Positions 1 through 64,000 of a DNA stretch of 64,000 nucleotides are shown piece by piece. The stretch is taken from NCBI GenBank assembly GCA_002721815.1, contig PBLQ01000001.1:288317-352316 (forward strand), read 5' to 3'. A program made the position numbers and the translations under genes. Within the stretch, counting starts at the first letter, position 1. Each line of letters opens with the position of its first letter. This DNA comes from Myxococcales bacterium (GTDB taxonomy: Bacteria > Myxococcota > UBA727 > GCA-2721815). The notes beneath the pieces were generated by a model. It was not told where the DNA came from and searched no databases. It saw nothing but the letters and a program-made list of their open reading frames with translations.

Positions 1-1
1 A

Positions 2-3000
2 CTCATTGGCTGTCCCGGTGCGCCAGAAGAAGATCCGGTGAAAATCGAAGGCGATGATGCAGGCGAATGCTCGGACGAGGCCGACAACGACAATGATGGT
101 CTCTTTGATTGTGATGATGAAGGCTGCAAAGGCTCTCCTGCCTGTAAAGAAGAACCAGCAACCGAAGGCACCGGCGATGGCAACACCGATGGCGCGACTG
201 AAGATGCAGGAAGCAGCGATGGCTCGGGTGAAGGCAACACCGATGGCGCAACTGTAGATGCGGGCAGCAGTGATGGTTCGGGTGAAGGCAATGGCGAAGG
301 CAACACCGATGGCGCAACCGCAGATGCGGGAAGCAGTGATGGCTCGGGTGAGGGCAATGGCGAAGGCAACAACGATGGCGCAACCGAAGATGCGGGAAGC
401 AGTGATGGCGCGGGTGAGGGCAATGGTGAAGGCAACACCGATGGCGCAACCGTAGACGCAGGAAGCAGTGATGGCGCGGGCGATGGCAGCACCGATGGCA
501 ACGACGAAGATGACGGCATTCCAGATTATACCTGTGAAGTGGCCACCGATCGCATTGGCGAGCTGCTTTCCTGCGATACCGATCAAAACTGTCCGTGCGG
601 CGCTCATTGTGTGTTCAGCATGTGCTCTTTTGGTTGCCATGAAACGCCATCACTGTGTGAAGATGATAAAACATGTGACTTTTTCGGCCGCTGCAAAGAG
701 AATACCAGCCCCAACAATGCACCGGGTATCAACGCCAAACCGAGGATAGCCGTGCACGTGGCACCTAAAAATTTGTCATTCGTGAATACCGATACAGTTC
801 AAGAACTCTCTTTTAATATCGACAGCGGGGAAGACCCTCAAACAATTCGAATACAAGCCCAGCAGGGGCTGGCCCTTAACTGCGACCCTGATAACAGTGA
901 TGCCTGGGAAGAAGAAGCCAGTGCAGATTTCCTCGAACTGAATCACGACCAATTCGGACCCAGCTGTAATGTCGTAATTGACAGTGATAAAAACGTCAAA
1001 ATCGGCGTCAAAGCCCTCACCTTACCCGCGCGATCGGGTGAACCAGAAGAGGTTGAATCCATCGTTAAGTTGGTCCATATTTTTTCTGAAAATGATCATT
1101 TCACCATCCCCACCGCTCTTTATAAACCCGAAACCACCATCCCCGAAACGCTCACAGAAGGCCGCTACCAAGGCTTCTATCATCTTTCGGAATTCGTTGG
1201 TTACAACGCAACCGACTGGACTAATTGGCTGAATGAAAGCCCGAATGACACAGTGAAACACCCTCTAATTTTTGATGTTTTTCCAGCCGTGCGCGATTCC
1301 GATCTATGGGCTGTTCGCATCACCGATCCTACCCAGTTTCTTTTAGGTAAACACGAACACGTGGGCTACATTTTTCAAGGTGGCCCTTTCCAGTATTTCA
1401 ATATTCCCGCCAGCGAATACCTGTCATCCATTTTGCCAGGGGGCGGAGACTCTTTTACCCTTTACGCCCAGGGCTACGGTCGCGTTCAGGGTCAAAACGC
1501 GCAGAGTATTTCAGGTAACCTCCAAATCCAAATCGACGGAGTGACCGATTCAGACTTTGATGTGCCATACATCGACTGGAGTTACGCCGTGCACCGAACG
1601 GGTGATGCAGAAGGCATCGCCCCCACCGCCAATGCGCTCGAAGACGAAGAGCGCCCAGAAAATTTCTACACCCAATTGAGCGGGGACTTACCCTGGGATG
1701 CCGTGACCAAAGAGGCCGTACGTGGGTTAGAGGTTGAAAATGATTCCGTCTACTCGGATCTTCGCTTGATGGAGTGGTTTTATAGAGAGTACGATGGCTC
1801 GCTTTTTTCTTGTGAGTGGGAAGACGATTTTGACTTTGCCACCTCCTTCGAATGCGGTTGCGGTTTCGCCACTGATAATTCCTTTCCTACTTCGTGCGGT
1901 ATCCTGGAAGATGCAGGGGCCACCTGCTACCCCACAGGATCCAACTGTGGCAATACAGGAGGTGATTTTGGGTTCGATATCCCAGGCAGCCCACAAACTT
2001 GTATGTTTTACACATCAGACCTCCCCATCAATGACGATGGTTACGCAAACAACTCCTCCGAGAAATCATTCCAATGCGCACAGCGCTACATGTGCTTTGC
2101 CGGTGAAAATGGTGACCTTGACAGCAGCAACCTCAACAATGTCTTCCACAGCATTTCAGGTGACTTGGAATGCAACGCTGGGCACGCGCAAAGCACATTC
2201 CCTATTTTACAAAAAGAAAGTACCGATGAAGTTCTTGATGCGCTTTCTCTCCTGCAAAAATGCCGCGCCGACCTTGCACGCACGCCACCCGACTTGACCG
2301 AAGATGATTTTTCTGAGGCGCGCGGGGGACTCTCTGCCGCTGGCACAGAAGGCGCTATGGGTAAAGTCTTTGACAATGCGGGCTGTCTGTCGTTCCCCCG
2401 CTTTTATAGAGCGCTTCACTTCGCATCTTTGAATCGTGACTGGTTCTTCATTGGCAATGAGAGCACCTACACCAAGTCTGACAAGCTCTTTGCACGGCTC
2501 GTAGGTCAGTGGCTGCAAGTCAACAGCTTCGTGGCCAATGAGACACGCCGGCAGGGTGAACTGGCACAACTTTTTGATGATGACCAAAATGATTTGGAAC
2601 AAATGGAGGCGACCCTCGATCAGCTCAGTGATGCCATAGGCTTCCTCCTGCACCCCCGAATCGCTCACTCCCTGGCCACACTCTCCACAGGCGCCATTTC
2701 GAACGGAGATTATCGCGAAGAATTTATCGTTGCTGTCCCGGTTGGAGAAGACAAAAAAGGCGACGTGGCCATTGGAATTCCCACTCTGATGGTAGAAACC
2801 TCGACCGAGATCTTAAAACTATTAGAGTGGTACGCCGACAAAATGCGACGAAAGGCCTACAATGGCGATTACGACCTCACACTTTTACTGGACGCGGTCC
2901 ATACCACAACCCGTAAAATACTTTGGGTGGAATACTGGGCCCGATACCTCCACCAGCGCACCTCCAATCCCAGTTGGGGCGAACGGTTTGAAGACGGGTT

Positions 3001-5446
3001 GCAAAACCAAACGGCCATTTTCCGTCGCATTAACACCATTGTGGAAAGCATTCGGCAGGGTAACAACCCATTGGGCATCGAAGAATCTGATCTGCCATTA
3101 TATCTCAATTCGCAGACCACTGGCGCCGGACGCCATAAAGCCATGAGCAACTACTTTCTGGCCATAAATTCCAGTGACAATTACAATGCAAGCATCGAAG
3201 TCAACCAAGCCATCACAAAAGTGAACGATGCGTTGAACGCGTACCAAGCCCTTCGAGACCGGACCCTTCAAAACTTCGCCACCACCAATGACAACCTTGG
3301 CCGGCAAGAAAGCATCAAAAAAGAGTATGGCCAGCGTCTCAGCCAACTGTGTGGCGCAGAACTGGGCACCGCTGAAGAAACATTCACACAAATCACCCAA
3401 GCGGGCTTCGAGCATACGAACTGTGTGTTTAAAGATACTGCCGGCTGCACCGTTTCCGAAGATGATTTATTTGAAAAAATGTCACTTTCGGACATCGCAT
3501 TTGATTTTTGTATGGCCAAAGAAATTCGTCAGCGCACTGCCAATGGTGTGTCCTATGATGACCCTGCATTGAACGATCTCATCGAAGTTCTAGAAGCCAA
3601 CGAAGTCGCTTACGACACCTTACTCGCCAGTCTTTCCGCATCGAGCAATCGCATGGTCGATCTGGCTTTAACCGAACTGGCTGAAGTGAACGTGATCTCC
3701 ATTGATAAAAGATCGCTTTTAAAAGCGTCAATCATCAATATCGATCGGGTTCTCCCCGAAATCTACCAACGGGCCCAGGCGAAGTGTCGTTCTGAGTTCC
3801 CCGAGGCTCAGACACAGCTGCCCAGCATTGCAGATTTAGAAGACGGCCCCATGAACAAACAAGAATGTTACCGCGCTGGTGCACTGGGACAGATGGCGCT
3901 CAGTATTCAAGGTGCGAGTACTGATTTCGAATTGGCCAAAACCCAAATCAATGAACTCACCGATCAATACGACCATGCGGTAACAGGCTGTCTTATGCAG
4001 CAGGCCACCACCAATGCTGTTGCCGATGCCAGTGCTGCGCACGCAGAAAAAATGCAAGGATGGCGGGCCGCACAAGGCGTTCTTAATGCGATTGGATCCA
4101 TCGCTGGGGCCCTGGTGAAGCCCACCCCTGCTGCGATTGTAGGCGGTATCGCCGGTGGGTACAGCGCCATTTTTGGTACACACATGGCCAACCTAGACCA
4201 ACAACATCAACGCAACATTCAAAATCTCCAAGCACTAGGTGCTCACCAGCTTTGTCTGCACAATGCCAAAGCACACTTGAATGGAATGAAATCTGCTCAA
4301 CTGCGCATCGAAAAATCGCTCAACCACATAGAGGCGCTTCGTCTCCAATACCGTGGACATCTTGAATCATTCAATCAAATGAAAAAAGAAGGGCAAGCCG
4401 CTTTAGCACGGCAAATCGAACGCGAAATGCCAGTGCTCGCCACTGATTTTTGGGCCGAAGACGAAGATAATAAAATTAAACTTGCCATGGCTCAAATGAA
4501 CCGAGCCCGTCGTGCTGTTTGGTTTGGGTTGCGTGCGGTGGAATATGAGCAGCAAATGACTATCAATAGCTCACACAATGATATCTCCATTCGTGAAAGC
4601 ATCCTCACCACCAATCGCCCAGATGATTTAAATAGCGTGCTAACATCGCTGCGAGGTTTAACAACCTCCATGGCCACTCAAGATGCGAATGAGACATCTC
4701 CCGCGCTCTCATTACGCACTGATATCTTCAATTACCGGTTTGATTCCCAGGCACAATTGGGACACCCAATGACATCTAAAGAAGCTTTCCGTGCGCACAT
4801 TACAAATCCCAAATTCGCTGTTTTTGAAAACGGAATTTACAAGGGTCAACGTATCCCCTTCACGCTCATGCCAAACACAGGTGATCACTATGACAATGGC
4901 TGGGGCAATGGACCAATCTCTCGAGATATTTGTGCCGAAAGACTCTGGAGCGTGAGTGTCAGCATTGAAGGTGACCGCGTTTTTACGGGAGCAGGCGAGA
5001 CGGCGCAAAAAAGTATCGTTATCCGTAAACACGGTGACTTTGGCTCACGTCCCTGTGAGCCCACTGAGGCATACCCAATAGAAAGCGATGCCAATCAGCC
5101 AGATCCATATACTCCCCCCATCGATCCAGTTTTCACCTCCGCTCGGTTTAAGCACAATCTTTTCCTAACTGATGAAGAACAAACGATCCCTGAGGAACCT
5201 TATGAATGGACCGCATCCGCCCTTGCACTTGGCTCACCTTTGTCTTCCCACACCGCTACCATTACAACTAATTTCGCAGCCCAGGGCCTTTTTGGGAAAT
5301 ATGATCTTTTTTTCAACAAAGTAGATATCTCTGATGATGGTGGTCCGGGTATTTGTCTAAGATGTCTGGATGATATCAAATTACATTTTACCTATCTTTA
5401 CAAAACACAAGAGGCACAAAATGCGTCTAATAATGAATCTCCATAG
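2..5446 (+). CDS. Giant secreted repeat-containing, largely alpha-helical protein. It is 5'-partial: the frame is open to the window start, and the first in-window Met is at 38. Candidate partner (A-component-like or pore-former) of the downstream SpvB-RHS protein.
   Basis: Continuous 1802-aa ORF with no stop upstream to the window edge. The N-terminus carries tandem GEGNTDGATxDAGSSDG repeats, followed by a Cys-rich block (CEVATDRIGELLSCDTDQNCPCGAHCVFSMCSFGCHE). Long helical stretches follow, including a Gly-rich hydrophobic hairpin (AIGSIAGALVKPTPAAIVGGIAGGYSAIFG). The stop at 5444-5446 overlaps the start of the next gene. Confidence 0.6.
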   Translation, partial: LIGCPGAPEEDPVKIEGDDAGECSDEADNDNDGLFDCDDEGCKGSPACKEEPATEGTGDGNTDGATEDAGSSDGSGEGNTDGATVDAGSSDGSGEGNGEGNTDGATADAGSSDGSGEGNGEGNNDGATEDAGSSDGAGEGNGEGNTDGATVDAGSSDGAGDGSTDGNDEDDGIPDYTCEVATDRIGELLSCDTDQNCPCGAHCVFSMCSFGCHETPSLCEDDKTCDFFGRCKENTSPNNAPGINAKPRIAVHVAPKNLSFVNTDTVQELSFNIDSGEDPQTIRIQAQQGLALNCDPDNSDAWEEEASADFLELNHDQFGPSCNVVIDSDKNVKIGVKALTLPARSGEPEEVESIVKLVHIFSENDHFTIPTALYKPETTIPETLTEGRYQGFYHLSEFVGYNATDWTNWLNESPNDTVKHPLIFDVFPAVRDSDLWAVRITDPTQFLLGKHEHVGYIFQGGPFQYFNIPASEYLSSILPGGGDSFTLYAQGYGRVQGQNAQSISGNLQIQIDGVTDSDFDVPYIDWSYAVHRTGDAEGIAPTANALEDEERPENFYTQLSGDLPWDAVTKEAVRGLEVENDSVYSDLRLMEWFYREYDGSLFSCEWEDDFDFATSFECGCGFATDNSFPTSCGILEDAGATCYPTGSNCGNTGGDFGFDIPGSPQTCMFYTSDLPINDDGYANNSSEKSFQCAQRYMCFAGENGDLDSSNLNNVFHSISGDLECNAGHAQSTFPILQKESTDEVLDALSLLQKCRADLARTPPDLTEDDFSEARGGLSAAGTEGAMGKVFDNAGCLSFPRFYRALHFASLNRDWFFIGNESTYTKSDKLFARLVGQWLQVNSFVANETRRQGELAQLFDDDQNDLEQMEATLDQLSDAIGFLLHPRIAHSLATLSTGAISNGDYREEFIVAVPVGEDKKGDVAIGIPTLMVETSTEILKLLEWYADKMRRKAYNGDYDLTLLLDAVHTTTRKILWVEYWARYLHQRTSNPSWGERFEDGLQNQTAIFRRINTIVESIRQGNNPLGIEESDLPLYLNSQTTGAGRHKAMSNYFLAINSSDNYNASIEVNQAITKVNDALNAYQALRDRTLQNFATTNDNLGRQESIKKEYGQRLSQLCGAELGTAEETFTQITQAGFEHTNCVFKDTAGCTVSEDDLFEKMSLSDIAFDFCMAKEIRQRTANGVSYDDPALNDLIEVLEANEVAYDTLLASLSASSNRMVDLALTELAEVNVISIDKRSLLKASIINIDRVLPEIYQRAQAKCRSEFPEAQTQLPSIADLEDGPMNKQECYRAGALGQMALSIQGASTDFELAKTQINELTDQYDHAVTGCLMQQATTNAVADASAAHAEKMQGWRAAQGVLNAIGSIAGALVKPTPAAIVGGIAGGYSAIFGTHMANLDQQHQRNIQNLQALGAHQLCLHNAKAHLNGMKSAQLRIEKSLNHIEALRLQYRGHLESFNQMKKEGQAALARQIEREMPVLATDFWAEDEDNKIKLAMAQMNRARRAVWFGLRAVEYEQQMTINSSHNDISIRESILTTNRPDDLNSVLTSLRGLTTSMATQDANETSPALSLRTDIFNYRFDSQAQLGHPMTSKEAFRAHITNPKFAVFENGIYKGQRIPFTLMPNTGDHYDNGWGNGPISRDICAERLWSVSVSIEGDRVFTGAGETAQKSIVIRKHGDFGSRPCEPTEAYPIESDANQPDPYTPPIDPVFTSARFKHNLFLTDEEQTIPEEPYEWTASALALGSPLSSHTATITTNFAAQGLFGKYDLFFNKVDISDDGGPGICLRCLDDIKLHFTYLYKTQEAQNASNNESP
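172..500 (+). repeat. In-frame tandem repeat of about 60-66 nt with roughly 5 imperfect copies, encoding a Gly/Asp/Ser/Thr-rich low-complexity linker
   Basis: The unit 'ggcaacaccgatggcgcaacc...gatgcgggaagcagtgatggctcgggtgagggcaatggcgaaggc' recurs with point differences. Protein-level repeat: GEGN(T/N)DGAT(V/A/E)DAGSSDG(S/A)GEGN. Confidence 0.8.
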
Positions 5447-8400
5447 TGCACTGACGCTTGGAGTTTCCTTATCTTTTTTGAGCGTCAGTCCCGCCGTCCA
5501 CGCCCTCAACGAACCCGCCGCCGGTTCGCTGTCACCCAGCACCCTCAAAAGCCCCAGCGGGCCAGCGAGCATCAAAGGTTTGGCGCAAGACCCCTCTTTG
5601 TCGCTTTTTTCAGCGCAGATACAATACCAAATTCCCATTGACCTGCCCGCGGGACCAGGCGGCATCAAGCCTTCCATGTCGTTGATGTACGACGGCTCTT
5701 TGGGCAGCGGCGCCATGGGCATGGGCTGGAAAATCGACGTGCCCCGCATCGAACGCAAAACACAAAAAGGCGTGCCCACCTTCACTTCAGCGGACGAACT
5801 CATTTTAAACGGGGTGGCTTTTGCAGGCGATATGATCGCCGATGATGACGGCACCTACTGGGTGGCAGGTCAAGGGCTCAAAGCCAAAGGCGCTCAAGCG
5901 GGCAACGGTTATGTCTTCACTGACAGCAGCGGTACCCAATATCTTTTTGGCATCACCGCCAACGGGCGACAGGCATCGGGCGCCGATACCTTTGGTTGGT
6001 GGCTGGAAAAACTCGAAAACATCCACGGCCAAGAAATCTTTTTTTACTACACCCAACACGAGGGCCAAATATACCCCGACAAAATTCAATACGGCCCGGC
6101 CGATGCGTTTGTGATCGAATTCCAGTACGAAACCCGCGATGATGTGGTGTTGGACTATAAAAAAGGTTTTTCCGTTCGCACCGAAAAACGCTTGCAAAAC
6201 ATTGTGGTGAACGCTTTTGATGAAGTTTTAAAAACCTACCATCTCACCTACGAAGAAAAACGTGGTTTATCACGCCTGAGCCAAGTGCGCATGACCGGCC
6301 GTGGTGGTGAGGGTGAGATGCCCGCACTCAGCTTTGGTTACGAAGAAGCCGACAACTTTGAAATGGTTGAAGTCACCGAGCAAGCCCCCTGGTTGTTGCA
6401 CGACCCCAACGCCACGTGGCTCGATGTGAATCAAGATGGTTTGGCCGACATGCTCGATCTCGCGGCGGGCAATTACCGCTACGCCCTCAACACCGGAAAC
6501 GGGTTTTCTCAAGCACGCAACTTCACGGGCTACAACAGCACCAATTTAAGCGCCCAACAAATCCGCTTTATGGATTTGTCCGGCAACAGCCGCGCTGAAC
6601 TGGTGGTGAGTTCCGGTTCCGGATGGAATGTTTACAATTTGGTGGGCGAGGATTTTACCAGCGCCGGCAGCTGGAGCAACACCTGGGATGTGCCCCTTCA
6701 TGATGCGAGCTGGCGCTTTGCCGACATGAACGGCGATGGCCGCACCGATGCAGTGAAACAACTCAGCGATGGACTGTCCATTCGCTGGGGGGAAGACAAC
6801 GGCATGTCTGACCCATTCGCCGTCACATTCTCGAGCGACCTGATGGGCTTGAGCATCACCGACCCCAATACCCACCTACAAGATTTTAACGGCGATGGTT
6901 TGGCCGATATCGTGAAAACCTCTGATGATGATGTCATGGTTTATCACGGACTGGGTGACGGCAATTTTTCTGAGGTTGCTTCCTTTAATGTCAATCTGGC
7001 TGGGTTTGTTGGCAATCAAATTCGTTTGGCAGATCTCAACCGCGATGGCATCACGGATTTGGTGCTCATCGATGGTTCTTACGTAGAGTGGGTGCCCATT
7101 TACCCAACCTATCGCGTGGGCGATGTGGTGCCTTTAGAGTCACCTGATGACGGCAGTGAAGCCACGGTGATGATCACTGACTTTAACGGCAATGGCAGCC
7201 AAGATGTGGTGTGGTCTTCGTACAACGATCTGTACTACCTCGATTTGGCGGGGCCCACTCATTTTGGCATGCTCACCACCGTTCAAAATGGTTTTGGCAA
7301 AACCACCACCTACGCATACAGCAGCTCGGCCGCTTTGGCCCAAGCCGCCCTCGAAGCCGATGAGCCCTGGAGCTTTGCGCTGCCTTCTGCCATGCCGGTG
7401 CCCATCCAACAAACCCATACCTTTGCGTCGGGCGAACCCGATCAAGTGTCTTTGTTCTCGGTGCGCGATGGCTTTTGGGATGGCGAAGAAAGGCGTTTTG
7501 GTGGCTTTTTGCTTTCTGAAACCACTTCCCAAGGCGTCACACCTGTAAACACCTTGGTGGAAGAAGTGATTTATCACCCTGGCATTGGCGAAGAGCGCTG
7601 CTTGCGCGGCAAGGTTGTTCAAAAAACGCGCAAGGATGGCAATGGCAAGGTGTTTGATGTTGAACAAAACACGTACGATGCTTTTGGACTTTCACTTATC
7701 AACAGCGATCACCCCAAACTCAAGATGCCGTTGCCCCTGAGCAACACCAAAAACATCTACGAAGGCAGCACAACCCCCGTCTCCATCAAAACGGAATATA
7801 GTTATAACGAATACGGCCAAAAATCCCAAGAACATCACCATGGCCGACTAGATATGGACCAAGACCAAAAAATCATTCACACCCAATATGCCAATAATTT
7901 TACTGAATGGGTTTTAGATAAAAAGGCAGAAACATACACATCAGAAGACAGTACATCTGCCCACTACCAAAAAACGCGGTATTTCTATTACTCAGATGAT
8001 GGCAATATCTTAGATAATGGAGAAAGCGGAAACGGTTTATTGGCGGAAATTAAACAATACAACCAAGAGGAAGACCGTTGGCTCGATGTCGCAGAAAAAC
8101 AATACGATACGGCTGGTAATGAAATTTGGAATAAGGCCAAAGGCGTTGTTAGCGATATAATCTACGACAATGATAAACTTTTTGCCATCGAAGAAAAACT
8201 CAACCGAGGAGATGGAACCTTTTGGAGCTGGACCGCACAATGGGATAAGACACTTGGCAAGATCACCTCCGTTACATCACCGGATGGTGTCATAGAGAGT
8301 TCACATTACGACTCCCTGGGTCGTTTAACCGGGCAGAGTCGGAATAATGGCGAACCATTTATTACCTACGCCTACGACTGGGATAATCCATTTTCAACCA

Positions 8401-11400
8401 TTACCGAAACAGAAAATGCCAACACAGATTCTCCGTTCGTCAAAACCAATATTATGAACTCCAATCTTCAACCCGTTTTTTCGCGTGTAACAATGGCGAA
8501 CTCGCAACGTTTAATTGGCGCGTTATCCTTTTACGACGAAAGAGGTGAGCTCGTTAAGAAACACCAAAACTTTTTCACCACCGAAGACACACCTGGTGAA
8601 TCGGACTACGAAAATATTTCCGCCTTGCTTTTAGAAAAAGATGCATTAGGGCGAGATATCCGGTCAACAGGTCTTAATGGCGTGGTCCAAAACATCACTC
8701 ACCATGCAAGCCGCACCCACACGGCCGTAGCCGGAATTGGTGATTCTATCATTGAGCTCGATGGACTAGGGCGACGTACCGCATTTACTCGCCAAGGCGA
8801 AGATCAGACCATCGAGACGCGCTATTATTACAATGTGTTGGATTTACCCGCATCCATCACTAAGAATAACGATGCTTGGCAAAAATCATTTTCCTACAAC
8901 AGTATGGGTCAACTCATTCAAAGTCAGTCGCCAGAAGTGGGAGTCAGCTATTACACCTACGACGATATGGGCCGGCTAAAGACCCGTACCAACGCCGAAA
9001 GCCAAGAGCGCAGTTATGTTTTTGATGAATTGGGGCGGCTCATTGAGAAGAAAGACAACGAAGGTATCAGTTACAAATACCATTACGATGAACAACACCC
9101 AGATTTTGGCGATTGGCAAGAAAACGTAGAGGGCAGGCTATCATGGATTGAAGAGCCGAATGGTTTTAGGGCTTACTCGTACGACCAATACGGTCGTCCA
9201 GATAAAGCACATCAAAATATTCTAGGTATCTCGGTCGCCATGCAAAAAGAAATGCTACCTAGCGGAACATTATCGGCATTTCATTTGGACGATTTAACCA
9301 TTAGCTACCAATACAATAATGCTGGTCAACTTACAGAAATTGAAAACGTCTGGGAAGCCGAAGAGATTACGGCGGATGGCATTATCACTCGCGAGCGTTT
9401 TGCAAATGGCGTTTTGCAAACCAAGGAGCTCGATGAAAACATGAGGGCCGTCGCCGTAAAAACATTTAATGATGACACAGTGTTCCAACATCAGGAAATG
9501 ACATACAACAATCATGGCGCTTTATCTGCAGTTGATGATTTGATTGAGAGTGATTTTTCTCGAACCGTTCAATACACCTATAATAAGCTGAATCAAATTG
9601 TCTCAGCAGAGTATGACGATTTTGAAGTGGATTATGCTTTTGATGCTTTAGGTAATCTTACGTCAAAGACAGTCACCGGGCAAAACGCACCATTACAAAA
9701 TCAAACACTACAATACGGGCTGAACGGACAAAGCGTTCATCAATTAAGCCAGTTCAACGACACCGGCTTTAATTACGACCTTGCGGGGCGAATTATTGGG
9801 GCCGGCACTGCTGCTTATACTTACGATACTTTCGATCGTCTAAAATCGATCGACAATGAAAATGAACAGGCGACCTATACCTATGGTCATGACGACGCTC
9901 TACAAGTCTCACGCTCTAATGGCACCATTCAGAGTCTTCGGTTTGAAAATGGTATTTTTTGGGAAGATCAAAATACATTTCTTTATGTCCAAAATAATGG
10001 GCGTATGCTCGCACGGCTCCCAATTTCACCCATTAGCAACGACCTTGTGGGTGCCGGCTCTAATTCTGGTGCCGGGTTTATTTTTCCTTTGCAGAATTAT
10101 TTTTTCCTCACAGCTGTGATTCTTTTGCTGGTGTTAATGCTGCAATCAAAATCTAGGCGGCGGCTGGTTTTAGCAACACTCGTCTTCTTGTCTTGTGACC
10201 CCAACAGTGACGATACGCCGCAAGAACAAAAAACCAACCAACAAAACACCGACCAAGATTTATTTGATACCGACCCTCCTGCGTCCCCTCCGCGCGATGC
10301 TGGACCAAACAACACAACAGCGAATGATGGAGGCACTCCTTTAGAGTTCACCGATGATGGAGGCACTTCTTTAGAGCTCTTTGATGATGGAGGTGTACCT
10401 CATCTCCAAGAATTAAATGCACTGTATTTTCACAATACTGGCCTTACAGGGGGCATTGCACTGGTTACCAGTGAAGCCGGACAATTACTTGAGGGTCGAC
10501 TTTACAGCCCATATGGCTCTTTACTTGAGGGCACCCAGGACATGGACACGCACGGTGCCGTGGGGAAACACCAAGACAAACTCAGTGGCTTCCAATACTA
10601 CGGGGGTCGCTGGTATGCGCCTCAATGGAGTCAATGGCTAACAGCAGATCCGCTCCTGTATTGGCCAGGTGAAGATCTGATCAATCAAGGTTCCACCCTA
10701 CACCCCTATGCATTCAACGCGGGCAATCCAGTCAATAAAATCGATCCGGATGGGGCCAGAACCGAGGAGTACATGGGTTTGGATTTCTCCCAAGATGGCC
10801 GTACGATTTTAGGTACCACCAAAAGTAGCTATTTTGGGGGCAAAGTTTTCAAATACAGTTCTGCAATTCTTTTTGGTGCGTTGACCGCCGGAATGGGGAC
10901 CGTTGCATCCGTCGGCGCTGGCTTGGCGCTCGAAGGCGGCAAAGCAGCCATTACGGGAGAACTTCAGTACGTCAAAGATTTCCTTATTGGGGAAGCAAAG
11001 GCAGAGGCCTTAGGGAGAATGAACGGACATAAAGGCATTGCGAGCGCCGTTTTGCTGGGCGTGGAAGTGGCCAAAGATGCAATGGAAATGCCTGGTAAAT
11101 TGGAAAGTATCTTTGTTCAACAGATGGCTTTAAAAGTCATGGCTGAAAGAGGTGTGGGTTATCACAGCAGACACAATGGCGGCTTGAGAATATCTAGTCA
11201 ATTTGGCGACGCCAAGGGCTGGAACGAACGAACGCTAAAAACAGCCCTCAAAGGGGAATATAACATCGCTTATTTTTATGTGCTGGGTAAAGCCAAAAAA
11301 ATGGGTTACGACCTATCAACAGCGACTGGCCGCTCTGACTTCAAAGGCTCATTTGAACAAGCTAAAAAGCATGGCCACTGGGCGGGCTTGGAACGTGAAT

Positions 11401-18553: not shown

Positions 18554-19939
18554 ATGAACTGTTTAAAAACAACCCCAACGCTCTTACTGTTTTCATTCTT
18601 TTTCGCCAACGCTTCTTTCGCTGAAGATATTCTTACCTCGAAGACCGTCAAATGCTGGGAAGCAGCCATTTACGATAAAGATGGAGATGGATTTGCCAAC
18701 TCTGAAACAGGAACTGCCGATATTGCCTACATAGGAGGCGCTGAAAACCGTGAAACCTTCACGGTACTGACTGTGAGCTACAGCGAAAGTATTCCATCTG
18801 AATATGATCCTATTTTAACTCTTCTTCGTCTCGTTAGAGATCAAGATAAAATGACATGCCCCACAGGCTGGGTACGGTCGAGAGGGGACTGCAATGACGA
18901 CCCCGATGAGGGCGGCGCTGATGTGTTTCCTCGACGCAATGAAGTCTACGGCAATGGCCGGGACGACAACTGCAATGATCTGGTGGATGAGCCCGACCTC
19001 ATCTACTCGCCGAGCGGCCATAACAATCAAACCAACAAGTTTGATATTCCATTTTTCATTAATGACCCTGAGATAAAAAATGTGAAAGCGAACCCCTGGG
19101 TATCTCTTAAAGTCGAAGTCGAATACCAAAAACTTTCAAACACCAACCCTGAAACCTCATTCTCCTCCGGCTTAAAGAGCCTTAAATCATATGTGGCCTT
19201 TGGTTCAATCACATACGGAAAAGTGGAGCTGGACAATTTAGACCCCACCACTGTTTATCGTGCCCGTGTTCAATTTTATAAAACATCCCGTCGACGTGTA
19301 GGGGGTCTACCTATCAAAGTTGGCCACCCTTCGAACTGGTACTACTCCACCACCGATGGGCAATCTTCTATCAGCAAAGCCCGCACCAAAGCATTACTTC
19401 AGGGCTTTTATCAGTACTATGAAGGCAACCATCGTGGGTTAGTGGGGTATAAAGGTGCAGAAGATATAGATGGCACGCGCTACGGAGCCGATCAAGGCGA
19501 AGCATGGTGCTCAGAATTTTACAGCTGGGTCACTGATCACACTTTAGCAGGCATGGGGCACCGGAATAATGTTTCCAAAATGATGGACTATTTTAACGAG
19601 CATGATGCTGGTATTTATAACCCCACCAACTACCAAGTAAAAAACAAGATTAAACGCGGTGATTACCTCGGTGAAGACACCACAGGTGATGATGACAAGA
19701 ACCACTCTGCCATGTTCTTGGATTACGACACCTACCGCAATGTCATTTGGACCTTAGATGGCAACTCGGTCGGTTACAACGAAGAACCTGGCCTGGATAT
19801 CAGAAGTCGTGCGGCAGGCAATGAGGCAACCATTCGCGTGCGGCCAGTCACTTATGAAGTTAAGGACGAAGATGACGTTGTCACCACCTACTCAACCGTT
19901 CGCTACTGGGGACGCTTCGGCAAGAGCCCCCTTAAATAA
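18554..19939 (+). CDS. Secreted protein with a MopE-like Cys-rich putative metal-binding motif, the conserved family module, and a C-terminal putative papain-fold (CHAP/NlpC-P60-like) Cys-His hydrolase domain
   Basis: RBS gagga at 18544-18548, ATG at 18554. Signal peptide MNCLKTTPTLLLFSFFFANASFA. MTCPTGWVRSRGDCNDDPDEGGADVFPRRNEVYGNGRDDNCNDLVDEPD is MopE-like. C-terminal GADQGEAWCSEFYSWV (candidate nucleophile Cys), then ...KNHSAMFLDYD (His), then ...WTLDGNS (polar third residue). Spacing matches the CHAP/NlpC Cys-His-(Asn/Glu/Asp) layout. Confidence 0.6.
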   Translation: MNCLKTTPTLLLFSFFFANASFAEDILTSKTVKCWEAAIYDKDGDGFANSETGTADIAYIGGAENRETFTVLTVSYSESIPSEYDPILTLLRLVRDQDKMTCPTGWVRSRGDCNDDPDEGGADVFPRRNEVYGNGRDDNCNDLVDEPDLIYSPSGHNNQTNKFDIPFFINDPEIKNVKANPWVSLKVEVEYQKLSNTNPETSFSSGLKSLKSYVAFGSITYGKVELDNLDPTTVYRARVQFYKTSRRRVGGLPIKVGHPSNWYYSTTDGQSSISKARTKALLQGFYQYYEGNHRGLVGYKGAEDIDGTRYGADQGEAWCSEFYSWVTDHTLAGMGHRNNVSKMMDYFNEHDAGIYNPTNYQVKNKIKRGDYLGEDTTGDDDKNHSAMFLDYDTYRNVIWTLDGNSVGYNEEPGLDIRSRAAGNEATIRVRPVTYEVKDEDDVVTTYSTVRYWGRFGKSPLK

Positions 19940-19951
19940 ATCCCGCCGCTC

Positions 19952-19979
19952 AAGAAGGCCTCACTTTCGAGGCCTTCTT
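19952..19979 (+). terminator. Candidate intrinsic terminator hairpin downstream of the 18554..19939 gene
   Basis: aagaaggcctc-actttc-gaggccttctt: an 11-bp perfect stem with a 6-nt loop, beginning 13 nt after the TAA stop. The T-tract is weak (tt within the stem, then g). Confidence 0.45.
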
Positions 19980-20005
19980 GCTCATTGATCACCTCCACCT
20001 TTGGG

Positions 20006-21424
20006 ATGAAACACATGGCTAAAACATCTTTCAAATCTTTTTACCTCACAGTCGCTGTGCTCTTTCTTGGGGCCCCCTCAGTGGCTTTGGCCGACTGCTA
20101 CGACCGAGGTGACTGCGAAACCATTAACTGTTGGAATGCGGCTGAATTCGATAAAGATGGCGATGGTTACGCTTATGTGGGGTACGCTTACAGTGAATAT
20201 ATTGATGACGGTTTCGGTGATGATTTTGCTGACTTGGGCGATCGAGAGACATTCACCATCATCGAAAACGATGAACTGCCAGGTTGGACAGATTATGGTT
20301 TGTCTTTTTTTCGACTGGTTCGCCGTAAAGATCGCATGACCTGCCCCACCGGCTGGGTCAAAGCCCGCGGTGATTGTAATGACAACGATCCTCATATTCA
20401 CCCGCGCCAATTTGAAGTGCCTTACAATGCGATTGATGACAACTGTAACGGTCTCCAAGATGAGCCCAGCTTTGTCTACAACCCTTCGGGGAACCACAAC
20501 CGGTCCACTGGCTTTGACATGGGCTTTACGGTGAACGACCAAGAGGTGGTCGATGCCATCGAATCACCACTCGTGACCGTAAGAGTCAAAATTACCTACC
20601 AAGACCTTAAAGACACTTCAGCATCACGCACCCAGACCAAAAGTATCAAAAATTATTATTCTTACTGGGGTGATTATAAATATGCAGAGGTCGCACTCAG
20701 CCATCGCACGGCGGTTCGCCCCAACACCGTGTACCGCGCTCGTGTGCAGTTTGAAAAGCGATGGGTCTTCGACACGTCTACCTATACCAACGTGGGTGCC
20801 CCGTCAGACTGGTACTACACCACCACCACCGGATACGGCAAAGTGAATGAAGCAAGAAACCAAATTGTTCTGAAAGCTTTTCACCAATTCTACGAGAGCA
20901 ACCACCACAGTATCATTGGCTACCAGGGCAGCCATAATAAAGATGGAATACGCTATGGTGCAGATGAAGGAGAAAACTGGTGTGCAGAATTTTATGCCTG
21001 GGTAACCCAGTCCATTTTAAACGGAATGGGCCACTCACAGTACGTGAGCGATCTGAGGGCCTATTTCAGTGGCAAACGCGGTGAGATTCTGAACCCCACG
21101 AACAGCCAAATTCAAACCCGCATCAAGCCTGGTGACTTTATTGGTATCGCCACCGATAAATCAGACCCCAATAAAGCCACCCATGCCTCTCTGTTTTTGG
21201 CCTACGACAGTCATTTGGATGCCGTTTGGACCTTGGACGGGAATACCCACGGCTTCAATGAAACGCCAGACATCAATGATAAGAAAAGTCGGCGGGCAAG
21301 CAATGAAGTGTCCGTCCGGGTGCGTGGACTCGATTTTGAATACGATGAACTTGAGGATGGCACCCCGGTTACCACGCCCCTGATCAAAACTTGGGGTAAA
21401 ATCAAATACAATATGGTGAAATAA
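20006..21424 (+). CDS. Secreted paralog of 18554..19939 with a MopE-like Cys-rich motif and a C-terminal putative CHAP/NlpC-like Cys-His hydrolase domain
   Basis: ATG at 20006; the ORF caller's start at 19985 is TTG and lies inside or just after the terminator hairpin. Signal peptide MKHMAKTSFKSFYLTVAVLFLGAPSVALA. MTCPTGWVKARGDCNDNDPHIHPRQFEVPYNAIDDNCNGLQDEP; NTVYRARVQFEK; SDWYYTTTTG. GADEGENWCAEFYAWV...KATHASLFLAYD...WTLDGNTHG matches the neighbour's putative catalytic triad. Confidence 0.6.
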   Translation: MKHMAKTSFKSFYLTVAVLFLGAPSVALADCYDRGDCETINCWNAAEFDKDGDGYAYVGYAYSEYIDDGFGDDFADLGDRETFTIIENDELPGWTDYGLSFFRLVRRKDRMTCPTGWVKARGDCNDNDPHIHPRQFEVPYNAIDDNCNGLQDEPSFVYNPSGNHNRSTGFDMGFTVNDQEVVDAIESPLVTVRVKITYQDLKDTSASRTQTKSIKNYYSYWGDYKYAEVALSHRTAVRPNTVYRARVQFEKRWVFDTSTYTNVGAPSDWYYTTTTGYGKVNEARNQIVLKAFHQFYESNHHSIIGYQGSHNKDGIRYGADEGENWCAEFYAWVTQSILNGMGHSQYVSDLRAYFSGKRGEILNPTNSQIQTRIKPGDFIGIATDKSDPNKATHASLFLAYDSHLDAVWTLDGNTHGFNETPDINDKKSRRASNEVSVRVRGLDFEYDELEDGTPVTTPLIKTWGKIKYNMVK

Positions 21425-21481
21425 ATTCAGTACCTCGCCCTGCCCTTCGAAGGGCCAATAAAGTGTTCCGCCGGCGAATGT

Positions 21482-22633
21482 ATGGTAAACACCAGTGAAG
21501 AAGTTGAGCAAAAATATCTCCCAAGGGCATTGCCTATTTTTTCACGGTTCCCAGAACTCAAAAAAATACTGATTTACTGGGCCCTGTCCCGGTTGGTTTT
21601 AACCATCGCTGCGGGCGCTTCTCGTATTTTTTTCGATATACAAAAAGGTCATTTCGGCAATCCTTTCATTGATGCATGGGCCATTTGGGATTCGGGTTGG
21701 TACCTCAACATTGCTGAAAATGGTTATTCAGCTCATACCTCCGAACGCGGGCAAGCTTCGTATGCCTTTTTTCCACTTTACGCTTGGTTGATTCGGTGCT
21801 TGGGCTTTGTCCTGCAAAACGATGTTATTGCCGGCGTCGTGATTTCAAACATATCGTTTATTGTCGCTTGCTTTGCGTTCTATCGCTGGGCACGTCTAGA
21901 ACACGACGATGCCACGAGTGAAACCATGCTCATCACATTGGTGATGTTTCCTGCTTCATTTATTTTCACCGCGGTGATGACTGAGGGCCTTTTTGTGGCC
22001 TTAGCCATTATGTGTTTGCTGGCAGCACGGAAGGGATTTTGGGGATGGGCTGCGCTTTGTGCTTTGGCAGCGGTGCTCACCCGATCTATGGGCGTTTTTT
22101 TGGTGGTACCATTGGCGTACGAAATCATTCGCAAGCATCGTTCCATCATCGTTCCTCAAGTGTTGTGGTTGGGCATCCCACCTTTGGGGTGGGTGATCGT
22201 GGGCATCATTAATTACCAAGCCGCCGGCGATGCTTTTGCATGGGTGGAAATTCAAAAACAAGCCTGGCAGCACGTGAGCACCTTCCCACTCTCGGTGATT
22301 TGGGATGGTTTTTTCACCCCTGAGGAGCCTGCTTTCGCATTTAATTCGGCTTACAGCCTGGTGGTGGGCCTGTTGATCGTCGTGAGCTTCAAATACTTAC
22401 GGCTGGGTGATTATGGTTTGTCGTTGATCTTTTTCTTTTTGCCCCTTTGCTCGGGCATCGTCACCTTGTATTCCATGGTGCGTTACAGCGCGGTGGTTTT
22501 CCCGCTCTTTATTTTGATCGGGATTTTTCTGCATGCGCGACCGAAATATAAAATTGGCATTTGGGTTTTGTGTGGCGGCCTGCAAGTGCTATTCATGATT
22601 CTCTGGTCCACAGGCTCGTATTTCATCATCTGA
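21482..22633 (+). CDS. Polytopic GT-C-type membrane glycosyltransferase, PIG-V/Gpi18-like (Mannosyl_trans2-like) family
   Basis: About 10 predicted TM helices. The N-terminal luminal/periplasmic loop motif DAWAIWDSGWYLNIAENGY...QASYAFFPLYAWLIR resembles the WDSxHYLxIAxxGY signature of PIG-V-type mannosyltransferases. Family call is from recalled motifs only. Confidence 0.5.
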   Translation: MVNTSEEVEQKYLPRALPIFSRFPELKKILIYWALSRLVLTIAAGASRIFFDIQKGHFGNPFIDAWAIWDSGWYLNIAENGYSAHTSERGQASYAFFPLYAWLIRCLGFVLQNDVIAGVVISNISFIVACFAFYRWARLEHDDATSETMLITLVMFPASFIFTAVMTEGLFVALAIMCLLAARKGFWGWAALCALAAVLTRSMGVFLVVPLAYEIIRKHRSIIVPQVLWLGIPPLGWVIVGIINYQAAGDAFAWVEIQKQAWQHVSTFPLSVIWDGFFTPEEPAFAFNSAYSLVVGLLIVVSFKYLRLGDYGLSLIFFFLPLCSGIVTLYSMVRYSAVVFPLFILIGIFLHARPKYKIGIWVLCGGLQVLFMILWSTGSYFII

Positions 22634-22634
22634 T

Positions 22635-24155
22635 ATGTTCGGCTCAAACAAAGTTATCACCTTCATTTTCTTTGGCACGCTCGGCTTGGCCCTGCTGCTC
22701 ATGGCACGTGATGCGCCCGGTTTGTGCAATGACACTTCGCGTTTGGCCACGGCCGATGCTTTGGTCAATCACGGCACATTGCAAATCGATCACAGCTTTT
22801 TTAAATACACCTGTGACCGCATCCACGTAGATGGCCATTTTTATTCTGACAAGCCGCCGGTGCTTTCCTTATTCTATGCAGCGGGGTTGTGGGGCACGCA
22901 AACCTTGTTAGGCCTGAACCTCGCCAACGACCTGCCTTTGATTTACCAAATTCTGGCTTTCTTTTTTGCCGGCGTGCCTTTTTGTCTCATTGTTTTTTTG
23001 TTGGCACGAGAAAGCGATAAATCACAATGGCCAATGGGCTGGGGCCTGGGCTTGGCACTGCTTTTTGCGAGCACGTCGCAGCTGCTGGTGTATGCCACCG
23101 TCCTCAACAGTCACATAGTGGCCGCCCTGCTTTTGTTGTCCGCTTGGGTTTTTTATCGCGACAATAAACGTCCGTTTTACACTGCATTGTTTTTGGGCCT
23201 CGCGCTGGTCATCGACCCTTTGAGCCTGAGCTTTGGCTTGGTGTGGGCGGCTTTTGAACACAAAAAACTGTTGCGTCAAAACACCTGGGTGCCCACGCTC
23301 GTGGGCTTGGGGCTGCCCATCCTGCTGCATGGCGTTTTGTGCTTTGTCATTGCAGGCAACCCCGTGGCGCTCAATTTAAACCCAGACCATTTTGCTTTCG
23401 CCGGTGCCACACACACCACCGCCACCCTCACCGGGGTGGGCCTAAAACATGAATCTTTCATGGCCCTGCTCACCTACGGCTACCACAGCGTTTTTGGGGA
23501 CCACGGATTTTTCATTTACAACTTGGTCGCCCTGTGTGGCGTGTGGGCCATGGTGCGGGTTCATGGGCTGGTGCAAACCTCTACGCGAATTGTGTTGCTG
23601 TCTTTTGCGGCCTTTTTGTGCCTGACCATTTTCTTTAGCACCAATCATTCGGGGGATGCCTTTGGCAACCGGTGGCATGTTTTGTTCGTGCCACTTTTGT
23701 TGGTCTCATGTTTTCAAATCAGCGCCCATGAACTGCGGGCTTCTCATGTTCGAGCGCCCATCGTTGCGCTGTTTCTGATTTGGGGTGGCTATATGACCTG
23801 GGTGGGACTGCATAACCCATGGACCCCCAATTTAGGGGCCGGTCATTCCTTTTGGGCCCAACAAACCGATGCCCCGCCTTACGATGCATACGAACTCACC
23901 AAAGCCAAAGTGTTTCTGCAGATAGGTCACCCCCATGAAGCCCGGGCCCAAGGCGAACTGGCCCTCCATCGCAATCCCAATCACCCCGAAGCATGGGGGG
24001 TGGTGGTGACATCGGCCATTCATCGCCAAGACCGGTCGCGGCTCGAAAAATACAGCAAAGAAATCAATCTCTTACCTTTGCCTGAACCTTTTAAATCAGA
24101 AATACTGGCCGCCATTCGTCAAACCCTGAACGGCGGAGTGCCAAGCGCCCCATAA
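22635..24155 (+). CDS. Polytopic GT-C membrane glycosyltransferase of the ArnT/PMT (GT39/GT83-like) family with a C-terminal TPR-like soluble tail
   Basis: Begins 2 nt after the previous stop, so an operon is likely. The first loop carries the acidic motif and DKPP(L) signature (DTSRLATADALVNHGTLQIDHSFFKYTCDRIHVDGHFYSDKPPVLSLFY), characteristic of ArnT/PMT-type lipid-carrier-dependent glycosyltransferases. At least 11 hydrophobic helices. The C-terminus reads ...KAKVFLQIGHPHEARAQGELALHRNPNHPEAW. Confidence 0.6.
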   Translation: MFGSNKVITFIFFGTLGLALLLMARDAPGLCNDTSRLATADALVNHGTLQIDHSFFKYTCDRIHVDGHFYSDKPPVLSLFYAAGLWGTQTLLGLNLANDLPLIYQILAFFFAGVPFCLIVFLLARESDKSQWPMGWGLGLALLFASTSQLLVYATVLNSHIVAALLLLSAWVFYRDNKRPFYTALFLGLALVIDPLSLSFGLVWAAFEHKKLLRQNTWVPTLVGLGLPILLHGVLCFVIAGNPVALNLNPDHFAFAGATHTTATLTGVGLKHESFMALLTYGYHSVFGDHGFFIYNLVALCGVWAMVRVHGLVQTSTRIVLLSFAAFLCLTIFFSTNHSGDAFGNRWHVLFVPLLLVSCFQISAHELRASHVRAPIVALFLIWGGYMTWVGLHNPWTPNLGAGHSFWAQQTDAPPYDAYELTKAKVFLQIGHPHEARAQGELALHRNPNHPEAWGVVVTSAIHRQDRSRLEKYSKEINLLPLPEPFKSEILAAIRQTLNGGVPSAP

Positions 24156-24271
24156 AAACCCACGGGCCGGCTGATCTCATCCGCATTTATTGTCATGTTT
24201 TGATTTGCGAAAAGGTGCATTTTAAATAACAATATGCACCATCATACAGCTATTTTTCTTGGAATTAGAAC

Positions 24272-25321
24272 ATGCTTCGCGGGTTTATTTTTGTTGTCAT
24301 TTTGGGGCTCAGCCTCAGCCCAAGCCAGTCTTTGGCTGCAGAGGGCCAATCAGAAGCCAAAGCCGAAGCTGGCGCAGAAGCCAAAGCCGAAACTGGCGCA
24401 GAGGCCAAAGCCAAAGCTGGCCCAGAGGCCAAAGCCGAAACTGGCGCAGAGGCCAAAGCCAAAGCTGGCCCAGAGGCCAAAGCCGAAGCTGGCGCAGAGG
24501 CCCAAACTGAACCAGAAGATGAGGGCCCCATTAAAGTTCTGCTCTTGGATCCCAAAATCCTCAATCTCGATGAAAAAACCGCCAAGCTCATCAGCAGCTT
24601 CATCACCGCTGAGCTGTCACAGCACCCAACCTTAGACATCATCTCCGGGGAAGACATGCGACGCATGATGGAGCTGGAAGCCGAAAAACAAACCGTGGGC
24701 TGCGATGATAACAACAACTGTCTGGCCGAATTGGCCGGCGCGTTGGGGGCCGATTTGGTCATCTACGGCGAACTGGGCAAATTGGGCAATCAATACATGC
24801 TCCAGCAAAGTTTGTTCAACACCAAAGCCGGTAAAGCCATGGCGCGTATTTCGGTGCAAAGCGAATCGGTGGATTCGATTCCCGGACAGCTCAGGCCCAA
24901 ACTGAGATACCTGGTCAAAGATTTTCTCCCTGAAGATGCTTCCGACGGGGGCCATGCCGTTGCCGTACAACCCACAGCACCAGCGGCACCTGACCCCGTA
25001 AAAGCGAAACCGATTCCTCTGACCTCTTGGGTGCTCTATGGCAGCGGTGGGCTCGGGCTGATTGCGGGCAGTGTAATGACGTATTTGGGAAGCCAATCAC
25101 TGACCGCTTTTGATGAAGCAAATAAAATATACGAAGAGTCCCTCAGTTCCGGTCAGGAAGATCCAGAATTTCTAACCAAGATGGGCGCTAAAGAAGATGC
25201 CGAAGAAAATTGGAATGCCCTGGGACAGTCTCTGCTTTGGGGAGGCGTCGGAACCATCACTTTGAGCGCTGTGCTCACCTTGGCCGGTCTTTATATCCAT
25301 CAAGAAGCTCATTCAGAATAA
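24272..25321 (+). CDS. Secreted/membrane-anchored hypothetical protein with an N-terminal Ala/Glu/Lys-rich tandem repeat and C-terminal hydrophobic segments
   Basis: Signal peptide MLRGFIFVVILGLSLSPSQSLA. Repeats AEAKAE(T/A)GAEAKAKAGPEAKAE. Central globular region with a CDDNNNC pair. TM-like segments IPLTSWVLYGSGGLGLIAGSVMTYLG and LLWGGVGTITLSAVLTLAGLYI. Confidence 0.6.
   Translation: MLRGFIFVVILGLSLSPSQSLAAEGQSEAKAEAGAEAKAETGAEAKAKAGPEAKAETGAEAKAKAGPEAKAEAGAEAQTEPEDEGPIKVLLLDPKILNLDEKTAKLISSFITAELSQHPTLDIISGEDMRRMMELEAEKQTVGCDDNNNCLAELAGALGADLVIYGELGKLGNQYMLQQSLFNTKAGKAMARISVQSESVDSIPGQLRPKLRYLVKDFLPEDASDGGHAVAVQPTAPAAPDPVKAKPIPLTSWVLYGSGGLGLIAGSVMTYLGSQSLTAFDEANKIYEESLSSGQEDPEFLTKMGAKEDAEENWNALGQSLLWGGVGTITLSAVLTLAGLYIHQEAHSE
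24340..24510 (+). repeat. In-frame tandem nucleotide repeat (about 30/60-nt units) encoding (AEAKAExGAEAKAKAGPE)n
   Basis: gccaaagccgaa(g/a)ctggcgcagaggccaaagccaaagctggcccagaggcc repeated with few substitutions. Confidence 0.8.
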
Positions 25322-25340
25322 ATCGTCTTAGGAGAACTCA

Positions 25341-28300
25341 ATGCGCAGATTCCATACCCGGCCCATGATTTTCATGGCCTTCTTTTTGTTCGCCTTGACA
25401 TCAGGCTGCACCATCTCCTCCAACGACGCAGGCAACACGGGTGGTGGTGATGACAACCAAAGCTTTAAAACCGTGCTGGGGTGCGACGATAAAGCCACGG
25501 TGGTCGAGCAAGGTGAACTGCTGGTTTGCCAATGCCCCACTGGTTACACCGATGTGGCAGGTGATGGCTCTCTGTGCGAAGAAACCAATGAATGCGAAGA
25601 CGAACTGCTCAACACCTGTCATTCAGACGCCACCTGCACCAACACCGATGGCAGTTTTGAATGTTCGTGTAATGCGGGCTTTGACGGTGACGGTCTTGAA
25701 TGCACCGATATCGATGAATGCACTTTAGGTTCAGACACCTGTGACGACCATGCCGACTGCGCCAATACAGCGGGTAGTTTTACTTGTACCTGTAAAGACG
25801 GCTGGGAAGGCGATGGGGAAACTTGTAACGATATTAATGAGTGTGCCAATGCCGACAGCAACAATTGCGATGTGAATGCCACCTGTACCAACATCGATGC
25901 CTCCTACACCTGTGAATGCAACACAGGGTTCCTGGGCAATGGCGAAAGCTGTACCGACATTAACGAATGCGATGATGACGAACTCAACGAATGCGATGTG
26001 AATGCCATTTGTACCAATACGCCCGGTGCTTACACCTGCGAATGTAAAGATGGCTATAACGACGAAGGCAACCAAGGCTTTGCTTGTTCCGCTATATCTT
26101 GTAACCCCATCGATCAGCCGGCCAATGGGACTTTAAATTGTGTTGGAAGTAATTACTATGGCGACATATGTGCAGTCACTTGCGGCAACGGCTATAATCT
26201 CAATGGTCCCATAGAACGTACTTGTCAGGCCAACGGTTTGTGGAGTGGCAACGATAATTCTTGCGTGCCCGCCAACTGTGGCGAGGTGATTATTGAAAAT
26301 GGAACCATGACCTGTCCTGCCGGTGGCACCACCTATCCGAATACTTGTACGGTCTCCTGTAACAACGGGCATAACCTCGCCGGCGTTAACTCCCTGATGT
26401 GCACTGCCAATGGCACCTGGGGCAATACGGCCCCCACCTGTAACCCGGTGAGCTGTCTGGCGACCAATCTTCCAGCACCTCCTTTTGGCTCAAAGCAATG
26501 CCCCAACGGCTCTACCTTTGGCAACAGTTGTACATTTACGTGCCAAGAGGGTTATACCCTCAGCAACGACACCCCCATCACTTGCTACGCCGATGGCAAC
26601 TGGAGTGCTTCAGCGCCTTCCTGCATTCCTGCCAGCTGTCCCACCCTCAGTGCTATCAGCGACGGGACCATTTCACTCTCCGATGGCACGGGCACCTTTG
26701 GAGACAGTGCTTCGTATTCATGCGATACGGGTTACCATTTAGAAGTGACTACCTGCACCACAGGCGAACCTAATGACGCTGGCGTCACAGAAGAAGTTTG
26801 TATCGTTACCGAACCCGCCGTGTGGACCCGGGACTGTCAAACCGATGGCACATGGAGCAACCAAGATGCTTCGTGCCAACCTGACCTATGTGACGCACTC
26901 GACACAGTAGCGAATGGAGGCGCTTGGAGCTGCAGTGATGACAATCGCTTTGACAGCACGTGCAGCGTGACCTGTAACACCGGATATGACCTTTCCGGTG
27001 AGGGCAGTCTCACTTGTGGTGTTGATGGCTGGAGTGGTTCGCCACCCACGTGCGCCCCTAAGGATTGCGGTGTTCTGGAGTCTCCCGCAAACGGCAATAA
27101 GGTATGCTCTAACAGTACAACCTACGGCAGTGAATGTTCTTTTTCATGTGACAACGGTTATGCGCTGAGCAATTCCTCAACCGTGACTTGCCGCGATGAT
27201 GGGACCTGGAGTGATGATCCGCCGACATGTATTCCTGCAAGCTGCCCTACCCTGAGTGCGGTAACCAATGGTGATGTGACACTTACAGGCGCATCTGGCA
27301 CCTTTGGCGTTGAAGCCGATTACACGTGCGACACGGGGTATCACCTCGAAATTACAACCTGCACCGACACTAACGATGGTGAAACATGTGAAACGACCCT
27401 GCCTAATTCTTGGTCAAGACTTTGTGGCGCCGATGGCAACTGGAGCAATCAAGCAGCCACCTGCATGCCTGACTCCTGTGCCGCTCTGCCACAGATTGAT
27501 AACGCCACCGCGTGGGATTGTACCAATGGCGATCTCTTTGACAGTCAATGCAGTCTCACGTGTCTGCTGGGCCACGATCTTTCAGGGGACGCCACACGCT
27601 CCTGTGGGGCTGATGGCTGGAGCGGCGATGCGCCTACGTGTACCCCAAAAGATTGTCAGGCTGTCACCGCACCAGATCACGGTTTTGTGGAACTAGGAGA
27701 GCTTGGCTCGCTTTATGGCGGGGCTGCCACCTACAGTTGCGCTTTGGGTTACAAGCTCATCGCCTATAATGGTGCTTCTGTGGGTTCTGCCACCACTGAA
27801 AGTGCTTGTACCAGCAATGGTGTTTGGTTCCCAGCGGCACCCACTTGCGCCGTGCAAACCTGCACCGAGCTCGCCACCCTAACCAACGGTACCCTCTCTT
27901 ATGCCAACCCAGACAACACCACCCACGTGGGCGCAGAGGCAACGTTTGCCTGTGAAGATGGTTATCACCTAGAAGCGGGCGACCAGTCACCCAGCAACTG
28001 GACCATCGAATGCGATGGTACCACCGATGGCAACAATGGCCAATGGAGCGGTGCTGCGGCCACTTGTGAACCCAATGTTTGCGAGCCCTTAGAAACGGTT
28101 AGTAATGGCGTTTGGGATTGTGATCTCAATCAAAATATTTTTGGTGAATCTTGCAGCATCGTCTGCGCAGATGGCTATACCCAGCAAGCGGGAGACGCAA
28201 CGCGCGCCTGCGTTTATGAAAATTTACAAACCAAATGGAGTGGTATTGCACCTTATTGCCAAGGCATTAATGAATGCGAAGCGACCCCCGACGCACTTTA

Positions 28301-31300
28301 CTGCGCTGAAAATGCATCCTGTACAGACGTCGACCCAAATCCAGGTGAGCTCGGTTATACCTGCAGCTGTAACACCGGTTACGAAGATCAAAGCGATGGC
28401 AATGGTTATATATGTGACCTTATGGACTGCACACCTTTTGTAACTGAAGTCACAAATGCAGCGTCACCTACTTATGAAAACTCCTGGTATAACGGTACCG
28501 CCGACATCATATGCGACGCGGGTTTTGAATACATCGGTGGAGAAACCAACGAATTCGGTCACGGTGTCGTCACTTGCAATGTTGATAACGGTGTTGGTGG
28601 TTTTATGTGGACCACACCGGGCACCTGCGAAAACATCGACGAATGCACTGCCACCAATACGGAAGGTGAAATCATTGGCGACTGTGGCGAAAATGGCCAC
28701 TGCATTGATGATACAGATGAAATGCCCGGCTGGTATTGCGGTTGTGACGCGGGTTATGAAACGGTGGGCCAATGGGATTCTGAGGATTCAGATAATCAGC
28801 CTGGCTGCGCTCCCATGGCGTGCCCACAATACACAGAGGATGTCGCTAATGGCGCTATGGTTTATGGCTTGGATGAATATTTGGGCACGACAGAAATCGT
28901 TTGTATGCCTGGGTATACTTACGTAGGTAACGAAACTACCACCACTGACTTACCCTATAAAGACAATGGTGTGATCACCTGCAATGTCATCGAAAACGGC
29001 AACCCCACTTGGAACGCTGTCGGTACCTGCGAAGACATCGACGAATGTACTGCTACCGATGCACAGGGCGAGATCGTTGGCGACTGTGGGCCCAACAGCC
29101 TGGCGTGCGTGAACGACGAGGCCGGCTGGCATTGTGATTGTAAACCAGGTTTTGAGCCCAGTGGGGATTGGACAGACAGCGATAATCTGCCCACTTGTGT
29201 GGAGCTACCTTGGATCGAAGTGACCGTGGGCGGGGCCTCTGAGGGGTGCATGCTCAATCCTTTGAATAACTGGTCCTATAATACCGAAGACTCTGATGGG
29301 GTTCATGAGCAGAGAACCCATGCAGAACACTTAGATGACCGTCTGAGCGCTCCTTCTTTCGCCTGTGGCCTCAAATCCGATCACACACTTTGGTGCTGGG
29401 GCTACCCCATTTTTGGCGAACGACCGCCTCCGCTTTACGCAAGAGCACAAAACTCAGGAATGGTCGATCTCAGCTGGAGTGAAAACACACTGCCCGTGCA
29501 AATCGGGACCGCAAATGACTGGGTCACGATAGACGCCGGGACCAAAAACCTTTGCGGCATTAGAGATGCAGATACCAATAATGAAACAAGCAACGATAGA
29601 ACCCTATGGTGTCTCGGCCAACACTGGGACAACACCGTTTACGGCGAAGCGTTCCAAATTGGCGACTGGGAAGACTGGCAAAGCATCGAAGTAGAGCGCC
29701 CCGGCGAGATGTGTGGCACGCGATACAATGAGAGCGGGGATAACCCTGACACCGATCTAAAAGAAAACCGTGTCTACTGTATGGGCTCTCTAACGGAAAA
29801 CCCCCAAACATACGAGTTTCAAGGCGGCGGCAATTGTAACCCAGACTATTCAGACCACTGTTATTCAGAAGGGGTCACTGAAGAAATCCACTTAGGGACC
29901 CGTGGTTCTTGTGAAATAGGGACAAGCATCTACAACGGGAACGCTACGACAAGCTCTTATTGTGAGTTGTTCGATAACAGCAATGTCAAAGATATGTTTT
30001 CTCCTTTTCAAGAGACAACGTGCGACGAATATAATAACTGTGAAACCAGTCCCCCTTTGGCCGCCCCTCAAAGCCTTGCCATGGGTGGCAGCCACCAATG
30101 CATCGTTGATACATTGGGTTCTCTTTATTGTTGGGGCTCAAACAGCAATGGTCAAACCGGTTTAGGGTTTAATATTGGATACGACAATGAACAAGGCGTG
30201 TGTGAGAAAGACATGCGCGGACAAACCCAATGTTATCAAACAATTGACCTTCCCATGACACTAAATGACGATGTATCCGGCGATTCTTTTAATCAATATT
30301 TAGAGGTGACCAAGCAACAAGCAGTGTGGAGCCGCGTTTGGGCGGGGGGTAACAACACCTGTGCAGAAAATGTGAATGGTGACTATTATTGTTGGGGCTC
30401 AAACAGCGTGGGACAGGTGGGTCAAGATCCCAGTTTTGAGCTTGTTGCAACCCCGCAGCACATGAGCCACCTAGAAAATGTTCAAGATATTGCCATGGCA
30501 GGGTGTAACAGTTGTGCCTTGACCGATTCAGGTGAGATTCAATGCTGGGGCGGTAACGACAAAGGGACGTTGGGCATCAGCGCCAATAAATCGCGCCCCA
30601 CAAAGGTAAGTGAACGGACATGGACCCATTTATCTACCGGGATGTTTCATACCTGCGGTATCACCCCCCTTGAATACGGCCACTCTTTGCGATGCTGGGG
30701 CTTAACGCATCTGCCAGTCCCAATCCAAACGGCGGCCGATGGGATGGCAGATACTTTTGAGGAGCTCAATCAGCTAACATACAGTCTGGGGTACCCAGAG
30801 CTTCTTTTTCAACCCACAACCGAGCGTGAAACGGCCTTTTTTATTGAATCACCCAAAGCCCTGGCCACGGGCGATACGCACAACCACCTTTTAACCGCAA
30901 ACCATAATTGGCGTTCTTGGGGCTCCAATTACTTTGATGAAGGTGTGTCCGTGGAGGACCACAGTGACCAAAACAATATGATATCCCTCCTCTACAGCAA
31001 CGTTCTTTATGAGTGGGACATTATGAACTCCGAAACGCAAACGCCTTACGCGTTCACCCAAATTGCAACCGGTAAGAAACATAACTGCGCTTTAAATTAC
31101 GACCGCGATGACCAGGATGCGAACTACCTGAAGTGTTGGGGTAACGATGCATGTGGACAAATTGGATACAGTATTCAGAATAACCAAGATGCGGAGCTGA
31201 CGGGCATGCCCCACGAACCTAAGGTATGGATGTCTGACATCGCTGAGCAAAACATTACACCTTTTAACGATAATGCAAATGAATTCAGCGACCCAAAACC

Positions 31301-32210
31301 TTGGACAAAAGTTGTCACAGGCGCGCACCACACTTGCGCCCTAAGACAAGTCGGCTCCAGCGAGGAGTTCGACGCGGATGAACTGTACCCGTTAGAGTAT
31401 TACCATCAACCCTATTGCTGGGGTCTCAATTTCATGGGTCAAGTCCCTCAGGGAGGCTCTTACTACGAAGACGAATCAGGGGAGATCAGTAACGGGTCGA
31501 GTTGCGTCCTTGATCTTTATGAAAGTTACTTTTTTGAAATTATCCCTGGCGTCTTTGAGTGGGATAGTTATGACAATAGATATCGCGAGTACAGCAACCA
31601 ACTCACCATCACACCGATGCCCACCCTCGTTGGTAGTCAGAATGATCAGGATTGGACAGATATTGCTGCGGGCGCTTACCATTCTTGCGGTATCCGTGGC
31701 GATAATGGTTCCCTCTTTTGCTGGGGCGATAATCGCTACGGGCAACTGGGAATCGGAAACTCGCCCACACAAGCCGACCAACCCCGCTTCGTAGGTACTG
31801 GCTGGTCTAAGGTTTTTGCAGGGTATTATCGTACTTGTGCGATTAAATCAGACAGCTCACCAACGGATCCAAATACCCTTTGGTGCTGGGGACTCGAAGC
31901 TGCAACCAGCCTGGGACAAGCCGAACGCAGTGCGGATGTCTGCAATATCCCCAAAGCGGTCAATTATGAAAGCGATCAAAGCCAAGAGTTTTTCGAAGAT
32001 CTCACCTCACCTCATAGCACCTGTCAGCGCCTCCCCACCAAAGTCTCCGAAGACACCGACTTTAACGAACTTCAGTTTGGCTTCTTGCACACCTGCGCAC
32101 TCAAAACTGATGATTCATTATGGTGTTGGGGCAACAACCAATACGGCCAGCTGGGCGATGGCGATATTTTGAGTACAACGCCACTCAATATTTCAATCAA
32201 CAGCAACTAA
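25341..32210 (+). CDS. Giant (2289 aa) lipoprotein with eukaryote-like modular architecture: calcium-binding EGF-like domains, about 13 Sushi/CCP (complement-control-protein)-like modules, further cbEGF modules, and a C-terminal RCC1-type repeat (beta-propeller) region of about 1000 aa
   Basis: RBS aggag at 25331-25335, ATG at 25341. Lipoprotein signal [23 protein letters not shown]. cbEGF: [35 protein letters not shown] (D-I-N/D-E-C...C.N..GSY.C.C..G(F/W/Y)), at least 5 copies. CCP-like: [57 protein letters not shown] and about 12 more, each with a conserved Trp and a C...C.C...G(Y/H)xLxG...C...G.WS...P.C pattern. RCC1-like: [93 protein letters not shown]. Its stop overlaps the convergent hydrolase gene by 4 nt. 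Confidence 0.85.
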   Translation: [2289 protein letters not shown]

Positions 32211-33016
32211 AGCGCGCGCAAGAATTCTTGCAGCGCTCGGGCGTAATCAGCGGAATAAGCATCGTTGTGCCCACCGCCGCGAATGGTGATGAATTCTTTG
32301 GGCTCGTTCGCCGCCGCAAAGAGTTCCTGGCCTAAAGCGTAGGGCACGATTTCATCGCGATTCCCGTGGCTGATCAACACCGGTCCTTGGTAATCTTTAA
32401 TGTTATCGATGGACGGGTATTTGTTTTGCATCAACAACTTCACCGGCAAAAAAGGATAAATGGTTTGGGCCACATCGGGCATGGTGGTGAAGGTGCTTTC
32501 GAGAACCAAAGCTTTGGGCTGGTGGTGCTTGGCCAAATGACTGGCCACGCTGCCCCCTAAAGACCGCCCTAAAATAACGACGTCTTCTGTTTTAATGTTT
32601 GAGATTTTCGCCAATTCCAAAAGCGCCGCTTCACCGTCTTGGTACAACCCTTCTTCGTTGGGTTGGCCTTCGCTCTTGCCGTAACCGCGGTAATCCACTC
32701 CCATCACCGTGAACTGGTGGGCGGTGGCCAGGTGTCTTAAAATCTCGGCGCGATGCCCAATGTGACCCGCGTTGCCGTGCAAATACAACAAGTGGCCCTT
32801 GGCGTTTTCGGTTTTGTGCACCAAGGCATGGAGTTTGTTGCCATCGGCATTGGTAAAGAAGTGGTCTTGCAGCGCATCGTCAGGTTGCAGATCATCAAAG
32901 GCGGTCCACGGTGCGGGAAAATAAACCATGCTGTTTTCGAGAAAAGCCAAAACCATACATAACCCCACATAGAAACAAGCCACGGAAACGGACGATACAA
33001 ATAGGCCGCGTTTCAA
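32207..33016 (-). CDS. Alpha/beta-hydrolase fold serine hydrolase (signal-anchored)
   Basis: N-terminal hydrophobic anchor (LFVSSVSVACFYVGLCMVLAFL). HGNAG oxyanion-region motif. Nucleophile elbow GRSLGGSVAS (GxSxG). Asp in HGNRDEIVP. His in GGGHND. Confidence 0.8.
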   Translation of the reverse strand: MKRGLFVSSVSVACFYVGLCMVLAFLENSMVYFPAPWTAFDDLQPDDALQDHFFTNADGNKLHALVHKTENAKGHLLYLHGNAGHIGHRAEILRHLATAHQFTVMGVDYRGYGKSEGQPNEEGLYQDGEAALLELAKISNIKTEDVVILGRSLGGSVASHLAKHHQPKALVLESTFTTMPDVAQTIYPFLPVKLLMQNKYPSIDNIKDYQGPVLISHGNRDEIVPYALGQELFAAANEPKEFITIRGGGHNDAYSADYARALQEFLRAL

Positions 33017-33031
33017 TTCATGGCCTCTCGT

Positions 33032-34528
33032 TTATTTGAACCATTTTTTATTCACTTTATCGGCCAGGTTGGACACGAGGAGTTCTGCCATGCGACCCAA
33101 CTGGTTCCCAATCGTGGGCTTTGCAAAGCTTTCGGTTTGGCTTTTAATGCCCGTGGCCTCCTCTAATTCTTGGGCCGCCCATTGCGCCTCGAGAACGTCG
33201 GCGCCTTCTAACAGCACGTGCTGATTCAGCCCTTCTTTGATGCCCAAGTCGAACCTTCGCTGACGACGATTCTCAAAAAAACCTGGCTCGTGGAGGAAAT
33301 AATCAACACCGTTAAGCTGGGCCGTTTCACCTGAATGAATCACCGTTTCTTTGTTGTTCAGCAATCGGCTGATCACAAATGTTTTTGGCCCGATGCGAAT
33401 GCGCCGGTTGCTCATCACCTGTTTGGCCAAAGACCACAACCGAAAAGAGGTGCCACCCACCAAGAGCGCAGACACCAAGGCGCCGCCAAAACCCAAGGGC
33501 AAGCGAACCATAAAGCCAGACCACAACAGCGCCATGCCAACCCCCATCACCGCCACCAAAAGGCGTCGGCGATCATTGAAGGAGACTTTTTTGGCTGTCG
33601 ACAAAACAAAGGTGCCGTCTGATTCAAGTTGAACCTGGAGCCTGGCCCCCACCGGCTTGGTAAGGGCCCCCGTGTGCTCTGCGCGCGACACCGGAAAACG
33701 CGGTTTTTGGGCCTCGGCCCATGCCTGTGGGTTATTCATGTATTCGAGCAGCAATGCCGGAGACTCAAAACGATCTTCAATGGCCGGTTCGACCATTTTT
33801 TCGAGTAAGGGCGCAAGGGTGTGTTCGGCATTGACGTAAGACGAAAAATCAATCTTCATGCGCGTGTGGGGGAGATCTGAAGGCACCACGCCAGTTAACA
33901 AATGGATGAGCGTGGCCCCCACGGCATAAATGTCACTTTGCGGACAAGCGCGGCCTTGAAACTGCTCGGGCGCCATATAACCAAAAGTGCCCACCACGGT
34001 GGAGCCCAAGGCGGTGTGCGAAGACATTTTGTCTTTAGCCGCACCAAAGTCCACCAGTTTTACATTGAGCTGCTCATCCACGATGATGTTGGCGGGCTTA
34101 ATATCGCGATGAACCACGGGCGGGTTTAAATTGCCCAAATACACCAAAACCTTTAGCAGCTGTTTTCCGATTTTGGTGATCTCGGCATTTGAAGGGGTCC
34201 AATCACTGTTTAACTTTTCTTTAAGGCTTTGACCTTTGGCATATTCTTGGACCAGGTAATGTGAATCTTCATCATCCGAATGAACATAGTCTAAAAATTG
34301 AGGAATGTTGGGGTGCTTAAAACCTTTCAACACCGCCACTTCACGCTCAAATAATTCGAAGGCTTTCCAATCGTTCAGCTTGGTCATGGATATGGCTTTG
34401 ATGGCCACCTCTTTGTCACTTTTTGCGTCCGTGGCCAAATAAGTGGTGGCAAAGGCCCCTTGCCCCAAAACCCGTTGTACTTCGTAACGCCCATCGATGT
34501 TGGCGCCTATTGATAAATTTTCAACCAT
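33032..34528 (-). CDS. Hanks-type Ser/Thr protein kinase with C-terminal transmembrane segments and an extracytoplasmic tail. It is the gene just downstream of the five-gene secreted-protein array on the same strand.
   Basis: GQGAFATTYLA...VAIK; HRDIKPANIIV; DFGAAK; GTFGYMAPE. Hydrophobic stretch LLVAVMGVGMALLWSGFMVRLPLGFGGALVSALLVGG. Confidence 0.9.
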   Translation of the reverse strand: MVENLSIGANIDGRYEVQRVLGQGAFATTYLATDAKSDKEVAIKAISMTKLNDWKAFELFEREVAVLKGFKHPNIPQFLDYVHSDDEDSHYLVQEYAKGQSLKEKLNSDWTPSNAEITKIGKQLLKVLVYLGNLNPPVVHRDIKPANIIVDEQLNVKLVDFGAAKDKMSSHTALGSTVVGTFGYMAPEQFQGRACPQSDIYAVGATLIHLLTGVVPSDLPHTRMKIDFSSYVNAEHTLAPLLEKMVEPAIEDRFESPALLLEYMNNPQAWAEAQKPRFPVSRAEHTGALTKPVGARLQVQLESDGTFVLSTAKKVSFNDRRRLLVAVMGVGMALLWSGFMVRLPLGFGGALVSALLVGGTSFRLWSLAKQVMSNRRIRIGPKTFVISRLLNNKETVIHSGETAQLNGVDYFLHEPGFFENRRQRRFDLGIKEGLNQHVLLEGADVLEAQWAAQELEEATGIKSQTESFAKPTIGNQLGRMAELLVSNLADKVNKKWFK

Positions 34529-34588
34529 GGCTTTGGTATAGCAAGTATGAGGTTTTCATCACAAGATCCATGTTGACGGCCCGAAAAA

Positions 34589-36418
34589 CTACCAGGTGAC
34601 TGGGACGGCCCTGTTTCGTTGGGTGGCATTTGTTCCGTCACCGATTTGGCCAAAAGAGTTGAGTCCCCAGCAATAGGCAAAATAGCCATCAACAATGGCG
34701 CAGGTGTGATCTTTGCCCGTATAGAGGCGCCGCCAAAACATTTCATCGGGAACATCGATTTCTTTGTAAGGCTGAGCCGTTTGCAAGTATTCATCTCCCG
34801 TGCCGCACGCGCCGTAATTATTAAAGCCCCAACAAGCGATCTTATGGGATTCATCTAAAACACAACTGTGATGGCCGCCGCTCTGAACGATTTGAATCTG
34901 TTGTGTGTAAAGACCCGTGGGTGTCACGGGAGACTCCTGAAGCGCACCACCGGGCGTTCCGTCATCCATTTGTCCAAAACCATCACTGCCCCAGCAAAGA
35001 ACCTTATTGCCTTCGACCATGGCGCACGAATGGTGATACCCCAATGCGACATGACCCACACTCACCACATCATATTCCTCTAAAACATTGATGGGCTCAC
35101 CGTGGTTTTCACCTGCGTCTATTAAACACTGGGCAGCATGGTTAATGCCCCAACACATGAGCTTCACATCGTCCGTCACCACGCAGGCATGTGAGTCCCC
35201 TATATGAACCTCACGAATTTCATCGGCGCCGCTCAAACCTGATACCAGTTTCGGGGTCATGGAACTTTCAAACAAACCGTTGCCGAGCTGACCCAGATCT
35301 CCTTTGCCCCAGCAAAATACTTTCGCTTGCTCGCCCATTGCCTGGGTGACCGCACACGTGAACATGCGTCCACCCGCCACTGAGACGACCGGGTCTTCCA
35401 AGGCCGTCACTTGAACCGGCTCTCTTCGAGTGATGGTGGTATTATCTCCCAGCTCTCCAAAGGCATTTGAGCCCCAGCACCACAAGGTCTGATCGGACTT
35501 GATGGCACACATGTGGTAGGCCCCAGCTGCAATGTAGTGGACGTCTTTAAAGTCAGGAATAACGCCTGGCACATTTCGGTCCTCTCCCGGCAACGAGCCA
35601 TCACCCAAGGTGTCGGAGCGACCCCAACAAGCCACCTCGCCAATACCGCCATGTAACACCGCGCAGGTACTCATCTCATCGAGCGCCATCCGCATCACTT
35701 TCACCGAAGGCTCGGTAGGCGGATCTTCATCGATCGGCTCGGGCGGATTGCCTGCATCAAATGGAGGCTCGGGCGCCACGCCCGCATCAATGATGGCTAG
35801 ACCAGCGTCGTCAGGCTCACTCAGTTGCAGACCCGCATCAAAAGGAGGCAAACAGGCGCCCTCCAAACAACCGTGGGGGCAGTCAACATAGGTCGGCACA
35901 TAGCGGCAGATTCCTTCTACACACTCTCCGTCTTGCTCGTAAATCATCAAGGTCATGTCATCGAGACATGCTTGCTCGGGTGGGTTGTCACAATCACCAC
36001 AAATCACCTCTTCGACCCCTTCTCCCTTGAGGTTGATGAGGGTTTCGGCCTTGTTTTGACTGTTGCTCACCAGTTTCAAAACGCCCTCGTAGGCCTGGGC
36101 TGCAGCGGGGGTAAAATTGATGCTCAGATCTACGGACTGACCGCCTAAGATCGACAGCTCTGAGCCCAACACCATGAAGACACCTTCATCGGATTCGATG
36201 GTTATGTTTTCGAAGACCAGCTCTTGTTGACCGGCATTGGCCAATTGGACGGTTCGGCTGGCAGTGAAATTGAGGGGCAACTCACCAAAATCGAGAAGGT
36301 CGGTGCCCACCACCAACAACGGCGGGTTTTGCACCACATAAGCCTCAGTGTCGCAACCGCCACAGGCCGTGTTGAGACCAGTGAACAGACACAACATTAT
36401 CAAGACAAAATATTTCAT
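34589..36418 (-). CDS. Secreted protein, array member 5 (last transcribed): N-terminal Ig-like 'choice-of-anchor D'/ASH-like module, an 8-Cys module and a C-terminal RCC1-type beta-propeller
   Basis: Signal peptide MKYFVLIMLCLFTGLNTACGGC. CDTEAYVVQNPPLLVVGTDLLDFGELPLNFTASRTVQLANAGQQELVFENI...LKLVSNSQNK...LKGEG. ICGDCDNPPEQACLDDMTLMIYEQDGECVEGICRYVPTYVDCPHGCLEGACL. RCC1-like CWG repeats: VACWGRSDTLGDG, LWCWGSNAFGELGDN, VFCWGKGDLGQLGNG, LMCWGINHAAQC, VLCWGSDGFGQMDDG, IACWGFNNYGACGTG, AYCWGLNSFGQIGDG. Confidence 0.85.
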   Translation of the reverse strand: MKYFVLIMLCLFTGLNTACGGCDTEAYVVQNPPLLVVGTDLLDFGELPLNFTASRTVQLANAGQQELVFENITIESDEGVFMVLGSELSILGGQSVDLSINFTPAAAQAYEGVLKLVSNSQNKAETLINLKGEGVEEVICGDCDNPPEQACLDDMTLMIYEQDGECVEGICRYVPTYVDCPHGCLEGACLPPFDAGLQLSEPDDAGLAIIDAGVAPEPPFDAGNPPEPIDEDPPTEPSVKVMRMALDEMSTCAVLHGGIGEVACWGRSDTLGDGSLPGEDRNVPGVIPDFKDVHYIAAGAYHMCAIKSDQTLWCWGSNAFGELGDNTTITRREPVQVTALEDPVVSVAGGRMFTCAVTQAMGEQAKVFCWGKGDLGQLGNGLFESSMTPKLVSGLSGADEIREVHIGDSHACVVTDDVKLMCWGINHAAQCLIDAGENHGEPINVLEEYDVVSVGHVALGYHHSCAMVEGNKVLCWGSDGFGQMDDGTPGGALQESPVTPTGLYTQQIQIVQSGGHHSCVLDESHKIACWGFNNYGACGTGDEYLQTAQPYKEIDVPDEMFWRRLYTGKDHTCAIVDGYFAYCWGLNSFGQIGDGTNATQRNRAVPVTW

Positions 36419-36559
36419 TCATTACACCTGCCAACATCAGACGTCGGTTTTGAAATCTGCAAAGGAGATTTTACCGGAAAACCACCACGCGTCCAAGCCT
36501 GTAAACCAATTTAAGCCGTTAATAGGTCCCTAATGCGATCATTCGGGGTTAAGATCCGT

Positions 36560-38344
36560 TTACCACGACACCGGCACAGGAACGTACTGGTTCATTTCGG
36601 TACTGCCAGCCCCGAGCTGACCATAGCCATTGGAGCCCCAACAGAACACTTGATGCTCCGAGTCTGCCGCGCAGGTGTGGGATGACCCCCCGTAAACCCG
36701 ATACCATTGCGTATCATTGGCGGGGGCAACAATGGGCATGAGGCTCTGCTTCTCTTGCACATTTGCTTCTCCCGATCCGCACGCCCCGGAGGAATTATGA
36801 CCCCAACAAGAAATGGTGCGATCCATCATAATGGCACAAGAATGATACGACCCACTGGCAATCCCCAACACCGGATCATCCTCGAGACCTGCTGGTGACA
36901 TGATCTGGGCGTATTGTGCCACATTGCTGTCCGCGTCGACCTGGCCGTAGCCATTCCCCCCCCAACATTTCACCTTGTCATCTTTTTCGATCACACAAGA
37001 ATGATGCATCCCCAATGCCAACTGTTGCATGGGGTTGTTGTCGTCCTCTTCGTAGACTTCCACAGGGGTGGCTTGATTTTGGGTGTTGTCCGAGACCAAG
37101 CACTGGTTGTGGCCATTCCATCCCCAGCAATACACTTGATTGGACTCTAACATGGCACACACATGATATTCTCCGGCTTCGATGCTGATAAGGGACACCC
37201 CCTCTGGCAAGCCCGTTACTTGCTCCGCCGTGGTGGAATTATCAAACGAGCCATTCCCCAGCTGCCCCCAATCGCCTTGCCCCCAACAGTACACCTTCTG
37301 TTCAGCGTCCGTTTCGTCAGCACGGGTCACCGCACAAGTGAAGTTGCGGCCGGCGGTGAACATTTCGACGGGATCTTCAATCACGCTCACCAACTGGGGG
37401 GTGTAATCGGTGATGTTGCTGCCATTGCCCAGCTCACCATAATTATTGATGCCCCAACACCATAGCGTGTTGTCGATTTTGCTGGCGCACATGTGATAAG
37501 AACCCGCCGCAAGATATTTCACATCGGTAAAATTAGGAATCACCAGCGGCACATTGCTGTCCGTGGTCACGTCTGGCCCCTGGCCCAAAATACCGTGATA
37601 CCCCCAACACGCCACTTGCTTATCTTCATCTTGCCACAGCAGCGCACAAGACCCTGCCTGTCCCAATGCCATGGATAACATAGAGAAATGGCCGTCCAAT
37701 ATCTCATCGGAAACCCCAGCATCCATGACCGGATCCGACTCTGGAACCACGCCGGCGTCTCCCTGTGGCAAACACGCCCCATCTTCACAGCCATAAGGAC
37801 AGAAAACAGTGCTGGGCTCATACCGACAGATGCCTTCGACGCACTCACCGTCTTCAACGTAAATCATTAAGGTGTTTTCATCCAAACAGGTGTCCTCTGG
37901 CGGGTTGTTACAGTCTTCACAAACGACGTCTTCATCGCCCTCTCCCGTTAAAGAAATGGTGGTCTCAGACTTGTCTTGCGAATTGCTCAAGATGGTGAGG
38001 GTGCCTTCATACACTTTGGCCTCTAAGGGTTTGAATGAAACGATCAAGTCCATGGACTGCCCACCCAGAATACTGGTTTCACCGGGTGTGATGGTGAAGA
38101 CATCGCCTCCCTCGCTGATTTCAATGTTTTCAAAAACCAACTCTTGCTGGCCAGCGTTGGCCAGCTGAATCGTTCTAGAGGCGATATAGTCCACAGGAAT
38201 TTTACCAAAATCTAAAAGATCGGTACCGGAAACCAATAAAGGAGGATTGCTAACGACGTAAGCTTCAGTGTCGCAGCCACTGCAATTCAGTTGAAAACTT
38301 GCCAATCCAATTACCAATGCGGACAACCAACCTTGGCGCATCAC
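36560..38344 (-). CDS. Secreted protein, array member 4: Ig-like module, 8-Cys module and RCC1-type beta-propeller (closest paralog of 34589..36418)
   Basis: MMRQGWLSALVIGLASFQLNCSGCDTEAYVVSNPPLLVSGTDLLDFGKIPVDYIASRTIQLANAGQQELVFENI. VCEDCNNPPEDTCLDENTLMIYVEDGECVEGICRYEPSTVFCPYGCEDGACL. CWG repeats (LWCWGINNYGELGNG, VYCWGQGDWGQLGNG, VYCWGWNGHNQC, VKCWGGNGYGQVD, ISCWGHNSSGACGSG, VFCWGSNGYGQLGAG). Confidence 0.85.
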   Translation of the reverse strand: MMRQGWLSALVIGLASFQLNCSGCDTEAYVVSNPPLLVSGTDLLDFGKIPVDYIASRTIQLANAGQQELVFENIEISEGGDVFTITPGETSILGGQSMDLIVSFKPLEAKVYEGTLTILSNSQDKSETTISLTGEGDEDVVCEDCNNPPEDTCLDENTLMIYVEDGECVEGICRYEPSTVFCPYGCEDGACLPQGDAGVVPESDPVMDAGVSDEILDGHFSMLSMALGQAGSCALLWQDEDKQVACWGYHGILGQGPDVTTDSNVPLVIPNFTDVKYLAAGSYHMCASKIDNTLWCWGINNYGELGNGSNITDYTPQLVSVIEDPVEMFTAGRNFTCAVTRADETDAEQKVYCWGQGDWGQLGNGSFDNSTTAEQVTGLPEGVSLISIEAGEYHVCAMLESNQVYCWGWNGHNQCLVSDNTQNQATPVEVYEEDDNNPMQQLALGMHHSCVIEKDDKVKCWGGNGYGQVDADSNVAQYAQIMSPAGLEDDPVLGIASGSYHSCAIMMDRTISCWGHNSSGACGSGEANVQEKQSLMPIVAPANDTQWYRVYGGSSHTCAADSEHQVFCWGSNGYGQLGAGSTEMNQYVPVPVSW

Positions 38345-38376
38345 TCACCTCCACCCAATCAAAAAAAGTGCTTTAT

Positions 38377-41300
38377 TTAAGGGATTAGATACGCATCAGG
38401 AATGTTTTGGTCAATATAGTTCGGCTTGCCCCAGCATCTAATTTTATTTTCATGCGTGACGACGCAGGTGTTCACCTGACCCGTCGCAATATCCCAATAG
38501 GTTTCTTCCACGTCTGGCACATCTGCTTGTCCTGCCGCACCGACACCAGTGGTGCCTCCCCAACAGTGGGCCTTCCCCGTATCTGCTGCCAAACCGCACG
38601 CGTGCAACCAGCCAATGGACAGCCGTCCAAAGATGACGTCTTCAGGCACATTGGTGTATCCGAATTGGGTTGGGCCCCAACACTTCACCAGACCATCTGT
38701 CATGAGTCCGCAAGTTTGATAGGGTGCTATGCGCCCGGATAGAAAAGTGAGCCCGGTAGCGGGAACAGAACTCGCGTACGAATGCTCGCCCCAACATAAT
38801 AATGTGCCATTTTCTCTGAGCGCACAACCGTGTCGATAAGCCACTTCCACGTGAGCAAAAGGTCCGGCCGGGATGTCATTATACAAGGTTGCCAAGCCCG
38901 GAAGATCTTGCCCCCAACATACAATTTCACCGTCGATGTCCAAGGCGCAATTTTTGTTCACATTGGCATTGACCATGATGAACTGGCCCGGTTGGGCAGT
39001 TGCTTGTCCGTAGTCGTTCGAGCCCCAACACGCCATGGTGCCGTCCAATCGAATACCGCAGCCGTGATCCGTTCCAATATCAATCTGAGCAAAATCGGTG
39101 GGCGCCTCATCCTGCTTGCTCACAATTTTTCCGCCGCCCCAGCACTCGATTTGTCCCATCGCATCCTTCACGCAAGCTGCCCGGCTGTCCACCACCAGCA
39201 ACATTTCGCAATGGTTGCCAACGCCAGTTCGATTCACGTCCACTTGGGTTGGATTATAAACCTCCGGGCAGTTATCTTCCTCGGCGCATAGCCCGTCTTC
39301 GTCAATGTCGTTATCTGGGTCATTGGGACAGACGTCACAAATGTCACCCACACCGTCCAGATCCGAATCGGCTTGGTCCTCGTTGCTCACAAAAGGGCAA
39401 TTGTCTTCATCAGCACAGTGGCCATCCGAATCGATGTCGTTATCGGGATCATTCGGACAAATATCGCATACATTTCCCTCGCCATCGGCGTCATTGTCTT
39501 CTTGACCCACATTGGCGTCTTCGGGGCAGTTATCGCAAATATTGCCCACGCCATCTTCGTCAACGTCTGTTTGATCTTCATTGCTTACCGTGGGACAATT
39601 ATCACAAGCGTCACCTATGTTATCGCCATCACTGTCGGCCTGATTAACATTCACCACTTCGATGCAGTTATCATCGCTGTCACATACGCCATCCTGATCG
39701 GTATCTACCCCCACCTCTTCAGGGCATGCATCACAGACATCGCCGACATCATCCCCATCGCTATCGGTTTGATCATTATTGGGTATCCCCACGCAATTAT
39801 CACACAGGTCGCCCACGCCGTCGTCATCGCCATCATTTTGAAAACTGTTGCTCACCGAAATACAATTATCACACACATCGCCTACGCCATCCGAATCACC
39901 ATCTTCTTGTTCGGGGTTTGAGATAGAGACACAGTTATCGCACAGGTCGCCCACCGAATCTTCGTCGCTGTCGTCTTGGTAATAGTTGGCGGTCGAGACA
40001 CAATTATCACACACGTCGCCGCGGCCGTCTTGATCTATATCAGACTGGTCATCGTTGGGGGTATCTGGACAATTGTCTTCGCTGTCACAGGAGCCATCAC
40101 CGTCGGAATCATCACCCTCATCATAAGGACAAACATCGCATACGTCCCCCACACCATCTTCATCTTCATCGGCCTGATCAGCATTGGTGGCTTGGGGACA
40201 ATTGTCACAAGCATTACCAAGGTCATCTTCATCTGAATTCAGTTGGTCGAAATTTGAGACGTTCACACAGTTATCGCACACATCGCCAATGTTATCGCTG
40301 TCGCCATCGGCTTGATCTGCATTGCTGTTCAATGGACAATTATCACAAACATCGCCGTGACCATCGTCATCGTCGTCGGCTTGGTCTGTATTGGCATCGA
40401 CCAAACAATTGTCGCATACATTCCCGATGCCGTCGCCGTCTGCATCCGCTTGATTGGTGTTGAACAGGGCCACGCAATTATCACAAATATCGCCCACCTG
40501 ATCTTCATCGCTGTCCGCTTGATCTTCGTTCGCATCATAGGGGCAGTTATCACAGACGTTGCCCAGGCCATCGTTGTCTGAATCTGCCTGGTTGGTATTG
40601 GCCGCAAGAATGCAGTTGTCATCGCTGTCACACACCCCATCTGCATCGGTATCATCACCTGCATCAGCCGGGCATACATCACAAGCGTCCCCAGCACCGT
40701 CTTGATCTGAATCGGCTTGGGAGGCATTGGAAACAGTGGCGCAGTTGTCACAAATATTCCCTGTGCCGTCTTCATCCGTATCTTCTTGGTACGCATTGGC
40801 CATTTGCGGACAGTTGTCACAGAGATCACCGATGCCATCTTGATCTGAATCGGCCTGATCTGTGTTCGCCGTATCCTTGCAGTTATCATCGCTGTCACAG
40901 ACGCCATCCGCATCACTGTCGTCTTCAAAATCATTGGGGCACGTATCGCAAACATCGCCTTTGCCATCAAAGTCAGTATCGATTTGATCTACATTGGCAT
41001 CATCGGCGCAATTATCGCACAGGTCTCCGAGACCATCTTCATCTTCGTCGCTTTGATCACTGTTCGGGGTTTCCAGACAGTTATCACAGGCATCGCCCAC
41101 CCCATCATCGTCTGCATCAACCTGGTCGGCATTGGGTACGGCGACACAGTTGTCCTCTTCGTCTATGATGCCATCGCTATCGGTATCTGGTGCCGTCAGG
41201 CATGCCCCGTCTTCGCAACCATAAGGGCACAGTTGCGACTGGGCACGATAACGGCAGACGCCTTCCACACATTCGCCATCCTCCACATAGGTCAACAAGG

Positions 41301-41811
41301 TGTTTTCATCTTCACAAACTGGCGTGGGCGGGTTGTCGCAATCCCCACAAATCAACGCGTCAGAGCCCAGGCCCCACAAATCCACCACCACGTCTTTGCC
41401 GCTGGCTTGATTGCTTACTATGGTCAAGGTGCCCACATATTCTTGCGCGAACAATGGCGTGAACGACACAATGACATCCATGGTGTCTCCGCCGAGCACG
41501 TCTTGCTCCATAGCTGTGGCCAAAAAGACATTGCCCTCGGTCTCCACCAGGAGGTCTTCAATGCTGAGGGTTTGTTGACCCGCATTCGCCAACTGGATGG
41601 TGCGGCTCGCGGTATAGCCCACCTGCAGTTCACCAAAATCAACCAAATCGGTGGCCACCACCAACAAAGGCGGGTTGCGGACCACAAAAGCTTCGCTTTC
41701 ACAGCCAGTTCCCCACATGGACAGGCCGAGCAGACTCCATGTTAAAAGATGACGCAGGAAGGGTGTCATAGGTGTCCTCTTAAGGTTCGGTACCTGGGTT
41801 GGACCCACCAA
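38377..41811 (-). CDS. Secreted protein, array member 3 (1144 aa): Ig-like module, 8-Cys module, a very long run (about 25 copies) of thrombospondin type-3 calcium-binding repeats, and a C-terminal RCC1-like propeller
   Basis: N-terminal module GCESEAFVVRNPPLLVVATDLVDFGELQVGYTASRTIQLANAGQQTL...ICGDCDNPPTPVCEDENTLLTYVEDGECVEGVCRYRAQSQLCPYGCEDGACL. TSP3 repeats of the form DTDxDGIxDxxDNCxxxxNxDQxDxDxDGxGDxCDNC. The C-terminus has CWG repeats (IECWGGGKIV, MACWGSNDYGQA, IVCWGQDLPG, LLCWGEHSYA, VKCWGPTQFG, AHCWGGTTGVG, IRCWGKPNYI). Confidence 0.85.
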   Translation of the reverse strand: MVGPTQVPNLKRTPMTPFLRHLLTWSLLGLSMWGTGCESEAFVVRNPPLLVVATDLVDFGELQVGYTASRTIQLANAGQQTLSIEDLLVETEGNVFLATAMEQDVLGGDTMDVIVSFTPLFAQEYVGTLTIVSNQASGKDVVVDLWGLGSDALICGDCDNPPTPVCEDENTLLTYVEDGECVEGVCRYRAQSQLCPYGCEDGACLTAPDTDSDGIIDEEDNCVAVPNADQVDADDDGVGDACDNCLETPNSDQSDEDEDGLGDLCDNCADDANVDQIDTDFDGKGDVCDTCPNDFEDDSDADGVCDSDDNCKDTANTDQADSDQDGIGDLCDNCPQMANAYQEDTDEDGTGNICDNCATVSNASQADSDQDGAGDACDVCPADAGDDTDADGVCDSDDNCILAANTNQADSDNDGLGNVCDNCPYDANEDQADSDEDQVGDICDNCVALFNTNQADADGDGIGNVCDNCLVDANTDQADDDDDGHGDVCDNCPLNSNADQADGDSDNIGDVCDNCVNVSNFDQLNSDEDDLGNACDNCPQATNADQADEDEDGVGDVCDVCPYDEGDDSDGDGSCDSEDNCPDTPNDDQSDIDQDGRGDVCDNCVSTANYYQDDSDEDSVGDLCDNCVSISNPEQEDGDSDGVGDVCDNCISVSNSFQNDGDDDGVGDLCDNCVGIPNNDQTDSDGDDVGDVCDACPEEVGVDTDQDGVCDSDDNCIEVVNVNQADSDGDNIGDACDNCPTVSNEDQTDVDEDGVGNICDNCPEDANVGQEDNDADGEGNVCDICPNDPDNDIDSDGHCADEDNCPFVSNEDQADSDLDGVGDICDVCPNDPDNDIDEDGLCAEEDNCPEVYNPTQVDVNRTGVGNHCEMLLVVDSRAACVKDAMGQIECWGGGKIVSKQDEAPTDFAQIDIGTDHGCGIRLDGTMACWGSNDYGQATAQPGQFIMVNANVNKNCALDIDGEIVCWGQDLPGLATLYNDIPAGPFAHVEVAYRHGCALRENGTLLCWGEHSYASSVPATGLTFLSGRIAPYQTCGLMTDGLVKCWGPTQFGYTNVPEDVIFGRLSIGWLHACGLAADTGKAHCWGGTTGVGAAGQADVPDVEETYWDIATGQVNTCVVTHENKIRCWGKPNYIDQNIPDAYLIP
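39350..41170 (-). repeat. Internal coding repeat region of about 1.8 kb: tandem thrombospondin type-3 (TSP3) repeat units within 38377..41811
   Basis: Repeated 'gacaattgtccc.../atcacagac...gatgg' DNA words and protein units (D-x-D-x-D-G-x-G-D-x-C-D-N-C-x-x-x-x-N-x-D-Q). The region generates spurious ORFs on both strands in other frames. Confidence 0.8.
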
Positions 41812-41876
41812 AGAGGTGAAAAGTTACAAATTTACGAGAGGGGCAATCTGTTGTTTTTTCTAAACATTTCGCTAAT

Positions 41877-43601
41877 TTAGTCACCATAGGTGTCGACCAA
41901 ATAGCGCAGGCCTGGGTTTGGACTGCCAGGATCACCTGAATAGACCACAAAGTTGAGATTTTCATCGAGCACTTCAAACCGAGGAAATGCATTTCCCAAA
42001 TAAGGAGAGAACTGGCATTCGGTATCCGGGAGCACCAATATTTTGTCGTTGGGCCATTCCTCGTGCCAGGCCGCTGCGTCTTCTTGAGAGGGTGGGTTGC
42101 CGGTGCAAGACCCTTTCAACACTCGGATCCAGTACACATCGTCGTTCATCAATATGTCATAAACTTCTTCGTAATCAGGGTGCCACCAGCCGCCGGTGTT
42201 GGGATCTGAATTCTCGGGCGGCTCGTCCCAGGGCTGATGATCCCAGCACTCAATGCCGCACGACACATTTTCGCTGGTAGCACCTGGGTCACCGGCCACC
42301 ATAAACGCTGCAAAACCATTGCTGCCCTGATTGAACTTGCTGGCCAATGCCAACTCAATGACAATGTCACGTCCACGGTTCATGAAATCATATAAGTCCA
42401 CCGTATCCCCGAACTGATCCTCGCTCGACCAATTGGGAAACCGAACCCCTTCGTCGGGTTCTTCGTCAGAATCCCAACCGGGATCTTCTTCCTCGTCTTT
42501 AAAACGGTTGTATGGCCAGCCCCCTTCATAGATGACATCCTCTGCATCTTGGGGGTCGGTCCCAGCGTGCACTTCATCCAAATCGGAATAGCCATCGTTA
42601 TCACTGTCATCGTCGCAAGCATCACCGGGACCTTCTCCATCTGTATTGGTTTGGTCTGGGTTGGCCGTATCAACACAGTTGTCGCATAAATCACCAACGC
42701 CATCCTGATCTGCATCCTCCTGCGCCTCGTTGTCATCGAATGGACAATTATCACAGGCATCTCCTAAGGAATCGGCGTCGCTGTTCTCTTGCTCGGTATT
42801 GGTATCATCCACGCAATTATCGCAAGCATCCCCAACGCCATCTTCGTCGGAATCGTCCTGAGACGCATTGTCATGGAGTGGACAGTTGTCACAAGCATCC
42901 CCTACGGAATCGCCATCGCCGTCTTCTTGTTCGAAATTCGGCACAGCCACACAGTTGTCCTCATTATCTGGGATACCGTCTTCGTCTTGATCTGGGGCTG
43001 GCTCCCCTTCGGGCAAACAGGCACCATCTTCGCAGCCAAAGGCACAGGTGGTTTCTTCGGGGTAATACCGACAAACGCCTTCGACGCACTCCCCTTCTTG
43101 GGTATAGGTGAGTAAAGTATTTTCATCCAAGCAGGTGGGCTCTGGCGGCTCATCGCATTCTCCGCAAATCACTTCAGCCCAACCTTCTCCCAAGAGCTGA
43201 ATGGTTCGCTCCGTTTGCTGGTTATCATTGGAAATAATAGTGAGCGTGGCCTCATAGGCTTTTTCTTCGGCCGGCGTGAAGCCCAGGTTGATCATGACGG
43301 AATCACCCCCTCGAATTTCCGACGATTCAAGGGTGGCCATAAAGACCGCGTCGTCCGATTCCACCTCAATACGATCGATCACCAACATTTGCTGGCCCGC
43401 ATTGGCCAGTTGAATTTTTCGCATGCCCGTGTAGCCCAGGGGCATCAAACCAAAATCCAAAATATCAGTGGCCACCACCAACAGTGGCGGGTTACTCACC
43501 ACGAAGGCCTCCCGATCACAGGCCGTACCCAAACTAATACTCATCCCAAGTAGAATGGGAGTGATCAAACGAAAGAATGAGTTTCTCAGTCGGTGTCTCA
43601 C
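41877..43601 (-). CDS. Secreted protein, array member 2: Ig-like module, 8-Cys module, TSP3 repeats (about 6), and a unique acidic C-terminal domain with a thioredoxin-fold-like segment lacking CxxC
   Basis: N-terminal ACDREAFVVSNPPLLVVATDILDFGLMPLGYTGMRKIQLANAGQQMLVIDRI...ICGECDEPPEPTCLDENTLLTYTQEGECVEGVCRYYPEETTCAFGCEDGACL. TSP3 repeats: DQDEDGIPDNEDNCVAVPNFEQEDGDGDSVGDACDNCP and others. C-terminal RFPNWSSEDQFGDTVDLYDFMNRGRDIVIELALASKFNQG resembles a TlpA/redoxin beta-alpha-beta start but has no Cys pair. Confidence 0.8.
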   Translation of the reverse strand: MRHRLRNSFFRLITPILLGMSISLGTACDREAFVVSNPPLLVVATDILDFGLMPLGYTGMRKIQLANAGQQMLVIDRIEVESDDAVFMATLESSEIRGGDSVMINLGFTPAEEKAYEATLTIISNDNQQTERTIQLLGEGWAEVICGECDEPPEPTCLDENTLLTYTQEGECVEGVCRYYPEETTCAFGCEDGACLPEGEPAPDQDEDGIPDNEDNCVAVPNFEQEDGDGDSVGDACDNCPLHDNASQDDSDEDGVGDACDNCVDDTNTEQENSDADSLGDACDNCPFDDNEAQEDADQDGVGDLCDNCVDTANPDQTNTDGEGPGDACDDDSDNDGYSDLDEVHAGTDPQDAEDVIYEGGWPYNRFKDEEEDPGWDSDEEPDEGVRFPNWSSEDQFGDTVDLYDFMNRGRDIVIELALASKFNQGSNGFAAFMVAGDPGATSENVSCGIECWDHQPWDEPPENSDPNTGGWWHPDYEEVYDILMNDDVYWIRVLKGSCTGNPPSQEDAAAWHEEWPNDKILVLPDTECQFSPYLGNAFPRFEVLDENLNFVVYSGDPGSPNPGLRYLVDTYGD

Positions 43602-43603
43602 AA

Positions 43604-45463
43604 TTACTCTTCATCCGTTGTGGGTTGATAGATTTCGGGGATACCGTTTTGAATGGCGTTGCTTTGCCCCCAACAAATCAACTTGTTTTCCATCGTGAAG
43701 GCGCAGGTATTGTTTTGTGCTGTGACCAGATCCCAAAATTCGGGCGCATCCTCAGGTGGGGTCATTTGCCCCCGATCATGAATGGAATCGCTCGATCCCC
43801 AGCAGACCGGCTGCTGGTCCGCCTCAGTGAGGGCACAAGCGTGATAATAGCTCACCGATATTTTGCTTAAAGGGACTTCGGGCCCATCATCAAAGCCCCC
43901 AACGCTTCCCCAGCATAATAGCTCATCATCCTCGGTGATGGCACAGTTTTGATAAGGTGCCAGGCTAAAGCCACGAACAACCTTGCCCTCAACGTCGGTG
44001 TGCGATGCGCAGGTACTGGCCCCCCAACACAACATTTCACCAGATGCGCGCAAGGCGCAAGCATGGCGGTATCCCACTTGCACATCGACAAAGGGGCCTT
44101 CCGGAATGCTCCCATACAAGTTCTCGAAAGTGGTGCCTTCGGGTGCCGATGCCCCCTGCCCCCAGCATTTCACTTCGCCTTCAGCGGTCACCGCACAGGA
44201 ATGATGGGTATTGGCGCTCACCATTTTATAAAGACCTGCCGGAGCCATGGATTGGCCATGCTCATACCCGCTCCCTGTGTCGGTGGTTCCAGCGCCCCAG
44301 CATTGAATTTCACCATTTTGGCGCACCCCGCAGCCATGGGCTTGTCCCAGATCGATCTGCACGTAGTCTGTGGCGGCCTGTGAAACAGAAGATACAATTT
44401 CGCCACCACCCCAACAGTCTACGCCGCCATCAATGTCTTTCACGCAGGCGGCAAAAGTTCCTAACGCCAAAATCAGCTCGCAACGGTCACCCACGCCATT
44501 TTGGTTGCTATCGGTTTGATTGGGGTTCGCCACCGTAATGCAATTATCATCGCTGTCACAAACCCCATCGGCGTCCACATCGTTACCGCTGTCTTCTGGA
44601 CACATGTCACAAAGGTCACCAGCGCCATCGGTATCCTCATCTCCTTGTTCTGGATTGGGAACGTCCACACAATTATCGCAAACATCACCGACCCCGTCTT
44701 CATCGGTATCGGTTTGATCCGCATTGGGAATGCCAGGACAATTATCACAAGCATCACCAACCCCGTCATCATCTTCGTCAGCCTGATCTGCATTGGGAAC
44801 GGTAATACAATTGTCGTCCCCATCTAAAATACCGTCCGCATCTTCATCCGGGGCGGGCAAGCAACGGGCATCTTCACAGCCGTAAGGACAGTCTACCTCG
44901 GTGGGTACGTAGCGGCAGACGCCTTCAACACACTCTCCCTCTTCGGTGTAAACCAGCAAGGTGTTTTCATCAGCGCAAACGTCCTCTGGAATTTGATCGC
45001 AGGTCCCACATATAATCTCCTCAAAACCTTCACCCTTGAGTAAGATTTCAGCTTCCGTTTTGTTTCGACTGTTGCTGGTGAGCACCAAAATCGCTTCGTA
45101 TGCTTTTTCTTCTTTCGCAGTAAAAGACACCAATAGCTCGATGGATTCACCATAATTAATCTCACCTGCATTGGGCCCGATAGAAAAAACATCGGTGTCT
45201 CCAGTGATGGTCATGTCCTCAAAAACAAGCTTTTGATCACCCGCATTCACCAACTGGATTTTTCGGGTGGCTGTGTACTCCAAGGGCAACAAACCAAAAT
45301 CCAGGACATCCGTGCCCACCACCAACAAGGGTGGATTTCGCACCACGAAGGCTTCTGATTCACAACCCCCACAATTTAGAGTTCCGAAGGCGATGATTAA
45401 GACAAAAACATTTAAACAATTACGCATGTGGCATCCCCAAAAAAGGTTGGGAAAGCCTAGCAT
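43604..45463 (-). CDS. Secreted protein, array member 1 (first transcribed): Ig-like module, 8-Cys module, TSP3 repeats (about 4) and an RCC1-like propeller
   Basis: Signal peptide MRNCLNVFVLIIAFGTLNCGGC. ESEAFVVRNPPLLVVGTDVLDFGLLPLEYTATRKIQLVNAGDQKLVFEDM; ICGTCDQIPEDVCADENTLLVYTEEGECVEGVCRYVPTEVDCPYGCEDARCL. TSP3: DEDADGILDGDDNCITVPNADQADEDDDGVGDACDNCPGIPNADQTDTDEDGVGDVCDNC. CWG repeats (VDCWGGGEIV, IQCWGAGTTDTG, VKCWGQGASA, MLCWGASTCA, LLCWGSVGGF, PVCWGSSDSI, LICWGQSNAI). 2-nt gap to the next gene. Confidence 0.85.
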   Translation of the reverse strand: MLGFPNLFWGCHMRNCLNVFVLIIAFGTLNCGGCESEAFVVRNPPLLVVGTDVLDFGLLPLEYTATRKIQLVNAGDQKLVFEDMTITGDTDVFSIGPNAGEINYGESIELLVSFTAKEEKAYEAILVLTSNSRNKTEAEILLKGEGFEEIICGTCDQIPEDVCADENTLLVYTEEGECVEGVCRYVPTEVDCPYGCEDARCLPAPDEDADGILDGDDNCITVPNADQADEDDDGVGDACDNCPGIPNADQTDTDEDGVGDVCDNCVDVPNPEQGDEDTDGAGDLCDMCPEDSGNDVDADGVCDSDDNCITVANPNQTDSNQNGVGDRCELILALGTFAACVKDIDGGVDCWGGGEIVSSVSQAATDYVQIDLGQAHGCGVRQNGEIQCWGAGTTDTGSGYEHGQSMAPAGLYKMVSANTHHSCAVTAEGEVKCWGQGASAPEGTTFENLYGSIPEGPFVDVQVGYRHACALRASGEMLCWGASTCASHTDVEGKVVRGFSLAPYQNCAITEDDELLCWGSVGGFDDGPEVPLSKISVSYYHACALTEADQQPVCWGSSDSIHDRGQMTPPEDAPEFWDLVTAQNNTCAFTMENKLICWGQSNAIQNGIPEIYQPTTDEE

Positions 45464-45556
45464 AAGCGCGCAGATCCGCAGAGCAGCTCGCGCTAAATTG
45501 GCCCAGAAATCATGTGGTTATAAGTGGGTAAAAACCTACACTTTTAGGGTGTCTGT

Positions 45557-46861
45557 TTAGGCACTGCCCATGATCAAACCAGCCACCAACATCAGACTCA
45601 CCAAAGACTGTAAAATGATGGTATTTCGATTCGCGGTAATGAGGCTTCTCTTCTGAAAGTCCCGAAAACAAAGGTAAATGCTGTGCAATGCCATGGGCAG
45701 CAACAAACAGGCCAACAGTGCGCCACTGTTGAACAGACCCGTCTGAACCAACCCAATCACCGCCGCAAAGGCCCCGAGCATAATGCCGGCGTAGCCGAAG
45801 CGAGAAGCTGAAACGCCCAGGGTGACCACCAGATTGTTTTTTCCAGTGGCCTTATCACCAGCATAATCGGGAAACTGGTTGATCCAGAGGATACCGGTGG
45901 TCAAAAGACCTAGGGGCAATCCCATCCAGAAAGCGTTCATGTCGATTTGCCCGGAAAGTGCAGCCACGGTTCCCAAGGTGAGTAGAGGGCCAAAGCACAG
46001 ACCAATGGTGAGCTCGCCCAATCCCCGGCGTGCAATCAGCCGCAAGGGGGGGGCCGTATAGAAGAATCCCAATAAGGCGCCCAGCAATCCCACTTGAGCG
46101 ATGGCCGCACCATATTGCATCACCAATGGGATGCCGCAGACCACCGCAAAGCCCGTTAAAATCGTAGCTAAACGAAACTGCCCTTTTGGAGTGATGAGGC
46201 CCAACTCCACGGACCGGGAACCGCCGGAAAAGGGAAGAAAATAATCGTTATTGGCGTCGTCAGCACCGGACTTGCCATCGAAGTAGTCATTGAACACGTT
46301 CGCCGACAAGTGCAGAAAAATAACGCCGAATAAAGTGAGCCAAAAATTGAGCCAGGGGAAAGCTTGTGAGCCGTTGTACGCCAACCAGACGCCCGCGACC
46401 ACCACCGGGAAAATGCTGGCCGAGAGAAAGGGCGCACGCATGATTACCAACGCCGCAAAAATGCGGGTCATCACGGAAATGGGCGGCATCACTGTTTGGG
46501 GATCCACCTCTGGGACCGGAATCGTCACCCCACAGTAGCCTATTTGCTGACCATCTTTTTTGGTGGGGGTGATTCGAATGTCACAAGCAATGGGCGAGCC
46601 GTCTTTGCGAAGGAACTGGGTTCGGGTCTCAAATTGGCCTTGCTCTACGGCCGTCTTGAGCCACGACTCAATGTGTTCCAGCACCACCAAACCCGGCGAA
46701 AACAAGCTGACACGCTTTTTGCCAATCACCTCTTCGGGTGCGTAACCGAACAGTTCTGCAGCTCCGGGACTGAAAGTCTCGATGCGGCCCTCCAAATCGC
46801 AGGTAATAACGCTCTTTGCGGATGCGGTGGAATTCATACAATTGCTCCTTTTCTGGTTCAC
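45557..46861 (-). CDS. PAS-domain-fused UbiA-superfamily prenyltransferase (MenA-like 1,4-dihydroxy-2-naphthoate polyprenyltransferase type)
   Basis: N-terminal PAS: ITCDLEGRIETFSPGAAELFGYAPEEVIGKKRVSLFSP...DGSPIACDIRITPTKKDGQQIGYCGV. Then about 8 TM helices with Asp-rich motif LHLSANVFNDYFDGKSGAD (NDYxDxxxD, MenA-like) and a second motif region. The true start may be the internal Met (MNSTASAK, 46837), as the 46861 start is GTG and overlaps a palindrome. Confidence 0.7.
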   Translation of the reverse strand: MNQKRSNCMNSTASAKSVITCDLEGRIETFSPGAAELFGYAPEEVIGKKRVSLFSPGLVVLEHIESWLKTAVEQGQFETRTQFLRKDGSPIACDIRITPTKKDGQQIGYCGVTIPVPEVDPQTVMPPISVMTRIFAALVIMRAPFLSASIFPVVVAGVWLAYNGSQAFPWLNFWLTLFGVIFLHLSANVFNDYFDGKSGADDANNDYFLPFSGGSRSVELGLITPKGQFRLATILTGFAVVCGIPLVMQYGAAIAQVGLLGALLGFFYTAPPLRLIARRGLGELTIGLCFGPLLTLGTVAALSGQIDMNAFWMGLPLGLLTTGILWINQFPDYAGDKATGKNNLVVTLGVSASRFGYAGIMLGAFAAVIGLVQTGLFNSGALLACLLLPMALHSIYLCFRDFQKRSLITANRNTIILQSLVSLMLVAGLIMGSA

Positions 46862-46874
46862 AGCTCCGTGAACC
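46855..46874. promoter_or_regulatory. Perfect inverted repeat GGTTCAC-N6-GTGAACC at the 5' end of the PAS-UbiA gene. Candidate operator, with a related half-site pair at 46944-46962 in front of the divergent polyprenyl synthase gene.
   Basis: ggttcac agctcc gtgaacc, with 7-bp arms that are exact reverse complements. The second copy, ggttcaaggttatgtgaac, carries GTTCA-N9-TGAAC and lies immediately upstream of ATG 46966. Confidence 0.35.
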
Positions 46875-46956
46875 TGATATAAACAATCGAGGATTTCAAG
46901 GTATTCCCAGAGGATTTTCGGGGAATATTTACCTAATCTAATCGGTTCAAGGTTAT

Positions 46957-47955
46957 GTGAACAAAATGCATTCGCCCAGTCCTAATACAGAAGCCTTTTC
47001 AAAGCTTTCCGCCCTATTCGAAGCGTGGGTTCATGAAACGACAACCCTGAACAATACCCGTGTGGCCCGGATCATTCGTTTGGTCTTGTTAGACTCCAAA
47101 GGCAGCTGGCTTCGCCCCCAACTGGTTTTCGGGCTGGGAGACGCCCTAGGGCATGGGCTCGATGAGCTCCTGCCCATCGCCGCGGCCGCAGAAATGATGC
47201 ATTGCGCCTCGTTGTTGCACGACGATGTTATTGACGAAGGGTTTTCACGCCGAGGCAATCCCACCGCCAATGCGCTGCATGGCAATGTGGCTGCGGTTCT
47301 GTGTGGTGATGTATTAATGGCTCAAGCCATGACCCTCTTGTCAGAGCAAGCCCCAAAGGCCATTCCTCACGCGGCCAAAACCATCGCCGAACTGTCAAAC
47401 AGTGCGCTTATGGAGCAAGACTTACGGTACCGCAGCGATGTTGCCATGTGCGATTGGCGCACGGTGGCTGAACAAAAAACAGGGAGCCTTTTGGGCTTTT
47501 GTCTCAGCAGCCTCTTGCCCCCCCAACAGACTCAACAAGCTTTTGAGCTGGGGTACCTTTTGGGACAGTTTTTTCAGTTGTGCGATGACCTTAAAGATTT
47601 TCACGACACAGGCACAGGGAAACCTCCCTACCAAGATCTCAACAACGGAAACCCCAATTGGGTCACACTCACCCTGGCTGAACAATCGACCGGTTTTCGC
47701 CAAGAACTCCGACATTTTTGGGCCTCAACCAAATCTTTGCAGGAGGGCACGTCTTTCACCCAGCGATGGGATTTTCGCACGGTGGCGCTGCAAGGGCTGC
47801 AACGGGTCAAAGACCTTAACGGTGAGATCCACCAGCTGGGCCGTGTGCTTTTCAATGATGAAGGGCAAAACTTACTCGAGCAGTGGCTGAATCAAGTCAA
47901 CCAAAAAGCGCAGAAACACTTGGTTTCGGAACCAGCCTTAGAGGTTGCGCTGTAA
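46957..47955 (+). CDS. trans-Polyprenyl diphosphate synthase (long-chain isoprenyl diphosphate synthase, IspB/HepT-like)
   Basis: First Asp-rich motif LLHDDVIDEGFSRRG (DDxxD + R). Second motif FQLCDDLKD (DDxxD). The GTG at 46957 is the longest start; ATG at 46966 (MHSPS...) may be the true start. Confidence 0.85.
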   Translation: MNKMHSPSPNTEAFSKLSALFEAWVHETTTLNNTRVARIIRLVLLDSKGSWLRPQLVFGLGDALGHGLDELLPIAAAAEMMHCASLLHDDVIDEGFSRRGNPTANALHGNVAAVLCGDVLMAQAMTLLSEQAPKAIPHAAKTIAELSNSALMEQDLRYRSDVAMCDWRTVAEQKTGSLLGFCLSSLLPPQQTQQAFELGYLLGQFFQLCDDLKDFHDTGTGKPPYQDLNNGNPNWVTLTLAEQSTGFRQELRHFWASTKSLQEGTSFTQRWDFRTVALQGLQRVKDLNGEIHQLGRVLFNDEGQNLLEQWLNQVNQKAQKHLVSEPALEVAL

Positions 47956-48555
47956 TCGCGTCAAGTCCAACCGCGCCGTTCTCAAAAAAACGCGAATGGC
48001 GCGCAAGACATTCTCACCAGAACGCCTCATGCGGGCCACCCGCTGTAACGTGGCTCTCGACGCTGGTGCATGATAAGACAGAGAGTTCTCCACGGCCTTT
48101 AAGGCCAAAATCACCTTCTCTAAGACCATCAACTCTCGTTTTTGAAAAACCAAAGCAATCATTTCTAAAAGATTGGTGTTTGCTGAAAAGACCATGGCCC
48201 GTTGGCCTTCCACGCTATGCCGCTGTACCACCCGCCACTCTTCGAGGTCTTTAAGCAGTTGCGACACGCCCCCCTTAGACATGGAAAAAGCATTTTGAAT
48301 CTCTTTCGCGGTCATGGGTAAATCTCGTAAATACAGAACGGTCCAAATTTGGCCGTGCCCTTTTTTGAACCCCCAAAAGGCAATAAGTTCGCCCACCGCT
48401 TCCGCTGCACGAATTTCCTCATCACTGAGCTCACCGCTCCCATTGGGCAGATAGGAGGCGCCTGATTGGTAACCTTTCATCGTCGTATCTGCTGCCTTTC
48501 TGAAACCAGAGGCTGGATTAAAATCGTCTTCAATGGGTATCAACACTGGCAACAT
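47938..48555 (-). CDS. Winged-helix transcriptional regulator (MarR/GbsR-like)
   Basis: wHTH-like segment ...IAFWGFKKGHGQIWTVLYLRDLPMTAKEIQNAFSMSKGGVSQLLKDLEEWRVVQRH. Small size. An 18-nt convergent overlap with the synthase gene end. Confidence 0.5.
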   Translation of the reverse strand: MLPVLIPIEDDFNPASGFRKAADTTMKGYQSGASYLPNGSGELSDEEIRAAEAVGELIAFWGFKKGHGQIWTVLYLRDLPMTAKEIQNAFSMSKGGVSQLLKDLEEWRVVQRHSVEGQRAMVFSANTNLLEMIALVFQKRELMVLEKVILALKAVENSLSYHAPASRATLQRVARMRRSGENVLRAIRVFLRTARLDLTRLQRNL

Positions 48556-48697
48556 AGCAGCGAACGATGCCCTTGTGAACAGCGCTCCCGGGTTTTATTT
48601 ACCTGACGAAGCTTTGCCGCACGACCGATTGATCATTTGTACGAAGCTGATAGCCTACGCTCTGGAATCTCGCTTACTCTAAAACGAATGGTGCAAA

Positions 48698-49192
48698 ATG
48701 ATCCTCAAGTATTCAATTCTCGTTGCGGGACTGACTGTTGTTTCGGCATGCGGTGACACGACGGGCGTGACCGAACCCGATGCCACCGTTGAAGATGCAC
48801 CCTTGGACTTTTTTAACAGTCCCGATGACGATGCCATGATGGACGCAGGGGAAAGCTCTTGGGCAATAGATGATCTCACCAGCGATGCAGGGGAGATGAC
48901 CTACGCGGACGATCCCGATGGTGGCGCCACCGATGAATACGGCGGTGAATCTGACAGCGGCTACGGTGACAACGGCTACGGTGACAGCGGCTACGGTGAC
49001 AACGGCTACGGTGACAACGGCTACGGTGACAATGGCTACGGCAGTGGGTACGACAGCGGCTATGACAGCGGCTACGGCGGCAGCAGCGGTACCAATGATG
49101 GCTACGGCAGTGGATACGACAGCGGATACAGTGACAGCAGCGGTACCAATGGTGGTTACGGCAGTGGGTATGACAGCGGCTATGGCGGTTAG
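48698..49192 (+). CDS. Lipoprotein with a Gly/Tyr/Asp/Ser-rich low-complexity repeat region
   Basis: Signal + lipobox MILKYSILVAGLTVVSAC. Acidic stretch, then (GYGDN/GYGDS)n and (GYDSGY...GSSGTN)n repeats. Confidence 0.65.
   Translation: MILKYSILVAGLTVVSACGDTTGVTEPDATVEDAPLDFFNSPDDDAMMDAGESSWAIDDLTSDAGEMTYADDPDGGATDEYGGESDSGYGDNGYGDSGYGDNGYGDNGYGDNGYGSGYDSGYDSGYGGSSGTNDGYGSGYDSGYSDSSGTNGGYGSGYDSGYGG
48958..49190 (+). repeat. 15-nt tandem repeat (ggctacggtgacaac/agc, about 6 copies), followed by degenerate 12-18-nt repeats encoding GYGDN / SGYDSGYG
   Basis: Directly visible: ggctacggtgacaacggctacggtgacagcggctacggtgacaacggctacggtgacaacggctacggtgacaatggctacggc... Confidence 0.85.
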
Positions 49193-49222
49193 CCCAACTG
49201 GTGCAATCGCCCAAAAAGTTTT

Positions 49223-50614
49223 CTAGTCGAACCGGCTCTCCAAATACAGCGACCAACCCTGAATCGTGATGCCCGAACTCGAGGATGCGTCTTCAATACC
49301 CCCGTCCACGGCGGGCGCTTTTATTGATAAGGTCCATAGCCCATTAACATCTTCATCGCCTGGAGGCCGAATGGTGATACCTGTGGTCAGTGATTCAAAG
49401 GCCTCAGAAAGGTCTGTAATGCTGCCGTTAGGGTTCACCAAACTGTATTCAAAATCGGCGGTCAACCCACCCGATGTTTTGAGCGTGATAATGGCCCCTT
49501 CGGGAACCGTGGCCAAACCACAGGCCGCTAAAGTGCTGACAACAGTTTCACCACTTCCAGGCGCAGGGAGAACAACGGCTTCATTACTGAAAAATGCATT
49601 GCCCATCCACCCCGGATCACACGTGGGCGTGCCCCAGCCTTCGCCCATCAAATCCCCAACACACACCAGGTCTTCACCGCACGGTCCGTCTGAGGTATCG
49701 CAATTTTCGCCCTCACCAGGAATGGTCACACCGTTTTCCAGGCATTGACCCTTCGCTACCGCCCCAGAACTCACCGCACCCTGACATCGATAGCCAGCCA
49801 AACAGTCAGCAGACGAGTTGCACCCGTACTCACAGGTATTCGGCGCCATCAAACTGTCCACCAGGTCTTGATAGGCGGCCGCGCTGGTGGCCATTGAAGT
49901 ATTGCCACAACTCAGATTTCCCGTTTGCTCCAACGCTTCATCGCCCTCCATAAAAATCCAACGACTGTAGGCCCCGACACATCCTTCATCGGCTTCGTGG
50001 GTGGAGAGGTAATCTTCACACACAGATTGGATGAAAGCCTGGTTATCCAATGCAAAGACTTCAAAATGCCGCTGTGTGGCCACGCACGTATTGTCTGGCC
50101 CTTCCGGCGAAGAACCTTGTAAACTTTCAACAATGCGGCCGTCAGCATGAAAGGTCACAGAATTTTGAGGCCCGCAAGGACCACTGGTACCACCCCATCG
50201 CCACACCACCGCATCAAGGGTTGCACAGCTCAGCGTCGCCTGTTGCCCACCCGCATCGACCACTGGTTCATCAATATCATCGGCACTACCGGCGTCGAGC
50301 AATTCCCCATTCGTTGATCCCGTCGTAGCGCCGGCATCAGAACTGCTGCCATCGGTTGAACCGTCGGTGCCGCCGGAGTCAACCACATTACCATCAACGA
50401 CACCATCGGCACCTCCCGAATCAAACACATCGCCATCTAATGCGCCGTCAACATTCCCATCCACAGATCCGTCAGTGCTACCTGCATCTTTTTCAGAATC
50501 GGTCACGGTTTCTTCCGGCTCATAGGGCTCGTTGGGGTCCTCGTTGTTTTCTGGACAGCCGGTCAACACCATGCAGACAGAAGCCAGCACTAAAAATGAT
50601 CTTAATTTTTTCAT
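49223..50614 (-). CDS. Secreted lipoprotein, hypothetical, with a DG(S/N)VDG-type acidic repeat region and a Cys-rich C-terminal domain
   Basis: ATG at 50614 (cat at 50612-50614 on the plus strand), with aagga-like RBS. The longest ORF extends to 50695 but lacks a signal peptide there. MKKLRSFLVLASVCMVLTGC lipobox. Repeats GSTDGSVDGNVDGALDGDVFDSGGADGVVDGNVVDSGGTDGSTDGSSSDAG. Confidence 0.65.
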   Translation of the reverse strand: MKKLRSFLVLASVCMVLTGCPENNEDPNEPYEPEETVTDSEKDAGSTDGSVDGNVDGALDGDVFDSGGADGVVDGNVVDSGGTDGSTDGSSSDAGATTGSTNGELLDAGSADDIDEPVVDAGGQQATLSCATLDAVVWRWGGTSGPCGPQNSVTFHADGRIVESLQGSSPEGPDNTCVATQRHFEVFALDNQAFIQSVCEDYLSTHEADEGCVGAYSRWIFMEGDEALEQTGNLSCGNTSMATSAAAYQDLVDSLMAPNTCEYGCNSSADCLAGYRCQGAVSSGAVAKGQCLENGVTIPGEGENCDTSDGPCGEDLVCVGDLMGEGWGTPTCDPGWMGNAFFSNEAVVLPAPGSGETVVSTLAACGLATVPEGAIITLKTSGGLTADFEYSLVNPNGSITDLSEAFESLTTGITIRPPGDEDVNGLWTLSIKAPAVDGGIEDASSSSGITIQGWSLYLESRFD

Positions 50615-50633
50615 GTTCGTTCCTTTAAAAAGT

Positions 50634-52244
50634 TTATTGGCTTGCCGACGCGTTTTCCGGCAAAGACATATCGATGTTGAACTTAAATGTGACATCCTCG
50701 TCGGTGGCCACTTGGTAACCCCTCATCGGCTCAAAATGCGTCAAGCTGCCAATCCATGTGCCATCGTCTTGTTTAAAAGTCCCCAGTCCTCCGGTGATGA
50801 TCGAATTGAGTTTTGCTTGCACCTCTGGCGGAATGGCACCCACCTCATCACCGGTATCAAAAACGCGTTGTCTGGCGAGCCCGGGAAAAGAAATCCAGTT
50901 GGTTTGATCATCACAATTCCAGGTGTAGTCATTTTCACCTTCGCACAACATGCCCGCACACGTTTCGCCTGCCTGGGAGCAGTCGTTTAATAAACCGGCC
51001 ACTTGAACAGTCACGGTGTATTCGCGGTCGAAGTTCGGTACCCCCGGCATGCTCCATAACATCTGGGCACTCGGGCTCACCCAAAAACTGTCCTTAGGCC
51101 CCAAGGTGCCGGCAACCAGTTCACCGACCCAGTTGTCATCGTCGTCTCGGACGACCTTCACGCGTCCGCCGATAATATGATTGAACCGGTCTTCAGCCAA
51201 AAGAAGCTCGGCCAAATCCAAATTAGCAGGTAAATCGTAAGCCACCGAAACAAGATTGTTGCCAGCAGCTAAACAGGAACAATTCCCTGAGCATTCCGCG
51301 AGGCATGAATCACTACAAGGGTCTTCTGCGCTACAACCGCTGCACGCATTGGTCTCTTCGTCACAAATCGGGGTTGTGCCGTAACATGGCGTCGTCCCAG
51401 GCCCACAGGCGCCACCGGTACAAATCTCTGCGCCATTACAAAAAAACCCATCTGAACAATGAATGTTTTCTGTACACGCGACACATGTATCAGTCTGCTC
51501 ATCGCAGAACGCCAAATCCCCCGTACACGGATCTCCGCCCGGTTCGCAATTGTTTGCGTTACAGACTTCAGCGCCATTGCAAAATTCGCCATCGTCGCAA
51601 TCTGAATTTTCGGTGCATTCGATGGGTGCGCCGTTACACATACCGGTGGGCTCATGACAGCCGTATTCACACTCTTCAATTTCACCTTCGTATTGGCATT
51701 GGCCATCCACACATTCACCGACGTGGTTGTAAATTAACCGGGCGGTGGCGGTAATACACGTGGCAGCGGGCGGTGAATCACATGCCCCGCAAATCAATTC
51801 TTCGTAAGCCACGCCTTTGAGCTGCAAAGTTAAATCATCAGCATTAATGGCATCAGACTCAACCCTTAAAATTCCTTCATGGGCCCCGGCATGGGTGGGA
51901 GAGAAAAAAACATCCACCTTACGATCGCTGTTACCAGGGACCGTAACCGAAGCCTCTGCGGTGCTAAAATGCGCATCGGTGGGCTCTAGGGACATGGCCG
52001 TCACTTCCACCGCCTCGATGCCATGAGTGGTAAAAGTAATGGTCCGCTTTAAATTTCCACCGACCGCTGCGGGGCCGAAATCCACCAAATCGGTGTTGAG
52101 CAATAACTTGGAACGCTCCTGACGAACGAATGTTTCTCCTTCACAAGCCGATATCAACAAGACACCACAAACCATTCCCAAAAAGACATTTCGTCCAATC
52201 TTCATATGCCTACCCCAAAACGTATTGCCCCTGGTTTTTAACAC
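50634..52244 (-). CDS. Secreted family member (Ig-like 'choice-of-anchor D'-like module plus Cys module) with C-terminal Cys-rich CxDGxFCNGAExC repeats
   Basis: Probable start at the internal Met (MKIGRNVFLGMVCGVLLISAC, about 52205). LLNTDLVDFGPAAVGGNLKRTITFTTHGIEAVEVTAMSLEPTDAHFS...ILRVESDAINADDLTLQLKGVAYEELICGACDSPPAATCITATARLIYNHVGECVDGQCQYEGEIEECEYGCHEPTGMC. Then CTENSDCDDGEFCNGAEVCNANNCEPGGDPCTG / CTENIHCSDGFFCNGAEICTGGACGPGTTPC repeats. Note: my manual indexing of the printed start-codon region is 1 nt off from the ORF-track end; the track coordinate is retained. Confidence 0.7.
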   Translation of the reverse strand: MLKTRGNTFWGRHMKIGRNVFLGMVCGVLLISACEGETFVRQERSKLLLNTDLVDFGPAAVGGNLKRTITFTTHGIEAVEVTAMSLEPTDAHFSTAEASVTVPGNSDRKVDVFFSPTHAGAHEGILRVESDAINADDLTLQLKGVAYEELICGACDSPPAATCITATARLIYNHVGECVDGQCQYEGEIEECEYGCHEPTGMCNGAPIECTENSDCDDGEFCNGAEVCNANNCEPGGDPCTGDLAFCDEQTDTCVACTENIHCSDGFFCNGAEICTGGACGPGTTPCYGTTPICDEETNACSGCSAEDPCSDSCLAECSGNCSCLAAGNNLVSVAYDLPANLDLAELLLAEDRFNHIIGGRVKVVRDDDDNWVGELVAGTLGPKDSFWVSPSAQMLWSMPGVPNFDREYTVTVQVAGLLNDCSQAGETCAGMLCEGENDYTWNCDDQTNWISFPGLARQRVFDTGDEVGAIPPEVQAKLNSIITGGLGTFKQDDGTWIGSLTHFEPMRGYQVATDEDVTFKFNIDMSLPENASASQ

Positions 52245-52359
52245 GAATCCCTTTTATCGCCTAAAAGTGCAGCCCTAGAAGCTTTTCTTTTGGCTGAGCA
52301 ATGTAAATTCTCGCTTTTTAGCCCCTGATCCCGGTACATAGTCGGAAAGGACAACGTTC

Positions 52360-52818
52360 ATGCCGCTGTATTTTGCTTACGGTTCCAACCTAGATGTCGC
52401 CCAAATGGAAGCGCGTTGCGATGCGCCCACCCTGGTTGGAATTGCATTTTTGGCCCATCACCGTTTTGTATTCGCCGGAACCAGTCCCAACCGTGAAAAC
52501 ATGGGAGTGGGCAGCATGCGCGTCGCGCACAACCACCAACTGGCAGGTGTCATTTGGTCCATCACCGATGCGGACCTGAAAGCCTTAGATGGTCGCGAGG
52601 GTTTTCCCAGTCGTTATCAACGCGAACTCATGCCAGTCACAGACCTGCAAGGGCAGCAGCACCAAGCCCATGTCTATTTTAAAAAAGACGATGTGCCATT
52701 GAATCCCCCCTGCCAATCCTATCTGTTGCAGGTCTTGCAAGCCTACGAGTATCACGGGTTCGATTCAGAAATTGTGCATCGAGCCAATGATGAAGCCAAG
52801 GCAGCGGTGCACAACTAA
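52360..52818 (+). CDS. Gamma-glutamyl cyclotransferase-like (AIG2/GGCT family) protein
   Basis: N-terminal YFAYGSNL motif (family hallmark YxxYGSN(L/M)); about 150 aa; RBS aaagga upstream of ATG 52360. Confidence 0.75.
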   Translation: MPLYFAYGSNLDVAQMEARCDAPTLVGIAFLAHHRFVFAGTSPNRENMGVGSMRVAHNHQLAGVIWSITDADLKALDGREGFPSRYQRELMPVTDLQGQQHQAHVYFKKDDVPLNPPCQSYLLQVLQAYEYHGFDSEIVHRANDEAKAAVHN

Positions 52819-54095
52819 GCAGGTACCGCTTCGAGACCGGCGTAGCATTCTCGCAACGAGGCCTCCCACTCTTGCATGCAGGCTTTGGCCGCTTTCTTTT
52901 TGGCGCGAAAAGCACGCTTGAGTTCTTTGACCTCGTTTTTGGCGGCTAATTTCAGCTCCTCGGTGGAAGCATCAAAACGTTTGCGCTGGGCATCGGCCCA
53001 TTGCCGCTGGGTGTCGCGCAATTCTTTTAGCGATTCTTCTAAACGGGTCTCTGCATGCTCTAACTGGGTGCGCATGCTGTCCGACAACATTTGGGTCTTT
53101 TCATTCCAATCCTTTTCCCATTGGGCCACTTTTTGCTCTACCTGGGCTCCAAATTCGTCGAGGCGAATGGCCAGTTTAGAGCGGCTCTCTTCAAAACGTC
53201 GGCGCAAGACCATGTCGGGTCGCGCCTTGCGCAAGGAATGGGTAATGCCCAATTTGGAAGCAGTCCAAATCAGCCATTTGCCGGGGTCAAAGTTATACCA
53301 CAACGTACCGTTACGGTAATCAGCCTGAAAAGCGTGGTGATAGTTGTGGTAACCCTCACCGAACGTGAAGAAAGACAAAAACCAATTATCTCGGCTTGTA
53401 TTGGCATCGCTCCATGGCTGAGTGCCCCACATGTGCGCCACAGAATTGATGCAAAAAGTAAACTGATGCACCAAGACCACGCGCAATAGACCCGCAAAAA
53501 TCATCATGCCGAGAACGTCGCCGGTGGCCAAGCCAATGAGAAAAGGGACCCCCAGATTAAAAGCCGTACTAATCAACATGTAATGTTTGTGTTGCCACAC
53601 GCAGACCGGGTCTTTCCAAAGGTCGGGTACATTGTCCAATGCCTCGTGGCGCGGGCCTGTTTTCATGACCCACAAAATATGTGACCATAAAAATCCGCGT
53701 TTGGCGCTGTAAGGGTCGCCTGCCGTGTCCACGTCTCGGTGATGGTATCGGTGGCCGGCACACCACGTGATGATGCTGTTTTGCCAAGCGGCTGCCCCTA
53801 AAATCGCGAACACAAAACGGAACCACGTTGGTGCTTTGTAAGTTCGATGGGAAAACAGTCGATGATACCCCACAGTAATGCCCAAACCAGCTGCCCACCA
53901 CAGCACGAGCGTGGCCACGATGTGGGAAGTTTGAATGGTGTGGGTCATGGCGAACCAAGGCACCAAAATCAAAGCAGCAATGGGCGTGAGGACCAAAAAG
54001 GCCACGTTGCCCCAAACGGTTTTTTCATTGGTGTTGAGGTTAGACAATCTGCTGTTTTGAGCCATCTTGCGTCCTTGTGTGCGCGTGCGGTTCAC
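52815..54095 (-). CDS. Membrane acyl-lipid/acyl-CoA Delta9-type fatty acid desaturase with a C-terminal coiled-coil extension
   Basis: Three His boxes: HRLFSHR, GHRYHHRDVD and GEGYHNYHHAF. Four hydrophobic helices. About 120-aa Glu/Lys/Arg-rich C-terminal tail (ESRSKLAIRLDEFGAQVEQKVAQWEKDW...). Confidence 0.85.
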   Translation of the reverse strand: MNRTRTQGRKMAQNSRLSNLNTNEKTVWGNVAFLVLTPIAALILVPWFAMTHTIQTSHIVATLVLWWAAGLGITVGYHRLFSHRTYKAPTWFRFVFAILGAAAWQNSIITWCAGHRYHHRDVDTAGDPYSAKRGFLWSHILWVMKTGPRHEALDNVPDLWKDPVCVWQHKHYMLISTAFNLGVPFLIGLATGDVLGMMIFAGLLRVVLVHQFTFCINSVAHMWGTQPWSDANTSRDNWFLSFFTFGEGYHNYHHAFQADYRNGTLWYNFDPGKWLIWTASKLGITHSLRKARPDMVLRRRFEESRSKLAIRLDEFGAQVEQKVAQWEKDWNEKTQMLSDSMRTQLEHAETRLEESLKELRDTQRQWADAQRKRFDASTEELKLAAKNEVKELKRAFRAKKKAAKACMQEWEASLRECYAGLEAVPA

Positions 54096-54306
54096 AGCGC
54101 ATTTCGAGATTCATTTTGAACCTGGCTGGAGGTTATGAAAATAAAGCCATTCCGCAATAATTAAATGGCGATTATCGCCAAAACGTTGCAGTGCGTCATA
54201 GTCCCGCACATTAAAAATCTATTTAATTCAGTTGCTTGAGTTGTTTTCAGGGCAGCCCCAAAAGAAGCAAAAGCCAATAAAATTTGGGTCCCCGATCGCC
54301 CGTCAT

Positions 54307-54828
54307 TCACGATTCAGGCGTTGACTTTTTTCTTGGCTCAAAACGGTAACCACACCCCTTCATTAAGGATGGTTGTCCGAAATAGTCGATGCGCGGCCAC
54401 GTTCGACAAACCACCGGACGGAAGGCATAGTTGTCGCACCGACCTTCGGCCGTGAGGTGTCGACATGAATAAATCCGCATCTGCTGACCTTCAGGGGCCT
54501 CCACTTCAAAGCTTCGCTCGTAAAAACCGTTCACTTCCGTGGCCCACCAATGAAAAAATGGCCATTTGTGCAAGCCCGACTTTTGCTGGGCCAAATAGCG
54601 ACAACACCTGCCCGACATTTGGCATTGACCGAGGCGTCGGTGCGGCGGGCGAACGAGCATGCGTAACAGGGCTTGGCACGCCAAATCCAACCGCATGAAC
54701 GGGTAAATCAAAATTTGAATCATTAAACGGGCGAACCGCGGCAATCGCTGGGGTGGGAGGCCGCCTGCCGGTGGGGCAACACGCCGGTCGGCACCATTGG
54801 ACTCGATGATCTTAAAGACATGACTCAT
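54307..54828 (-). CDS. YkgJ-family (CxxCxxCC-type) putative zinc/iron-chelating Cys-cluster protein
   Basis: GQCQMSGRCCRYL... and later CRHLTAEGRCDNYAFRPVVCRTWP (C...C..Y..RP..CR.(F/W)P tail typical of the family). The true start may be an internal Met. Confidence 0.55.
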   Translation of the reverse strand: MSHVFKIIESNGADRRVAPPAGGLPPQRLPRFARLMIQILIYPFMRLDLACQALLRMLVRPPHRRLGQCQMSGRCCRYLAQQKSGLHKWPFFHWWATEVNGFYERSFEVEAPEGQQMRIYSCRHLTAEGRCDNYAFRPVVCRTWPRIDYFGQPSLMKGCGYRFEPRKKSTPES

Positions 54829-55001
54829 TGTTATGTTTTACCACTTCAAAGACCTGCCAGACACCGCTTTAACCTAAAAGCCATCATAAACGCTGGTTAG
54901 GGTCGTTCTAAAGTCCCCGTTGAGCTACCCTTTTTGAGGTAGACTGTTTTTGAGCTTTCTGGCACACTCAGCACACCCTTAATTCCGCCTAGGAGTCCCC
55001 T

Positions 55002-56471
55002 GTGTCAGAAACGCATCCCCCCAGAAAACGCTCTCGCTTAATTGGGCCGGTGCTTCTGCTTTTACTGCTCATTCCTTGGTATTGGTACAACCAAGAAATC
55101 GCCGACCAAACCACTGAATTCGCCGAACGCACCATTGCACTTTTGAAATATGGTTTCGGGATTACCATTTGGTTATCCGTGGCCTGGTTCCTTATTCGAA
55201 CCCTCGAAGTCTTCTTTTGGGAAGGGTTTTTGGCGGCCAAATTAGGAACCAAAGTGCCTCGCCTCCTCAAAGATGTGGTGGCGGTTTTGATCTTTTTTGT
55301 GGCAATCACCGGCATCGTGGCCACTGTTTTTGATCAAAAGGTCACCGAGCTCCTCGCCTTAACCGGTGCTTTGGGTTTCGTGGTGGGCTTGGCACTGCAA
55401 ACCATGATCAGCGATGTGTTTCAGGGCATCGCCATCAACATCGATCGACCATTTCGAATCGGCGACTGGGTTCGCATTCACCAAAGAAGCATTCCCGCCA
55501 TGATCGGGTGTGTTCAAGAAGTCAACTGGCGATCCACACGCTTCAAAACCACCGATGGTACCCTGCTGGTCATTCCCAACCACATCATTGCCACCTTAAC
55601 TCTACAAAACTTGTCGCTCCCCCAAGAACGCTCTCGGTTTGACTTAATTTTCTGCTTGGACTTCGCGGTGCCACATGAACGTGCGTTGCGGATTTTACGG
55701 GCCGGCGCGCTGGCAGCCCAAGGTCCTTTACAAGATCCTGCCCCTAAAGTCCGTGTGAATGGCGTTAACAACTTCGGGGTGGAATACAAAGTTCGGTACT
55801 GGCTTTTGCCAAGAGACATGTCGCCCGACAAAGGACGGCATGCCATCTCCTCGAGCATTTTATCTCATTTGCATCAAGCGGGCTTAACTTTGGCGTACCA
55901 AAAACAAGATATTTTTTACGCTGAGATGCCACCACGTCATCTGAATTTCAGAACCGATAAGAAGAGCTTGCTCTCCAGGATTGAGCTTTTCAAAGATCTC
56001 GAAGATGATGAACTGGGCGAACTGTCAAAAAGTGTGGAGCAACAATCCTACAAAGCAGGTGACAATGTGGTAAAGCGAGGCGGGCAAGGAACCTCCATGT
56101 ACATCTTGGTGGAAGGCCTGCTGAATGTATTTGCACCCGTGAATGGCGATGACACTGAAATCAAAGTGGCCCAAATCACGCCTGGGCAGTTTTTTGGCGA
56201 AATGTCTTTGCTCACCGGTGAACACCGATCAGCCACCGTTACGCCACAAACCGACGTGGAAGTATATGAGATCACGAAAGAACACGTGGAAGCCCTGCTT
56301 CAAAAACGGCCAGAACTGGCCGAGCTGCTCTCACGGACCGTTGCCGAGCGACGCATGCGCAACGAACAAGTGGGCCAAGATCTCAACAAAGAACAAAAAG
56401 AAGAGCAAACCCAAAGCCTGGCAGATCAATTGCTGGGTAAGATGAAAACCTTCTTCAAGTTTCTTTCTTAA
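55002..56471 (+). CDS. Mechanosensitive channel (MscS family) fused to a C-terminal cyclic-nucleotide-binding (CAP-like) domain
   Basis: RBS aggag, GTG start at 55002. 3 TM helices. MscS signature region VFQGIAINIDRPFRIGDWVRI...GCVQEVNWRSTRFKTTDGTLLVIPN. cNMP-binding: FKDLEDDELGELSKSVEQQSYKAGDNVVKRGGQGTSMYILVEGLL...FFGEMSLLTGEHRSATVTPQTDVEVYEI. Confidence 0.85.
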   Translation: MSETHPPRKRSRLIGPVLLLLLLIPWYWYNQEIADQTTEFAERTIALLKYGFGITIWLSVAWFLIRTLEVFFWEGFLAAKLGTKVPRLLKDVVAVLIFFVAITGIVATVFDQKVTELLALTGALGFVVGLALQTMISDVFQGIAINIDRPFRIGDWVRIHQRSIPAMIGCVQEVNWRSTRFKTTDGTLLVIPNHIIATLTLQNLSLPQERSRFDLIFCLDFAVPHERALRILRAGALAAQGPLQDPAPKVRVNGVNNFGVEYKVRYWLLPRDMSPDKGRHAISSSILSHLHQAGLTLAYQKQDIFYAEMPPRHLNFRTDKKSLLSRIELFKDLEDDELGELSKSVEQQSYKAGDNVVKRGGQGTSMYILVEGLLNVFAPVNGDDTEIKVAQITPGQFFGEMSLLTGEHRSATVTPQTDVEVYEITKEHVEALLQKRPELAELLSRTVAERRMRNEQVGQDLNKEQKEEQTQSLADQLLGKMKTFFKFLS

Positions 56472-56541
56472 CTTTTCGCCTGAAACCAGGATATGTGGTT
56501 TTCATAGAGCCTCATCAAAGAGTGCCGAATTATCGAATTCG

Positions 56542-57495
56542 TTACCCAACAAAGCCCTCGAGAAAGTCCTCCATACCGCTGCCTTGCTCATCGGGAAAAC
56601 CATATCCACTTTTGGCGACTTCGCCATTTTCATATAGGATAAAGTAAGGTGAAGAGGTCACCCCTTCTTCCCCGGCCAACCTGGTAATTTCTTCCATGTT
56701 GGGGTCATGCGGGTTCCACCACAATTTTTTCACCGTCAATTCGTCTGCATATTTTTTAGCCAAAGCTGGGACCGAACCGAGTTGTTCGAGCAATAAACAA
56801 TGGGCGCAATAGGTCAGTCCATATTTTACCAAAACAGGCTTATGGAAAGAGGCTTCCAAAACATCTTTATTGAATGCTGCTCGAGACTCAATGGTGTTGG
56901 CAGCATTCCATGCCTCTGCCCCGTCAATGGTCATCATGTCTCGTGGTGAGTATGGGTAATGTGCGCCTTCGCCTCGGGCCATCCGCGAGTGAATCTCTTT
57001 TTGAAGCAATCGTAACTTTTGAATGAACTTCCAGTTTTGCAACCGCGATATTTGCTGCTCAGGGTCTTGGCTGGTGGACAAATACCGTTGCCCATAAACC
57101 GCGAGCTGTTCTTCTACTTCGCGCAATGACAATTGACCATCCCCTCGCCCTGACGTGCTTTTGTCGATGTACCAAGATAAAACTTCAAAGAACTTTTGAT
57201 CTTGATGTTCTTCATCAGGCATTTTGGGGTTTAGTACCGCCGCCCACAGAGGGGACAGGTGCTCACGCGGTTCGGGTGCACTCACCACGTGATCAATATA
57301 GGTTTTTAATTCTTCGTCCGTCCAACCATCAGTTGCGAATTCATCGTGAATGTCTTGTATGCTGGGCGGGGCTTCCACCGGTGTCGTGGTCCCGGTATTG
57401 GGTGTTTCAGCACTTTCGGACGCTGTAGGGGCATGACCAGAAGCCGAAGTATTGGCGGTGGTAGATGTGGAGCCAGTGTTGTTGATGTTGGGCAT
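56542..57495 (-). CDS. Protein with a disordered Thr/Ser/Pro-rich N-terminus and a C-terminal thioredoxin-fold domain (CxxC)
   Basis: N-terminus MPNINNTGSTSTTANTSASGHAPTASESAETPNTGTTTPVEAPP. C-terminus ...VKYGLTYCAHCLLLEQLGSVPALAKKYADELTVKKLWWNPHDPNMEEITRLAGEEGVTSSPYFILYENGEV (CAHC, cis-Pro-like SSPY, thioredoxin-like layout). Confidence 0.55.
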   Translation of the reverse strand: MPNINNTGSTSTTANTSASGHAPTASESAETPNTGTTTPVEAPPSIQDIHDEFATDGWTDEELKTYIDHVVSAPEPREHLSPLWAAVLNPKMPDEEHQDQKFFEVLSWYIDKSTSGRGDGQLSLREVEEQLAVYGQRYLSTSQDPEQQISRLQNWKFIQKLRLLQKEIHSRMARGEGAHYPYSPRDMMTIDGAEAWNAANTIESRAAFNKDVLEASFHKPVLVKYGLTYCAHCLLLEQLGSVPALAKKYADELTVKKLWWNPHDPNMEEITRLAGEEGVTSSPYFILYENGEVAKSGYGFPDEQGSGMEDFLEGFVG

Positions 57496-57660
57496 AAGCA
57501 GTCCTTCTCTAAGACGCGGATCTTACCGCTAACCACCATAAAAATCCAGATGAACCCGGTTACAAATCCAATGACCCTCATTTCTTTTGTAGGAGCTAAG
57601 GTTGTGAGCAGGCCAACCAATGGGCTAAACTGTCGATATCCAAAAACAAAAGGAAGCATT

Positions 57661-60600
57661 ATGGCCCGTTTATTGATATTTGCTGCGATTGTCGTCTGGA
57701 CGGGCTGTCCCCAAGAAGAAGATCCGCCTCCGCAACCTAAACCCCCAGCCATTGAGCCATGCTCAGCCAGTAACCCCTGTGAATTTGGTCTTGTTTGTAT
57801 CGATGGCATTTGCGAAGCGGCTCCCGAAGCTCCACCCACCGACATTTTCGAAGATGGCGGCGTCAACCCCGGGCCAGTCGATGATGCGGGCCCCCCTTGT
57901 GATGGCTGCGAAACGGGATTTGCCCCTGATGAAAACTGTGACTGTGTGGATATCAATGAATGCCTTGAAAACAATGGTGGATGCGAAGAAGCCTGTGTGA
58001 ACACGGAAGGCAGTTTTTTCTGTCAAAATGATGATGATGATGACGGTGTGGGGAACGGCGATGACAACTGCCGAGATGTTGTCAACCCCGATCAGGCCGA
58101 TGGCGATAATGATGGAATTGGGGACGTCTGTGATGATGACTTGGACGGCGACGGGCTTAAAGATGCCCTGGAGGAAGCTGTTGGGCTTGACCCCGAAGAC
58201 GATGATTCCGATGACGATGGGGTGATCGATGGGGCCGAATACGGCTGTGAAGAATTTGGTCAGGGCTGCCCTGATGCACCCGTTGACACCGATGAGGACG
58301 GCACCATTGACGCGCTCGATAACGACTCTGATGGAGATACAATTTTAGATGGTGAAGATAATTGCCGCACCATCCCCAATCCCGGCCAAGAAAATTTTGA
58401 TGGAGACCTGTACGGGGACGCGTGTGACACTGATAAAGATGGCGATCGCGTCTTGGCAGAACAAGATTGCGATGATGAAAACCCCACCATCGGCTCCATC
58501 CTACTAGACCCTGATTGCGACGGGGTTGCTGACGAAAAAGATTTTACGCCCAACTTTAGCGCAGGCTGGAAACACACCTGCGGAATTACCACCGACGGTG
58601 CCATACAATGCTGGGGCCTCGATAATGGCACCCAAACCACGGTGCCACTCACCAAAGACAATGAAATTTATACCGACTGGGTGGCCGTGAGCGCAGGGGG
58701 CAAGCACTCTTGCGGCATTCACAGCGACGGCACCATGCACTGCTGGGGCGGCAATACGCACGGCGAGACCAGCCTTCCTTTAAATGTTACCGGGAACCCG
58801 TACAACGATTGGGTGGCCGTGAGCGCAGGCGGCGAAGCCAACAGCGGTGGGTTCACATGCGGCATTCACAGCAACGGCGTTTTACAATGCTGGGGCAGAA
58901 ACCACCGGGGGCAAACCGACGTGCCCCTTGCAGCCACCGGAACTCCTTATCAAGATTGGGTGGCCGTCGAAGCGGGCTATGAGCACGCCTGTGGCTTGCA
59001 CAGCAATGGAAAAATACATTGCTGGGGCTGGAACATCAGCGAAAGCACTGTCGCCCCTGACACCGATGACTTTAAAGCCATTGGGGTGGGCTATGCGCAC
59101 TCTTGCGGTCAACATAACGATGGTCACATCGAATGCTGGGGCGTTGGCAGCGATGGGCAACTGAATGTTTCACTCACCGACGATGACGAAGTGATTACGG
59201 ACTGGAAGCAATACACCGTGGCCGGCTTTCAAAATTGCGGTCTACGCTCAGAAAACATACTCACTTGCTGGGGGAGCCAATACAACGGCGCAACTTTCAT
59301 TCCCACTCAAGATGGAAATGTGCCCTACGATGACTGGGTAGGGATAGAAGGCGGTCGCTACCACACCTGCGCGCAACACCATGATGGGTCACTGGACTGC
59401 TTTGGCTGGAACAGCGATGGCCAAACCGTTCCACCTCTCAACGTTCTTTTCAAAGTTCCCACCGAACCGGATAATTGTCCCGGACAATATAACCCCGAGC
59501 AAACCGATTCCGATGGTGATGGCTTTGGGGATTTATGCGATGGAGACTATGACAATGATGGGGTCCCCAATGACCTCGAACCCACTTATGGCCTTGATCC
59601 GAACAACCCTGACACAGACAACGATGGTATCTCTGATGGGGATGAGGTCCCCTGCATCGATAACACGTGTCCAGAAAATGCGGTGGATACCGATAACGAT
59701 GGAACGATTGACGCTTTAGATGATGACTCCGATAATGACACTGTACCGGATACAGAAGACAACTGCAGAACCGTGGTCAATACAGGGCAAGAAGATTTTG
59801 AAAATGATGGACTCGGTGACGCTTGTGACAACGATAAAGACGGTGATTTTGTCCTGACAGAGGACGACTGTGACGATTTCGATGCAAACATTGGACACTT
59901 AAGCCAAGACAGCGACTGCGACGGATTTCCCGATCGCGGCATGTTGCTCGAAGGAATTGTTGCCGGCGGCTATCAGCACACCTGTGCCCAACTCAACGAT
60001 TTTTCGGTCACCTGCTGGGGGCTCAACAACTATCTTCAAACCGAAGTGCCCACAGATTCCAACGGTGATGCTTACCGGGATTGGGCTTATTTGAGTGCTG
60101 GGTATAGCCACACCTGTGGCGTTCATTTTGATGGCACACTCTCCTGCTGGGGGGCCAATTACGATGGCCGTTGTGATGTGCCCACTCAAACCAATGGTGA
60201 ACCGTTCACCGATTGGATCATGGTGAGCGCCGGGTTTAGCTTTACCTGCGGGCTTCATGAAACCGGTGAGATTCAATGTTGGGGCAGTAACTTTGACGGA
60301 CAAACCGATGTGCCTGCCACCAACGAGGGCCAAACCACCCTCGACTGGACCTGGGTGGATTGTGGTGGTTTTCATTCATGTGGCCTTCACGAAGATGGGA
60401 CCGCTGAGTGTTGGGGTTCGAACGGCTCGCAACAAAGCTACTTTGGTGATCATGCGAATGACGATGACTGGGTAACCATCCGCGCCGGCCATGAACACAC
60501 TTGTGGGTTACACGAAGATGGCACAGGTCATTGCTGGGGCGGTTTCAATGCGCCATTTACCGTGCCGGAAAATACAATTTGGCGAAGCATTCATGCAGCG

Positions 60601-60930
60601 AAACAATTCAGCTGCGGGCAATTAACCAGCGGCGAAATCAACTGCTGGGGCGCCGTGAACAACCAAGGCGAGATGAATGTGCCCACCGCCAATGGCAATG
60701 CGGCCATCACCGACTGGTTGGGGCTAAGCAGTGTGGGCGAGCACAGTTGTGGTTTGCGAGCCAGCGGCAATCTTGAATGCTGGGGGCGTAACGATCACCT
60801 TCAGTCAGAGAATACTTTTGAAAGTACTTTGCAGTTCCCCAAACCAGCAGACAACTGTCCCCAAAACGCAAATCCAAATCAAGAAGACAGCGATGCGGAT
60901 GGGATTGGGGATGTGTGTGATTCAGATTAG
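57661..60930 (+). CDS. Lipoprotein (1089 aa) with an EGF-like Cys module and two alternating blocks of thrombospondin type-3 repeats followed by RCC1-like beta-propellers (TSP3-RCC1-TSP3-RCC1-TSP3)
   Basis: RBS aaggaag, ATG at 57661; the ORF caller's 57346 start overlaps the convergent upstream gene. Lipobox MARLLIFAAIVVWTGC. CVDINECLENNGGCEEACVNTEGSFFCQ. TSP3: DDDDDGVGNGDDNCRDVVNPDQADGDNDGIGDVCDDD and others. CWG repeats block 1 (IQCWGLDNGTQT, MHCWGGNTHGET, LQCWGRNHRGQT, IHCWGWNISEST, IECWGVGSDGQL, LTCWGSQYNGAT, LDCFGWNSDGQT). Block 2 (VTCWGLNNYLQT, LSCWGANYDGRC, IQCWGSNFDGQT, AECWGSNGSQQS, GHCWGGFNAPFT, INCWGAVNNQGE, LECWGRNDHLQS). Terminal DNCPQNANPNQEDSDADGIGDVCDSD. Confidence 0.85.
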   Translation: MARLLIFAAIVVWTGCPQEEDPPPQPKPPAIEPCSASNPCEFGLVCIDGICEAAPEAPPTDIFEDGGVNPGPVDDAGPPCDGCETGFAPDENCDCVDINECLENNGGCEEACVNTEGSFFCQNDDDDDGVGNGDDNCRDVVNPDQADGDNDGIGDVCDDDLDGDGLKDALEEAVGLDPEDDDSDDDGVIDGAEYGCEEFGQGCPDAPVDTDEDGTIDALDNDSDGDTILDGEDNCRTIPNPGQENFDGDLYGDACDTDKDGDRVLAEQDCDDENPTIGSILLDPDCDGVADEKDFTPNFSAGWKHTCGITTDGAIQCWGLDNGTQTTVPLTKDNEIYTDWVAVSAGGKHSCGIHSDGTMHCWGGNTHGETSLPLNVTGNPYNDWVAVSAGGEANSGGFTCGIHSNGVLQCWGRNHRGQTDVPLAATGTPYQDWVAVEAGYEHACGLHSNGKIHCWGWNISESTVAPDTDDFKAIGVGYAHSCGQHNDGHIECWGVGSDGQLNVSLTDDDEVITDWKQYTVAGFQNCGLRSENILTCWGSQYNGATFIPTQDGNVPYDDWVGIEGGRYHTCAQHHDGSLDCFGWNSDGQTVPPLNVLFKVPTEPDNCPGQYNPEQTDSDGDGFGDLCDGDYDNDGVPNDLEPTYGLDPNNPDTDNDGISDGDEVPCIDNTCPENAVDTDNDGTIDALDDDSDNDTVPDTEDNCRTVVNTGQEDFENDGLGDACDNDKDGDFVLTEDDCDDFDANIGHLSQDSDCDGFPDRGMLLEGIVAGGYQHTCAQLNDFSVTCWGLNNYLQTEVPTDSNGDAYRDWAYLSAGYSHTCGVHFDGTLSCWGANYDGRCDVPTQTNGEPFTDWIMVSAGFSFTCGLHETGEIQCWGSNFDGQTDVPATNEGQTTLDWTWVDCGGFHSCGLHEDGTAECWGSNGSQQSYFGDHANDDDWVTIRAGHEHTCGLHEDGTGHCWGGFNAPFTVPENTIWRSIHAAKQFSCGQLTSGEINCWGAVNNQGEMNVPTANGNAAITDWLGLSSVGEHSCGLRASGNLECWGRNDHLQSENTFESTLQFPKPADNCPQNANPNQEDSDADGIGDVCDSD

Positions 60931-60952
60931 CTCAGTCCCGACATGGGCTTTC

Positions 60953-61306
60953 CTAGGATTTTGTGCAGGCACCACAATCATCAGGTTCTTCGACCTTTTT
61001 TTCTGGTTCGCAACCTGAACATCCCGATGCTTTCCCATCCGCCACACCTTTTTCGCAGCCATCGTTGCAAGGCGCCTCACCCCCCTCAACCTTGCCACAA
61101 GAGTCACAATTTGATTTGTCACATTTCGTTGGCGCGGCCTTGGAAGGTTCAGCGGTGGCGGTTGCCTCGCCCGAAGTCGTGCCCTCGGTGATAGGTGCGG
61201 GAGCGGCATCTGTCTGTGTCGCAGTCTTTTCTTGTGTGGTGGCACATCCGACCAGACCAATGGCCAAAAGAGTCAAACATAGAAGCTTATGGATTTTAAA
61301 GCGCAC
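60953..61306 (-). CDS. Small Cys-rich lipoprotein (hypothetical; possible metal-binding)
   Basis: MRFKIHKLLCLTLLAIGLVGC lipobox. C-terminal KCDKSNCDSCGKVEGGEAPCNDGCEKGVADGKASGCSGCEPEKKVEEPDDCGACTKS (12 Cys in 57 aa). Confidence 0.6.
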   Translation of the reverse strand: MRFKIHKLLCLTLLAIGLVGCATTQEKTATQTDAAPAPITEGTTSGEATATAEPSKAAPTKCDKSNCDSCGKVEGGEAPCNDGCEKGVADGKASGCSGCEPEKKVEEPDDCGACTKS

Positions 61307-61515
61307 GGGCCCTCCCTAGATTATGAAATGGGGTGTCGCCCTATTATATCCATCGGTGTGCGTGGAACAACCGACCCGCTTAGATAACGCGTTCAATTTG
61401 AGCATTTTCCAGGTTAAACCTGCCCAAAAGCCCCATTTTCAAGCAAAACTTTGGATTTTTAGGCCCAAAACCATTACAAGTGACTCTCTTAGCTGAACCG
61501 GAGAGGAGTCGCAGA

Positions 61516-62046
61516 ATGAAACACTTGATGGGCTTATTAATCCTATCCTTCATCGTGGGCTGTGCCGGCTCCAATGGCGGCGTTGCCATCACCGGTGGGC
61601 GTGGGCCTGTTCCGGAACGCACCGCCCCCTTTTACCCGGGCGATATGGAAGCCTCCGATGACAATGCCGGCGAAACAGATGATCCAGCAACCCCCACACC
61701 ACCAACCCCCGAGACCATCATAAACGGTGGCGCGTGCGACAATACCTCCGATGAAGCGGCCATCGCGGACCTCAGCACCGGCGATAACGAGGCACTCAAC
61801 GACTGTGTTCAAAACTGTCTTTTCGCAACCGTCTCAGAAGAAGAAACCCTTTCGGGCTGTTACAGTAACTGCCTGGTGGAGGAAAGCCAGGTTTCCAGCG
61901 CCTGTGCCACCTGCTTTGGTGATGTGGTCGAATGTGAATTCGAAAGCTGCATGGATTGTGACAGCCGAGAGGAGTGTGACGCTTGCATGCAAACCAATTG
62001 CGCGCCTGATTTTGAAGACTGTGCGGGCATTGCCCTTCCCGACTGA
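61516..62046 (+). CDS. Small Cys-rich acidic lipoprotein (hypothetical)
   Basis: RBS gagaggag, ATG at 61516. MKHLMGLLILSFIVGC lipobox. C-terminal region with 16 Cys (CDNTSDEAAIADL...CVQNCLFATVSEEETLSGCYSNCLVEESQVSSACATCFGDVVECEFESCMDCDSREECDACMQTNCAPDFEDCAG). Confidence 0.65.
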   Translation: MKHLMGLLILSFIVGCAGSNGGVAITGGRGPVPERTAPFYPGDMEASDDNAGETDDPATPTPPTPETIINGGACDNTSDEAAIADLSTGDNEALNDCVQNCLFATVSEEETLSGCYSNCLVEESQVSSACATCFGDVVECEFESCMDCDSREECDACMQTNCAPDFEDCAGIALPD

Positions 62047-62094
62047 TTAAATCCCCCTTCCTTTGAAACTCAACAACCATAACGAGCAAAGAAC

Positions 62095-63417
62095 ATGACG
62101 TGTGAAGGGAAAGAAGTCATCGTTATTGGTGCCGGTCCCGCGGGATGTGCAGCAGCCTATAACCTCAGCCAAAAAGGACACCGTGTCACGTTGCTTGAGA
62201 AAGAAGCGGCGATCGGCGGACGCACGCGAACGCATCGCGATGAAAACTTTAAACTAGACACGGGCGCGGCCTTCATCACCAATTTTTACCCGCGCATATT
62301 CGCCCTCGCCAAAGAACTGGGCTTTGAATCATCGATTGCCGAATTGAGTCGGATTTCAGGTCTGCATTATGAAGGTCGTACCGCTGAACTCAACATTAGC
62401 TCCACCGCTTCTTTTTTGGCTTTCCCCTTCTTGGGCATGCTCGATAAGTTGAAGATGGGAAAATGGACCGCAGGCCTCACCCTCAAAAGAAAACAATTCG
62501 ATATTGGTGACCCCCAAACACTGCAACATTTCGATGCACGCTCAGTGGGTGAGCATGCGCGAACTCATCTCAATGAAAAAATTTATGACTTTCTAATTCG
62601 GCCAGGCATTGAGCCCTTCTGGTATTTTTCTTGTGAAGAGGTGTCTGAGGGCTTGGCTTTGGGGCTCAGCGCCCACGCCGCGGGCGCCAAATTTTACTAT
62701 TTTCAAGAGGGCATCGACGAGGTCTGTCAAAAACTCACCCGTCAAATCCAGGTTCAATGCAATGCCACGGTCTCACAGGTGACGTATACTGCCGGCAAAT
62801 TCCAAGTGACGGTGAAGGGACCTCAGGGCGAAGAAAGCCTCGAAGCAGATCGATTGGTACTGGCCACCACTGCCACCGTGGCCAACCGAATCACCTCACA
62901 GTTGCCCACCCAGCTGGTCAGCGATAACCAACGGGCTTTTTTACAATCTCAAAATTATGTGGCGAACATTCATCTCGCTTACAAGGTACCTCGGCTACAA
63001 AAAGCACCGCCCATGAGCTCTATCTTTCCGTGCGGCCCCGGCAATCACGCATTGGCGGCTTTATCATTTAACCGTATCAAAGACCCTCAACGCGACACCC
63101 GAGAACATGAACTGATTTCCCTGTATCTCTCGGGAGAAGAAAGTACCAAATACCTCGAACAACCCGACGAAAAAATTTACGAACGGGGCATTGAGCTGGC
63201 ACGGGAATTCTATCCAGATATCAATGCACAAGCAGAGCCCTACTATATCATTAGACGTCCTGAAGCCATTCCCGTACATGCCGTTGGCCGTTACCGCTTG
63301 GCCCACGCATTTCAACAAGAACAAAAAGCACGGGGCGGCCCTGTATTTTTCTGTGGCGATTATTTGGCCACAGCAACCATTGACGGTGCGGTGGCCACCG
63401 GCCTTTCCGTGGGCTAA
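62095..63417 (+). CDS. FAD-dependent oxidoreductase (amine oxidase / protoporphyrinogen-oxidase-like superfamily)
   Basis: N-terminal dinucleotide-binding motif VIVIGAGPAGCAAAYNLSQKGHRVTLLEKEAAIGGRTRT (GxGxxG...E...GGR). About 440 aa. C-terminal GDY...GAVATG region typical of this fold. Confidence 0.75.
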   Translation: MTCEGKEVIVIGAGPAGCAAAYNLSQKGHRVTLLEKEAAIGGRTRTHRDENFKLDTGAAFITNFYPRIFALAKELGFESSIAELSRISGLHYEGRTAELNISSTASFLAFPFLGMLDKLKMGKWTAGLTLKRKQFDIGDPQTLQHFDARSVGEHARTHLNEKIYDFLIRPGIEPFWYFSCEEVSEGLALGLSAHAAGAKFYYFQEGIDEVCQKLTRQIQVQCNATVSQVTYTAGKFQVTVKGPQGEESLEADRLVLATTATVANRITSQLPTQLVSDNQRAFLQSQNYVANIHLAYKVPRLQKAPPMSSIFPCGPGNHALAALSFNRIKDPQRDTREHELISLYLSGEESTKYLEQPDEKIYERGIELAREFYPDINAQAEPYYIIRRPEAIPVHAVGRYRLAHAFQQEQKARGGPVFFCGDYLATATIDGAVATGLSVG

Positions 63418-63564
63418 ACCGCTGTTTTTTTAATTCAGCCCATCCATCGATACGACTTCCGACCGATGTCTCAAAAGAGATCTATCTTTCCATGAAACAG
63501 ACAAATAGGTATGATGTGTGTATCAACCTATCGTTGTAGCCACATTGCAAACAAGGGGTGGTTC

Positions 63565-64000
63565 ATGAATCGTCAATTTGGGCTTACCCTATTGTATATT
63601 TCGATCTTCATCACTGCGCTACCCAACTGCAGTTGCGATGTGGAAGTCTACAGCCCCCCATCACCTGCTTTAATCGTGGTGATGCCCGATGAAATTGATT
63701 TTGGTGCAGTGGCCGTTGACTCTTTTGCTTCGCGCACATTTACGATCCTTAACGAAGGCAAAGCAACGCTGTCCGTCTCAGCGCTCACCCTCGATCCATT
63801 AGAAGCTCCCTTCGCACCAGAGCGCAACACCTACACCATAGAAGGTGAAAGCAGTGTAGATGCCATCATCCATTTCAGACCCACTGAAGACGACAGCTAT
63901 GAGGCCATTTTAACCGTTTCCCACGATGCCAGTAACAATAACGAGCCTAAAACCGTGACCCTCAAAGGACGGGGCGCCAGCGATCTCGTTTGCACCAGTT
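63565..64000 (+). CDS. 3'-truncated additional member of the 'Ig-like module + 8-Cys module' secreted family (runs off the window end)
   Basis: aagggg RBS, ATG at 63565. MNRQFGLTLLYISIFITALPNCSCDVEVYSPPSPALIVVMPDEIDFGAVAVDSFASRTFTILNEGKATLSVSALTLDP...ILTVSHDASNNNEPKTVTLKGRGASDLVCTS. This is the same order of elements as the array proteins (signal peptide, Cys pair, FG..G...SRT..L.N.G...L, SN motif, KG.G, then Cys module beginning 'ICG/VCT'). No stop before position 64000. Confidence 0.7.
   Translation, partial: MNRQFGLTLLYISIFITALPNCSCDVEVYSPPSPALIVVMPDEIDFGAVAVDSFASRTFTILNEGKATLSVSALTLDPLEAPFAPERNTYTIEGESSVDAIIHFRPTEDDSYEAILTVSHDASNNNEPKTVTLKGRGASDLVCTS

Follow-up and report, generated by a model that had tools for sequence, protein, structure and literature searches.

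A giant probable lipoprotein combining calcium-binding EGF, Sushi/CCP and RCC1-type modules in a marine Myxococcota-like bacterium

Results

In a 64,000-nt stretch of contig PBLQ01000001.1 of a Myxococcales bacterium, hereafter the window, we identified one intact open reading frame with an ATG start (ORF calling and translation), which encodes a giant protein of 2289 aa and whose modules and neighbors are listed in Table 1. An identical protein is deposited at NCBI (MBL90392.1, "Myxococcales bacterium", 367-kb contig) under the name "hypothetical", and no NCBIfam model matches it. A previous reading of this DNA, made from the letters alone (the sequence-only reading), had described a 2289-aa lipoprotein combining calcium-binding EGF (cbEGF), Sushi/CCP and RCC1 modules, and this description was borne out, since the ORF is intact, the lipobox pattern matched and, in a Pfam scan of the whole protein, Sushi, EGF_CA, RCC1 and RCC1_2 were all found.

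Table 1. Features of the giant gene and of its neighborhood (positions in the window; aa, residues of the giant protein unless given as a protein length).
Feature	Position	Strand	Basis or remark
SpvB/TcdB/RHS protein	5370-11405		In window
383-aa membrane protein, about 10 TM segments, GT-C-type glycosyltransferase family (PIG-V / PMT_2-like)	21482-22633	+	Pfam matches of homologues
506-aa polytopic membrane protein, weak GT-C-like candidate, invariant SDKxP loop	22635-24155	+	Homologues
349-aa protein, signal peptide and AEAKA-type repeats	24272-25321	+	Translation; stops 20 nt before the giant ORF
Shine-Dalgarno-like AGGAG	25330-25334	+	6 nt 5' of the ATG of the giant ORF; read from sequence
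Giant ORF, 2289 aa	25341-32210	+	ORF calling and translation
Signal peptide with lipobox, aa 1-23 (ending FALTSG before Cys23)	25341-25409	+	Translation; PROSITE PS51257-type regular expression
Low-complexity S/N/G/D linker, aa 24-47	25410-25481	+	Translation
N-terminal EGF block: partial E0 (aa 48-80) and four cbEGFs E1-E4 (aa 81-250)	25482-26090	+	Pfam EGF_CA, EGF_3, cEGF; PROSITE
Eleven tandem Sushi/CCP modules S1-S11, aa 251-975	26091-28265	+	Each alone above the Pfam Sushi gathering score
Breakpoint of recombination between lineages (approximate), in S10/S11	27830-28130	+	Three-way identity, 300-nt windows
E5-S12-E6-S13-E7, aa 974-1287: divergent modules in alternation, three cbEGFs and two 4-Cys Sushi-like	28260-29201	+	Module map
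RCC1-like repeat region, aa 1288-2289	29202-32207	+	Pfam WD40_RLD, RCC1, RCC1_2; AlphaFold and Foldseek
ASH/HYDIN-Ig + TSP3 + RCC1 lipoproteins, four tandem copies	34589-36418, 36560-38344, 38377-41811, 43604-45463		Lipoprotein signal in all four
RCC1 propeller neighbor	57346-60930		Without ASH-Ig domain; no clear lipoprotein signal

The N-terminus, MRRFHTRPMIFMAFFLFALTSG followed by Cys, fits a PROSITE-type lipobox regular expression; in the string AFFLFALTSGC the residue at position -3 is Thr, the commonest one there being Leu. The lipobox is retained in orthologue P0002 as FAFTSGC, similar lipoboxes are present in neighboring paralogues, and the giant protein is probably a lipoprotein. Signal peptide and linker together (aa 1-47) are 79% identical to the orthologue.

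The stalk (aa 48-1287) comprises 8 EGF-type and 13 Sushi/CCP-type modules in total and is very acidic (D+E 15%, K+R 1.5%). EGF families were recognized by Pfam in the whole protein (EGF_CA with 74 bits in 5 stretches, EGF_3 with 87 bits, cEGF with 57 bits), and modules were called cbEGFs by six Cys, an N-terminal [DEQN]-x-[DEQN]2-C and a C-x-[DN]-x4-[FY]-x-C motif. E1-E4 stand head to tail with the full calcium-binding consensus and fit PROSITE PS01187 (EGF_CA) and PS00010 (Asx-hydroxylation) exactly, as expected from the canonical signature that had been claimed for them. E5-E7 retain the (G/N/D)I(N/D)EC start and six Cys and, scanned singly, fall below the Pfam cutoffs (E7 24.7 bits for EGF_CA, E5 13.7 bits, E6 no match). 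Sushi modules had also been described as interleaved with cbEGFs, which holds for S12 and S13 only, since S1-S11 form an uninterrupted block after the N-terminal EGFs.

The Sushi family (PF00084) reached 193 bits over 11 stretches of the whole protein. Thirteen Sushi-like units were delimited by their Cys/Trp pattern and then scanned one at a time, and S1-S11 scored 25.1-50.3 bits against a gathering score of 20.7, whereas S12 had no Pfam match and S13 remained at 13.4 bits; consequently, the earlier count of about 13 modules stands for eleven of them at the level of Pfam, and the failure against Sushi HMMs that had been set beforehand as its refutation does not occur for 11 of the 13 units. 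Moreover, S12 and S13 keep the C...CxxG[YF]...C...W...C pattern, and a profile of S1-S11 found both with E-values of 1e-5 to 1e-7 in a six-sequence search (hhalign probability 90% over 45 columns). All 13 units have the four consensus Cys, a Trp located between the third and fourth of them and, at Cys2, the C-x-x-G-[YFH] turn; they are 58-85 aa long, the longer ones carrying inserts after Cys2. By definition, the Sushi fold is a beta-sandwich with 1-3 and 2-4 disulfides. Seven units (S1, S2, S3, S5, S6, S8, and S11) are of a 6-Cys subtype, S4 and S7 are 6-Cys units with an insert bearing a Cys pair, and S9 and S10 are canonical 4-Cys units. Against the sequences of solved structures, the Sushi region matched CR1 (E = 6e-101), CR2 (1.6e-56) and factor H (1.8e-47), as well as beta2-GPI, DAF and E-selectin. 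For E5-S12-E6-S13-E7, an AlphaFold model based on an alignment of three sequences was unusable (pLDDT 39.5).

The C-terminal part, or head, was confirmed as the RCC1-type repeat region of about 1000 aa that had been recognized in the letters: Pfam WD40_RLD (PF25390), RCC1_2 (PF13540) and RCC1 (PF00415) scored 206, 146 and 111 bits with the whole protein, 13 C[WLM]G repeats were counted between aa 1352 and 2262, and an AlphaFold model of the region (pLDDT 71.6, pTM 0.77) matched UVR8, RPGR, RCC1, HERC and the CR4 ectodomain in the PDB with a Foldseek probability of 1.0. Since the about 56 strands predicted in this model would make 14 blades, enough for two seven-bladed propellers, the head most likely consists of 13-14 RCC1-type blades arranged in two such propellers, as counted from repeats and strands. 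Variable loops and inserts lie between the blades; the low-confidence loops share 38% identity with the orthologue, the confidently modeled blade blocks 71%, and blade cores that are conserved while loops vary between lineages are the pattern expected of a ligand-binding part.

The giant gene was found in three related marine lineages, with syntenic orthologues in two other assemblies, and the EGF/Sushi-RCC1 fusion recurs with the same neighbors in three independent assemblies at 72-100% identity. One copy is from a lagoon sample and another from a marine metagenome record. Compared with lineage L001, 152 of the 155 Cys are conserved and dN/dS is 0.02-0.23, dS of the head against the window lineage being saturated; the N-terminal EGF block gave 0.02 against the orthologue, and between L001 and L004 omega is mostly 0.03-0.25. 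The gene is under purifying selection. The head showed no surplus of non-synonymous changes between L001 and L004, and positive selection on it was not seen (omega mostly 0.07-0.25, the lone window at 0.82 having a tiny dS); head variability may come from relaxed loops and recombination rather than from selection for new ligands.

Protein identity to the orthologue is 94-98% in the stalk up to S10 and 54-59% in the RCC1 region. In 300-nt windows, the sequence analyzed here and L001 share 91-100% identity 5' of the breakpoint and 50-80% 3' of it, versus 75-94% and 76-99%, respectively, for L001 and L004; furthermore, in one lineage the array differs in length by three Sushi units, in frame and as a block. 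The lineages form a recombination mosaic at the giant gene. Near-identical DNA repeats were absent from the gene, the best direct repeats being 60-82% identical.

Among the genes upstream, the 383-aa membrane protein has no Pfam match of its own, and its homologues at E about 1e-48 pass Mannosyl_trans2 and PMT_2; the 506-aa protein has no Pfam or PDB match, with PMT_2 in 2 and GT87 in 1 of its 30 homologues. Synteny of both genes is retained only in the close lineage L001; distant homologues lie in unrelated contexts, those of the 506-aa protein not beside Sushi/RCC1 genes, and a functional link with the giant gene is a possible, low-confidence lead. The 349-aa protein has no family match, and L001 carries a 321-aa ORF at its position; as read from the sequence, this gene is probably co-transcribed with the giant gene. 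The island of the giant gene holds many Cys-rich paralogous lipoproteins with TSP3 calcium-binding repeats, and the window contains six further RCC1 propeller proteins, of which five bear a lipoprotein signal. Like the giant, the neighboring RCC1 lipoproteins join a Cys-rich stalk of extracellular modules to a C-terminal RCC1 propeller, but their stalks are of ASH-type Ig and TSP3 instead of EGF/Sushi modules and their propeller is single; a recent origin of the giant's head from these paralogues was rejected, with RCC1 identities of only 21-26%.

GC, GC3 and RSCU of every part of the gene fall within the range of 30 window genes, and the comparison with flanking genes that the sequence-only reading had proposed thus returned a composition native to the window and led us to reject a recent foreign origin by composition. 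The host of the gene is bacterial, as given by the uniform contig composition, the bacterial neighbors and the syntenic orthologues in independent assemblies. The best matches of single units were to SVEP1-like proteins of the tunicate Ciona intestinalis (XP_018667880.1 and XP_026693209.2, 46-50% identity); the 6-Cys subtype is shared with these proteins (per-unit identity up to 50%), and in seven bacterial units the extra Cys pair occupies the same two alignment positions as in the tunicate units. S1, S2, S9 and S11 each resemble some animal units (3 to 68 of them) more closely than any other unit of their own array.

All bacterial copies found come from a single narrow group of marine lineages, and this family was the only one of bacterial Sushi proteins recovered in the searches run. 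In scans with exact 8-residue peptides, which detect close relatives only and say little on distant bacterial Sushi proteins, the Sushi region (725 aa) had no relative among GTDB species genomes, and in the JGI metagenomes it recovered the same sequence only (MDTD01200357.1). The polyprenyl synthase of the lineage had no match in GTDB genomes either, so the lineage is without a close representative there. Sushi relatives were also absent from plasmid and phage collections. Metagenomic "Sushi-only" giants (P0007, P0076, P0080, and P0025) were rejected as bacterial relatives, since they are exon-like fragments with pentraxin, HYR, vWA, EGF and BTB neighbors; all those checked are animal SVEP1 genes or exons. 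In the literature searched, we found no report of bacterial Sushi arrays or of Myxococcota EGF/RCC1 lipoproteins.

Discussion

Sushi/CCP modules are, to our knowledge, considered an invention confined essentially to metazoans (and viral mimics). On sequence grounds, the array described here is homologous to metazoan CCPs. Deep convergent domain shuffling, which had been offered as an explanation, is excluded by the strength of the CR1 match and by the 6-Cys subtype held in common with tunicate SVEP1-like units. The Sushi units do diverge from each other as first noticed (22-59% identity), but this divergence does not entail ancient amplification in place of recent acquisition, the conclusion once drawn from it; since S1, S2, S9 and S11 are nearer to animal units than to their siblings, an already diverse block could have been imported, and duplication within the gene is suggested only for the pairs S3/S6, S4/S7, S5/S8, and S12/S13. 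The array was probably acquired horizontally from a eukaryote, a direction of transfer that we infer from its distribution.

Several animal proteins resemble the giant in part. Long tandem Sushi/CCP modules with cbEGFs are shared with SVEP1/polydom-like and selectin-type 6-Cys arrays; in contrast to these, the giant lacks vWA, HYR, pentraxin, collagen, FN3 and C-type lectin domains and a transmembrane segment (Pfam), and it differs from SVEP1-like proteins by its bacterial lipobox signal peptide, its intron-less gene and its RCC1 head, identity over the whole Sushi array being only 25-30%. Human CR1, CR2, factor H, DAF and MCP likewise contain uninterrupted CCP strings, with homology at the level of modules, whereas the fusion of such a string to cbEGF and RCC1 is absent from these complement regulators. 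The pairing of cbEGF with RCC1_2 is, on the other hand, frequent among secreted proteins of Myxococcota, often together with an S8 peptidase, as in P0037 ("S8 family serine peptidase") and in P0042 and P0091 ("EGF domain-containing protein [Polyangiaceae bacterium]"); the listed relatives carry subtilisin (PF00082) and no Sushi module, the giant has no PF00082, and the RCC1 regions are about 22-26% identical. Hence, the mosaic that had been singled out as exotic is so in its Sushi array, while cbEGF with RCC1 is common in the phylum and six more RCC1 propeller proteins lie in the window. The giant protein is an unusual domain mosaic, not a new kind of system, and the Sushi array alone is unusual.

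In our main reading, to which we give a probability of about 0.55, the giant is a lipid-anchored, adhesin-like binding head on a long stalk, whose Sushi array was acquired once from a eukaryote. We infer a Sec-exported, probably lipid-anchored protein of the envelope or surface of a marine Myxococcota-like bacterium, with a rod-shaped stalk of disulfide-knotted modules, which would be stiffened by calcium at the cbEGF junctions and, from known module sizes, could span several tens of nanometers. The head, with its RCC1 blades and variable loops, would be the ligand-binding part, and the protein would most likely serve contact-dependent binding, such as attachment to prey or other cells, to particles or to a eukaryotic surface. 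As to its assembly, cbEGF and RCC1 would be drawn from the common stock of secreted Myxococcota proteins and the Sushi array most likely acquired once by the ancestor of the lineage; it would then have been ameliorated and partly re-duplicated in the gene, and would now be reshuffled between lineages by homologous recombination.

A more specific version, unlikely when taken as a whole, joins these elements: a 6-Cys CCP block would have moved from a marine animal (a deuterostome or tunicate-like donor) into marine Myxococcota and been fused between resident cbEGF and RCC1 parts, where purifying selection would have kept it as an exchangeable cassette of the stalk, recombining between lineages and varying in unit number. 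In this version, surface or complement-like molecules of animals or other eukaryotes would be the targets of the protein, and the two adjacent GT-C-type membrane glycosyltransferases might add sugars to it in the periplasm.

Fibrillins, to which E1-E4 show 40-50% local identity, likewise carry cbEGFs in tandem with the complete calcium-binding consensus, and the giant might be conceived as a fibrillin-like structural scaffold, that is, a calcium-dependent component of a matrix or surface layer whose propellers self-associate or anchor it. The extreme acidity and strong sequence conservation of the stalk and the many TSP3 paralogues of the island would suit such a role, but we consider it quite improbable, given only 4-7 cbEGF units against more than 40 in fibrillin, the lack of TB/8-Cys, hybrid or other assembly domains, and a single-copy gene in a rare lineage; moreover, head loops that vary between lineages fit recognition better than a conserved self-assembly interface.

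Very unlikely, in our view, is mimicry in a host interaction, in which a bacterium living with a marine animal, e.g., a tunicate or another invertebrate, would use the CCP array in the manner of complement regulators and selectin-like proteins, to bind complement-like or matrix components of its host and so evade or attach. In its favor are the strong resemblance of the array to CR1, CR2, factor H and DAF, the fact that the closest single units are those of Ciona SVEP1-like proteins with the same 6-Cys subtype, and the marine provenance of the lineages. However, this similarity is at a generic module level, tunicates may rank first only through the many 6-Cys units in their proteins, the contigs, from water-column or lagoon metagenomes, give no hint of association with a host, and no other typical symbiosis gene (ankyrin, Sel1 expansions) lies in the window.

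Extracellular RCC1-type propellers are further known from BLIP-II of Streptomyces and the CRINKLY4/ACR4 ectodomain of plants, each of which has only one seven-bladed propeller and, unlike the giant, no long stalk of modules; among the matches listed for the RCC1 region, by sequence or by fold, BLIP-II does not appear. Most of the RCC1/BLIP-II propeller group is bacterial, and BLIP-II itself is a secreted binder of high affinity (PMC9218822); one Rhs-bearing insecticidal toxin complex contains an RCC1-like propeller (bioRxiv 10.1101/2023.11.21.568195), and an SpvB/TcdB/RHS protein is encoded in the window. Nevertheless, it is highly improbable that the giant acts as a BLIP-II-like tight inhibitor or receptor of a foreign enzyme or toxin, or as the targeting part of an Rhs/Tc contact-dependent killing system: the Rhs gene is 14 kb off, with unrelated opposite-strand genes in between, the giant has no toxin or immunity domain, and a soluble inhibitor needs no 1240-aa stalk. 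Finally, metagenomes do hold animal SVEP1 exons resembling Sushi-only giant ORFs and two assemblies are unusually alike in the 5' part of the gene, yet a misjoin of animal DNA to a bacterial contig in assembly or binning is for practical purposes refuted by a single unbroken frame of 6.9 kb that starts with a bacterial lipoprotein signal, continues through the Sushi modules and ends in RCC1 repeats of bacterial type, by the native composition and codon usage, by the same fusion and neighbors in the independent assemblies, and by the conserved Cys and low dN/dS.

Conclusion

EGF and Sushi modules need many disulfides, calcium and possibly glycosylation. With 11-13 canonical Sushi units, the 6-Cys subtype included, in an intact bacterial gene under selection, the giant offers a clean case for how animal extracellular modules enter and persist in bacterial surface proteins. 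In addition, the dynamics of the gene are visible across three lineages, in a stalk that is near-identical in otherwise divergent genomes, a breakpoint in the array and a three-unit in-frame difference. Should the version with an animal donor and periplasmic glycosylation be true, the giant would correspond, in a bacterium, to the EGF/CCP proteins that animals glycosylate. If the head or stalk of this adhesin-like protein binds eukaryotic molecules, it would point to an unrecognized interaction of planktonic Myxococcota-like bacteria with animals or protists; if not, it would be one more modular head-on-stalk lipoprotein of the kind expanded in the lineage, of value mainly for annotation, given its current name and the lack of an NCBIfam model.

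Domain organization of the giant protein

The giant gene consists of a single ORF of 2289 codons, with AGGAG 6 nt 5' of the ATG and the same GC content as its surroundings. Its product carries a signal peptide in which the N-terminus (MRRFHTRPMIFMAFFLFALTSG followed by C) matches the PROSITE-type lipobox pattern, and 121 of its 155 Cys residues lie within the first 1420 positions. In Pfam searches with the whole protein, Sushi reached 193 bits over 11 stretches, the EGF families 74 (EGF_CA), 87 (EGF_3), and 57 bits (cEGF), and the propeller families 206 (WD40_RLD), 146 (RCC1_2), and 111 bits (RCC1). No NCBIfam model matched, which explains the label "hypothetical" given to this protein by NCBI. 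Modules E1-E4 match exactly the PROSITE cbEGF and Asx-hydroxylation patterns, and E5-E7 are divergent EGFs. Across the whole window, tRNA and Rfam scans returned no match.

Features of the giant protein (aa) and of the surrounding window (nt)
Feature	Position	Strand	Remark
Signal peptide with lipobox	aa 1-23		
Linker	aa 24-47		
E0	aa 48-80		partial EGF
E1-E4	aa 81-250		four cbEGFs
S1-S11	aa 251-975		eleven tandem Sushi units
E5-S12-E6-S13-E7	aa 974-1287		alternating
RCC1 repeats	aa 1288-2289		
Tc/Rhs-type toxin, 2011 aa	within 38-11405	+	SpvB, FG-GAP, TcdB_midN, RHS
Two adjacent secreted paralogues	18554-21424	+	461 and 479 aa
Membrane protein	21482-22633	+	about 10 transmembrane segments; homologues pass Pfam Mannosyl_trans2 (PIG-V), PMT_2
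Polytopic protein	22635-24155	+	3 of 30 homologues weakly match PMT_2 or GT87
Secreted repeat protein, 349 aa	24272-25321	+	ends 20 nt before giant ORF
Giant ORF	25341-32210	+	
Alpha/beta-hydrolase	32207-33016		
Tandem lipoprotein	34589-36418	-	ASH/HYDIN-type Ig with or without TSP3, RCC1 propeller
Tandem lipoprotein	36560-38344	-	as preceding
Tandem lipoprotein	38377-41811	-	as preceding
Tandem lipoprotein, fifth of row	41877-43601	-	ASH and TSP3 only; lipoprotein signal peptide
Tandem lipoprotein	43604-45463	-	ASH/HYDIN-type Ig with or without TSP3, RCC1 propeller
Neighbouring protein	50634-52244	-	ASH only
Neighbouring protein	57346-60930	+	TSP3 and RCC1

Bacterial origin of the gene

The idea of an assembly artefact that joined in animal DNA is untenable, since independent copies, synteny, native codon usage, dN/dS, and Cys conservation all speak against it. 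An identical protein (MBL90392.1, "Myxococcales bacterium") is encoded on a 367-kb contig and was also found in ENA, JGI, and Logan assemblies, while a full-length orthologue with 72% identity (P0002) occurs in a second lineage (locus L001, GCA_902624725.1), where the neighbours match on both sides. In a third lineage (locus L004), sampled in a lagoon metagenome (2.4x coverage), the gene is in pieces, and matching hydrolase, kinase, and RCC1 paralogues lie downstream. The comparison with flanking genes suggested by the sequence-only reading placed every part of the giant gene within the spread of 30 window genes for GC, GC3, and codon usage. Against P0002, dN/dS was 0.02-0.23 and 152 of the 155 Cys are conserved.

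At the sensitivity of the scan, no close relatives of the Sushi region or of a polyprenyl synthase from the window were found among 185,579 GTDB species genomes, in which the source lineage is poorly represented. Neighbouring genes have relatives labelled "Bradymonadaceae bacterium" and "Myxococcales bacterium", among others.

Sushi units and their animal relatives

Failure against Sushi HMMs, which the sequence-only reading had named as grounds for rejecting its Sushi call, did not occur for S1-S11: taken singly, all 11 scored 25-50 bits against a Pfam gathering score of 20.7, which marks them as true Sushi units. Units S12 and S13 fall below this threshold; in both, the Trp, all four Cys, and the CxxG[YF] turn are present, and they match a profile derived from the other 11 units, with E-values of 1e-5 to 1e-7 and an hhalign probability of 90%. 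The proposed interleaving of Sushi and EGF modules applies to these last two units, and to none of the others. When the 725-aa Sushi region was searched against sequences of solved structures, the best match was CR1 (E 6e-101), and CR2, factor H, beta2-glycoprotein I, MCP, DAF, and E-selectin were matched as well.

Seven units have six Cys (S1, S2, S3, S5, S6, S8, and S11), two bear a further Cys pair in an insert after Cys2 (S4 and S7), and the remaining four (S9, S10, S12, and S13) show the canonical four-Cys pattern. In the seven six-Cys units, the additional two Cys fall at precisely the alignment positions that they occupy in six-Cys units of SVEP1-like proteins from Ciona intestinalis, to which per-unit identity is 46-50%; identity among sibling units is 22-59%. 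In a comparison set of 746 Sushi units taken from 26 animal matches, 36 animal units outscored every sibling of S1, 24 did so for S2, 68 for S9, and 3 for S11. Within the giant protein, reciprocal best partners were S3/S6, S4/S7, S5/S8, and S12/S13. The shared Cys pattern, the per-unit identity, and the animal units lying closer than siblings mark these modules, at the level of sequence, as homologous to animal CCPs, and thereby exclude convergent domain shuffling, which had been offered as one of two origins. Likewise, the divergence of the units had been taken to argue for ancient amplification; diversity inside the array is as large as between animal units, so that divergence alone cannot show an old amplification within bacteria.

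Sequence searches found no bacterial Sushi proteins outside the giant-protein family, and other Sushi-rich metagenomic ORFs, checked as bacterial relatives, were rejected as animal SVEP1 exons. Scans of GTDB genomes and JGI metagenomes, both of which detect close relatives only, and of plasmids and phages, yielded nothing further. The CCP array is probably eukaryote-derived.

The RCC1 region

Thirteen C[WLM]G repeats were located at residues 1352-2262. An AlphaFold model of the RCC1 region (41-sequence alignment; pLDDT 71.6, pTM 0.77) contains about 56 strands, a number that fits 14 four-stranded blades, and the region is predicted to form, likely, two seven-bladed propellers. Foldseek against the PDB matched UVR8, RPGR, RCC1, HERC1/2, and the plant CR4 ectodomain with probability 1.0, in agreement with sequence searches. 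Identity to the L001 protein was 71% in confidently modelled blocks and 38% in low-confidence loops, with no clear sign of excess non-synonymous change in this region. Between repeats 3 and 4 there is a Cys-rich insert (aa 1490-1575, window ~29808-30065) that is nearly unalignable between lineages; it holds three of the four sites at which Cys conservation is lost between the window protein and L001. The insert was modelled, at low to moderate confidence, as an extra beta-hairpin.

Genomic neighbourhood

Cys-rich RCC1 proteins form an island in the window. The neighbouring proteins are 30-55% identical among themselves and 21-26% identical to the RCC1 head of the giant protein; the tandem row of five (34589-45463) and two further relatives constitute a lineage-specific expansion of putative surface proteins with eukaryote-like modules. 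The long ORF at 57346-60930 has a GTG start, overlaps, in the region 56542-58004, a thioredoxin-domain gene (56542-57495) and another, opposite-strand ORF, and its first 70 residues are Arg/Gly-rich, unlike a signal peptide; its true start is probably further downstream. Outside the window, large Myxococcota proteins with cbEGF arrays and RCC1 repeats, often with an S8 (subtilisin-type) protease, are numerous, making this pairing a known Myxococcota theme; by domain content, the unusual insert in the giant protein is the Sushi array.

Three same-strand ORFs upstream of the giant gene retain their synteny in L001. The nearest codes for a protein with a signal peptide, AEAKA/ETGAEAKAKAGPEAK repeats spanning about 70 residues, and a C-terminal stretch that is hydrophobic; it gave no family match and is probably co-transcribed with the giant gene. 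The two polytopic proteins gave no Pfam match themselves, nor did a profile search of the second against PDB sequences; both are candidate glycosyltransferases of the GT-C type and might add glycans to the giant protein, a periplasmic activity suggested by their adjoining the gene of a Cys-rich exported protein. Their distant homologues have no linkage to similar genes, and glycosylation is thus a lead only.

Elsewhere in the window, a 1802-aa acidic protein without Pfam match precedes and overlaps the Tc/Rhs-type gene; its ORF starts at the window edge and may be truncated. The two secreted paralogues have a common N-terminal CW(E/N)AA..DKDGDG(F/Y)A motif; one matches a MopE-type metal-binding motif, and an equivalent gene is present in L001.

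Recombination between lineages

From the EGF block to S9 (25429-27828; L001 10089-12500), the window and L001 are 91-100% identical in nucleotide sequence, versus only 50-65% in the upstream genes and 50-80% from 28129 on. L001 and L004 show the reverse pattern (75-94% in the 5' part, 76-99% from 27829 on); given these opposite profiles, L001 combines a window-like stalk with an L004-like distal part, and a recombination breakpoint lies near 27830-28130, in S10/S11. Along the giant gene dS ranges from 0.07 to saturation, a spread that selection alone cannot yield and which indicates homologous recombination between lineages. The downstream alpha/beta-hydrolase gene is 85-94% identical between the two MAGs, against 50-65% for flanking genes. 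Such identity profiles imply recent exchange, between lineages, of the 2.4-kb 5' part of the giant gene and of the hydrolase gene.

Moreover, L004 lacks exactly 588 nt, in frame, corresponding to S5, S6, and S7 (window 26885-27472; gap site at L004 ~2700-2740, ENA ERZ28548095 NODE_1564). Four small frame-breaking indels in the L004 gene (2.4x coverage) may be assembly errors due to low coverage or may mark incipient pseudogenisation.

Putative function and significance

The signal peptide and lipobox suggest that the giant protein would be exported by Sec and lipid-anchored. Arrays of cbEGF and CCP modules, as in fibrillin and factor H, are models for calcium-stiffened, disulfide-rich rods, and the stalk (aa 48-1287) may form such a rod of some tens of nanometres. 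The double propeller would be the ligand-binding end, since the RCC1 head is kept across paralogues while stalks differ, its loops are the most variable part, secreted binders occur in the RCC1/BLIP-II group (PMC9218822), and bacterial RCC1 proteins play a role in host interaction (bioRxiv 10.1101/2023.11.21.568195). Export signal, predicted rod-like stalk, and predicted binding head together lead us to favour a putative adhesin-like surface protein, which would work as an adhesin of modular build.

By its domains, as profile matches show, the giant protein is a member of the Sushi, cbEGF, and RCC1-repeat families. The other defining domains of SVEP1, selectins, RCA proteins, and fibrillin are absent, and it is an orthologue of none of these; from the Myxococcota EGF-RCC1-S8 proteins it differs by the absence of their protease. 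The protein is best filed among Myxococcota secreted proteins with a stalk and an RCC1 propeller, its distinguishing mark being the CCP array, probably of eukaryotic derivation. A canonical CCP array of 11-13 units in a bacterium would be unexpected for many readers, and the gene is notable also for its recombination mosaic and change in unit number; neither a new principle nor a new mechanism follows from it.

Follow-up and report, generated by a model that had tools for sequence, protein, structure and literature searches.

Five neighbouring genes on one strand of a MAG from an uncultured, marine 'Myxococcales bacterium' encode exported proteins that begin alike and end differently, and the question raised by this locus is whether the array is a recognition system in the course of rapid diversification, as originally predicted, or an old and stable set of envelope proteins. 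The window, that is, the whole stretch of 64,000 nucleotides that was analysed, contains the array (P1 to P5, minus strand, 34589-45463), its flanking genes and three further candidate members:

45557-46861, minus strand: PAS-UbiA prenyltransferase fusion, which flanks the array upstream in all relatives and is 79% identical to its counterpart in L003
43604-45463, minus strand: P1, ORF of 619 aa (607 aa from Met13, the start in the NCBI MAG); Ig domain (aa 34-150), eight-cysteine (8-Cys) module (aa 151-201; DNA 44861-45013), about 5 TSP3 motifs, CRINKLY4/ACR4-like RCC1-type propeller
41877-43601, minus strand: P2, ORF of 574 aa; Ig, 8-Cys (DNA 43017-43169), about 5 TSP3 motifs, one bacterial TSP3 repeat, thioredoxin-fold domain (about 41880-42539)
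38377-41811, minus strand: P3, ORF of 1144 aa; Ig, 8-Cys (DNA 41200-41352), about 26 predicted Ca-binding TSP3 motifs (about 39322-41187), ACR4-like propeller
36560-38344, minus strand: P4, ORF of 594 aa; Ig, 8-Cys (DNA 37772-37924), DAG/Pro-rich linker, canonical 7-blade RCC1/UVR8-type propeller
34589-36418, minus strand: P5, ORF of 609 aa; Ig, 8-Cys (DNA 35852-36004), linker, canonical RCC1-type propeller
33032-34528, minus strand: Hanks-type Ser/Thr kinase, ORF of 498 aa
32207-33016, minus strand: alpha/beta hydrolase, ORF of 269 aa, 15 nt past the kinase
25341-32210, plus strand: convergent gene for a lipoprotein of 2289 aa with cbEGF, Sushi/CCP and RCC1 domains, also conserved next to the array in the sister species
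50634-52244, minus strand: P6, full but divergent cassette (8-Cys DNA about 51636-51794), Cys-rich region, C-terminal domain without assignment
57661-60930, plus strand: P7, lipoprotein with EGF-like domain, TSP3 and two RCC1-like propellers
63565-64000, plus strand: P8, cut by the window end; Ig present (HMM E 1.6e-24), 8-Cys module only beginning

With longest-ORF starts, the ORFs of the array and the intergenic gaps of 2, 65, 32, 141 and 60 nt are reproduced exactly as first described. The true start of P3 is probably Met15 (ATG at 41769), because the protein P0007 (TARA) is identical from Met15 on, and the gap upstream of P3 would therefore be 107 nt instead of 65. The tight same-strand packing (gaps of 2-141 nt) and the gene order kept in the sister species fit an operon-like unit whose members are putatively co-transcribed. 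It is spacing and synteny that point to an operon, because consensus scans gave promoter-like and terminator-like sites at chance level (17 vs 14.2 expected and 14 vs 16.6 expected, respectively). A search against Rfam gave nothing informative.

The N-terminal cassette common to the five genes, an Ig domain followed by an 8-Cys module, is confirmed by alignment (43-69% identity between paralogs) and by local HMMs, which detect the Ig part of all five proteins at E 1e-47 to 1e-56 and their 8-Cys part at 1e-27 to 1e-32; 8 invariant cysteines lie within the 51-53 aa of the latter. Together, Pfam and the cassette alignment agree with the original prediction of a five-member paralogous family with differing C-terminal modules. 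The CxxC that was said to precede the (D/E)xEA motif is present in three of the five proteins, but only a single Cys is invariant. The Ig domain of P1-P5 scores 36-54 bits against the HYDIN/VesB/ASH model PF22544 in Pfam (cut-off 25.5), and an AF2 model of the cassette (pLDDT 82.6) was compared with known structures by Foldseek, which returned the HYDIN PapD-like structures 2ys4 and 2e6j (E 1.5e-7), CEP192 and Vibrio cholerae VesB (1.5e-6). Both the score and the PapD-like beta-sandwich fold place the domain of P1-P5 in the ASH/HYDIN-VesB Ig class (PF22544, PF15780), and it has the same fold as the extracellular bacterial ASH/PapD-like Ig domains (VesB, 'choice-of-anchor D'); it is a generic ASH/PapD-like domain. 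It should be noted that the cut-off of the 'choice-of-anchor D' model NF012200 (45 bits) is reached by P4 alone (45.4; P5 44.6; P1, P2, P3 and P6 31-40), and that the Ig domain here stands right after the lipobox, not before a C-terminal sorting tag.

The 8-Cys module, which had been taken as specific for the family, is instead a widespread tandem-repeat domain: 1167 representative proteins match, 494 of them at E<=1e-10, usually with 5-18 copies in a row. Neither Pfam nor NCBIfam has a model for it (the isolated module is blank in Pfam even at E<=10), and its model has no match in the PDB by sequence or by fold search. The same module as in P1-P5 is found in uncatalogued tandem-repeat proteins from Myxococcota MAGs (e.g. 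MDP3235104.1 and MEW6431828.1), three of which also start with the Ig domain of the array cassette. However, these tandem-repeat proteins have 3-18 copies, each period measuring about 56 aa, and FG-GAP, disintegrin-like or unassigned heads, whereas the array proteins have one copy fused to Ig. In this fused, single-copy form the cassette is rare, being known from 11 database hits and 2 JGI loci, and a search for it in contigs across GTDB species representatives found no relatives. The original prediction hinged on the cassette not being a generic domain, and here the answer is divided: Ig and 8-Cys are each widespread, and only their fused single-copy form is lineage-restricted.

Behind the cassette, the differing combinations of TSP3, RCC1 and thioredoxin-like modules agree with Pfam and NCBIfam, with the refinement that the RCC1 domains fall into two propeller classes. 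The TSP_3 model (PF02412, cut-off 25) scores 47, 49.5 and 223 bits in P1, P2 and P3, which have 3, 4 and 22 strict DxDxDGxxDxCD motifs, respectively; P3 has 26 motifs of the form DxDxDxxxD. Score and Ca motif with paired Cys place these three proteins in the TSP3 class, and they are predicted to bind Ca. With a pI near 4 and 23-81 Cys per protein, all five fit an oxidising, Ca-rich extracytoplasmic location. An extracytoplasmic modular family with Ca binding predicted from motifs, as had been proposed, is thus supported.

RCC1 is present in P1, P3, P4 and P5 (Pfam), all of which belong to the RCC1-like beta-propeller class (PF00415/PF13540/PF25390). P4 and P5 score 214 and 199 bits with WD40_RLD (cut-off 150) and their propellers are closest to UVR8 in the PDB (E 1e-34), while P1 and P3 score 100 and 83 bits with RCC1_2 (cut-off 22); the best PDB sequence match of P1 is the ACR4 ectodomain (7a0j, E 1e-12), and ACR4 is also the closest for P3. 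The ectodomain of plant CRINKLY4/ACR4 is an RCC1-like propeller in extracellular use. Unlike plant ACR4 and UVR8/RCC1, the array proteins are bacterial, lipid-anchored by prediction and without a kinase fusion, and there is no evidence for shared ligands. Judged from their 47% identity, P4 and P5 are old paralogs.

The C-terminus of P2 has no direct match in Pfam (also at E<=10) and no PDB sequence match, but its thioredoxin fold is backed through homologs that match PF00578, PF08534 and PF13098, so that the proposal of a thioredoxin-like domain stands as regards the fold. The module made of TSP3_bac, GGWPYN and Trx aligns over its full length, with 30-41% identity, with TlpA/ResA-type lipoprotein thiol-disulfide oxidoreductases that contain bacterial TSP3 (P0195, P0198 and P0217, 'thiol-disulfide isomerase/thioredoxin'). 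In contrast to these enzymes, the module of P2 sits behind the Ig/8-Cys cassette, and the WCxPC of the homologs is replaced by ASKFNQGS in P2 and AGMFNASG in its ortholog. The P2 head has, by its predicted fold, kept the thioredoxin scaffold and lost the catalytic feature, which makes it a natural pseudo-thioredoxin head; an assignment as a thioredoxin-fold oxidoreductase (AhpC-TSA, Redoxin or TlpA-like) fails on the missing CxxC.

Three further members had been predicted elsewhere in the window. This holds for P6, with its full cassette (26-30% identity to the array in Ig and 41-47% in 8-Cys), and for the Ig part of P8. It does not hold for P7, in which neither Ig nor 8-Cys was found with Pfam or local HMMs and whose kinship is limited to the lipobox, TSP3 and RCC1.

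With moderate confidence, we read the cluster as a conserved group of old paralogous lipoproteins of the envelope, probably of its surface, that have a shared pedestal, Ca2+-stiffened stalks and distinct binding heads. A signal peptide would export each protein, and the invariant Cys would most likely be lipid-modified. The PapD/ASH-type Ig domain and one disulfide-knotted 8-Cys beta-hairpin module could then form a common membrane-proximal pedestal, on which the TSP3 repeats would act as a spacer, loaded with Ca2+ and stapled by disulfides, whose length is graded: P3 has about 26 repeats, P1 and P2 have about 5 each, and P4 and P5 have none. The putative ligand-binding heads would be of the RCC1/UVR8 type (P4, P5), CRINKLY4/ACR4-like (P1, P3) or a redox-dead thioredoxin fold (P2). 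The likely role would be adhesion or binding at the cell surface or envelope, with one conserved specificity per paralog.

P1-P5 are probably lipoproteins, because their invariant N-terminal Cys resembles a lipobox Cys. It is present in every member and every homolog with an intact N-terminus, directly before the motif (D/E)xE(A/T)(F/Y)V, and is consistent with the proposed function of the cassette as an anchoring handle. Set against the consensus [LVI][ASTVI][GAS]C with its invariant Cys at +1, all members and homologs have G, A or S at -1 and S, T, G or C at -2. At -3, a canonical residue occurs in P6 (ISAC) and L3_B (LGAC) alone, the others having C, G or H. The multi-repeat relatives with the same Ig domain start with canonical lipoboxes (LAAC, VSAC), and 90 of the 141 8-Cys-repeat proteins that begin with Met have a lipobox-like N-terminus. 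The lipobox Cys is followed by a conserved Asp/Glu at +2, with no Lys at this position, and by Val, not Ala, at +7. In Escherichia coli, Asp/Glu at +2 leads to retention of lipoproteins in the inner membrane (PMC3222651), and under that rule the residue counts against a surface location.

The same residue favours an alternative that we consider unlikely, namely that P1-P5 are periplasm-facing lipoproteins of the inner or outer membrane, engaged in envelope biogenesis or acting as scaffold or signalling partners of the kinase and hydrolase. The kinase does adjoin a family member in three species, and neither a recognised signal for surface export nor a sorting tag at the C-terminus is present in the proteins. 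However, the inner-membrane retention signal of Myxococcus xanthus is Lys at +2, not Asp (PMC3222651), and the ASH/'choice-of-anchor D' Ig, TSP3, the ACR4-like propellers and the relatives that combine several 8-Cys copies with an FG-GAP or disintegrin head are all of a kind that is usual in extracellular proteins; a spacer of about 26 TSP3 repeats would also seem oversized for the periplasm. An outer-membrane or surface location of P1-P5 is the probable one.

The kinase and hydrolase behind the array are as first annotated, with Pkinase (157 bits) and hydrolase matches in Pfam. VVHRDIKPANI, DFGAAK and GYMAPE identify the kinase as Hanks-type, and its orthologs in L001 and L003 (63-67% identity) lie beside the array; a search of contigs across GTDB species representatives found no relatives of it. 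Hydropathy gives it a membrane hairpin of two helices (aa 322-364); its C-terminal domain, about 130 aa long, is conserved, and both termini are predicted to be cytoplasmic, which leaves the hairpin loop as its only part outside the cytoplasm. Because the kinase has no sizeable periplasmic domain, there is no support for its acting together with the lipoproteins. The hydrolase is membrane-anchored and has a GRSLGG nucleophile elbow (Hydrolase_4 and Abhydrolase_1); its ortholog in L003 is 89% identical and has the same position, and in L001 no hydrolase lies beside the kinase.

It is also possible, though quite improbable, that the proteins are cleaved and act as soluble secreted proteins or vesicle cargo in predation or against eukaryotic plankton, as lectin-like or matrix-mimicking effectors together with the nearby Tc-toxin-like and EGF/Sushi proteins. 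The non-canonical -3 position of the lipobox, the eukaryote-like repertoire (TSP3 and RCC1, with EGF and Sushi next door) and the Tc toxin TcB/TcC-like gene in the same window would suit such a role, and some M. xanthus lipoproteins do end up in the extracellular matrix (PMC3222651). Against this view, the Cys that ends the hydrophobic region of the signal peptide is invariant and outgroup relatives have canonical lipoboxes, Val stands at +7 in place of the Ala that is the M. xanthus matrix signal, and the cluster has no secretion-system genes.

Conservation of the locus bears on the remaining question of diversification. The order UbiA, A, B, C, D, kinase, hydrolase is kept in the sister species (L003 and L002), with four 1:1 orthologs of 51-71% identity (L3_A vs P1 63%, L3_B vs P2 51%, L3_C vs P3 67-70%, L3_D vs P5 71%). 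P4 has an ortholog in L001 and none in L003/L002, and L001 retains one member only beside UbiA; the numbers of cassette members per species are 5, 4 and 1. Relative to the 95%-identical L004 population, a contig of 1.2x coverage in which some differences may be sequencing errors, dN/dS is 0.07-0.13 in P3, P4 and P5; L004 was used, and not the sister L003, because synonymous sites were judged saturated at 51-71% amino-acid identity. A comparison of cassette and C-terminal domains had been suggested as a check, and the two have equal dN/dS. Assemblies from several samples are 99.8-99.99% identical, and no differences across samples occur in P1, in P2 or in that part of P4 which was covered. The array is thus under purifying selection, and the diversifying selection and kin-recognition-like expansion of the original prediction are not supported because of the low dN/dS. 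The 1:1 orthologs, the low dN/dS and the near-identical assemblies indicate that the paralogs are old and stably maintained and are not being shuffled.

Some observations do point the other way: the family is restricted to its lineage, has expanded locally and carries varied C-terminal modules, its member number varies by species, P3 has a cluster of the SNPs that distinguish the assemblies (8 of 12 and 6 of 7) and holds all the array-gene differences, and the identity of the Ig domain between orthologs (47-74%) is not above that of some paralogs. The similar paralog and ortholog identities also suggested concerted evolution or gene conversion of the cassette, but the paralogs, 65-68% identical in DNA, share no tracts of high identity, and a DNA tandem-repeat search found no recent DNA-level repeats or conversion tracts. 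With order and architecture kept as well, a fast-diversifying polymorphic family that would serve kin discrimination or prey recognition by shuffling its C-terminal modules onto one fixed handle is very unlikely, and the selection data speak against any arms-race-type or fast-evolving recognition system.

Returning to conserved surface lipoproteins as the preferred reading, the array is an adhesin/receptor-type family that is interesting but fairly ordinary and reveals no new mechanism. It shows in clean and conserved form a modular plan of probable lipoproteins, with a pedestal, a predicted Ca-binding stalk whose length is graded, and heads that are interchangeable. Because nearly all that is known of uncultured marine Myxococcota comes from MAGs, their envelope proteins are the main available clue to their interactions in the plankton. 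The 8-Cys repeat, widespread yet absent from Pfam and NCBIfam and with no detectable structural relative, is worth domain curation and structure determination. As a speculation to which we give little weight, the 8-Cys unit might be an undescribed disulfide-rich fold that serves Myxococcota as a general extracellular stalk element, and the cluster a set of 'height-graded' surface receptors, all on one kind of pedestal, with Ca-stiffened stalks made of 0, 5 or 26 TSP3 repeats and with eukaryote-like propeller heads. A planktonic marine myxobacterium might use such receptors, alongside the giant EGF/Sushi lipoprotein encoded next door, to contact partners or prey, be they eukaryotes or bacteria.

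Two known systems resemble the array in part. For TraA of M. xanthus it has been proposed that Cys-rich repeats form the stalk of a recognition head, and its partner TraB has TSP3 repeats (PMC6372800); the likeness lies in a myxobacterial surface system with a head on Cys-rich repeats and a partner with TSP3 repeats. However, TraA is anchored by a C-terminal MYXO-CTERM, whereas the array proteins have a predicted N-terminal lipobox; its head is PA14-like and highly polymorphic, unlike the conserved RCC1-like propellers under purifying selection; and its Cys repeats measure about 20 aa, compared with 52-56 aa and 8 Cys here, with no sequence homology shown. The second is MtsC, a cell-cell cohesion MYXO-CTERM protein with TSP3 repeats, on which a literature search found no paper. 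P3 scores 415 bits against its model NF047638 (cut-off 350), but these bits add up from 15 repeat matches that all fall on a single short segment of the profile (best stretch 66-124 of 428). P3 is not an MtsC member: the score is repeat-driven, P3 ends in ...PDAYLIP without MYXO-CTERM, and MtsC has neither cassette nor propeller. What the two have in common is their arrays of TSP3 repeats.

The family locus comprises seven consecutive minus-strand ORFs, in which five tandem paralogs (P1 to P5, lengths from the ORF listing) precede a kinase and a hydrolase, both assigned by Pfam:

43604-45463, minus strand: P1, 619 aa
41877-43601, minus strand: P2, 574 aa
38377-41811, minus strand: P3, 1144 aa
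36560-38344, minus strand: P4, 594 aa
34589-36418, minus strand: P5, 609 aa
33032-34528, minus strand: kinase, 498 aa (Pfam Pkinase)
32207-33016, minus strand: hydrolase, 269 aa (Pfam alpha/beta hydrolase)

From P1 to the hydrolase, the intergenic gaps are 2, 65, 32, 141, 60 and 15 nt, and the ORFs and Pfam domains agree with the array, gene order and gaps described in the original prediction. All five paralogs contain an Ig domain of the HYDIN/VesB/ASH type at approximately aa 40-140 (36-54 bits in Pfam versus a cut-off of 25.5); P1, P2 and P3 also have TSP_3, and P1, P3, P4 and P5 have RCC1 repeats. The gene spacing and conserved order make co-transcription of the cluster plausible. In a scan of the locus, promoter-like and terminator-like sites occurred at chance frequency, and Rfam gave no matches.

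The N-terminal regions of the family can be aligned, and the Ig domain is directly followed by a stretch of 51-53 aa with eight invariant cysteines, spaced C-x2-C-x7-C-x14-C-x4-C-x8-C-x3-C-x4/6-C. Separate HMMs were built for the Ig and 8-Cys parts and run on the six-frame translation of the window. The Ig HMM matched exactly seven ORFs (P1-P5, 50634-52244 and 63565-end; E 1e-24 to 1e-56), and the 8-Cys HMM matched six, the seventh (63565-end) being truncated by the window end. Hence, two of the three additional members that had been proposed are retained, whereas the third, 57661-60930, contains neither module according to Pfam or the local HMMs; it is a lipoprotein with EGF-like domains, TSP3 and two RCC1 propellers. 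The earlier account of the cluster was therefore right in substance, with one family member misassigned.

A profile made from the six 8-Cys copies in the window gave 1167 matches at E<=1e-3 among 1.84 billion representative proteins, 494 of them at E<=1e-10 and 103 at E<=1e-30. The best 150 of the 1167 matches all have multiple tandem copies; in a local re-scan of these 150, arrays of 3-18 copies were found (median 6, maximum 18) with a period of ~56 aa. Tandem arrays, present in more than 1000 representative proteins, are carried for instance by the database proteins P0012-P0161 and by positions 9338-11365 of the contig L006; the examples identified by name come from Myxococcales and Myxococcota MAGs. 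A lipobox-like N-terminus is present in 90 of the 141 top matches that start with Met. The repeats usually begin close to the N-terminus and are followed by other domains (FG-GAP, disintegrin-like, unknown), and three of these multi-copy proteins open with the ASH-type Ig of the family. Neither Pfam-A nor NCBIfam gave a match for the repeat, in these proteins or as an isolated module, and its predicted model had no fold match in the PDB. Given the many matches with tandem arrays and the lack of a Pfam or NCBIfam model, the 8-Cys module is an extracellular repeat of generic kind that is widespread and as yet uncatalogued; the window family has a single copy of it. This repeat, without a detectable structural relative, is the most useful by-product of the analysis. 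Run against 5.8 billion proteins, a profile of the entire cassette matched just 11, each of marine metagenomic origin; this search was bound by a word index and did not list the window's own full-length proteins. In JGI metagenomes, only two loci were found. Within that limit of the search, the fused cassette is rare and lineage-restricted. The view that the cassette is family-specific thus holds for the fused, single-copy form, but not for the 8-Cys module.

The C-terminal parts of the paralogs differ. P4 and P5 have canonical seven-blade RCC1-type propellers; that of P4 matches UVR8 in the PDB (E 1e-34), and that of P5 was assigned by its Pfam scores and 47% identity to P4. The nearest PDB match of the P1 propeller (E 1e-12) is the ACR4/CRINKLY4 propeller, which in this plant receptor kinase is extracellular. 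P3 is classed with P1 on the basis of ~40% identity across the propeller region, and together their propellers form a class distinct from that of P4 and P5. The C-terminus of P2, described previously as thioredoxin-like, has no direct Pfam or PDB match, and support for the fold comes via its 31 homologs, nearly all of which are small proteins of ~130-360 aa in which a single bacterial TSP3 repeat precedes the domain; those aligned start with lipobox-like N-termini. Several match AhpC-TSA, Redoxin or Thioredoxin_2, or are named thiol-disulfide isomerase, and in the alignment their WCxPC is replaced by ASKFNQGS in P2 and by AGMFNASG in its ortholog. Given these matches and the replacement, the P2 head is a thioredoxin fold that lacks the catalytic cysteines. 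TSP3 repeats, which are calcium-binding and disulfide-stapled in thrombospondins and bacterial OmpA, number ~5 in P1, ~5 in P2 and ~26 in P3 by motif count; P4 and P5 have just a DAG/Pro-rich linker in their place.

The polyprenyl synthase encoded at 46957-47955 is 100% identical to the NCBI entry 'MAG: ... CMH56_01125 [Myxococcales bacterium]', and the locus is also present in NCBI GCA_002471515.1 and several TARA and ENA assemblies (99.8-99.99% nucleotide identity); the TARA fragments P0007 and P0008 correspond to P3 and P5. Two pattern scans found no relatives among the GTDB species representatives. The contigs L003 and L002 represent one sister species, in which the upstream MarR, polyprenyl synthase and PAS-UbiA genes are followed by four members with the architectures of P1, P2, P3 and P5, their order unchanged, and then by the kinase, the hydrolase and a convergent giant RCC1/Sushi/EGF gene. 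Best reciprocal identities to L003 are 63% for P1, 51% for P2, 67-70% for P3, 71% for P5, 67% for the kinase, 89% for the hydrolase and 79% for UbiA. P4 has no ortholog in this sister species; in the more distant relative L001, however, the one family member that remains between UbiA and the kinase is orthologous to it. The paralogs are therefore older than these species splits. Each lineage has cut the set back to a different number of members (five, four and one), and the UbiA-kinase interval is a stable home of the family. Cassette identities are not clearly higher between orthologs (47-74%) than between paralogs (43-69%). Paralogous DNA is only 65-68% identical, and the sole DNA tandem repeat found is a 69-nt TSP3 unit in P1; neither recent conversion nor recent expansion is thus apparent. 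At 45557-48555, the PAS-UbiA prenyltransferase fusion, divergent polyprenyl synthase and MarR regulator form a left flank kept in all relatives. In L001, the single family member and the kinase are separated by opposite-strand genes (11947-16024, minus strand) that encode repeated Pfam-less modules, recurring within and between ORFs; the locus thus differs in gene content from one species to another.

The CxxC described as a shared motif is present in P1, P4 and P5 only. The invariant feature, shared by all members and by all homologs whose N-terminus is intact, is a single Cys that closes the hydrophobic signal region, with G, A or S before it and (D/E)-x-E-(A/T)-(F/Y)-V after it. Distant proteins with the same Ig and several 8-Cys units start with canonical lipoboxes (LAAC, VSAC), and neighbouring genes in the window also have lipoboxes (LTGC, VSAC, IVGC, LTSGC). 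Based on the invariant Cys and these canonical lipoboxes, the family members are probably lipoproteins with a putative N-terminal lipobox, whose position -3 is non-canonical in most of them. The mature proteins are very acidic (pI ~4) and contain 23-81 Cys each. The best-supported model is that these old, individually conserved paralogs are envelope lipoproteins, probably surface-located, in which a lipid anchor would be followed by the Ig domain, an 8-Cys pedestal, a calcium-loaded TSP3 spacer of graded length among the paralogs, and a binding head. They are a new architectural variant among modular bacterial surface or envelope lipoproteins, itself a known kind.

A rival explanation is that they are periplasmic scaffolds in place of surface lipoproteins. 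In Myxococcus xanthus, Lys+2 marks inner-membrane and Ala+7 matrix lipoproteins, and in Escherichia coli Asp+2 keeps lipoproteins in the inner membrane (PMC3222651). Because position +2 is always D or E in the family and +7 is V, these rules give no reading of its localisation. Another rival is that they are soluble secreted effectors, against which the invariant Cys of the probable lipobox counts. The identity between P0007 and P3 begins at Met15, suggesting that P3 starts at the Met15 ATG. In the public gene calls of the contigs L007 and L008, P2 begins at Met20 (555 aa) and P3 begins at Met32 (1113 aa). These starts leave little or none of the signal peptide, and automated localisation predictions for the two proteins would therefore be wrong.

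Polymorphic recognition proteins, the third rival, had been suggested together with diversifying selection, which is unsupported at region-average resolution. Nei-Gojobori estimates against the 94.8%-identical contig L004, which spans P4 completely and P3 and P5 in part, gave dN/dS 0.07 for P4 as a whole (dS 0.16), 0.07 for both its cassette (dS 0.17) and its propeller (dS 0.16), 0.09 for the N-terminal part of P5 (dS 0.15) and 0.13 for the C-terminal part of P3 (dS 0.17). The proposed comparison of cassette and C-terminal domain, run on P4, thus gave the same value in both, and at this resolution the regions compared in P3, P4 and P5 are under purifying selection. The finding as a whole was real and well described, but its evolutionary reading was overstated. 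Among the near-identical assemblies compared, P1, P2 and P4 show zero differences; the few differences cluster in the P3 TSP3 region (8 of 12 in L007, 6 of 7 in L010), where those in P3 lie within 38606-40924 and include five nonsynonymous ones. This clustering could reflect true microdiversity or assembly noise caused by the repeats. In the desaturase gene, 53520-53592 differs from the TARA scaffold L009 by 19 mostly synonymous substitutions in 73 nt, the rest of that scaffold being near-identical to the window; the pattern stems either from recombination in this tract or from chimeric assembly.

The envelope lipoprotein model recalls the myxobacterial TraA/TraB, for which a TraA head on a Cys-rich stalk has been proposed and TraB contains TSP3 repeats (PMC6372800). 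However, the window family departs from TraA in its anchoring, type of head, polymorphism and sequence, and it belongs neither to the TraA family nor to MtsC.

In the kinase, the Hanks motifs are complete and aa 322-364 form a two-helix hairpin. Both of its large domains are predicted to be cytoplasmic, which counts against direct periplasmic sensing of the lipoproteins. Synteny with the family extends to three species for the kinase and to two for the hydrolase.

Several neighbouring genes merit mention. Another Hanks kinase, which has a PEGA domain, is encoded at 12520-15860 (minus strand) and adjoins genes for a periplasmic-binding protein and a TPR protein. The plus-strand gene at 5370-11405 encodes a Tc-toxin TcB/TcC-like protein of 2011 aa with SpvB, TcdB_toxin_midN, FG-GAP and RHS-repeat domains; it is preceded and overlapped by a 1802-aa ORF without a Pfam match (38-5446, plus strand). 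Three consecutive secreted ORFs at 17751-21424 (plus strand) are paralogs at 32-42% identity, one with a MopE-like Cu-binding motif and the others without a Pfam match. Finally, 25341-32210 (plus strand) encodes a 2289-aa lipoprotein (LTSGC lipobox) with at least four calcium-binding EGF domains, at least seven Sushi/CCP domains and RCC1 propellers. To our knowledge, Sushi domains are unusual in bacteria. This gene is convergent with the hydrolase gene, with a 4-nt overlap, and is kept beside the array in L002 and L003.
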